In this document: piece after piece, positions 1 through 32,542 of the stretch
Position numbering within the stretch: position 1 is the first letter of the stretch
Layout of the letters: each line of letters begins with the position of its first letter
DNA from: an uncultured Caulobacteraceae bacterium
GTDB lineage: Bacteria; Pseudomonadota; Alphaproteobacteria; Caulobacterales; Caulobacteraceae
Length of the DNA stretch: 32,542 nt
Assembly (NCBI GenBank): GCA_964246615.1
Contig: CAXTRP010000001.1
Location: 1 to 32,542, forward strand
Reading direction: 5' to 3'
Made by a program: the position numbers and the translations under genes
Notes under the pieces: generated by a model
What the model was told of the DNA's origin: nothing
What the model saw: the letters and a program-made list of their open reading frames with translations, nothing else
Databases searched by the model: none

Positions 1-1976
1 CTCTCCGCGAGCGCGCCCTCGATCGCGGGCGCCGTCTGCCCGAACGCGGCGACGCGCATGCTCCGCGCCGTCCCCAAGCCCAGGATCCGGGTGTTGCGCA
101 CGAACGTCACCTGTAGCCCATCGACCGCCGCCGCCCTGACCAGCTTGGTGGGATCGACCTCCCGCAACTCGCCCTGCTTGGACCGGACCGCCAGGTGCTG
201 GCCGGCGGCGAACATGCCGGGCACGTTCGCCGCGGCCACGGCCGACGCCACGCGCCGATCAATGGTCTGGGCATGCCCATCCCGGCACGTCGCCTCGATC
301 CATGACGCCGCCTCCATTGCACCCAAGGACGGCTTGGCGGCGATCGCCTCACGCCATCGCCTTGATTGCGCCCAGTCGCGCTCCGGGCCGATGACGATGG
401 CCATCACGTCGTCGACCGTCCGGCGGTAATGGTCGATGCACATGCGTGTGGCGGCCGCCGGCTCGATGCCGGTTGCGACGGCGAAGGAATGCTCGATCCG
501 GGCGACGCCCCCGGCCGCCGCGGCCTTGCGGAGGGGCCCCATGGCTGAATCGTATGCGGCCTGGAACGCGGCGGGGTAGGCGGACACGGCATACGGGTCC
601 TCGCGCCCGTCGATCCACGCCGTCCCGCCCGGGGCGGCCGGGAACCAGTGGCTGGCCTCCCACCCTTCCAGGGCGTCCGGCTCGGGGCGGCTAGCCGAGA
701 CCGCCGCCGCCAGGTGCTTGTCGATCACCGCCTGCAGCACGCCCGTCGCGGCCGCCAGGCAATCGCGTCGCAGGCCGGCTGACTGATCCGCGTCGAGGCC
801 CGCCAATGGGAAGGCGCCGGCGTCGTAGTGGTTGACCGGGGCCGGGAAGTGCGGGGCCAGCGTTCCGGCGCAAGCCGCCGTCGGCGTGCGGACGATGCGG
901 GCATCATCGACCCTGCCGTTCCGGACGCGGGCGGCTTCGGCATCGAAGGTCGCGACCACGGTATGGCGGATGCGCTCCACCGTAACCGGGATCTGCCGGG
1001 CGGCCGCCGCCATGCACGCCTGCCGCAATCCCCGCGCCACCTGCGCCGATGCCGGCGAGCCGGCCAGCGCGACGGCGTAGGGTCCCAGGAGGCCGCGGCA
1101 GTCGATGTCCGGAGGGAGGACGACGTCGGTGGCGGCACGCCGCGCCAGCGCATCCGCCAACTGCGCTTGGAGCCTCGGACCGGCCGCCTTGAACCTGGCC
1201 CTGAGCCGATCCTGGAACGCCGCATCGAGGGGCTCGAACCGGAGCGGAGCGAGCTGCTCACCCGGGAGGATGGAGCGCGCCAGCTGCAGCCCGGCGATAT
1301 CGCCCACCCTATCCGTGGCCGCTACCGGCGGGCCGCCCGGCGAGGGCAGGTCCGGGATGGCGGCAAGGTCCGCCAGGCGCCGGACGAGGACGGCGACGAA
1401 CTCATCGCGGTCCTCGATGCAGTGCCGCCACAAGGCCGTCGCGACGTCCGGCATCGGCGAGCCCGCCGCTTGTGCGATCCACCGGCAGTAGGTGATGGGA
1501 GGCGCCGCGGCCTGGGGGAGCACGATCGACCCGGCCGCCTCGACTGCCGCCGTGAGCTTTGCGAAGTGCGCATCGAGCTCGGCCTGCAGGAGCGGTGCCG
1601 CCGCCCGCGCCTTCCCCAGGATCGCTGCCGCGTCAGCGGCCGCCTCCGGGCCGGTCTCCGGGGGGAGCGGCGGCCGGTCCGGTGGCGGATGCAGGGTGCC
1701 CGGGGGCGAGTAGAAGTGGAACAGCGCCGCCTGATCCAGCGTCGGGTCCGACGCCAGCATCGATCTCGTGTAGGCGTGCGTCCGCTCTTGACCGGTCAGG
1801 TCGCGTGGCAGCTCGTCATCGGCCTCGCGGTGGTTGGACGGCGCGATCGGCTGACCAGGCAGTCGTCCCCAGGAAGCATCCACCCCGGGGTTCCCGAGCA
1901 CGAACTCGGCCGATAGCGCGGGCAGCGGCATGACCCCGACGAGCGCGCCCAGCGCAGTGCACCTCAGCCATCGCAT
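1..1976 (-). CDS. Large secreted hypothetical protein, >650 aa, running off the left edge (absent from the ORF track because it has no stop in the window)
   Basis: Manual translation from ATG at 1976 gives MRWLRCTALGALVGVMPLPALSA-EFVLGNPG..., a signal-peptide-like N-terminus, and the frame stays open to position 1. The + ORF 828..1916 is its antisense shadow. Confidence 0.75.
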   Translation of the reverse strand, partial: MRWLRCTALGALVGVMPLPALSAEFVLGNPGVDASWGRLPGQPIAPSNHREADDELPRDLTGQERTHAYTRSMLASDPTLDQAALFHFYSPPGTLHPPPDRPPLPPETGPEAAADAAAILGKARAAAPLLQAELDAHFAKLTAAVEAAGSIVLPQAAAPPITYCRWIAQAAGSPMPDVATALWRHCIEDRDEFVAVLVRRLADLAAIPDLPSPGGPPVAATDRVGDIAGLQLARSILPGEQLAPLRFEPLDAAFQDRLRARFKAAGPRLQAQLADALARRAATDVVLPPDIDCRGLLGPYAVALAGSPASAQVARGLRQACMAAAARQIPVTVERIRHTVVATFDAEAARVRNGRVDDARIVRTPTAACAGTLAPHFPAPVNHYDAGAFPLAGLDADQSAGLRRDCLAAATGVLQAVIDKHLAAAVSASRPEPDALEGWEASHWFPAAPGGTAWIDGREDPYAVSAYPAAFQAAYDSAMGPLRKAAAAGGVARIEHSFAVATGIEPAAATRMCIDHYRRTVDDVMAIVIGPERDWAQSRRWREAIAAKPSLGAMEAASWIEATCRDGHAQTIDRRVASAVAAANVPGMFAAGQHLAVRSKQGELREVDPTKLVRAAAVDGLQVTFVRNTRILGLGTARSMRVAAFGQTAPAIEGALAE

Positions 1977-2041
1977 CCCGTGAGACCCGATGACCCTGGT
2001 GCTCGATGACTGTGGGAGGCCCACGGGGACCGGCGCTGCCG

Positions 2042-2075
2042 GGAGGAGCGCATCCGCGCGGGAACGCGCCCCTCC
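2042..2075 (-). other. 14-bp hairpin capping the GGYNN array (RNA 3' end or processing structure)
   Basis: The minus strand reads GGAGGGGCGCGTTC-CCGCGC-GGATGCGCTCCTCC: 14 pairs including G-U wobbles, with no U-tract. Confidence 0.7.
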
Positions 2076-2138
2076 GCCACACCTAGCCGCACCATACGGG
2101 ACCTTTCCCCGCTGGACCGGACCCCGCCAAGCCTCGCC
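2074..2138 (-). ncRNA. Array of 13 tandem GGY-NN pentamers; putative guide RNA (VIPR-RNA-like)
   Basis: The minus strand reads GGCGA GGCTT GGCGG GGTCC GGTCC AGCGG GGAAA GGTCC CGTAT GGTGC GGCTA GGTGT GGCGG. Ten of 13 units have a perfect GGY and 3 have one mismatch. The array is intergenic, about 90 nt downstream of the RAMP-like gene. Confidence 0.75.
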
Positions 2139-2230
2139 GGGTCCGGCTTCGTAGCGGTCATCGCACACCCCGGGCAACTCGCGCGAAGCGCGTGTCGGAA
2201 CGGCGACCGATGGACCGGCCGTCATCGCCG

Positions 2231-2827
2231 TCACAAGCACTGGCCGCTGCCCGCCGGCATCGGTTCGGCCCAGAACCTACCGAACTTCGGCCGCCAGTCA
2301 CCGAGACCGATCTGCTCGCCGGCGACCACGACGAACCTGCGGATCTCCTGGGGGTCCAGGATCGATGGCAGGTAATCCACCACCAGCTCCGCCGACCAAT
2401 CCGTGAACTTCGGCCTCGTGCGCATGATCCGGCTGCCGCCGACGCGTACCCCGACCCGCAGGCGGAAGCGACCATCCGCCCACAGCGCGGCCGGGTCCGA
2501 TGGACCATCGTAGCGAAGGCGGAGGTCATCCCTCACGACCAGCCCAGCGCGCGCCTTCGCAGCGCGCCTTTCCTGGCCCGCCGCCCTGGTCAGCGACGCC
2601 TCCATCATCTCGCCCGGGATGCAGGGCGAGCCGGAGCTGGTGTACATGCTCCCCAGGAACTCGAGCTCGGCTAGACGAAGGTGGTCCGCCTCAGTCTTCC
2701 GCCGCCGGCCCGCGACCTCCGCAATCGCACGGGCGTGCTCATCCAGTGGATCCGCGAGGCGCCCGGAATGCATGAGCAGGGGTGCGGCGGACGTGATCTC
2801 GAAGCGCAATGACCGGTAGCCGCTCAT
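2231..2827 (-). CDS. Stand-alone Cas7/RAMP-fold-like protein (Vipr-like), 198 aa
   Basis: Starts MSGYRSLRFEITSAAPLLMH, with GAGG upstream. It has PCIPGEMMEASL (cf. the RAMP PxIPGSSLKG motif), RIMRTRPKF-DW, and a C-terminal Gly-rich loop IGLGDWRPKFGRF. Confidence 0.75.
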   Translation of the reverse strand: MSGYRSLRFEITSAAPLLMHSGRLADPLDEHARAIAEVAGRRRKTEADHLRLAELEFLGSMYTSSGSPCIPGEMMEASLTRAAGQERRAAKARAGLVVRDDLRLRYDGPSDPAALWADGRFRLRVGVRVGGSRIMRTRPKFTDWSAELVVDYLPSILDPQEIRRFVVVAGEQIGLGDWRPKFGRFWAEPMPAGSGQCL

Positions 2828-3128
2828 GTTCGCTGCCTCGCTGAACGACTGGGGTGAGTCGGACGACGTCGCGCACCTCAGGGCGCGCAGTGGCGGCATA
2901 TCTTCGCGCCCTGAGGGCGGTGGTGGTGAACGCGTGGCACGGTGCGCACAGCACGGTCAGCGCATCGACGCGATCGCGATCCCATCGGCCGGGCTGCGGA
3001 TAGAACCGATGGTGGACGTCGAGGTCACGCCGGGCGTTGCAGAGCCGGCAACTATGGCCGTCGCGTCGCAGCGCGCGTAGTCGAAGCGCCCTCCAACCCG
3101 GGCTCGCGAGATAGTCCTCGTAGGTCAT
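2739..3128 (-). CDS. Small Zn-binding HNH endonuclease, about 129 aa
   Basis: MTYEDYLASPGWRALRLRALRRDGHSCRLC...LDVHHRFY...LTVLCAPCH carries the CxxC, HH and CxxCH motifs. The 3' end overlaps the start of the RAMP-like gene by 89 nt. Confidence 0.85.
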   Translation of the reverse strand: MTYEDYLASPGWRALRLRALRRDGHSCRLCNARRDLDVHHRFYPQPGRWDRDRVDALTVLCAPCHAFTTTALRARRYAATARPEVRDVVRLTPVVQRGSEHERLPVIALRDHVRRTPAHAFRAPRGSTG

Positions 3129-3232
3129 CGGGTTGCCCCGCCGGATGCGAGCCTTGGCGTCGATCGTCGCCCGCGACACGAGCAGCAGGATTGTCGTTGG
3201 ACATGCATGCGCGTCACCACCCATCACCCGTG

Positions 3233-3246
3233 TCGACTATAATCGA
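3233..3246. promoter_or_regulatory. Near-palindromic operator TCGACTATAATCGA containing a perfect TATAAT
   Basis: It is a 12/14 palindrome between the divergent HNH and XRE genes and resembles controller-protein C-boxes (GACT-N3-AGTC). Confidence 0.45.
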
Positions 3247-3282
3247 TGTCCCGGCTCACGCCAATCGGTGTCCGTGCTGCGG

Positions 3283-3549
3283 ATGGATCTATGTGGACTC
3301 GTTGGGCGGAACGTACGGCGTGAACGCCTGGCGGCCGGTATGACCCAGGAGGACCTCGCTCATCGCACCGGGTGGGACCGCACCTACATCAGCGACATCG
3401 AGCGGGGCATCCGCAATCCGTCGGTGCGCTTGCTGGAGGATGTCGCCACCGCCCTTGGGCTCCACCCCGCGCTGCTCCTGTTCGAGGAGAAAGAGGCAGC
3501 AATCGTACAGGCGGCGTTGCTGGACCCAGCGGATGGCTCTTCCCCTTAG
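3283..3549 (+). CDS. XRE-family HTH transcriptional regulator (controller-protein-like), 88 aa
   Basis: VGRNVRRERLAAGMTQEDLAHRTGWDRTYISDIERGIRNPS is a typical HTH_3 signature. Confidence 0.92.
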   Translation: MDLCGLVGRNVRRERLAAGMTQEDLAHRTGWDRTYISDIERGIRNPSVRLLEDVATALGLHPALLLFEEKEAAIVQAALLDPADGSSP

Positions 3550-3558
3550 CCCAATCCC

Positions 3559-4545
3559 TCAGCCCGCCACCTGTAACACGATCTTCCCCGGCGGTCGGGG
3601 CCGCGTTCCCTCCAACATCTCATGGGCGTCCCGCGCGGCCAGGAAGGGCAGTATGGCGCCGACCCGAGCGGCCAGTTCTCCCGCGGCCATCATTCGCGCG
3701 ACGATATCCAGGCGTTCGGTCGTGACGCCCACCAGGAAGAACCGGGCTGTGACGCCGTGCCCGACCGCCGCCTGAGAGTTTGGTTCCGAGACCGCGGAGA
3801 TCAAGGCACCGCCACGCTTCAGTACCTGGAAGGAGCGCCGCTGGACCTCGCCGCCCACTAGGTCGATCACCGCGTCCATCTCGTGCAGCACACCCTCGAA
3901 GGGTGGTCCCTCACGGGTCAGCACCTCGTCCGCACCCAGGCTGCGGACGTAGTCAGTATCCTTCTCGCCGCACGTCGCCGCCACATGCAGGCCGGCACGA
4001 TGCGCGAATCGCACCGCGAACGCGCCGACGCTGCCGGCGGCTCCATGGATCAGCACCGTCTGCCCTCGCCGCAGCGCCGCCTCCTGGAACAAGGCCTGCC
4101 AGGCGGTGACCGCGATGACGGGCACGGAGACGGCCTCGACGTCGGCAAGCCCTGCCGGCTTGTGGGCGATCATGGTGGCGAAGGCGATCGCATACTCGGC
4201 ATAGCTGCCGGTGAAGCGCGCGTTGGTCACGCCGAACACCGCGTCGCCGGGTCGGAACGATGTCACGCCGGGGCCGACTGCGGCCACCACCCCTGCGAGG
4301 TCGGAGCCAAGCGTCAGCGGCAAGGGCTGCGGCAAGGCGCTTCGGCCGGCCCGAATCCAGCCATCCCACGGCCCGACGCCGGCGGCCGCCACCCGCAACA
4401 GCACTTCGCCGTCACCGGGCTTCAGCGGCCCGATCGTGTCGAAGCTGATGACCTCGGGGCCGCCGAACCGGTGCACACGGCAGGCCTTGCCCGCACCGAG
4501 CGGGATGGTGGTCACGAGTGGCTCGCCAATGGGGTCGCCAGACAT
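3559..4545 (-). CDS. NADP-dependent oxidoreductase (MDR/quinone-reductase-like)
   Basis: Contains FGGPEV, LPLTLGSDLAGVV and the VLIHGAAGSVG nucleotide-binding motif, and ends GKIVLQV. The start could be 4545 or 4602. Confidence 0.9.
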   Translation of the reverse strand: MSGDPIGEPLVTTIPLGAGKACRVHRFGGPEVISFDTIGPLKPGDGEVLLRVAAAGVGPWDGWIRAGRSALPQPLPLTLGSDLAGVVAAVGPGVTSFRPGDAVFGVTNARFTGSYAEYAIAFATMIAHKPAGLADVEAVSVPVIAVTAWQALFQEAALRRGQTVLIHGAAGSVGAFAVRFAHRAGLHVAATCGEKDTDYVRSLGADEVLTREGPPFEGVLHEMDAVIDLVGGEVQRRSFQVLKRGGALISAVSEPNSQAAVGHGVTARFFLVGVTTERLDIVARMMAAGELAARVGAILPFLAARDAHEMLEGTRPRPPGKIVLQVAG

Positions 4546-4890
4546 CGCAAGCTCTTCTTCGATGAAGTGGTGAACGCGATCGTTGCACACTGGACGATCC
4601 AAGGCACGGGCAGATGGATCACCCTGCTCCCCTGTGGTCCTCGATCATGGAGGCCGCTTGCTGCGATCGGTTAGGGGACGCGCGGTCCTCGAGAGGACGC
4701 CCCGGACCGTGATCCGGGTCGCAACGCCGCGTCAATCGTGGTCGAACGGCTTGAGGTTGCCGCGCCCGTTTGACATGTCCTGTAGATATCGCCCGCTCTG
4801 CTAGGCCGGGAAAATTGCATAGTTACGGGATGTTATAGTGCGTCCATGCGTCGGCGCTGCGCTGGCCCGTTGCAACAGGCGAACGGCGGC

Positions 4891-5115
4891 TCAACTCACT
4901 CGGAATACTCCCGTCTCGGCCAACAAGCTAGTCACTACCTCCAACTGCAGCGCCCTTCGCCGATCCGAGAGCACGACCACTGCATGGGAGGTCGGATACA
5001 TTGCGGTATCCTGGTGCACCTCGACCCAGGCGCTGGCCGACTGTTCAGAGACCTTGGCCTGGAAGTCGAACGACGGCTGGTCGTTGTTCCCCTTGGATCT
5101 GTCGCGCTGCATCAA
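4891..5115 (-). CDS. Small hypothetical protein coupled to the deaminase gene
   Basis: 74-aa ORF whose GTG start overlaps the deaminase TGA stop (GTGA). Confidence 0.5.
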   Translation of the reverse strand: MMQRDRSKGNNDQPSFDFQAKVSEQSASAWVEVHQDTAMYPTSHAVVVLSDRRRALQLEVVTSLLAETGVFRVS

Positions 5116-6716
5116 CGTCCTCCCGTTGGGGCGGTCGTGACAGCCGCCCGTTCGATCTCACCCATCTCCTTTGCAACACGCAACTCGTATGCCACGAAGC
5201 TGTCGAGCGGCTGCCGGAAGACTGGTTCGGCGCTCGCCGGATCGCTGGCCCTCGCGTGGCCATCGGACTTGCGCTCCGATCGCTGCCGGAACAGCCGCGC
5301 GAAGTGTTTCGGGGCAACGCCGCCGTATTGCCTGAACAGCGTGCGGTTTTCGCCCCTCGGTTCCTCCGTGAGCGAATCGTGATGCAGCTTCGTCGCCATG
5401 CTCTTCTTGTAAGGTTGGATGAAGACAACTTCGGCGATCCCGGCTGCGACAATGTGCCTGGCGCAGTTGTGGCAGGGATATACCGTCGTGTACAGCGTCG
5501 AGCCGACGAGCGAGTGCCGGCCGTCGCGCGCCACCGCGAGGATCGCCTCCATCTCTGCATGTATGGACCGCGAGAACTCGATGACCCAATCCAGGCGGCT
5601 CCCCCGGATCGCCTCCGCGACCTTAGCGTCTGGGACGTCGTCCTTGATGATCTCTGCCTTGCGTAGATTGCGGAGCAGCTCCGCCCTAATCTCGTCCTTC
5701 TCGTGGTCATTGTGGCAGATCCTCTGGCCGAACCTGAAGCAACGATTGTCGCGGTCGGCGGCACTCCCCTTTGCGTCTGAGCCCCACTGGTCATCCTCGC
5801 CATAGAGGCCGCCGCCAGGCTTGGGAACGTCGTTCCAGCCAACCGATATCAGGTCGCCCTTGGTGTCGAAGATCGCCGCTCCGACTTGGCGCGACATGCA
5901 GGCCGATCGGTGCGCGACCGCGTCCGCCTCGTGCATCGCCTGCTCGGCCCGAGTGGGAGTGTGCACGCCGACGTCGAAGACGATGTCGAGGAATCGATTT
6001 ACCGTGCGAAGAAGCTCCGTGTCGTTGTCCCCGTCGTTGCGGATGAAGAAGTCCGCATCGCCGAACACGGAGCGAGTCTTCTGGCCGTGGGGGATCACCT
6101 CTCCCTGGTCGCGATCTAGTATCGCGCCGGCTCCGGCATCCGACGAGCCGTCCTCCTTCATGCGGCGTAGGCGGACGTAGTCCGGGGCGAACACTCCGAC
6201 AACGACGAGCATGTCCTTGTAGACGTCCCTAAGCAGCGCTAGCTCGGCATCGTTCTTCAGGCTGTCGATGACGCATACCCGGCGCACCCTCGCGGCACGC
6301 GGTGGCGCTTCTCCGCTGATCCTCTCGAGGCCGGCACCGGAGGTCCGGATCTCATTGATCGCTGCCACCGCCCGTTTCGCGAGGTAATCGGGTCCGTGCC
6401 GCTTCCGCAGTTCGTTGCCGATCATCTGGAGCGACTCGATCCGGTCGTTGCCCCGAAGGTCGGTGGTCGGCGACAGGTCCACGAGATGTGCGTCCTCCTG
6501 CAGGAACCGGCTCACCTTGATGATGTTGCCGGCCTCGTAGCGGAAGCGATCGGCGAGGATGTCCCGGATTATCACTGCAGTCTTCGACACGCCCGAGGCG
6601 ACCGGACCGACCATTGCGATAACCAGCTCAATCGACAGGCGCGACTTGATGTCGTCACGCGCATCGTTTTTGTTGGCTGACCCCTCTACGACTGCTGCTA
6701 TCGCCGGATTTCCCAT
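5112..6716 (-). CDS. Anti-phage dCTP/dCMP deaminase (P-loop kinase plus Zn-deaminase; AvcD/Dcd type), about 534 aa
   Basis: N-terminal P-loop-like VGPVASGVSKT and IDSLKN; C-terminal SACMSRQVGA, GWNDVP, SIHAEMEA and PCHNC Zn-binding motifs. The likely start is MGNPAIAA (6716), not 6962. Confidence 0.9.
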   Translation of the reverse strand: MGNPAIAAVVEGSANKNDARDDIKSRLSIELVIAMVGPVASGVSKTAVIIRDILADRFRYEAGNIIKVSRFLQEDAHLVDLSPTTDLRGNDRIESLQMIGNELRKRHGPDYLAKRAVAAINEIRTSGAGLERISGEAPPRAARVRRVCVIDSLKNDAELALLRDVYKDMLVVVGVFAPDYVRLRRMKEDGSSDAGAGAILDRDQGEVIPHGQKTRSVFGDADFFIRNDGDNDTELLRTVNRFLDIVFDVGVHTPTRAEQAMHEADAVAHRSACMSRQVGAAIFDTKGDLISVGWNDVPKPGGGLYGEDDQWGSDAKGSAADRDNRCFRFGQRICHNDHEKDEIRAELLRNLRKAEIIKDDVPDAKVAEAIRGSRLDWVIEFSRSIHAEMEAILAVARDGRHSLVGSTLYTTVYPCHNCARHIVAAGIAEVVFIQPYKKSMATKLHHDSLTEEPRGENRTLFRQYGGVAPKHFARLFRQRSERKSDGHARASDPASAEPVFRQPLDSFVAYELRVAKEMGEIERAAVTTAPTGGR

Positions 6717-7264
6717 CTTGGATAGCTTACATTTGCGGCGCGCGAGATGCCAGCATGTCCGTCGAGTTACGGCAGTCTCACTGCCGGGCGGTTCTGGCCC
6801 GCAACGAAGGTCCGGGCGCGCCATCAACCGGCGGCACGAGGTCGGTGGGTGCCATCGAGTTTGGTGAGGTATCCCCCGGTCGCAATTCTGGTATCGATTC
6901 AACCGGGGGTGCGCCAGCAGGAGGTTCAGAGTCGCCTCACGGCCAGGCAGATCCAGTGGCATGGTCGAGGTCGAGGTAAGTCAGCCACCGGGCGTTCAAC
7001 GCATAGCTCCTGTTGAACGTCACGAAGCCGTTCGCGGCGAACAGGACGCAAGTGACGTTGTTCTAGCCGGCCCAGGCTTCCTTGCTGCCGAGCAGGCATA
7101 CGATCCCAGCCCCTGGGATGCCGGGCGGCTAGCACGCGATCTCGATAGTCGGTGGTGCCGTGTGCTGGATAGGGAGGAACACGTCCATTCAGTTCTTCGG
7201 CTGCGCGCAGCGTGGTGGCTGAGAGCGCGCCCCATCAGTGCAATGGCCCAGCACCAGGCGACGG

Positions 7265-8533
7265 TCACGCGATCCCCTCGTCGCAAAGATGGGCACTTGT
7301 CCACGCTCGGCAGCGTTCCGCCCACTGCGCCATCGCCATGTCGCCGATACGCCGCCCTTGGGCGATGAGCAGGTCCTGCCGTTGCAACATGGCCGCCACC
7401 ACCATGTCGGTGCGGGCTAGGTCGGGTCCATAGGCATCGAGGAAGACGCCGAGCCGGCGGCGCTGCTCCGGAACGGCCTGCTCCGTGCCGCCGAGGTCGA
7501 GCCAGAGCCAGGCGGCGTAGCCGAGATCGTTCGCCCGCGTGCCGGGCGCGGCTGCGTCGAAGTCGATGAGCGCGACCGGCACGCCAGCGCGGAACACGGC
7601 ATTGCAGGGCGACAGATCGTTGTGGCAGACGACCTCGAGGCCGGCACCACTTGCGGCGGGTGCAGCCAGCAGCGACGCAGTGGCGTCGTGGTATCCGCGG
7701 ATCAGCTTCGAGGCGGCCACCAGCACGTCGTCGCCATGGGTCGCGGACAGATCGTCCGGCACCTCTCCTTCGATCCACCCCAGCACGTCGCGCCCTTCGA
7801 CGTCGCGGCCACGGGAAGGCGGGGTGCCGTCGAACCCCGCGGCCTCGAGATGGCGGAGCAAGCGGTGGACCAGGTCGGAATTCAGCGCCGGCAATCGGCG
7901 GACGGTGTCGCCGATGCGAACGACGCCCGGCGTGGTCCGTCCGCCGGTGAGCGGGATCTGCCCGGACCCGAGCAGCTCATGGGCCAGCACGCCCATCATC
8001 ACGTCGTCGTGCCACGCGCCGCCGACGCGGGCGGCGTCCCGCTCTCGCCCTTCCACGACGAAGCCGCAGGCGCGGTAGCAGCGGATGGCGCGCTTGTTGT
8101 AGGCGACCACGCGCAGTCCGACCCGATGCAGCCCGAGCGGGCCGAAGGCGTGCGCCAGCACGAGCCGGACCGCCTCCTGTCCCAGCCCCATCCCAAGCCG
8201 CGCCGGATCGTAGAAGCCGATCGCCAGCCGCGCCCGTCGGTCATGCGAGTCCACCCCGTCCAGGCGCGCTTCGCCGAGTAGCCGACCGTCGTGCTCCACC
8301 ACCCAGGCATGCGGGTGTCGCGACAAGGCTTCCACCCAGCGCGCGGCGTCCGCTTCGGTCAGGGACGGCAATCCGTCCGGGTCGGTCCCGAACATGCGCA
8401 TGATCTCAGGGTCTCTGCCCAACGCGAGCCGGCTCGCGACGTCGTCCGAATAGGGCTGGCGCAACACGACACGTCGCCCGTGCAGCACCGATCCCTCAGC
8501 CATCGCGCCTGGAGCGGGGGGCTCGTTCGTCAT
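7265..8533 (-). CDS. GNAT (RimL-type) N-acetyltransferase fused to an APH-family phosphotransferase
   Basis: The N-terminal half has GMGLGQEAV...NKRAIRCYRACGF..EG. The C-terminal half has CHNDLSPCN (Brenner motif) and LIDFD. It is one uninterrupted frame; the start is 8533 or 8503. Confidence 0.85.
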   Translation of the reverse strand: MTNEPPAPGAMAEGSVLHGRRVVLRQPYSDDVASRLALGRDPEIMRMFGTDPDGLPSLTEADAARWVEALSRHPHAWVVEHDGRLLGEARLDGVDSHDRRARLAIGFYDPARLGMGLGQEAVRLVLAHAFGPLGLHRVGLRVVAYNKRAIRCYRACGFVVEGRERDAARVGGAWHDDVMMGVLAHELLGSGQIPLTGGRTTPGVVRIGDTVRRLPALNSDLVHRLLRHLEAAGFDGTPPSRGRDVEGRDVLGWIEGEVPDDLSATHGDDVLVAASKLIRGYHDATASLLAAPAASGAGLEVVCHNDLSPCNAVFRAGVPVALIDFDAAAPGTRANDLGYAAWLWLDLGGTEQAVPEQRRRLGVFLDAYGPDLARTDMVVAAMLQRQDLLIAQGRRIGDMAMAQWAERCRAWTSAHLCDEGIA

Positions 8534-8627
8534 TCCACTCGGCCGTGATGCAACGTGGCGCCTCCAGCAATCGGTGTGTCGAAGCGGCGTCTGGAGCGGA
8601 CTGTCAACCCGGTGTTGAATGTGCGCC

Positions 8628-10109
8628 ATGGACCGGCGACGCATCATCTGCACCGTTTTCGCGATGCTTGCCGGCGCCTTGTCGCCGGGGACGGCTGCAA
8701 GGCCGGCACACGCTGCGGAGACACCGCACTTCGAACCAACCTCGTGCGGCGGCTTGCCCGATGTCGCCGATATCCTGTCCCGGCTGCGCTGCGGGGTCGT
8801 GCGAGTGCCGCGAGACCACGCCCACCCGGAGGGCCCGACCTTCTCCCTGGCGGTCGTCGTGGTCAGGAGCGAACGGCAGCCCGTCCATCCCGATCCCGTC
8901 TTGTACATCAGCGGCGGACCCGGGGCACCGCTGACCGTCTTCACGGGCTTCCAGGCACGCCACCCCTACGCCGACGACCGCGACCTCATCCTGGTCGACC
9001 AGCGCGGCACCGGTCGCTCGGAACCGCGTCTCTGTCCCGACCTCCAGCGCGATCTCGTCACCGCCATGCTCGGCGTCGCGGCCGAATCGACGCCGGCCAC
9101 CCTGGCTGCCGACGGTGCGGCTCACGCCGCCTGCCGAGGCGAGCTTGCTGCCCATGGCGTCGATCCGGACAATTTCGGCACCGCCGCCACCGTGGAGGAC
9201 TACGAGTGGGTACGGCGCGCGCTCGGGGTGGCACGCTGGAACGTGGTCGGCGAAAGCTACGGGACGACGGTGGCCATGACGCTGCTCGCACATCACCCGG
9301 ATAGCATTCGTTCGGCCGTCCTCGACAGCCTCAACCCACCCGATGCCTTCTTCGGCATGTCTTGGTCGATGCGGGTGTCCCAGGCACGAGACGCATTATT
9401 GGCGGCATGCGAGGCCAACCCAATCTGCGGAGCGTCCTATCCGGACCTGGCCGGTTCCTACCGACAGGCCGTGGCAAGGCTGGCACAGGATGCACCCCTC
9501 GTTCCCTTGCCAATGGGCCTGCATGTGCCGGGTAACCGCGTGCGGCTCAGGCCGTCGCTGTTCGAGGAGGTGGTCGGCCGGCTCGTCTACTACCCTCCCA
9601 GCCATGCCGGGCTGCCCCGCCTCATCACCGCGACCCACGATGGCGACCTGCAGCCGGTCGGCTCGGCCCTCGCGACCTTGCTGGAAGGCGCGGAGCGGAC
9701 CGGGAACGAGGGCGCGTTCGTCGCCGTCGAATGCCGCGACCGACCGCACTGGCGCGAGCCGGTTGCCCCGGATGCGAGCCCGCTGGACCTCGCGCTGTTG
9801 CCGCCGGGTGCCTGCGCCGCCTGGTCGGCGCCCGGACCCGAGCCCGACGTGCCGCACGACACGGCCGTGCCGACCTTCGTCCTTGCCGGGCAGTTCGATC
9901 CCAACATCACGCCTCGGCAGAGCCGCCGGGTGGCCGACCGGATCGGCCCGCGGGCGCGCTGGCTCCCGTTCGCCGGGATCGGACACAACGTCCGGCATTT
10001 CAGCCCCTGTGCCCAGACGCTGGTGGCGGCGTTCATCGCGCGGCCCGATCGGCAGCTCGACACGGCATGCGCGGAGTCGGGCGCCGCTTTCGAGCCGCCG
10101 CAGCAGTGA
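8628..10109 (+). CDS. Secreted alpha/beta hydrolase (TAP/tripeptidyl-peptidase-like)
   Basis: Has a signal peptide, SGGPG, DQRGTGRS, the GESYG nucleophile elbow, GQFDPNIT (Asp) and GIGHNV (His). Confidence 0.9.
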   Translation: MDRRRIICTVFAMLAGALSPGTAARPAHAAETPHFEPTSCGGLPDVADILSRLRCGVVRVPRDHAHPEGPTFSLAVVVVRSERQPVHPDPVLYISGGPGAPLTVFTGFQARHPYADDRDLILVDQRGTGRSEPRLCPDLQRDLVTAMLGVAAESTPATLAADGAAHAACRGELAAHGVDPDNFGTAATVEDYEWVRRALGVARWNVVGESYGTTVAMTLLAHHPDSIRSAVLDSLNPPDAFFGMSWSMRVSQARDALLAACEANPICGASYPDLAGSYRQAVARLAQDAPLVPLPMGLHVPGNRVRLRPSLFEEVVGRLVYYPPSHAGLPRLITATHDGDLQPVGSALATLLEGAERTGNEGAFVAVECRDRPHWREPVAPDASPLDLALLPPGACAAWSAPGPEPDVPHDTAVPTFVLAGQFDPNITPRQSRRVADRIGPRARWLPFAGIGHNVRHFSPCAQTLVAAFIARPDRQLDTACAESGAAFEPPQQ

Positions 10110-11011
10110 GGCCCGCCGCGCACCTGCTTCTAGGACGGCTCATCACCGCCGTCGTTCAAGGGAACGATGTCCTTTCGGATGCCGCGACCCCCGTGCCCTG
10201 GTGGAGCTACGGGAAGACCGTGCTCGCGAGTGCCGCGCTGGCCCTCGTGTCCCAGGACCGCTTGCAGCTCGACGAACCGGTCCGCGGCAGGCCGTTCACG
10301 CTGCGTCAGCTCCTGGGGCATCGCGCCGGGTTGCGCTGTTACGGCACGCAACGCGCCTACCATGCCGCCGTAGCTGCAGGTGAGGAGCCTTGGTCCGCGG
10401 AGGACATGCTTCGGCGGATCGATGTCGACGCCCTGGCCTATGACCCGGGTCACGGCTGGGGATACTCGAACGTCGGCTACCTCCTGGTGCGCGACCTGAT
10501 CGAGACCGCGGCCGGATCGCCACTGGGTCCGGCTCTGCAGCACCTTGCCTTCACGCCGCTCGGCATCTCGGGCGTCGCGGTCGCCCGGGAACCCGCCGAC
10601 CTGGACGCGACCGCATGGGGCAACGTCCAGCGCTACCATCCGGGTTGGGTGTATCACGGGCTGCTGGTCGGACCGCTGGAGGCGGCCGCGCTGTTCCTGC
10701 ACCGCCTGCTCGCCGGCCACCTCCTGGCGCCCGACATGCTGGTTGCGATGCGGGAGGCGCATGTGGTCGGAGGTGCGATCGCCGGGCGGCCCTGGACGAC
10801 CGCCGGCTACGGGCTCGGCGTGATGATCGGACAGGGCGAGCCGCCGGGCGAGTACATCGGGCATACCGGCGGTGGACCCGGCAGCACCTCGGCCGTCTAT
10901 CAACGCGCCGATCCCCCGGCCAACGGGAGCCCTCGATGCACGGCCGCGGCGTTCGCGCCGCTAGACGACCCCGGGGTGGTCGAAGCGCGGGCCATGGCGC
11001 TCGCCGCGTAG
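10106..11011 (+). CDS. Serine hydrolase, beta-lactamase (class C)/D-Ala-D-Ala peptidase family
   Basis: SYGK (SxxK), YSN and GHTGG motifs are present. The GTG start overlaps the upstream TGA. Confidence 0.85.
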   Translation: MRPAAHLLLGRLITAVVQGNDVLSDAATPVPWWSYGKTVLASAALALVSQDRLQLDEPVRGRPFTLRQLLGHRAGLRCYGTQRAYHAAVAAGEEPWSAEDMLRRIDVDALAYDPGHGWGYSNVGYLLVRDLIETAAGSPLGPALQHLAFTPLGISGVAVAREPADLDATAWGNVQRYHPGWVYHGLLVGPLEAAALFLHRLLAGHLLAPDMLVAMREAHVVGGAIAGRPWTTAGYGLGVMIGQGEPPGEYIGHTGGGPGSTSAVYQRADPPANGSPRCTAAAFAPLDDPGVVEARAMALAA

Positions 11012-11042
11012 GGGACAGCTCGCGGATCGGGCTGACCACGAC

Positions 11043-12716
11043 TCAAGAGGCGGCAGATCCGGCTTCCGGCGAAGCGGCGTCTCCGGCCAGCACGTCTGCC
11101 ACATCCTCGGAGAACGGGAGGACCCTTCCGTCGATCAGCATCCGATCCGGACCGGATGGGTCGCGCTCCGCATTCGGGAGCCCATGGGCGACGAGCACGC
11201 GGGCGCACCCAACCCAGTCCGGGTCGACCACACCGGACGGCTCGTTGACGCAGGCCCAGGACAGGGTGCCGAGCACGTCGCTGCCGAAGCCCTGCCCTTC
11301 ACGCCAGCTGGCACCGTGTGCGAGGAGGAACGCCGTCAACTCCACCCCGCCGCGGAACACGGCCAGGTTCAGCGCCGTCGCGTCCCAGTCGCCGCCGCGG
11401 GCGGCCACTGGCCAACCCAACTCGACCATGGCCCGTGCCGCCGCCGGGGAGCCCCATGCGACCGCATCGGGCAGGAGGCGGAGCCGGTCGGCAGGCAGGG
11501 AGGCGGGCAGGTCCGGTCGCCCGGCCTGTATGCGGCGCGCTTCCACGATGTCGCCCCGGGCGCAGGCGGCGATGAATGCCTCGTCCTCCGTCAGCGCCTC
11601 CACCGCCCCGGCAGTCTGGAGCATCGCCGCGACCTCCCTCAGCCCGGCCTGCATGGCGAGTTGGTAGGCGCCGATGCCGCCCGGGGTGCGCGCCCCTGTA
11701 TCGGCGCCGGCCGCCAGAAGCGCGGCGACGTGGCGAGGCGAGCACCGTATCCCGATCGCGCGCAGAAGCAGGGTGCCCCAGTCGCGTCGGACCGCGCCGC
11801 CGACCGGCTCGTTCGCGTTGCCGCCGTTGGCGAGCAGCAGTTCGAGGGCTATCGGGCTTTGCATGTCCAGCGCACGGCCGAGGGCGTTGGTGCCGCCGAT
11901 CCGAGCGCCGCGCCGTAACAGCAGGCGCGTGCACTCGGGGTTCTCCAGCGAATGATAGAGCGACTCGTTGTCGTTCGGGTCGGCGCCGGCGTCGAGCAGC
12001 AAGGCGGTGAGGGCCGGGTCACGGCCGACGCCGGCGGCGCCGTAGAGCGCGGACAGTGGCCCATCCTCGTCGGGCGCGGCGAGTGACGCCGGCGGGAAGC
12101 GGTTGAAGATGCGCCCGTTGGGGTCGGCGCCCGCCCGGAGCAGATGGTGCGCGCAGCTGAGGAGACCCTCCCTGGTTTCCGGCAGGCGGCCCAGGCGGGA
12201 GTGCGTGACCGCGACCAGCGGCGGCAGGCCGAACGGTCCGCCGGCGCGCACCACCCACGAAGGGTCCGCGGCGACGGCACGCGAGAGGCCGTCGAGCCGC
12301 CCGGCCGCGCAGGCGACCCAAGGGTCGTCGGCCAGGTCGGGCGTCTCGCGCAGCATCCGCTCGGCAAGGCCAGGGCGGGCGGCGGCAAGACTGCCGGTCA
12401 CATCGCCGCCGTACGCCAGCCCCAACCAGCGCCGGATGGCGGTTGCCCGGTCGCCCCGTGCGAGGATACGAGCTTCCACTTGCAAGGTCAGTTCGGACCA
12501 GGATGGAAAGCCGTACTGGCGCGCCAAGCAGGATCGTGCATCGTGCAGGCGTAGGTCGAGCGCAGCGATCCGGGCATCCGAGAAGCCCGATGCGGCCGGC
12601 AGGAACTGGGCGAAGCGGGCCAGCGCGAGCGGATCGCCCGCGCGGGCAGAGCGGAGCAGGTCCTTGGCCTGCTTCCTCAGATGGTCGAGATTGGCCCGAT
12701 CGGGCAGCGTGTCCAT
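11043..12716 (-). CDS. Ankyrin-repeat protein with an N-terminal LPDRANLDHLRKQAK...ARQYGFPSW helical domain
   Basis: Repeated LLxAGADPN, SALYGAA and TALNLAVFRG ankyrin units; GGAGG RBS. Confidence 0.88.
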   Translation of the reverse strand: MDTLPDRANLDHLRKQAKDLLRSARAGDPLALARFAQFLPAASGFSDARIAALDLRLHDARSCLARQYGFPSWSELTLQVEARILARGDRATAIRRWLGLAYGGDVTGSLAAARPGLAERMLRETPDLADDPWVACAAGRLDGLSRAVAADPSWVVRAGGPFGLPPLVAVTHSRLGRLPETREGLLSCAHHLLRAGADPNGRIFNRFPPASLAAPDEDGPLSALYGAAGVGRDPALTALLLDAGADPNDNESLYHSLENPECTRLLLRRGARIGGTNALGRALDMQSPIALELLLANGGNANEPVGGAVRRDWGTLLLRAIGIRCSPRHVAALLAAGADTGARTPGGIGAYQLAMQAGLREVAAMLQTAGAVEALTEDEAFIAACARGDIVEARRIQAGRPDLPASLPADRLRLLPDAVAWGSPAAARAMVELGWPVAARGGDWDATALNLAVFRGGVELTAFLLAHGASWREGQGFGSDVLGTLSWACVNEPSGVVDPDWVGCARVLVAHGLPNAERDPSGPDRMLIDGRVLPFSEDVADVLAGDAASPEAGSAAS

Positions 12717-12881
12717 GGCAGACCTCCGTGCGTTCGATGGCCGAAGGTCCGCAATACCGGCAGCACAAAGGTGGGCGCTGGGTTAGCTCGAGAGTGACAG
12801 GTGGGTTCAACCCTTTCCGCGGACCCGGAGGCGGCCTGCACCGCAGCTAAGACGGTAGAAGCGACCTGACATTATAGTCAA
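12717..12881 (-). promoter_or_regulatory. Putative sigma70 promoter and structured 5' leader that sequesters the RBS
   Basis: TTGACT-N18-TACCGT on the minus strand (12881-12852). Complementary blocks are 12826-12839 with 12718-12728 (covering the SD) and 12818-12825 with 12746-12753. Confidence 0.5.
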
Positions 12882-12952
12882 TGGTCCACTCGAAGGCCCC
12901 AAGATTACGAGCGTTCGCCTCCGAACACTCCATCGGTCACCGTCGAGGCACC

Positions 12953-14443
12953 TCAGTAGGTGGCCCGCCGCTTGGCACCGGGACGGCCATGCTCGGCCTG
13001 GAGCGCAAGCCCTTCGGCCCAGATGTCGCGGCCGAACTGAAGATGGAGGTGCGGGAGATCCGCCAGCGCCCAGCCTTCCGGCTCTGAGCTGCCATCACAC
13101 CGCCAGAACTGCACGGCCCTGAGCGAGACGTGGTCATCGTAGGGAGCGACCGCGTTCTCGCTCTGCCACAGCCGCGCGCGGAAGGCAGGCCATCCGGCCG
13201 CTGCGACGTATGCTCCGTCGCATATCGTCGCCACGCCAGGCGTGGGCAGATATCCGCCCGACATGCCTGCCCGCTCCAGTTCGTCTGACGTCAGACAGCA
13301 GTAGCCGCCTCCGCGCCGGGTGCCGATGCCCCCCGGCCCGTACCACATCGTTCCGGCAGATCGGAATACGTCCGTGCGGTCGTTGCTGAATGCGGAGTGA
13401 TCCGGGACGCTGGCTGCGTGCGACAACATCGAGTCCACGCGGTCGAGTGCGCATCGTGACAACGCCGCCGACTGGCCGTGGACCAACAGCCCGTCCTGGG
13501 CCGCCGGCCCCGGGCAGTGTCCCCGAAGTCCTAGACCAGGTGGGATCGGGCACGCCCCGGCCTGCATGAGCAAGTCGATCATGTCGAGGATCACGTGGCT
13601 GCCGACGATGCGTCCGCGTTCTATGGCGTGGATCTCACCGAACCGCAGGCGCACCAGGCCGACCGGCTCCAGGCCCCAGAGCGGGTAGAACATTTTTCCC
13701 TGGTAGTATCCCGTCGCGGCGATCCAGTCCCGCCCGCCCGAGCGTCCGCCCATCAGGATGTCGTCGCGACGCGTCAACCCCGGCATCGCCTCCTTCAACG
13801 GGCGCCAGAATCCGCAGATGATGTCGTCGTGGCCGTTGAGCGTCCCGACCGGGTGCGAACACGACAAGGTGGCGCCTTCGGCGTAGAGGGCTTGGATGCA
13901 ATCATCAGCGGCATGGCCGTCAGTCAGCGCGGCCTCCCGCAACCCCTTGAGGATGCGGCGCTTCACGACCGCTGGTTCATGGTCCTGCATCCTCACCGGC
14001 GGCAGGAACCTGCCCCTTGGGTCGTCGTCGTCCGTGCCATCCGCATCGACCGGCACGGCCTCCGCGGCGAGCAGCGACCGATACCCGCGCACGGCACCCC
14101 GCTTCGCAGCGGCGACCAACGCGGCGTGGAACGGGTTCCAGGCGGATTCGACGTCGGCTGCACCCAGCAACGCCTCGAACTCGGCCTTCGGAAGCGCGAG
14201 GGCTTCATCGACCATTCGCCGCGGGGCGTAGCGCTGGAGGAACTCGGTCAACTCCCGGCCATCCGCCGGGCGCCACTTGAACTGCGACAGGTCCCCTTCG
14301 TGAATCGCGTGGAGCGCGCCGTCGGGTTTCGGCCATGGATAGCGGTCCCGTCGATGGTCCAGGAGGACCTCGGCTTCCTCGGCGTCCGAGATGGCCTCCA
14401 TCTCCGCCTCCCCGCCCAGGACCTTCGTTCGATCTGCATCCAT
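12953..14443 (-). CDS. SnoaL-like/ester cyclase (NTF2-fold) domain protein with an extra N-terminal domain
   Basis: HPVGTLNG...FWRPL...RRDDILMGG...WIAATG...LRFGE and MWYGPGGIGT motifs of the tandem SnoaL family; GGAGG RBS before ATG 14443. Confidence 0.7.
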   Translation of the reverse strand: MDADRTKVLGGEAEMEAISDAEEAEVLLDHRRDRYPWPKPDGALHAIHEGDLSQFKWRPADGRELTEFLQRYAPRRMVDEALALPKAEFEALLGAADVESAWNPFHAALVAAAKRGAVRGYRSLLAAEAVPVDADGTDDDDPRGRFLPPVRMQDHEPAVVKRRILKGLREAALTDGHAADDCIQALYAEGATLSCSHPVGTLNGHDDIICGFWRPLKEAMPGLTRRDDILMGGRSGGRDWIAATGYYQGKMFYPLWGLEPVGLVRLRFGEIHAIERGRIVGSHVILDMIDLLMQAGACPIPPGLGLRGHCPGPAAQDGLLVHGQSAALSRCALDRVDSMLSHAASVPDHSAFSNDRTDVFRSAGTMWYGPGGIGTRRGGGYCCLTSDELERAGMSGGYLPTPGVATICDGAYVAAAGWPAFRARLWQSENAVAPYDDHVSLRAVQFWRCDGSSEPEGWALADLPHLHLQFGRDIWAEGLALQAEHGRPGAKRRATY

Positions 14444-14635
14444 GGCGGCGTTCCCTCCCGTATGGCGACGTGCCCGAATCAGCACCAATGTTCATGATCT
14501 GTGCATGCGGCCCGTGAGATCGGTAGCTCCTTCGTGGAGGCCCGGCCTGCGGGCGGTGAGCACGCGCGCCGCGTCTGCACGGCGGTGCGGGCGGCGAACC
14601 GGGGATCGAAGCGGGAGTGGTCAGGTGGCGGTAAG

Positions 14636-14866
14636 TCACGTGAACCACGCGAGGACCTCGTCGATGGACCGGCGCACCACCACAACCCGGCCGCCGGTCA
14701 GGTGCATGACTGTGGCGTCGCCCGCGTCGTCGGCGTCGGACAGGGCCAGCACGGCTCCCGCCTTGACCGCATGGCGCAGGCCCTCATCGTCCCGGAGCAC
14801 GAGGAACCCACCCACGCGCTGGCCCGAGATGATGTCAACCATCGCCGCCGCACCCCAATGGGTCAT
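14636..14866 (-). CDS. Small hypothetical protein (about 68-76 aa)
   Basis: Beta-rich, protein-like sequence with GC-typical codon use; a decayed paralog lies at 23769-23940. Confidence 0.7.
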   Translation of the reverse strand: MTHWGAAAMVDIISGQRVGGFLVLRDDEGLRHAVKAGAVLALSDADDAGDATVMHLTGGRVVVVRRSIDEVLAWFT

Positions 14867-14999
14867 GATCGATCGATGTCATGGTTCGCCTCCTGATCGG
14901 GTCATTGCCCGAAGCTGCGCAGCTGCGACGCCGTCGATCGGATCGTCGTGCGCGTCGCGGAACCGGGCTTGCCAGCCGGTCGCACCGCGTTCGCGTCGC

Positions 15000-15731
15000 C
15001 TACGACCGCAGCAACCAGATCGGCATGCCCGGCACATTCTTCGCAACGATCCGGACCAAGGTCTTCACCTGCGGGTGCCGCGCGACGTAGTCCCTGACCC
15101 AGGTCCGGCGGTGGGGCATGAGCCATGCGAGCGCCGCCTGCCGCCAGGCCGGGTGGGCCGAGAGCGCGTACGCGATGGCCTGCGGAAGCTGCCAGAGCCG
15201 CCCGTCGCGCCAATGCTCGAGTTGGGCGGTCAGCACCGCGGTGAGCATCATCGGGTCGCGGTAGACCGGATCAGAGCCGTCGATGAGTTCCTGGTAGAGC
15301 GCCAGGAGCGACTCGTACCTGGACGCGGGGTCGTCGTCGAGGTCGGCCGTCTGATCCATGGCCTCCTTGAAGCCGTCCATGGCGTACTCGTCGATCGACA
15401 TCGCAGGGAACGGCAATCCCACAACCGGGGGCCGAACGCCCCCGTGCCCCCCCGACAATATCCGAAGGAGCGTCACCGGCCTGATCTCGAACAGGTGCGG
15501 CAGGTCGGGGTCCTGCACGGAAGCCCCGTCGAGCGCGGCGGCGCACCGGGCGCGCGCCTCGGGCGGATGGATGCCGGCCAAGCTGATGAGGGCGTTCCGT
15601 GGCAGCTCCCAGACGTCCCCGTGGCGCGCGAAGCGGAACCTCTCGCCGTAGGGCGTCATCAGGGTTCCGGTATCCCTACCGGGTGCGACCGTCCAATTCC
15701 CCTTGACCATCCTGATCTTCCATTGCGGCAT
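15000..15731 (-). CDS. Hypothetical protein, 243 aa
   Basis: GGAGG RBS before MPQWKIRMVKGNW and good codon bias; divergent from the helicase gene. Confidence 0.7.
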   Translation of the reverse strand: MPQWKIRMVKGNWTVAPGRDTGTLMTPYGERFRFARHGDVWELPRNALISLAGIHPPEARARCAAALDGASVQDPDLPHLFEIRPVTLLRILSGGHGGVRPPVVGLPFPAMSIDEYAMDGFKEAMDQTADLDDDPASRYESLLALYQELIDGSDPVYRDPMMLTAVLTAQLEHWRDGRLWQLPQAIAYALSAHPAWRQAALAWLMPHRRTWVRDYVARHPQVKTLVRIVAKNVPGMPIWLLRS

Positions 15732-15853
15732 CGGACCCTCCCTGGGGGACGCATTCCCCCTTCCGGATGGTCGATGGCCGACCCCCACCGATCGCGGTTG
15801 GCCAAGCGCCCGCGCCATGGTCTGTTGTCGGAACGATGGAGCGGCGTGGATCG

Positions 15854-18800
15854 ATGACCCAGGACGGACTCGGCGGCAGCGTCGCCGACCAGCACACGCC
15901 ACCACTGCAGGCCGTAGCGGGCGCAGACCCGGCCGGAGCAAGCCGGCCCGCTACGCCCCGGGCACGGATCACCGCCCGGTTCCAGCCGGCCCTGAACGCG
16001 GCACTGTGGCAGAACCACGTGCCCGTGCTTTCCGAGCTGGCGATCGCCAACGCGAGCGATGAGCCGCTGGGGGACATCGAGATCGAACTCGGTTCACAGC
16101 CGCCGGTGGTGCGGGCGCGGACGTGGCGGGCTGCGGGCCTCGCATCCGGCCAGATACTCGCCTTCGACGACCTGGACATCCCCATCGATGGCCCATTCCT
16201 GTCGGGCCTGTCCGAGGCGACCCGCGGCACGGTGTCGCTCACAGCCCGCAGCGAGGGCGAGATCGTCGGCGAGTTCACGCAGGACATCCGCATCCTCGCC
16301 TTCAACGAGTGGGGCGGCACCGCGGGCATCCCCGACATCCTCGCCGCCTTCGTGCAGCCGAACGACCCGGCGGTCGCCCGCATCATCCACGCCGCCTCGG
16401 ACCTCCTGCGGGCGAGCGGCAAGTCAGACTCGTTCGAGGGCTACCAGGGCAGCAGCAAGACCCGCGTCTGGGAACAGGCGCAGGCGATCTGGAACGCGGT
16501 CTGCCGAATGGATCTGCGCTACATCAACCCGCCACCCTCCTTCATCGGCGGCGGCCAGCGCATCCGCACCGCGCGCCAGATCGGCGAGGAGCGGCTGGCG
16601 ACCTGCCTCGACCTGGCGGTGCTGTTCTGCTCCTGCCTGGAGGCGGCCGGGCTCCGCCCGCTGATCGTGCTGCAGCGGGAGCACGCCTTCGCCGGCGTTT
16701 GGCTGTCGAAGGGCGACTTCGGCACATCCACTGTCGACGATGCGCCGGGATTGCGGACCCGACTCAAGCTCGACGACCTCAAGCTGTTCGAGACGACCGG
16801 CACCACCCATGCCCGCAAGCCAAGCTTCCAGCAAGCGACGCTCGCCGGGGCGGCCCATGTCGAGCCGGAGAAGGACGCCGAGTTCGAGGGGTTGATCGAC
16901 ATCCATCGTGCCCGCCAACGGCGCATCCTGCCGCTGGCGAGTGCGGCAACCGGCTACGCCTTCCAGGCCGGCGCCACGGACGCGGCCGAACTCGCGCTGC
17001 CGGCCATCGAGGACGCGCCACCGCTTCGCGACGACATGCCGACGGCCGACGAAGCGCCGCCCGCGAGCGCCGAGGACCGGCTCGACCGCTGGCGGAAGCG
17101 GCTGCTGGACCTCTCCGGCCGCAACCGGCTGCTGAACCTGCCGGCGTCCGGGCGCCAGGTGCTCTGGGTGGATTGCCCGGATGCGGCCAAGCTGGAGGAC
17201 CGGCTGGCGGAAATGCGTGGCAAGGGCCGCGCCGCGCCGCTGAAGTTTCGCCCCTGGCCCGACCTGATGGGCGATGCCGACCCGCGCAGCGCGGCACTGC
17301 ACCGCAACCGGCTGCAGGAGGACGCCAACCTCGCCTTCGCGCGGGAAACGATGGCAAAGGGCGAGCTGGTGGTGGGACGGGGCGAAGCGTCCCTGCAGGC
17401 GTCGCTCACCGACATCTACCGCAAGGCGCGCGCCGACCAGCAGGAAGGCGGCTCGAACACCCTGTTCCTGACCATCGGCACATTGCTGTGGCGCCGGGAG
17501 GACCGCGAGACGCCATACCGGGCGCCGCTGATCCTGGTGCCGGTCGTGCTGGAGCGGCCGAGCGTGCGCTCGGGTTTCGTGCTGCGGGTGCACGACGACG
17601 AGACCCGGCTGAACTCGACGCTGCTCGAGATGCTGCGCCAGGAGTTCGCCCTCCAGTTCCCGACGCTGGAGGCCGAACGGCCGCCGGAGGACGAGGCCGG
17701 GTTCGACGTGCCCGCCATCATGGACACCTTCCGGTCCAAGCTGCGCGACGTCCGGGGCTGGGAGGTCCGCGACGAGGTGGCGCTGACCACCCTGTCGTTC
17801 ACCAAGTTCCTGATGTGGAAGGACCTGGCGGACCGGGCGGAGGCGTTGCGCGGCAACGTCGTCTCGCGCCGGCTGATGGATGGGCCGGCACCCGAGGTCG
17901 CCTTCGAGTCCGGGCGTGGCGGCGAACGCCATCCGATTGGCGGCGCGCTCGACGATGAGTTGGCCGCGGCGGACCTTTACTGCCCGTTGGAGGGCGACTC
18001 CTCGCAGTTGCGGGCGGTGGCGCGGGCGGCGGCCGGCGAGAGCTTCGTGCTGATTGGGCCGCCCGGCACGGGCAAGAGCCAGACCATCGCCAACATCATC
18101 GCCAACACGCTGGCCCAGGGCCGGACGGTCCTGTTCGTGGCGGAGAAGCGGGCGGCGCTGGAGGTGGTGCAACGGCGGCTCAAGAGCGTCGGGATGGCCG
18201 ATTTCTGCCTTGACCTGTTCTCCAGCAAGGTCAGCAAGACCGCCGTGCTCGGCCAACTGGAGCGCGCGCAATCCGTGTCCGAGGCGGATGGCGGACGGGA
18301 CTGGGCCGCTGCCAAGGCGGACCTCGCGAGCCTTCGCGAGGAGCTGAACGGCTACGTGCGCGAGCTGCACAAGCCGGGGCGGAACGGTTGGACGCCGTTC
18401 CGCGCGATCGGCGCCGTGCTGCGGGCCGCCGATGGCGGCGTCCCCGAGATCGCACTGGCATGGCCCCACTCCGACGTGCACGACGCCGGGGACTGGCGGC
18501 GGCTGGTCGAGGCGGTCGAGGAAGCGCGGGAGGTGCTGCGCCGGGCCGGCGACGCCGTGCGCGCGCCGGCGCTGGCGGGCATCGAGCAGGCGGAGTGGTC
18601 GCCGGTCTGGCAGACCCGCCTGCTGGAAGCGGCGCGGCACGCGGCCATGCGGCTGGACGAGTTGGAGCAGGCGATCGGCGCCGCCTGCCGGACGCTGAAG
18701 CTCAGCGACTACGCCCGTTCGCGGCCCAGCTTGCAGCGATTGGTGGCGCTGGCAGACCTGTTGTCCGACCCGATCGGCCCGGAGGCGGCATGGGCGCTGT

Positions 18801-21800
18801 CCGAGGGCGCCGCGGACCTGCACGAGGCGATCCAGGCAGTGGCCACCCAGGCGAGCCGGCATCGCGAAGTGCGCCAGGCGCTCACGACATCATGGCGACC
18901 CGGCGTATATGCCCTGCCACTTGCGGCGCTGCGGTCCGAGTGGCGCGCGGCCGGCGAGAAGTGGGCGTTGCCGCGGAGCATGGCGCAACGGGCGGTGCGC
19001 AAGCGGCTCGCGTCCGAGGCGGACGGCCCGGTGCCGGAGGATTGCGGCCCCGACCTCGACCGGCTGCTGGAGATCCAGCAGATCGACGCATCCGTCGCGG
19101 CCACCCCGCACACGGCGGCGCTGGGTCGGGCGTGGCGCGGGATCGACACGGATTTCCTGCGGATGCAGGCGGCCCATGAGTGGGGTCGGCGCATCCGGTC
19201 GGCCACGGCGTCGTGCAGGCAGGACGCGGCGGACTTGGCCGGGCTGCGGGCCCTCATCCGCCAGATGGTCGGCGAAGCGGCCGACCTCCTGGCGCCGTCC
19301 GGCTCGGCCGGAGCGGCCCTGGCTGGCCTGACCGACGCCTGGGCGGCTGCGGAGGGGGCACTGGAGGCCGTGGCGGCGCTCGCTGGCAGCCCGGCCGCTC
19401 GCCTGGTGCCCGAGGACCGGGCGGACTGGCTGGCCGCTGTGTCGCGGCACCTGACCGGGTGGTCCTCCGCCGCGCGGTCGATCCAGGAGTGGTGCGCTTG
19501 GCGCGGGGTGTCGCAGTCGGCCGAGGCGCAAGGCTTGGGGCCGCTGGTCCGGGCCATGGAGGACGGCATCGTCGGGCCAGGCGATGCCGTCCGCGCCCTG
19601 GAGGCGAACTACGCCCGCTGGTGGATCGACCTCGCCGTCGATGCGGCCCCCAGGCTGCGCGGCTTCGTCGCGGCCCGGCACGAGACCCGGATCGAGCGCT
19701 TTCGCCTCCTGGACGCGCGCATGCTCGAGCTGTCGAGCCGGGTCGCCCGTGCCCGGATCGCCGCCGCCATCCCGAACGCGGTGCAGCGCCACGCCGACCC
19801 CGAATACGCCGTGCTCACCCGCGAGCTCGCCAAGCGCCAGCGCCACTTGCCGGTCCGCCAGTTGGCCTCGCGCATGCCGAAGGCGCTGCGCCGGCTGACG
19901 CCCTGCCTGATGATGAGCCCGCTCTCCGTGGCGCAGTATCTGCCGGCGGATGCGGAGCCATTCGACCTCGTGATCTTCGACGAGGCCTCGCAGATCACGA
20001 CCTGGGACGCCATCGGTGCGGTCGGGCGCGGGCGCCAGGTGATCGTCGTTGGCGACCCGCGGCAGCTACCGCCGACCAGCTTCTTCGAGCGGCGCAGCGG
20101 CGAGGAGGACGGTGCCGCGGTCGAGGTGGAGACGCACGACCTGGACTCGATCCTCGACGAGTGCCTGGGCGCCGGCATCCCGAACGTCGAGCTGACCTGG
20201 CACTACCGCAGCCGGCACGAGAGCCTGATCGCGTTCTCCAACCAGGTCTATTACGGCGGCCGCCTGGTCACCTTCCCGTCGCCCGTGACGAGAGACGACG
20301 CGGTGTCGTTCCGTCATGTCGCCGATGGCGTGTATGCCCGGGGCGGCGCGCGCACCAACGAGCGCGAGGCCAGGGCCGTGGTTGCCGAGGCGCTAGCCGT
20401 CCTCCGTTCGGCCGCGGCCCGGTCGCTCGGTATCGTCACGTTCAACGCCGAGCAGCAGGGGCTGATCGAGGATCTGTTCGACAAGGCGCAGCGCGATGAC
20501 CCGGCACTCGAGCGGCACTTCGCCGAGGACGCGCCCGAGCCCGTGCTGGTCAAGAACCTCGAGGGCATCCAGGGCGAGGAGCGCGACGTGATGCTGTTCT
20601 CGCTCACCTACGGCCCGGACGCGACGGGGCGCATCGCGCTCAACTTCGGCCCCCTCAACCTGTCGGGCGGCGAGCGGCGGCTCAACGTCGCCGTGACCCG
20701 GGCGCGCGAGCGGCTGGTGGTGTTCGGCAGCGTGCGGGCGGAGCAGTTGGACCTGTCGCGGACCGGCGCCGTGGGCGTGCGCCACCTCAAGCAATTCCTG
20801 TCCTTCGCCGAGCACGGCGCGCGGTCGTTCGCCACGGCCGATCGGGGGTCCCTGGGTGATCACGAGAGCCCATTCGAGGCGGAGGTGGCCGAACGGCTTC
20901 GCCGGCTGGGATGGACGGCGCACCCGCAGGTCGGCGTGTCGGGCTTCCGCGTCGATCTCGGCATCGTCGATCCGGATGCGCCAGGGGCCTACCTCGCCGG
21001 CGTCGAGTGCGACGGCGCCACCTACCACCGCGGCGCCACCGCGCGGGATCGCGACCGGCTGCGACAGCACGTGCTCGAGGCGCTCGGCTGGCGCATCTTG
21101 CGCGTCTGGTCGACCGACTGGTGGACCAACGCCGCGCGGGAGGCGGACAGGCTGCACATGCAGCTCGGCGACGCGCTGGGAAGGGCGCGCGCCGAGAGGG
21201 CCGAGAGGGCCGAGCCGACGGGCGCACCGCCTGACGCGGGCGACCTGCTAGTCGACGGAACCGAGACGCTGGACGACGGCGGAACGGTGTTGCCGCCCCT
21301 GGACGCCGATCTCGTGCCCTATGACGACGCGGGGCCGGTGCCAGAGCCTGAACTCTTCTACGATCCCGCTTACCGGGATCGCCTGGGCGCGCTCGTCGCG
21401 GGGCTGTTGCGGAAGCAGGGGCCGCTGCGAGAGGACCGGCTGGTCCAGGCCATTGCCCGCCTGCACGGCTTCGGCCGGGCCGGCCGTGAGATCAGGGACC
21501 GGGTGATGGCCGTCCTGCCGGGCACCAGCGCGGTCACGACGGAGGACATCGGCCGCTTCGTTTGGCCGCCAGCCATCGACCCCGCTTCCTGGAACTCCTT
21601 GCGCGCACCGGTTGTTGGCCGTGCAGTCGATCCGGCGGAGATTCCGATGCCGGAGCTGGTCGCACTGGCCCGGCGCTGCATGTCGCCCGGCATGACGGAT
21701 GACACCATTCTCATCGCGATGCGCGATGCCTGCGGCCTACAACGGCTACGTGAGACCGCCCGGAACCGCTGTGTCGCGGCGCTCGCGGCCGCGCGGGGTC

Positions 21801-21814
21801 AACCTAACCCTTGA
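15854..21814 (+). CDS. DUF4011 / SF1 (Upf1-like) helicase / Vsr-like nuclease / DUF3320 protein (Hhe-type anti-phage)
   Basis: RWRKRLLDLSGRNRLLN (DUF4011), Walker A GPPGTGKSQT, DEASQ, GDPRQLPP, WHYRS, QGEERD, RRLNVAVTRAR, then a restriction-endonuclease-fold tail ESPFE...RVDLG...ECDG...WSTDW. The start is uncertain (15767-15854). Confidence 0.92.
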   Translation: MTQDGLGGSVADQHTPPLQAVAGADPAGASRPATPRARITARFQPALNAALWQNHVPVLSELAIANASDEPLGDIEIELGSQPPVVRARTWRAAGLASGQILAFDDLDIPIDGPFLSGLSEATRGTVSLTARSEGEIVGEFTQDIRILAFNEWGGTAGIPDILAAFVQPNDPAVARIIHAASDLLRASGKSDSFEGYQGSSKTRVWEQAQAIWNAVCRMDLRYINPPPSFIGGGQRIRTARQIGEERLATCLDLAVLFCSCLEAAGLRPLIVLQREHAFAGVWLSKGDFGTSTVDDAPGLRTRLKLDDLKLFETTGTTHARKPSFQQATLAGAAHVEPEKDAEFEGLIDIHRARQRRILPLASAATGYAFQAGATDAAELALPAIEDAPPLRDDMPTADEAPPASAEDRLDRWRKRLLDLSGRNRLLNLPASGRQVLWVDCPDAAKLEDRLAEMRGKGRAAPLKFRPWPDLMGDADPRSAALHRNRLQEDANLAFARETMAKGELVVGRGEASLQASLTDIYRKARADQQEGGSNTLFLTIGTLLWRREDRETPYRAPLILVPVVLERPSVRSGFVLRVHDDETRLNSTLLEMLRQEFALQFPTLEAERPPEDEAGFDVPAIMDTFRSKLRDVRGWEVRDEVALTTLSFTKFLMWKDLADRAEALRGNVVSRRLMDGPAPEVAFESGRGGERHPIGGALDDELAAADLYCPLEGDSSQLRAVARAAAGESFVLIGPPGTGKSQTIANIIANTLAQGRTVLFVAEKRAALEVVQRRLKSVGMADFCLDLFSSKVSKTAVLGQLERAQSVSEADGGRDWAAAKADLASLREELNGYVRELHKPGRNGWTPFRAIGAVLRAADGGVPEIALAWPHSDVHDAGDWRRLVEAVEEAREVLRRAGDAVRAPALAGIEQAEWSPVWQTRLLEAARHAAMRLDELEQAIGAACRTLKLSDYARSRPSLQRLVALADLLSDPIGPEAAWALSEGAADLHEAIQAVATQASRHREVRQALTTSWRPGVYALPLAALRSEWRAAGEKWALPRSMAQRAVRKRLASEADGPVPEDCGPDLDRLLEIQQIDASVAATPHTAALGRAWRGIDTDFLRMQAAHEWGRRIRSATASCRQDAADLAGLRALIRQMVGEAADLLAPSGSAGAALAGLTDAWAAAEGALEAVAALAGSPAARLVPEDRADWLAAVSRHLTGWSSAARSIQEWCAWRGVSQSAEAQGLGPLVRAMEDGIVGPGDAVRALEANYARWWIDLAVDAAPRLRGFVAARHETRIERFRLLDARMLELSSRVARARIAAAIPNAVQRHADPEYAVLTRELAKRQRHLPVRQLASRMPKALRRLTPCLMMSPLSVAQYLPADAEPFDLVIFDEASQITTWDAIGAVGRGRQVIVVGDPRQLPPTSFFERRSGEEDGAAVEVETHDLDSILDECLGAGIPNVELTWHYRSRHESLIAFSNQVYYGGRLVTFPSPVTRDDAVSFRHVADGVYARGGARTNEREARAVVAEALAVLRSAAARSLGIVTFNAEQQGLIEDLFDKAQRDDPALERHFAEDAPEPVLVKNLEGIQGEERDVMLFSLTYGPDATGRIALNFGPLNLSGGERRLNVAVTRARERLVVFGSVRAEQLDLSRTGAVGVRHLKQFLSFAEHGARSFATADRGSLGDHESPFEAEVAERLRRLGWTAHPQVGVSGFRVDLGIVDPDAPGAYLAGVECDGATYHRGATARDRDRLRQHVLEALGWRILRVWSTDWWTNAAREADRLHMQLGDALGRARAERAERAEPTGAPPDAGDLLVDGTETLDDGGTVLPPLDADLVPYDDAGPVPEPELFYDPAYRDRLGALVAGLLRKQGPLREDRLVQAIARLHGFGRAGREIRDRVMAVLPGTSAVTTEDIGRFVWPPAIDPASWNSLRAPVVGRAVDPAEIPMPELVALARRCMSPGMTDDTILIAMRDACGLQRLRETARNRCVAALAAARGQPNP

Positions 21815-21892
21815 AGGGTCGTTGACCGCGCTGGACCGCATCGAGGCACAAGAGGCTTGCTTGCCGAAGCAATTTCCAGGACCGCATCGGGA

Positions 21893-22561
21893 TCATCCTG
21901 GCAGACTGGGAGGACCGCTCCCGGGTCCCGACACGTAGGCCACGTCGAACCCGTCCGCGCCCTCCGGACCAAGCAACGGCCATGGATCCGCGTCCAGATC
22001 CAGCCACGTCGACCAGTCCGCCTGGGCAAGCACGACCGGGGCGCGATCGTGGTAGGCGTTCAACGCCGAGCCGGCCGGCTGCGTCACGATGGTAAAGCTC
22101 TCGACCTCGCCCGCATCGGTCGTGGTGCAGCGGTCCCACAGGCCGGCGAAGCAGATCGGCGCATGGCCCTTCGGCGTGAACAGCCACTTGGTCTTCTGGC
22201 CCTTGGCGCCCGTCCACTCGTACCAGCCCTCCGCCGGCACGAGGCAGCGGCGGCGCTTGAAGCTGTCCCTGAAGGTGCGGCTGGTGGCGACCGTCTCGGA
22301 CCGGGCGTTGAACGTCGCCAACTTGAAGTCCTTCAAGGCGCCCTCGTGCCACCATGGCACCAGCCACCAGCGCGCCTGCACCATCTCCACTTCGTCGTCG
22401 CGGCGGCGGAAGATGGGCGACCGGTCCGTCGGGCGCACCTCGGCCAGCGGCTCAAGGTTGGGCGCGTCGTGGGGTTCCGGGAAGCGCAGCGGCAGCCGCG
22501 TCTCGCTGAATTCGTCCACGTAGGCCCGATAGGCCTTCTGGCGCTGATAGTTGGAGCACAT
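21893..22561 (-). CDS. SOS response-associated peptidase (SRAP/YedK/HMCES family)
   Basis: N-terminal MC (Cys2), FNARSET, RRCLVPAEGWYEW, FAGLWD and HDRAPV. Confidence 0.93.
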   Translation of the reverse strand: MCSNYQRQKAYRAYVDEFSETRLPLRFPEPHDAPNLEPLAEVRPTDRSPIFRRRDDEVEMVQARWWLVPWWHEGALKDFKLATFNARSETVATSRTFRDSFKRRRCLVPAEGWYEWTGAKGQKTKWLFTPKGHAPICFAGLWDRCTTTDAGEVESFTIVTQPAGSALNAYHDRAPVVLAQADWSTWLDLDADPWPLLGPEGADGFDVAYVSGPGSGPPSLPG

Positions 22562-23154
22562 GGCGGGATCATAGCGCGACGGGCGGCTGGAGCGAGTAGG
22601 CGGAGGTGCCGGCCGTAGCGCCGGCGGGATGCGCGGCTGGCTTGTGCGCGTCTCCACATAGTGAGGCGGCCGGCACCACGTGGCCGCGGTCCTACAACAG
22701 CGCGCCATCGAGATCGTCGCCGGCGCTGGCCCGATACATGCTTTGCGACAGGGCGCATCCCCCTCGGCCCATGCCAACTCGGCGGCGGTCGACCGCTCTA
22801 CCCGGCCAGCCAGCGGATGTGGTCTTGCGGCTCCGACGCTACGGGTTCAGGCAGGGGGGCCGTTCACGACCTACCTGTGCGAGACGGCGCATGGGCCAGA
22901 CCGACCAGCGGGACCGGAAGGCAAGGATGGGCGCTGGCGCTGCACGACGGTGCGTGCGGAGAGGGACCGAAGTGGGTGCGGCCGGGTTGCCGTCTTGGCC
23001 GCCCTCTAGGGGCGCAACCCGCCATTCTTATCGTCTCGCGGACTACGGGCTGCTCAGTGGTTTGGACCACAAGCCGGTTCATCGAAGGCGCGGCGGCCTG
23101 GCAAGTCACTGTAGTTGCTGCATGCTCCTGCCGGCGAAGACCAGCTCGGGATGC

Positions 23155-23370
23155 ACCAGGTTCTTGAACCAGAGTGAACCGAAGGTGCTTGTCCGGTTCA
23201 CTCACCTGGTTCGAGGTTCAAGGACCTGGTCCAGCCTCCTGGATCGGTATATCTAATTGAATTGTATATAGTCGGTCTTGAGACATCCGGACCAACCCAC
23301 CTCTTCTGGTTCGACAGCTGGTTCCATTGGAACCGTTATAGATCAATCAGTTACTAGAACCTGAACCGGA
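23155..23370. repeat. Nested inverted repeat with a GAACC/GGTTC cluster flanking an AT-rich tract; candidate replication origin
   Basis: ACCAGGTTCTTGAACC (23155-70) pairs with GGTTCAAGGACCTGGT (23215-30) around an inner GAGTGAACCG/CGGTTCACTC. An AT-rich TATATCTAATTGAATTGTATATA and further GGTTC/GAACC copies follow. Confidence 0.6.
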
Positions 23371-23768
23371 TATGCGTGCCTGGTGGCACAAGCTACAGCA
23401 AGCACCCACGATCAGCGTTTCTTTATGGTCTGTAACTGGCCGATCGCCGGGCTAACAACGTTGATTTCAGAACCCAACAATCCGTATCGAGGTACGGCAG
23501 ATATGACGAACGTTATCAACATGCTATGCACTGCCGCAGTCTCAAGTCACCACGCGCATATTGGCGTGCTAGGATCGTATATATTGTTAAGAGCCGCCCG
23601 CCAGCGGTATCGATAGATCAATCTATTCAATGGCTTGTTGGGGCGGACATCTCCACGAACTGACGAGAGGGTCTGTTCGGCAGGAGTGTCCCTAACAATC
23701 CTACTCCAGCCCCGCCGACGATCGGTCGTTGTTCATCTGTTGGGGGTCGGACCCTGAGGCTCCTCCCG

Positions 23769-23940
23769 GAACTAGGCTAGGACCTCGTCGATCGTCGGGC
23801 GCACTGTGATCGGTAGGTTCACGTGCAGCCGCAGGACCCTGTCGGTCGTCGTGGCGGCGATGTCCGATGGCGCGAGCACGGCGGCGGACCTCGCGCCACC
23901 CGCGTCGGCCGTCCTCGTCGGTGAGGACGACGAGCCCCAT
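23769..23940 (-). pseudogene. Frameshifted paralog of the small gene at 14636-14866
   Basis: MGLVVLTDEDGRR/(shift)ARSAAVLAPSDIAATTTDRVLRLHVNLPITVRPTIDEVLA*F aligns by eye with GFLVLRDDEGLRHAVKAGAVLALSDADDAGDATVMHLTGGRVVVVRRSIDEVLAWF. Confidence 0.65.
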
Positions 23941-24169
23941 CCTTCGTCGGCGACAACGTCAGTGGTCCGGGCGTTCAGGTCCGCCGGTGTCGTTGACGAA
24001 GGGGGCCTGCAGGGTGCCCTGAGTCCCCTTAGTCAACGGCGTGTCCGACCACGGCAGTCTGCGGCCGGCGCAACCCCGGGCCTTGGTGGACACAAGTCGC
24101 TGCGCTGGTTCTCCGTCCACACGATCAAGCGCCTCGGGTCCACCTCCGTCCGGTTGTCGCCCTGCCGGG

Positions 24170-27100
24170 TTAATGCACCGGCCTGCGCTGCTGCGCTTCC
24201 TCGCTCGCCAGCCGCTCGGCCATCATCGAGCACCCATGGGACCGGTAGGGACACGCGGAGCAGCCGCAGCAGAAGTCCGTAGCGCCCTTGGACGGGGGCG
24301 GGGCGGCGGCCTGGCCCTCTAGCGCCTCCGCCAGGAAGTGCTGGCTGAATGGATACACACGAAGGTTCTTGCCCCAGAGCCGCTTACGGTAGCCCTGCTC
24401 GCCGGGGGCCAGGATGTCCCGCAGGCGCAGCATGCGCCCCACCCATTCCGGCTGCTGGAACTCCGGGATGTCCGTCGTGCTGGACTGGCCGTAGTGGGCG
24501 TCCACCAGGCGCTTCATCTCGAGGATGACGTGGGTCGGGCTGATCTCGGCGTATCCCTCCCTGGCCAGGGTCATCGCGGCCTCCTGCAGCACCTCGCCTG
24601 GGTCGTCGGGGTTGAAGGCGGCCCCGCCGGTCCTGGACAACGCAGCTTCCAGGAAGGCGCCATGGCTCGGTTTCGAGGAGACGCGAGCAAGCACCCGCAG
24701 CGGCGCGGCGATCTCCTCGGATCGCTCGGACGCTGAGGGGCATACGTCCGCGTAGGTCGCCGCTATGTCGGCCACGTGGTCGAACGTCCAAGCGTGCAGT
24801 TCGTCCCTGAGGGCCTGCAGCCGCTCTGCCGGTGTCGGGGCAAGGGCGCGCCGCGCGTCCGCCTGGCTGGGCGGCATCTTCCGCGTCTGCACCCGGATCA
24901 TGCGCGTGCCGAGGATGCTGTCGACGCCCGTGGTGTTGTTGATGACCTTGATGCCGAATCCGTTCAGGCGCTCGACCTTGAAGTTCTTGCTGGCATCGAC
25001 CCAGATCTTGGTCGCGGTATCACGATTGTAGCAGACCTTGAGCCACTGGACGAACTCGCCGAAGCCATTCCCGTCCTTGCCCGCCTTCGCGCCGATCGAC
25101 TCCAGGTCGTCGAGCACTGCCAGCCCCCGGGTCTCGTGGATGAGCCGGGCCGCGGCCGGCGCGCTCACCTGGCCCACGATGGTGCCGTTCGCGGAGAGCT
25201 GGGACATGACGATGCCCGCCGTGGACTTTCCCGACCCCGCCTCGCCGGAGAGCAGCAGCAACGGCAGGGCCTGGAACACCGCCTGGCAGTAGCTCGCCGC
25301 CGCCGTCAGCGCGAGGACCGCGTAGTCCTCCTCGTAGGGCAGCCAGATGGCCGCGCGGAACGCCTGCAGCACGTCTTCCACCATGTCGCCGAACGGGCGG
25401 TGCGGAATCCCGTCCCCGCGCTTCTTGCCGGCCAGCCAGCCCTCGATCGACGGCCATGACCAACTGGGGTGGGCCGGGGCCTTGGGCAGGCCATCGATCA
25501 GCGTGCCGTCGGAGAGGCGGAGGACCCGCTTGTCCGACGGGGTCCCCTTCGGCGACGGCATCTCGACGGCGTGCAGCTGCTGCCCGTCGGACCTGACCAC
25601 GACCGTCTCGACGTGCTCGACCCTGGTGGCCTTCCCATCCTTGTCGATCTCGATCCCGACCACGAGCGTGTCCACCGGGTAGTATAGGTTGCCCTTGTGG
25701 AAGGCCCGGCCGATGTCGAGCGGGCGGTAGGCCTTGCGGCCCAGGCCGTCGTCGTCCCCGGGCTTGATGTCGTCCTCGATCTCGGTCGCCTCGGCGAGAG
25801 CGGCGACCAGGTCGGCGGCGGTGGCGCCGCCGGCGAACGCGTCGCGCCATGTCGTCGCCGGCGGCCGCAGGCGACGCACCGGCTTGCCCGCGGAACGGTG
25901 GACGAGCCGGGCGATGCGGTCGCCCCGCGCGTCGGCCGCGGTCGCCACGTAGATAGCGTCCCAGGAATCCCAGAACGCCGGTGACGACCACTCCTTCGGC
26001 ACCGCCTCGATGCCCGTGGAGGCGATCACCTGGGCGGCCAGTCCGTCCCCGGCGCCCCGAACCTCCTGCCACGTGCGCCATAGGTCCGGCATGTCGCACA
26101 CGATGACGGCGGGGAGCGGCCCGGCCGAAGCGTGGAAGGTGGACTCCTCCTTTCCCGACGACCAGCAGGCGGCCTTGGGGTTCCGGGTCACGCCGGGAAC
26201 GTTTGCCTTGCAGAAGATCGCGAGCTGGGTGCCGTCGTGCGAGCGGAGCGGGAAGGTGAGCGCATCGGAATAGACCAGCCCGGTCTTCGAGCTCTCGTAC
26301 GGCTTGTCCAATCCGAAGCCGAAGTGGTCCAACGTCTGCTGCACCAGCCCGCCCGTGACGGTGAGCCATTCCATGGCCGCGGCGTTTTCCCGGAGACGCT
26401 TGCGCCGGCTGGCCTGGGCCTCGAGGTTGGCGGCCCTCCTGCGCTCCTCCTTGGCGGCTTCCAGCTTGGCTAAGTCGCGGGGGTTCGATATCCCGAAGTC
26501 CAGGCCCGACTTGATGGTCGCGTTCGCTTCCTGAAGCGGCAGGCCGCAGCCGACGGCGGCCTGGGCGAGACGATGAGCAGCCGTCGACCGATCGATGGCT
26601 CCGGCGCCGACCAGTCCGCCAATCCTCGACGCCGCCTTGTTCAGCGTGTCGTTCCGCGTCCCCTCAATGGCGCTGAGGACGGTCAGGACCTCACCGTTCA
26701 GCGCCGCGGCGGCGTACGCGGAGGCGTCAACCGCGGGATCCCACCGAGTAGGTGCCCGTGATGGTGCCGGCGGTGCGGCCGCCGAGTCCATGGCCTCATA
26801 CAACCAGGCCGGGGCGGGCGCAGCCGTGATCTCCGTGGGTGCCCGACCCGAGGCCCATTCATAGGCCCGGCCCGACGCGTGCCGTGACGGCGGCGCCACG
26901 GCGCCACCGCCTTCGGACCGCACGTCCAGTCCTACGGCGAGCTTCGCGACGCTGTTCCGCACAATGCGGCCTTCCGGGTAGCGGAAGTACAGGTGCCGGC
27001 CGCCCCCGCCGGTCCTGCATTCCACGGTGTCGTGCAGCCCGCCGCGGCGCGCGACCAGCGCGGCGAGGGAGGCTTCCCCCTCGGCACCGTCGACGTCGAG

Positions 27101-27370
27101 CACCCAAACGTCGCTCCCAGGGCCCGTCGCGATGCCCACGTTGCCGGGTTGGCGGAAGGCGGCTTCGATGACATCCGGGGAGGTGGTGCCGCTCTTGAAT
27201 CCATGCTCGGCGCGGGGGTGCTTCCCAGGCTTCGAGCAGTCCGCCCTGCCGCACGTGCAGCCGCCGGCGGCTGCGATCCCATGGATGGGAACCACCCGCC
27301 AGCCCAACTCGCCATAGGCGAGTGCAGCGGCGGCAACGGAGACCCCGCGCAGCCTCTCCTTACCACCCAT
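24170..27370 (-). CDS. Bifunctional DNA primase/polymerase (AEP Prim-Pol) fused to a P-loop helicase, about 1066 aa
   Basis: NVGIATG...VLDVDG, TGGGGRHLYF, LDVRSEGG..VAPPS, PriCT-like GTRNDTLNKAA, Walker A GEAGSGKST, Walker B VLDDLE and a C-terminal Cys cluster. The ATG is 1 nt after the upstream TGA. Confidence 0.88.
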   Translation of the reverse strand: MGGKERLRGVSVAAAALAYGELGWRVVPIHGIAAAGGCTCGRADCSKPGKHPRAEHGFKSGTTSPDVIEAAFRQPGNVGIATGPGSDVWVLDVDGAEGEASLAALVARRGGLHDTVECRTGGGGRHLYFRYPEGRIVRNSVAKLAVGLDVRSEGGGAVAPPSRHASGRAYEWASGRAPTEITAAPAPAWLYEAMDSAAAPPAPSRAPTRWDPAVDASAYAAAALNGEVLTVLSAIEGTRNDTLNKAASRIGGLVGAGAIDRSTAAHRLAQAAVGCGLPLQEANATIKSGLDFGISNPRDLAKLEAAKEERRRAANLEAQASRRKRLRENAAAMEWLTVTGGLVQQTLDHFGFGLDKPYESSKTGLVYSDALTFPLRSHDGTQLAIFCKANVPGVTRNPKAACWSSGKEESTFHASAGPLPAVIVCDMPDLWRTWQEVRGAGDGLAAQVIASTGIEAVPKEWSSPAFWDSWDAIYVATAADARGDRIARLVHRSAGKPVRRLRPPATTWRDAFAGGATAADLVAALAEATEIEDDIKPGDDDGLGRKAYRPLDIGRAFHKGNLYYPVDTLVVGIEIDKDGKATRVEHVETVVVRSDGQQLHAVEMPSPKGTPSDKRVLRLSDGTLIDGLPKAPAHPSWSWPSIEGWLAGKKRGDGIPHRPFGDMVEDVLQAFRAAIWLPYEEDYAVLALTAAASYCQAVFQALPLLLLSGEAGSGKSTAGIVMSQLSANGTIVGQVSAPAAARLIHETRGLAVLDDLESIGAKAGKDGNGFGEFVQWLKVCYNRDTATKIWVDASKNFKVERLNGFGIKVINNTTGVDSILGTRMIRVQTRKMPPSQADARRALAPTPAERLQALRDELHAWTFDHVADIAATYADVCPSASERSEEIAAPLRVLARVSSKPSHGAFLEAALSRTGGAAFNPDDPGEVLQEAAMTLAREGYAEISPTHVILEMKRLVDAHYGQSSTTDIPEFQQPEWVGRMLRLRDILAPGEQGYRKRLWGKNLRVYPFSQHFLAEALEGQAAAPPPSKGATDFCCGCSACPYRSHGCSMMAERLASEEAQQRRPVH

Positions 27371-27371
27371 C

Positions 27372-29459
27372 TCAGGCCGCCATGGACAGATGCAGCGGGG
27401 CCATCTTCGTGGCCAGCCAATCCGTGTAGAGGTCCAGACCATCGTTCGGCTTGTGGTGACCGTAGTTGTCCAGAACCGTCTGGAGAGTGTCATGGAGTAT
27501 ATGGGCGACGGTCAGATAGTCCTTCGGATGCGCCCTGAGCCATGCGGTTGCGATGATGTGCCTGAACGCGTGCGTCCGGAATCCCAGGCTGTCGATGTCG
27601 TCTTGGACATACCGGCCGGTGAGGCTCGCGACCACCTGGCTCAACGCGCCCGTGGTGAAGAGCATCCCCGCCCTGGTCAGGAACACCTTGTCCGTCGGGA
27701 CACCCGCCCTCATCAGGATCGGCCGGGCCCTCGTTAGATAGAGATCGACGAGAGGATGGAGTGCTTCCGGAACTGCGACGTCATAGGTCTCCTTGGCAGC
27801 ACCCTTCTCGTTCTTGAAGTCGGCGGGCTGGAAAAGGAGCCTCCAGCCGCGGTCCACGCCCCGATATAGGTTGCCTGGGTCCTGTTGCGTCGGATTGTCC
27901 AGGTACCGCATCTCGCGGAAATTGCGGTTGCGGAGGGGATTGGAGGCCAGCATGCGTAGCAGGAGCTGGTCTCTGACCCAGATTGCGAGCACCACGGATC
28001 CACTCCAACCGGCCGTCAGCTTGCCGACCGGGCGATCAGCCGCGTGATTGTCGATTATGGTGCTGACGACGGCCATGATGTCCTTCTGATCGAGGATCGG
28101 CTTCAGCCTGTTCCGTGCCGCGTGGCTATTCCCGACGCTGGTGAACGGGAACAGCTCAGCAAGCTCCCTCGTCCAGATCGCGCACTTGGCGACCCACGCC
28201 TCGGCGGCGGCGGCGTAGGCCTGCTTGGCTCCCGGCGCGGACATGTCGACGGGCCGTATGTCGACCCTAGGATGGTCCCACGCGCACTCGACCTGCTGCG
28301 AGAGGAATCCCCGCTCAGGCACCATGAGCGCGATCGCATCCCGGATGCACTGCGCGGTGACGGACCCGTTCCTGTTCTTGTGCCATTCGATGAACTCCCC
28401 GATCAGGTCGGGATCGACGAGGTGTGCAGGGGTGAGCTCCGCCGCGGGTATCGCTTTGCCCATGAAGAACGGCGCCAGTGCGGACACGGCGGCCGGAGGG
28501 AGGATCCTCTTCTTCCACCTGCAATTTGCGGCGACATGTGCTTCTGCGCCGTCGAGCGTGTCGGGGAGGAGCAGCCAGCCCACGTATGAACGGAAGCGAC
28601 CTTCCATCATCATCTTGGAAGGCACGGGTTGGTCTGATCCGGGAAGGACCCGCCAGACCTCCAACGGCCGCTTGATGGAAGCCCCGGCCGCATCCCGAAG
28701 GATCCTGGGGGTCGTCTTCGAGGTGGCGAAGCGTTCGAAGAATTCGCCGATCCGGCCCGGTAGACTCTCGGGCCGGAACCTTATGACGCTCAGGCGGGGA
28801 ACAACGGGCTGCCTGGCCTTCTGCACCCCCTTGATTTCCTTGCGCGTCCTCCCCTTCCGCCGCCTTGGTACCAGCTTCGAGGTCAGAGAACCTGTTGCTA
28901 TTCCCAGGATGCTCTCGAGCCGGGTCGCCGCCGCGACATTACGAGGGTCGTCACTGGTCTGGGCATCCCCGGGCGTCGTCCACCGGTAGAGGCGCCTCAA
29001 GGTCGTGCCGGCCAGCTCGACTATCCCTGTTCTGTTGATGTCAGGATTGTTCTTGAGGAAGGCGTCTAGCGCCTCGCGGAGGACTTCGGCGAAGAGACCG
29101 GGAGCGGGTGCGTGCTCTTGCACCAAGGACCTTGCGATCAGGTTCCAGGCCCGCAACCGGTTTCTGTAGGCGGGCACGGTCTCGGCCGACAGGGTCGTCT
29201 TCTCCTCGTAAGCCTCGAGGATAGACTCGAACCTGGCGTCCTGAACGCCCAACAGCGCCACGAACGTGTCCTTGGTCTGGAGCCTATGGGTGCGCATGAG
29301 GTTGCGCAGCGCCGCTTCGTTGCTGGCGACGGCCGTCGCGGCGGCCCCGTCGCGCGCACCGCGCTTCCTGCCCTCGACGATCAGGGCCATGAAGGTCAGC
29401 CGGTTACCTTGACCTCCCGAAGACCCAGGTTCGCTACTCTCCGTTGCATTGTCTTCCAT
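27372..29459 (-). CDS. Large tyrosine recombinase-family protein (about 695 aa)
   Basis: The catalytic set is visible: PLRNRNF (R), FKNEK (K), HAFRH (HxxR), HILHD (H) and NYGH (Y). A long N-terminal extension includes an HTH-like segment. Confidence 0.8.
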   Translation of the reverse strand: MEDNATESSEPGSSGGQGNRLTFMALIVEGRKRGARDGAAATAVASNEAALRNLMRTHRLQTKDTFVALLGVQDARFESILEAYEEKTTLSAETVPAYRNRLRAWNLIARSLVQEHAPAPGLFAEVLREALDAFLKNNPDINRTGIVELAGTTLRRLYRWTTPGDAQTSDDPRNVAAATRLESILGIATGSLTSKLVPRRRKGRTRKEIKGVQKARQPVVPRLSVIRFRPESLPGRIGEFFERFATSKTTPRILRDAAGASIKRPLEVWRVLPGSDQPVPSKMMMEGRFRSYVGWLLLPDTLDGAEAHVAANCRWKKRILPPAAVSALAPFFMGKAIPAAELTPAHLVDPDLIGEFIEWHKNRNGSVTAQCIRDAIALMVPERGFLSQQVECAWDHPRVDIRPVDMSAPGAKQAYAAAAEAWVAKCAIWTRELAELFPFTSVGNSHAARNRLKPILDQKDIMAVVSTIIDNHAADRPVGKLTAGWSGSVVLAIWVRDQLLLRMLASNPLRNRNFREMRYLDNPTQQDPGNLYRGVDRGWRLLFQPADFKNEKGAAKETYDVAVPEALHPLVDLYLTRARPILMRAGVPTDKVFLTRAGMLFTTGALSQVVASLTGRYVQDDIDSLGFRTHAFRHIIATAWLRAHPKDYLTVAHILHDTLQTVLDNYGHHKPNDGLDLYTDWLATKMAPLHLSMAA

Positions 29460-29578
29460 CTCGAATCCTCGCACGAGGAGTATCGGCACCAACCCAGCGG
29501 TTGCGCCGATCTCTCGGATTGCCTAGGTTCGAGCGAGATCTCCGGGTCCAATCGGAATCCTCCCTCGCCTAGGGATGC

Positions 29579-29610
29579 GGCGGGCGCCGGCTGCCAGGCC
29601 GGCGCCCGTC
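29579..29610. other. 13-bp GC-rich hairpin between the AlpA-like and recombinase genes
   Basis: GGCGGGCGCCGGC-TGCCAG-GCCGGCGCCCGTC; there is no clear U-tract, so it may be an attenuator or stabiliser. Confidence 0.45.
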
Positions 29611-29737
29611 GTTGCTTGTGTCCGCCCTAAGGGGCATTGACGCGTTCACATGCTGGTCTGCCTTCGCGGCTCATGGCCGCCGTGAGGGTGGGGCCACATC
29701 GATGGATCGAACGCGACGCGGTCTTGCGGCATCGCCA

Positions 29738-29989
29738 TCACGTTGACGCTCCATCGCGGGGAGCGGCCAGCGGCGTTCGTCCCCGGTCGTCGATCCACGC
29801 CGCCAGCTCGCTTGAACGCCAGTAGTTGCGCTTGTTGATGGTGAGCGGCTGGGGGAAGCGGAGGGCGCAGTCGTTGCGCCAGCGCCAGAGCGCCATCGCG
29901 GAGATCCGGCCCAGCCGAGCCCGGACCTGACCGCTGTTGAGCAGCAATCCTCCGTCTTCGGGACCATCGGACGCGACCTCCAAGACCAT
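29738..29989 (-). CDS. AlpA/excisionase-like HTH protein
   Basis: VRARLGRISAMALWRWRND..LRFPQPLTINKRNYWRSSELAAWI; located near the integrase. Confidence 0.85.
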   Translation of the reverse strand: MVLEVASDGPEDGGLLLNSGQVRARLGRISAMALWRWRNDCALRFPQPLTINKRNYWRSSELAAWIDDRGRTPLAAPRDGAST

Positions 29990-30380
29990 GCGTATCCCCC
30001 TGCGCTCGACGACACCGTGATGCCACGTTCAGTCTCGTTCGATCTGGATACCCCTGTCCGTTTGCACCGGGGAGTTCGAAGGGTGGCGTCTATGTTCTGC
30101 CGGGCAAAACCTCGCTGCGACGTTTTGCCTTCCGGTTGCACCCGAGCTCATTGCAGCAGAAATGCCCCATCGACGTCACACGCTTGCGCCTTGGCTGGTG
30201 CGGACCTCGGTTGACGCCGGATGGCGGATCGCTGCGTCGGGCTAGTCCCCGCGGCAGGCCGGAGACCGCGCCAGCCCAGTGTGGCAGTGCGAGGGTGTTC
30301 CGTTCACCGTTGGCCGCGTCCCAATGGGCTCGGGCCTGCGCACCGCATGTTCCAGGGCGCACGCAAGCGATCGCGCCCCT

Positions 30381-30980
30381 TCAGTCGCGCCGGAGCGCCT
30401 TGCCCCGCTTGACCCGCTTGCGGACCACGCCGTCCTCTCGGACGGTCCCCGCGTCGATCTTGAGATCCTCCAGCTTCTGAGGGCGATCGCCGATCGGCGT
30501 CCGGACGCTTCGCAAGAAATCCAGGCGCCCGGCCAGCTCGATGTCGGCCTTGTCGGCGCCGAAGTCCCTGAATGCGTTCTTGCCGCGCCGGGTCAGACCC
30601 AATGCCTGGGGAACGCGTTGCGCGGCCCCGCGCGGGGTCAGGACCCGCTTCTCCCTCGTCTCCACGGCGACGGGTTCGCCACGCCGCCGGACGCCCCGGG
30701 CAATGGCGAGGACGTTGCCGAGAGCCGGATGCAGCCAGTCGAGGCACCATTCCGGGATCGCACAGGCGGAATCGACGCCTCGGGCGGTCGCCAAGCGCGG
30801 GTCGCTGACGATGTGGAGGGCCCAGATGGCGTAGAGCGGGTTGCCGGTCTCGCCGTATAGTCTCCGCGCATACTCAAGGTTGGAGTGGAGTGCAGGGGCA
30901 AGCCCCACTGCCTGCGGATTGGTCGTGCGGCCGCTATCGACCGGTGCGCCCCGGCCGTCCGGTGTGTTCGTCTCTCCCAC
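30381..30980 (-). CDS. Hypothetical protein coupled to the integrase, about 199 aa
   Basis: GTG start 1 nt after the integrase TGA with a GGAG RBS; contains a GNPLYAIWAL...IPEWCLDWL segment and a basic C-terminus. Confidence 0.65.
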   Translation of the reverse strand: MGETNTPDGRGAPVDSGRTTNPQAVGLAPALHSNLEYARRLYGETGNPLYAIWALHIVSDPRLATARGVDSACAIPEWCLDWLHPALGNVLAIARGVRRRGEPVAVETREKRVLTPRGAAQRVPQALGLTRRGKNAFRDFGADKADIELAGRLDFLRSVRTPIGDRPQKLEDLKIDAGTVREDGVVRKRVKRGKALRRD

Positions 30981-30981
30981 G

Positions 30982-32316
30982 TCAAGCTCCCCCGGCCGCG
31001 ACGGGGCTCCCGCCACCGGGCCGCGCGGCCGCCACCAGTTTGTCGACGAACGCGGACCACAACTCGAGCGCGCCCCGCTTCTCCGCGAAGTATTCCCACA
31101 GGTCATAGACCGTGTCCGTCACCGTGCGGGGGGCGTGGTCCAGGATCTTGGAGATGACGTGCTTCTGGACTCCGAGGCGCCCGAGGTTGGTCGCACACGA
31201 CCTGCGCAGGTCGTGGATCGTCCACGCCGGCATCGGCCCGCTCCCCCTCGCCTCGCGTGCGGTGGCGATGAGCGCGTCCACGTCGCGCTTGGCTTTCGAG
31301 TACCCGCTGATCGAGGTGGAACCGTTCGTCGTGAAGACGAATTCAGCGAGGCCGCCGCCGGGCGCGGAGCAGCGCGGCACTGCCTGGATCATGGTCGCGA
31401 CCTTCACGGGAATCGGCACCGCGCTCCGCCGCTTCATCTTCGTCAGGTTCATCCAGACCGACGCATCCATGTCGAGGTCCGCCCAGCGCATCTGCGCTAC
31501 CTCGGTCCGGCGCTGGCCGAGCAGCAACGCGACCTGCATGAATGTCCCGAACGGGTAGCCGAGGGCGTCCATCGCGGCCCAGGCGTCCGCGATCTCGGGA
31601 TCGGACAGGACGCGCGACCTCTTCTTCTCCTCACCCGGCTTCTCGACCATGGCGCACGGGTTGGCCGGCACCAGGTCCTGGCGGACCGCCCAGCCGAAGA
31701 GGGCGCTGAGAGCGGAGAGCACGCGGTTGGCGGCGATCGGACCGCCCCTCGCGGCCGTTCGCCCGCCGGCACGGGCGGGAACCTCGCCGGACGCCACCGC
31801 CATCACGAGCGTCCTGACGTCCGCGCGCGTGATCGATGCGATGGGACGGTCGCGCCAGCGCGGCAGGACGTGGTTGTCGAGGTTGCGCCGCGTCTCCGCC
31901 GCATAGCGCGGCGACGGCTTCTTCCCCTTCCGCACCGGCATGCCGCCCGACATGAACGATTCGACAGCCGCGCCGAAGGTCCGGGCCGCTGCCGCATCCG
32001 CGGCGTGGGCCGCCTGCGAACGGGTGGCCGCCGGATCACTCCCGGACGTGAGGGCGACCTGCAGGTTCCCGGCCTCCCTCCTGGCCGCCTCGAGCGACAC
32101 CTCGGGGTATGTGCCGAGCGTCATCCGCACCTGCCGCCCGGCGTCGCGTTCGCGATAGTAGAACATCCAGGTCTTACGCCCGCGGGGATGGCGCCCGGTC
32201 GGCAGCGCGACGCGCAACCCGAAGCCGGGGAGCGTCGCGTCGTAGTAATCGGTCCGCCGGCCATCCCGCGCCTGGAGGCGCTGCACGGCCGCGTCCGTCA
32301 ACCTCAGCCTCGGCAC
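30982..32316 (-). CDS. Tyrosine integrase, P4-like, with an arm-DNA-binding N-domain
   Basis: YYDATLPGFGLRV...KTWMFYY...MTLGTYPEVSLEAAR; catalytic GQRRTE, HDLRR, LDH and VY. Confidence 0.96.
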   Translation of the reverse strand: MPRLRLTDAAVQRLQARDGRRTDYYDATLPGFGLRVALPTGRHPRGRKTWMFYYRERDAGRQVRMTLGTYPEVSLEAARREAGNLQVALTSGSDPAATRSQAAHAADAAAARTFGAAVESFMSGGMPVRKGKKPSPRYAAETRRNLDNHVLPRWRDRPIASITRADVRTLVMAVASGEVPARAGGRTAARGGPIAANRVLSALSALFGWAVRQDLVPANPCAMVEKPGEEKKRSRVLSDPEIADAWAAMDALGYPFGTFMQVALLLGQRRTEVAQMRWADLDMDASVWMNLTKMKRRSAVPIPVKVATMIQAVPRCSAPGGGLAEFVFTTNGSTSISGYSKAKRDVDALIATAREARGSGPMPAWTIHDLRRSCATNLGRLGVQKHVISKILDHAPRTVTDTVYDLWEYFAEKRGALELWSAFVDKLVAAARPGGGSPVAAGGA

Positions 32317-32334
32317 CGCGCTATGTCCGCTCTT

Positions 32335-32354
32335 CTGGGTAGCGCCTGGGTAGC
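32335..32354. repeat. Direct repeat CTGGGTAGC x2; probable integrase arm-type site
   Basis: Copies at 32335-43 and 32346-54, between the integrase start and the att site. Confidence 0.45.
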
Positions 32355-32481
32355 AAATCCATGCTGATATGCCCCGTTATGCAGTGTTACGATCGGCCAC
32401 GACGAATCGCCGCGGCGACCATATTCATAGGAATTTACAGTGACTTGCGCGAGCGGAGAGTTCCGGTATGTTGTGGCCTGT

Positions 32482-32533
32482 CACCAAACTACGAATCTGG
32501 GGGTTGGAAGTTCGAGTCTTTCCGGGCGCGCCA
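32482..32533 (+). mobile_element. att site: displaced 3' fragment of tRNA-Arg(ACG)
   Basis: CACCAAACTACGAATCTGGGGGTTGGAAGTTCGAGTCTTTCCGGGCGCGCCA contains the anticodon loop CTACGAA, the T-arm and an acceptor end with CCA. The 5' half and D-arm are absent. Confidence 0.88.
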
Positions 32534-32542
32534 GTGATACAG

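What the first reader, a model, noticed from the sequence alone, without database searches (positions are those of the whole stretch)
2074..2138. Decoded putative target of the pentamer guide
Seen: the NN string carries 26 variable bases. Inference: if every third target base is skipped, as I recall for VIPR, the target pattern is GAnTTnGGnCCnCCnGGnAAnCCnATnGCnTAnGTnGG or its complement. A 2-of-3 code aligned to codons would be blind to wobble-position escape. I saw no full match in this window by eye, so a target on a competing phage, plasmid or element is plausible. Three units have degenerate GGY (AGC, GGA, CGT), which may reflect tolerance or decay.
Basis: inference. Interest (0 to 1): 0.75.

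Follow-up and report, generated by a model that had tools for sequence, protein, structure and literature searches.

The report
Island-borne VIPR guide, target unfound
This repeat sits behind a VIPR protein gene and a nuclease-like gene on a mobile defence island and is likely a working guide RNA, predicted to read foreign DNA two bases in every three, but no matching target was found, so it is a further example of a known system whose enemy is still unidentified.

Summary
The NN string and the three odd triplets are as reported. The upstream protein is a Vipr: its family matches SUSP1 Vipr at E 1e-41. An HNH gene precedes it, on a roughly 46-kb tRNA-Arg defence island also found in a host of another family.

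Two corrections. The last GG lies in the 3' hairpin stem, so the guide probably has 12 units (24 bases), possibly 14 with two 5' units. The odd triplets look tolerated rather than decayed: 0 of 112 guide-and-tail bases differ from the relative, against 20 of 144 flanking bases.

No target was found. The host genome scored at shuffle level. Three searches of 401 genomes gave nothing within 3 mismatches. The best viral hits were 20/24, a chance level.

Guides of eight related HNH-Vipr loci, read by the same rule, spell an Ig-domain motif found in viral genes (best 24/26). That supports the one-base skip in this clade. The scan has noted VIPR loci on other DNA before. Verdict: new member of a known kind.

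The parts
2079..2138 (-). vrRNA repeat tract, units 1-12 (24 informative bases); scaffolds of units 6, 7 and 9 are AGC, GGA, CGT
   Evidence: identical in L006; no NN change listed in contigs of 4 runs, 18 rows not shown
2139..2148 (-). possible two further 5' units (AGC-CG, GAC-CC)
   Evidence: in register, one-off scaffolds of common types, unchanged in L006; not proven
2042..2078 (-).
   Evidence: z -1.5; unchanged in L006; 55 of 83 arrays end GG+purine after the last full unit
2231..2827 (-). vipr gene, 198 aa RAMP-fold protein
   Evidence: family profile hits PDB 36pp SUSP1 Vipr, E 1.2e-41; 28.8% to phiSUSP1 protein; model pLDDT 93; best fold rows are CRISPR RAMPs, Z up to 10.7, rmsd 3.6 over 145 residues
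2739..3128 (-). HNH-like accessory (vap) gene, 129 aa, overlapping the vipr start
   Evidence: PHROG HNH families E 8e-10; homologue in 43 of 65 related Vipr loci, mostly directly upstream
3133..3549 (+). divergent XRE-family HTH regulator ORF (true start probably later)
   Evidence: Pfam HTH_3 E 2e-16; inside the block shared with G425
3..1970 (-). unannotated ORF downstream of the guide, running off the contig
   Evidence: no Pfam (longer frame 3-2240), PADLOC or PHROG match; inside the 93% identical block in G425
5112..6962 (-). anti-phage dCTP deaminase-like gene (island context)
   Evidence: PADLOC dCTPase E 1.5e-149
15767..21814 (+). DUF4011 helicase-nuclease, PDC-S37/Hhe-like (island context)
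24170..27493 (-). Prim-Pol replication gene of the island
   Evidence: Pfam PF09250 E 3.6e-40
30982..32316 (-). tyrosine integrase of the island
32482..32538 (+). 57-bp attachment repeat matching the 3' part of tRNA-Arg(ACG)
   Evidence: second copy at G425:3019979-3020035 inside a tRNA-Arg gene

Best explanation
The repeat lies directly behind an HNH-like gene and a vipr gene on an integrated defence island and is likely the single guide RNA of a host-side VIPR system, predicted to bind foreign double-stranded DNA by pairing two bases and skipping one, with the HNH protein likely nicking or cutting at the bound site. Shown: anatomy, Vipr identity, conservation of the guide, absence of a self target. 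Inferred from the published SUSP1 work and from related guides: transcription, one Vipr protomer per pentamer, the one-base skip. The informative part is most likely units 1-12 (pattern GAnTTnGGnCCnCCnGGnAAnCCnATnGCnTAnGT on the non-paired strand), perhaps with CGnCCn in front. The final GG is probably tail stem. The three odd scaffolds are likely tolerated. The target is most likely a gene of a phage or other mobile element not held, or not held closely enough, in the collections searched.
For: Vipr identity. SUSP1 H17, R39, E71, M72, R138, D177, W178 and R179 are kept. Arrays lie beside vipr in 53 of 66 loci, counting the window's own, and the HNH gene in 43 of 65. Guide and tail: 0 of 112 differences from L006 against 20 of 144 in noncoding flanks (Fisher p 6e-6) and 18 of 199 third codon positions of vipr. 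This holds although the two hosts share only 69-74% in the two best housekeeping matches and fall in different families. Defence neighbours. Rule control in the same clade: 8 guides spell (S)TG[TVLA][IL][ST]GTP in antisense codon frame. Their 16-base core has 45 viral hits, 40 of 45 in an open frame with the skip on the wobble base; 18 of those 40 pass the Pfam He_PIG cut-off; best 24/26. No self target.
Against: SUSP1 K33 and K82, whose mutation abolished repression, and K88 align to A36, G84 and A90 here (pairwise alignment). The tail hairpin is not more stable than shuffles. Expression and binding were not tested. The strains share most differences with L006, so they are not independent comparisons. 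In 2 of 4 runs the unit-7 scaffold has drifted further, GGA to GAA.
Confidence: 0.78

Rival explanations
1. The guide is functional but aims at a conserved protein-coding motif shared by many unrelated phages and tolerates several mismatches, so no single near-perfect protospacer exists.
For: Related HNH-clade guides spell the He_PIG motif. The guide is unchanged across two host families. TYAxGxxGGP recurs in open frames of viral hits, 92 printed of 120 loci, several being tail proteins.
Against: Those seven residues were fixed by the search pattern. No family reached more than 19/24 in that scan. The tail-spike family tested has no variant reading like the guide among 10 homologues. The other two sub-patterns favour the opposite strand.
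Confidence: 0.3
2. The guide is a relic: its target is gone and the odd scaffolds are early decay.
For: No target found. 3 of 13 odd scaffolds is in the upper range (12 of 83 arrays reach that fraction). One further scaffold change in 2 of 4 runs.
Against: 0 of 112 changes against about 14% in the flanks. vipr and HNH frames are intact in both genomes. Odd scaffolds make up 129 of 874 internal units in the family, 115 of them single-base. The first two downstream SUSP1 arrays carry 2 of 15 and 4 of 14, and native guides 2 and 3 are reported to silence (matching them to those arrays is my inference).
Confidence: 0.07
3. This clade reads with another spacing or register, or the odd units are looped out, so the decoded pattern is wrong.
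For: K33 and K82 equivalents are not conserved. Skips 0 and 2 were tested only in the host genome, the G425 island and the fetched Vipr loci, not in the large collections.
Against: The one-skip reading gives codon-aligned, protein-conserving sense for 8 guides whose Viprs are 40-48% identical to this one and share its HNH gene.
Confidence: 0.08
4. The guide regulates a host or island gene (self target or tripwire).
Against: Best host match 18/24, shuffles 17-20. Best in the G425 island 16/24. None within 3 of 20 in the G425 chromosome. The host assembly is only 86% complete.
Confidence: 0.05

Closest known systems
SUSP1 (type II) VIPR system, 10.64898/2026.04.26.720920 and .720927
   Same: Homologous Vipr (E 1.2e-41); GGY-binding residues kept; GGY/NN tract of 12-14 units ending in a GG cap and a structured tail; occasional odd scaffolds.
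   Different: One guide instead of four; chromosomal island instead of lytic phage; HNH accessory gene; simple predicted hairpin rather than a pseudoknot; K33, K82 and K88 equivalents not conserved; no target identified.
Type III (or V) VIPR systems of the same paper
   Same: Predicted nuclease accessory gene, defence-island setting, single-guide architecture is described for such systems.
   Different: Type could not be assigned: the reference tree and Data S3/S4 were not available to me. The paper's 80% NN-match threshold against IMG/VR is reached here by chance-level hits.
Class 1 CRISPR RAMPs (Csm3, Cmr4, Cas7)
   Same: Fold: top rows are RAMPs, Z 9-10.7, rmsd 3.2-4.4 over 131-163 residues.
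   Different: None of the ORFs scanned against Pfam or PADLOC gave a cas gene in the window; the guide is a pentamer tract, not repeat-spacer.

Membership tests
VIPR | Vipr protein: single RAMP with thumb and G-loop, homologous to described Viprs | tested here: met
VIPR | adjacent noncoding GGY/NN tract of about 9-16 units | tested here: met
   12-14 units, starting 82-92 nt after the vipr stop, same strand
VIPR | conserved structured 3' tail | tested here: inconclusive
   14-bp stem predicted, z -1.5; invariant in L006, so no covariation
VIPR | minimal locus with a vap gene and no CRISPR machinery | tested here: met
   HNH gene overlapping vipr, in 43 of 65 related loci; no cas match among ORFs scanned
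VIPR | target recognised by the 1-nt skip rule | tested here: inconclusive
   no target for this guide; rule works on 8 related guides
VIPR | vrRNA is expressed and bound by Vipr | not testable with these tools
   needs small-RNA sequencing and pull-down
VIPR type III/V | nuclease vap and defence-island location | tested here: met
VIPR type III/V | placement in the published Vipr tree | not testable with these tools
   typed reference sequences (Data S4) not held; only the supplement PDF text was searchable

The most novel reading that the evidence does not exclude
Host-side HNH-VIPR systems use their wobble-blind code to aim at conserved protein motifs shared by many unrelated phages, making one fixed guide a broad, innate-like sensor. 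The rhizobial guides that spell the Ig-domain motif TGTISGTP would be the clear case, and this guide, carried unchanged between two bacterial families, a second with a motif not yet recognised.
Probability: 0.3. Interest if true: 0.7.

Novelty: new member of a known kind. Interest (0 to 1): 0.36.

Why it matters
As it stands it adds one compact HNH-vipr-guide cassette on a defence island that moves between distant alphaproteobacteria, a usable test case for the uncharacterised nuclease-bearing VIPR types. Two by-products matter more. An 80% NN match in IMG/VR is reached by chance for a 24-base guide, so such target calls need nulls. And related guides appear to encode a conserved phage protein motif, which would extend the codon-aligned code from escape-proofing one target to covering many phages.

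Tried and rejected
Host genome, skips 0-3, 12, 13 and 14 units: at shuffle level.
Exact 24-base pattern in IMG/VR: 0. Exact 22-base pattern (units 2-12) in GTDB genomes and JGI metagenomes: 0 and 0.
Up to 3 mismatches of 24: 0 of 401 own-family genomes, 0 of 401 class genomes, 0 of 401 genomes of G425's family (a few genomes recur between sets; backward controls also 0).
IMG/VR sub-patterns: 3, 121, 120, 120 and 12 loci; the three large scans stopped at 58, 48 and 59 of 64 parts. Best scores 20/24, where 2-6 such scores per 120 loci are expected by a binomial estimate.
L073 (20/24) lies in frame in a portal gene whose nearest listed relatives are mycobacteriophages. L003 (20/24, units 5-12 perfect) is antisense to a tail-fibre-like ORF with the skip on codon position 1, in a phage whose polymerase resembles mostly gammaproteobacterial phages. 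Both rejected as chance.
Portal-motif idea: 38 portal loci, best 19/24 (L523; 100 shuffles reached at most 18), but that site is in the prohead-protease-like ORF with the skip on codon position 2, was found post hoc, and is rejected.
Tail-spike motif family: no variant fits.
Guides against all fetched Vipr loci: no convincing cross- or self-target.
Related-locus scan of metagenomes: none confirmed. No relative of vipr in 60 related genomes.
Sequencing runs: no RNA holder listed. A second array only partly like this one in run X1 (13 other letters over 69) was not resolved.
No 16S gene in the assembly.

Full report
Observation. Ten of 13 GGY is the best such window in the whole 3.41-Mb assembly; the best unrelated window has 8. 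The window holds no target: best 15/24.

Identity. The ORF 2827..2231 has 829 homologues among 4237 candidates. A profile of 41 of them (the query and 40 of the 120 listed) hits PDB 36pp, SUSP1 Vipr, at E 1.2e-41. The model (pLDDT 93) aligns best to CRISPR RAMPs. Against the phiSUSP1 protein, H17, R39, E71, M72, R138, D177, W178 and R179 are kept, while K33, K82 and K88 align to A, G and A. The structure paper reports that K33A and K82A abolish repression, so DNA handling may differ or use neighbouring basic residues. An HNH-like ORF (3128..2739) overlaps the vipr start and has a homologue in 43 of 65 related loci. GGY/NN arrays were called in 53 of 66 Vipr loci, the window's own included, 83 of them distinct.

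Setting. The window is the right part of an integrated island. In G425, the genome of locus L006, the same element spans about 46 kb between 57-bp repeats at tRNA-Arg(ACG), 86-94% identical to the window over its shared blocks. Its left part matches G000 contigs C102 and C35. The island carries a type I restriction system, PDC-S39-like and PD-T4-7-like genes in G425, and a dCTP deaminase, a PDC-S37/Hhe-like helicase, Prim-Pol and an integrase here. The hosts are distant. A housekeeping stretch gives 69-74% to G425 in its two best matches and up to 84-87% to same-genus genomes, and G425's family set shares no handle with G000's. One marker puts G000 nearer Caulobacteraceae (82%) than Roseicella (76%) among five named genomes; no sphingomonad was among them. 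The island therefore moved between families (inference). Nuclease partner plus defence island fits the paper's types III and V; I could not assign the type.

Boundaries. In the family, 55 of 83 arrays have GGG or GGA after the last full unit, commonly followed by a hairpin, and SUSP1 arrays end the same way. I therefore read GGC at 2078-2076 as the cap and 12 units as the guide. Two more in-register units with one-off scaffolds (2148-2139) are inside the conserved block and may belong to it.

Tolerance or decay. Against L006, 2149..2038 has 0 of 112 differences, the noncoding flanks 20 of 144 (Fisher p 6e-6), and vipr third positions 18 of 199. Contigs from 4 runs of 4 studies show 27-42 other letters over 325-451 bases but only one listed change in that block, the unit-7 scaffold in 2 of 4 runs. 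Eighteen rows were not shown, and these strains largely share L006's differences, so this is close to one comparison. Odd scaffolds are 129 of 874 internal units in the family, 115 single-base; 19 of 83 arrays have three or more. The first two downstream SUSP1 arrays have 2 of 15 and 4 of 14, and the paper reports native guides 2 and 3 as active; matching them to those arrays is my inference. Tolerance is the better reading, with unit 7 possibly relaxed.

Target search. Host genome: best 18/24, shuffles 17-20; skips 0 and 2 no better. Exact searches were empty in IMG/VR (24 bases), GTDB and JGI metagenomes (22 bases). Three sets of 401 genomes had nothing within 3 mismatches; the tool did find a known 2-mismatch site. 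Five IMG/VR sub-patterns gave 376 loci; the best were two at 20/24, where a binomial estimate expects 2-6 per 120. One is in a portal gene resembling mycobacteriophage portals, the other off-wobble in a tail-fibre-like gene. Both pass the paper's 80% threshold yet are chance-level. These scans cover only some mismatch patterns, three were truncated, and the plasmid and GenBank phage collections could not be scanned with gapped patterns. The target is not found, not shown absent.

Control for the rule. Eight rhizobial and related loci (L029, L032, L033, L034, L036, L038, L046, L051) have Viprs 40-48% identical to this one and the same HNH gene. Their guides differ, yet read antisense in codon frame they all spell (S)TG[TVLA][IL][ST]GTP, the serine position being written TC in five, AG in two, and replaced by threonine in one. 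The 16-base core of two of them gave 45 viral hits, against 3 and 12 for 16-base patterns of the window's guide; this comparison is not a shuffle null. Forty of 45 lie in an open frame with the skip on the wobble base, against 11 in the other frame; the best is 24/26. Eighteen of those 40 pass the Pfam He_PIG cut-off. Host He_PIG loci in two of these genomes matched their own guides at only 14-15/20, while three sites in a different host gene of G1228 match 14 of 16 core bases. I noticed this among 83 arrays after the fact and first named the motif from memory. It supports the one-base skip and codon alignment for this clade. A search for VIPR with Ig-like, phage and guide RNA from 2026 found 0 papers; the preprint's Data S3 was not seen and may list such targets.

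Mechanism. Most likely the operon yields one RNA that is coated by Vipr, one protomer per pentamer; the filament pairs the NN bases to foreign DNA from the tail end, skipping every third base (published for SUSP1), and the HNH protein nicks or cuts there (inference; the paper only predicts this). Confidence 0.78 for the whole, lower for cutting.

Papers seen: 10.64898/2026.04.26.720920, whole held text and passages of its supplement PDF; 10.64898/2026.04.26.720927, parts 1-2 of 6 and passages; 10.64898/2026.10.15.759431, part 1 of 8, section 17 and passages; 10.64898/2026.10.21.760802, passages. Data files S1-S4 and bioRxiv supplements were not seen and bear on type, prior listing and targets. 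Earlier notes of this scan describe VIPR loci on other DNA; none look like this stretch.

Verdict. A real, conserved VIPR guide; the decode is right in principle and slightly off at the ends; the target is unidentified. New member of a known kind, interest 0.36.

Noticed in passing
L029:4574-4623, L032:4568-4627, L033:4568-4607, L034:4574-4618, L036:4581-4625, L038:4579-4628, L046:4580-4624, L051:4580-4639: Guides of eight HNH-Vipr loci from Bradyrhizobium, Mesorhizobium, Pseudolabrys and others decode to the putative-Ig (He_PIG) motif TGTISGTP-like; best viral site 24/26 (L462). Deserves its own study.
   Followed up: partly
L003 and L484 (same record, G426): One complete 47.8-kb phage holds both a 20/24 site for the window's guide and a 20/26 He_PIG site for the L032 guide; probably coincidence, since the first is off-wobble.
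   Followed up: partly
window 1-32542; G425:C1:3019979-3066230: A roughly 46-kb tRNA-Arg defence island with Prim-Pol and integrase, shared at 86-94% between hosts of different families, with swapped cargo (dCTP deaminase here; PDC-S39-like and PD-T4-7-like in G425).
   Followed up: partly
L011-L016: Azospirillum-type loci share a nearly identical short guide of 8-9 units across six genomes; no target sought in genomes.
   Followed up: no
L453, L455, L456 (G1228): Three copies of a host gene, in a stretch that looks PDZ-protease-like by recall, match 14 of 16 core bases of that genome's own guide (L036); possible self-match or chance.
   Followed up: no
window 2067-2135, run X1 record 3: A second array 56 of 69 identical to this guide in the same run; its letters were not seen.
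   Followed up: no
window 3-1970 (-): Large unannotated ORF directly downstream of the guide, with a signal-peptide-like start, travelling with the cassette in G425.
   Followed up: partly
window 27372-29492 (-): 706-aa ORF with a weak C-terminal integrase match (phrog_1, E 5e-4) between Prim-Pol and an excisionase-like ORF at 29738-29989.
   Followed up: no
L018, L020, L067: Very long tracts of 26-31 pentamers, possibly fused or staggered guides.
   Followed up: no

Follow-up and report, generated by a model that had tools for sequence, protein, structure and literature searches.

The HNH gene analysed here is almost certainly a conserved accessory (vap) gene of a VIPR system, and the system is very probably of type III, a label reached by elimination from published figure legends. 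It lies directly before vipr and a single guide array in 32,542 nt of DNA from an uncultured Caulobacteraceae bacterium, the window of this study. The preferred reading, with a probability of about 0.68, is that the product is a VIPR accessory, likely of type III, and a predicted nuclease that would cut DNA which the Vipr-guide filament has marked. Taken as a separate claim, guide-dependent target cleavage is probable. The pairing of HNH-domain Vap proteins with VIPR was already predicted in the accessible text of a preprint (Yoon et al. 2026, 10.64898/2026.04.26.720920). This study adds a tail motif that is likely dual-coding, a close relation in fold to Cas5-HNH, and copies in phages.

Table 1. 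Features of the module and its surroundings in the window
Feature	Position	Strand	Description
3' tail hairpin	2042..2075	-	about 14 bp; shares the last pentamer with the repeat tract
vrRNA repeat tract, single	2074..2138	-	13 pentamers; GG in 11/13, perfect GGY in 10/13
vipr gene	2231..2827	-	198-aa RAMP-fold guide-binding protein; G-loop GLGDWRP
HNH-domain vap gene	2739..3128	-	129 aa; motif reading, profile and model matches
HNH zinc-binding core			residues 1-79 with C27/C30/C61/C64 and H39/H40/H65
Conserved helix			T69-x3-R73-x2-R76-Y77; typical of Vipr-linked HNH copies
Poorly ordered tail			C-terminal part of the HNH protein, after the T69-Y77 helix
Tail motif copy 1	2847..2882	-	HNH residues 83-94; upstream of the vipr ATG
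Tail motif copy 2	2775..2810	-	HNH residues 107-118; inside the first vipr codons, +2 frame
Sigma-70-like promoter match	3236..3264	-	upstream of the HNH gene; 9/12, consensus match only
XRE-type HTH gene	3283..3549	+	divergent
dCTP deaminase defence gene	5112-6716	-	PADLOC dCTPase, E 2.6e-149; in the slot differing from G621
DUF4011 helicase-nuclease	15857-21814	+	PDC-S37/Hhe-like; common to window and G621
Tyrosine integrase	30982..32316	-	of the carrying element
att copy	32482..32538	+	3' half of tRNA-Arg(ACG); the window ends in the att repeat

The HNH protein

The first-pass annotation had described an HNH gene with CxxC, HH and CxxCH motifs directly upstream of a RAMP-like gene, co-oriented with it and overlapping it by 89 nt. 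The open reading frames bear this out: the overlap covers 2739-2827, and the 129-aa minus-strand frame (3128-2739) has the motifs C27-x2-C30, H39-H40 and C61-x2-C64-H65. A Pfam scan of the protein gave no match. PHROG HNH families matched with a best E value of 8.3e-10. In the profile search, the best match was the HNH domain of HfmIscB (9k2z, E 4e-10); the Cas5-HNH structure 8yb6 (E 1.1e-7) and the HNH of phage GVE2 (E 9.8e-7) were also found.

The AlphaFold model (pLDDT 86.8) matched HNH folds. It has a confident core up to about residue 90 and a tail with pLDDT values of 60-70. The top fold match was Cas5-HNH of a type I-E Cascade (8yha; Z 9.3, rmsd 2.5, 73 residues), tied within the margin of the tool with GVE2 HNH (5h0m; Z 8.4). 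A Foldseek search alone with the model gave nothing below E 0.001. DotN, a non-nuclease use of the HNH fold, also appears among the fold matches.

Across 93 divergent HNH sequences, no variation occurs at W12, C27, C30, H39, H40, Y43, C61 or H65. The features of a beta-beta-alpha-metal core are present, with invariant histidines, zinc-site cysteines, the model and the fold match. Asparagine is the usual middle residue of the H-N-H motif. Here it is replaced by Ala56; among the 93 sequences, 61 have Asp, 21 Ala and 8 Asn. A distal histidine after H65 is absent. The asparagine replacement is no argument for inactivity, because Cas5-HNH (8yb6) carries Asp-Leu where Asn-Leu is usual and cuts DNA (PMC10910872). 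The locus L001 encodes a Vipr of 97% identity; in the 100 non-overlapping codons of its HNH gene, 11 changes are silent and 8 replace an amino acid, none of them at a Cys or His. The protein is apparently intact and of the nuclease type, with a predicted nuclease activity.

Vipr and the guide

Judged from alignment and model, the neighbour of the HNH gene is a Vipr homolog with RRM core, thumb and G-loop. SUSP1 Vipr (PDB 36pp) was matched by the single protein at E 6.5e-23 and by a profile of 34 sequences at E 7.2e-42; identity to the SUSP1 gene is 29%. Fold matches of the model (pLDDT 91.6) were Csm3/Cas7 chains, and GxGDWRPxxGRF is invariant in Vipr relatives. Counted on the alignment to 36pp, the SUSP1 guide contacts H17/E71/M72/R138/D177/W178/R179 are kept; H20, E73, R138, D177, W178 and R179 of the window's Vipr are counterparts of RNA-contact residues. 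The functional residues D177 and R138 are retained. Mutation of SUSP1 K33 is described to abolish silencing (10.64898/2026.04.26.720927). This position is Ala36 here, and HNH-linked Viprs have Ala in 36 and Lys in 63 of 116 cases. A profile comparison found HNH and Vipr unrelated, and a single-sequence protein search gave two distant matches. In the close relatives L074 and L116, the vipr frame is broken, by pseudogenisation or assembly errors.

The array starts 92 nt past the vipr stop codon, and three of its 13 pentamers deviate from GGY. It is the sole in-phase GG run of at least 8 in the window. The 3.4-Mb genome has four in-phase runs of at least 10; the other three are G+C-rich stretches. 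At the DNA level, the array has the makeup of a vrRNA, which is 9-16 GGY/NN repeats and a structured 3' tail. The folding of the whole guide plus tail was not better than that of shuffled sequences (z -1.14), and an Rfam scan of window positions 1-5000 gave no ribozyme match, including hammerhead. Relatives have a hairpin of different sequence at the equivalent position. Arrays of close relatives were weak or undetected; a single array was present in 46 of 71 non-viral HNH loci. Guide and hairpin are identical to those of L001 (0/100 differences), whereas the preceding spacer differs at 13 of 92 positions. This difference points to selection on the guide.

In many relatives, the array begins within about 30 nt of the vipr stop. 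Here, the C-terminus of Vipr is slightly extended, and G-rich, pentamer-like remnants lie in the 92-nt spacer (together window 2139-2260, minus strand). The spacer may be the decayed 5' part of a longer guide. Blocks of four pentamers from this guide also occur in the arrays of L075 and L019, a hint of recombination between guides or of common targets.

Targets were sought on viral contigs by five exact-seed scans (29 loci), a procedure in which exact seeds miss most mismatched targets. The best candidates matched 20 of 24 NN positions (L230, L235), which is expected by chance after forcing 14-16 matches: the 4 extra matches of 8 have a chance of about 0.16 each. This value exceeds the 80% cut of the Yoon et al. 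preprint, yet equals the chance level of the seeded search. None of 301 family genomes had a target at up to 3 mismatches. The best site in the own genome (19/26) was not above chance.

Linkage of HNH and Vipr across relatives

Three collection scans provided 224 related loci. From genomes, each of the 64 confirmed loci was taken; metagenomes and viral contigs contributed their 80 best, out of 470 and 394 respectively. With the window these are 225 loci, of which 179 are non-redundant and 165 have at least 450 nt upstream. An HNH gene lies directly upstream of vipr in 119 of these 165 loci (window included) and is absent from 46, fractions that favour close kin, as the sampled loci are the best matches to the window's Vipr. 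The HNH profile was built from first-pass matches in the same loci; HNH matches elsewhere in the 165 loci numbered three. The HNH is present in 7/7 loci at Vipr identities of at least 60% (window included), in 27/27 at 50-60% and in 46/52 at 45-50%. At lower identity, the counts are 25/51 (40-45%) and 14/28 (below 40%). Presence is clustered on the Vipr tree, a quick tree with many open forks.

A gene-neighbourhood comparison had been proposed in the first-pass annotation as a check. The pairing proved conserved, as counted above, and co-diverging: HNH distances and Vipr distances, both taken outside the overlap, correlate with rho 0.54 (n=114; 0/500 permutations as high), in a sample in which kin are not independent. 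The HNH core family is large, with 77,110 clusters at E<=1e-3. Among its best 150 clusters, 58 have the Vipr-linked tail, and 31 of those 58 have the overlap-derived part. This sequence signature sets the Vipr-linked HNHs apart as a subgroup within a common family. A locus search with the single HNH protein gave one weak match, without Vipr.

Transcription and regulation

With a promoter-like site at 3264-3236 and no terminator-like site found in 1900-3700, one transcript for HNH, vipr and guide is plausible. The divergent XRE HTH gene is a possible regulator; 14 related loci likewise have such a gene upstream of the module. A separate ribosome site for vipr is present in 79 of 99 loci with a long overlap, whereas the HNH gene mostly lacks such a site (27 of 97).

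Gene overlap and the repeated tail motif

HNH and vipr overlap by more than 10 nt in 101 of the 119 linked loci, always in +2 phase and over 32 to 350 nt; in the remaining 18 loci, the genes abut or barely overlap. Overlap length alone was rejected as evidence: the frame is open over the first 20 vipr codons in 26 of 32 loci lacking an HNH. The HNH tail of the window has a 12-residue motif that occurs twice, the second time within vipr. A profile of this motif drew exclusively on sequence preceding the vipr start, with the locus to be scored excluded. The median score of copy 2 was +4.5 bits in 82 long-overlap loci versus -2.9 in 16 short-overlap loci and -6.3 in 31 HNH-less loci. In resampling tests, which are not branch-aware and to which RNA-level selection could contribute, copy 2 beats synonymous resampling (z>1.64) in 36 of 82 long-overlap loci versus 4 of 47 others; a first version of the test had given 46/82 versus 7/47. 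After thinning to less than 60% identity, the values are 21/40 versus 5/30 (p 3e-4). The window's own copy 2 has a z of 1.5. A codon pair giving Thr-Pro in the HNH frame is found in 31 of 78 long-overlap loci versus 3 of 43 others. In L022 and L129, which have no overlap, ordinary coding sequence encodes three motif copies at a spacing of 22-23 residues. In most HNHs with a short overlap the motif occurs once or not at all, which counts against its being essential twice. An excess of A before the Pro codon was rejected as a specific signal, as 9 of 27 HNH-less loci show this A.

Selection at the peptide level on the overlapping tail motif, that is dual coding, is somewhat favoured by these comparisons. 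Docking of the tail motif on Vipr is conceivable at slightly less than even odds. A programmed frameshift to an HNH-Vipr fusion is unsupported: the Vipr frame is open for a median of 16 codons upstream (21 in the control frame), and the frequent ribosome site of vipr also disfavours it. Natural fusions of HNH and Vipr (P0147, P0154, P0275) are single-member clusters without the first strand and the G-loop of Vipr and were read as frameshifts. Neither the long vap-vipr overlap nor the repeated tail motif was found in the text of the VIPR papers; their figures or Data S1-S4 may show them.

Carrying element, defence neighbours and phage copies

L001 lies on the complete chromosome G621, which matches window 1-3533 and most of 12903-32539 in the same order. 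In G621, the 3' half of tRNA-Arg(ACG) recurs as a 57-bp repeat at 3,019,979 and near 3,066,200; the repeat bounds about 46 kb that include the VIPR module. The left island end of the window's own genome lies off the contig. The stretch 3534-12902 differs between window and G621 and is a variable slot adjoining the module. Genes at 24170-32316 (minus strand) are an integrase, an AlpA-like excisionase, a large integrase-like ORF (27372-29492) and a primase-polymerase, which form a satellite-like core of the element.

The locus lies in a defence-island setting (Table 1), and type I RM, PDC-S39 and PD-T4-7 were matched in the G621 island. Across relatives, this setting is weak: PADLOC matches at E<=1e-20 occurred in 8 of 29 cellular loci, 6 of them exclusively to an IetA-like model, in a scan of 116 of the 143 listed ORFs that had no control set. 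In six alphaproteobacterial loci (L028, L029, L031, L032, L043, L046), the IetA-like ORF lies within 5 kb of HNH-Vipr and is a possible further partner. A SRAP family gene (window 21893-22552, minus strand) is located in a stretch without a G621 match. Downstream of the guide is a large ORF (window 1-1981, minus strand, cut by the contig end; L256 725-3241; about 840 aa in G621). It had no Pfam, PADLOC or PHROG match and is possibly an unnamed defence gene. The 20 largest repeat families listed for the window include no CRISPR-like family, and the scanned proteins had no cas match.

In the viral collection, 34 of 59 loci carry the HNH. Head, tail or lysis genes lie beside the module in 11 of the 26 viral HNH loci (78 of 104 listed ORFs scanned), and 11 more of those 26 have phage-type replication or recombination genes. 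The loci on viral contigs may be prophages. The first-pass annotation had suggested carriage by an integrative element rather than a phage. This is supported for the present locus by its tRNA-Arg att site and the 46-kb island of G621; it does not hold for the family, given the viral loci with HNH and those beside phage genes. The HNH-Vipr pair in phages was not found in the text of the VIPR papers, though figures or Data S1-S4 may show it.

Discussion

The two-gene unit of vipr and one vap is a minimal VIPR locus. The accessible text of the preprint by Yoon et al. (10.64898/2026.04.26.720920) distinguishes seven VIPR types. Nucleases are predicted there for types III and V alone, and these two types also show enrichment in defence islands and have viruses as targets. 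The preprint names HNH-domain Vap proteins in a legend covering types II, III and VII, and it calls types II and VII DNA-binding. The HNH would mark type III, an assignment by elimination from figure legends (Fig. S21; single guides in Figs. S19-S20) and not from data of those authors. The first-pass annotation had regarded the HNH as a possible recruited effector; as a new recruitment this is superseded, since the preprint already lists HNH-domain Vaps and nuclease types. The locus resembles type III, as far as the preprint describes it, in having vipr, one vap and a GGY/NN guide, a predicted HNH nuclease vap (by elimination), a single-guide architecture without hammerhead array and a defence-island setting. 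It is unlike the emphasis of Yoon et al. on cellular defence islands that more than half of the viral loci (34/59) carry the HNH.

The type II system of SUSP1 (PDB 36pp) has a homologous Vipr with conserved contact residues and a pentamer guide. Unlike here, its vap1 is downstream of vipr, does not overlap and lacks the Cys-His HNH motif. It has four guides and a pseudoknot tail, in contrast to one guide and a long hairpin, and silences without cleavage; the equivalent of its K33 is Ala in the window. The Cas5-HNH Cascade (8yb6, 8yha; PMC10910872, accessible part) shares the pattern H-x-x-Y...E...D-L...LC-x2-CH-x3-T and an HNH that, together with a RAMP filament, replaces Cas3. Its HNH is fused to the C-terminus of Cas5, and its five-gene system uses contiguous crRNA pairing and a PAM, whereas the HNH of the window is a separate gene of a two-gene system. 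The defining fusion in a cas8/cas7/cas6 operon with a CRISPR array was not found here. By analogy, the HNH would most likely work like the Cas5-HNH Cascade, outside the Cas5-HNH family. The HNHs of GVE2 (5h0m) and IscB (9k2z) have the same zinc-binding core. The present protein differs by lacking a terminase or RuvC context, by its clade-specific helix and tail and by its fixed place before vipr.

The VIPR papers, as accessible, describe that each guide pentamer is coated by one Vipr subunit, and that the reading of double-stranded DNA by Vipr involves a one-base skip but no PAM. In the preferred reading, HNH, Vipr and guide would be made from one transcript. Few HNH molecules would meet many Vipr subunits, because a ribosome site is much more frequent for vipr (79/99) than for HNH (27/97). 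The Vipr filament on the guide would mark double-stranded target DNA, and the HNH would dock on this filament via the conserved helix and the repeated tail motif. With nicking or cutting at or beside the bound target, incoming phage or element DNA would be destroyed instead of silenced. A more detailed version is tentative: a PAM-free, RNA-guided DNA nuclease of two proteins (129 and 198 aa) with a guide of near 100 nt. Its HNH would hold on to successive Viprs through D-x-x-R-x-T-P motifs in tandem, of which the first codons of vipr would encode one. The nuclease would be a free-standing version of the HNH-on-RAMP design that is fused in Cas5-HNH, used by phages and host islands.

The best surviving alternative, itself unlikely, is that the HNH fold clamps the filament without cutting or nicks DNA for recombination that rewrites or spreads guides. 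The replaced asparagine, the absent distal histidine and the fold match to DotN agree with a clamp. So does Vap1 of type II, which boosts silencing and is a predicted DNA-binding protein (10.64898/2026.04.26.720920, accessible text). Against this stand H39, H40 and H65, invariant in 93 divergent sequences, and the same Asp-for-Asn pattern in the active Cas5-HNH. For guide maintenance, the pentamer blocks in common with L075 and L019 are set against an identical guide in two strains with differing flanks, where no fast rewriting was seen.

Slightly less probable still is an abortive defence, in which target binding by the filament turns on the HNH for non-specific DNA cutting and so stops the infected cell. 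Such a role has a precedent in the closest fold match, as Cas5-HNH has a target-stimulated collateral cleavage of single-stranded DNA (PMC10910872, accessible part). A separate small protein with a flexible tail would suit it, and both DNA strands run inside the Vipr filament in the triplex (10.64898/2026.04.26.720927, accessible text), which may shield the target. Many copies are, however, located in phage genomes beside structural genes (11/26), where killing of the host would hurt the carrier, and neither a sensor nor a toxin-antitoxin partner was seen at this locus.

A passenger or homing-type HNH upstream of vipr by chance, an alternative named in the first-pass annotation, is very improbable: distant HNH relatives are common without Vipr (0/16 with Vipr within 1.5 kb, in 400 genomes of the order) and some Vipr loci have no HNH (46/165), but the same place in 34/34 loci at 50% Vipr identity or more, the clade-specific tail and the co-divergence speak against it, and the conserved, co-diverging pairing largely refutes it.

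The surprise of the preferred reading is limited, as the discovery preprint had already put forward its general idea. The literature search found no test of an HNH Vap, and the accessible text of 10.64898/2026.10.15.759431 has no mention of HNH or nuclease. According to the structure paper (10.64898/2026.04.26.720927, accessible text), it is unclear how the accessory nucleases and helicases of VIPR react once a target is recognised. The locus offers a small, apparently intact candidate for this question, with H40, the T69-Y77 helix and the two tail motifs as residues for mutation. If the HNH cuts, few programmable nucleases that need no PAM would be smaller, and the system would be a model of the way in which RAMP filaments acquired cutting modules.
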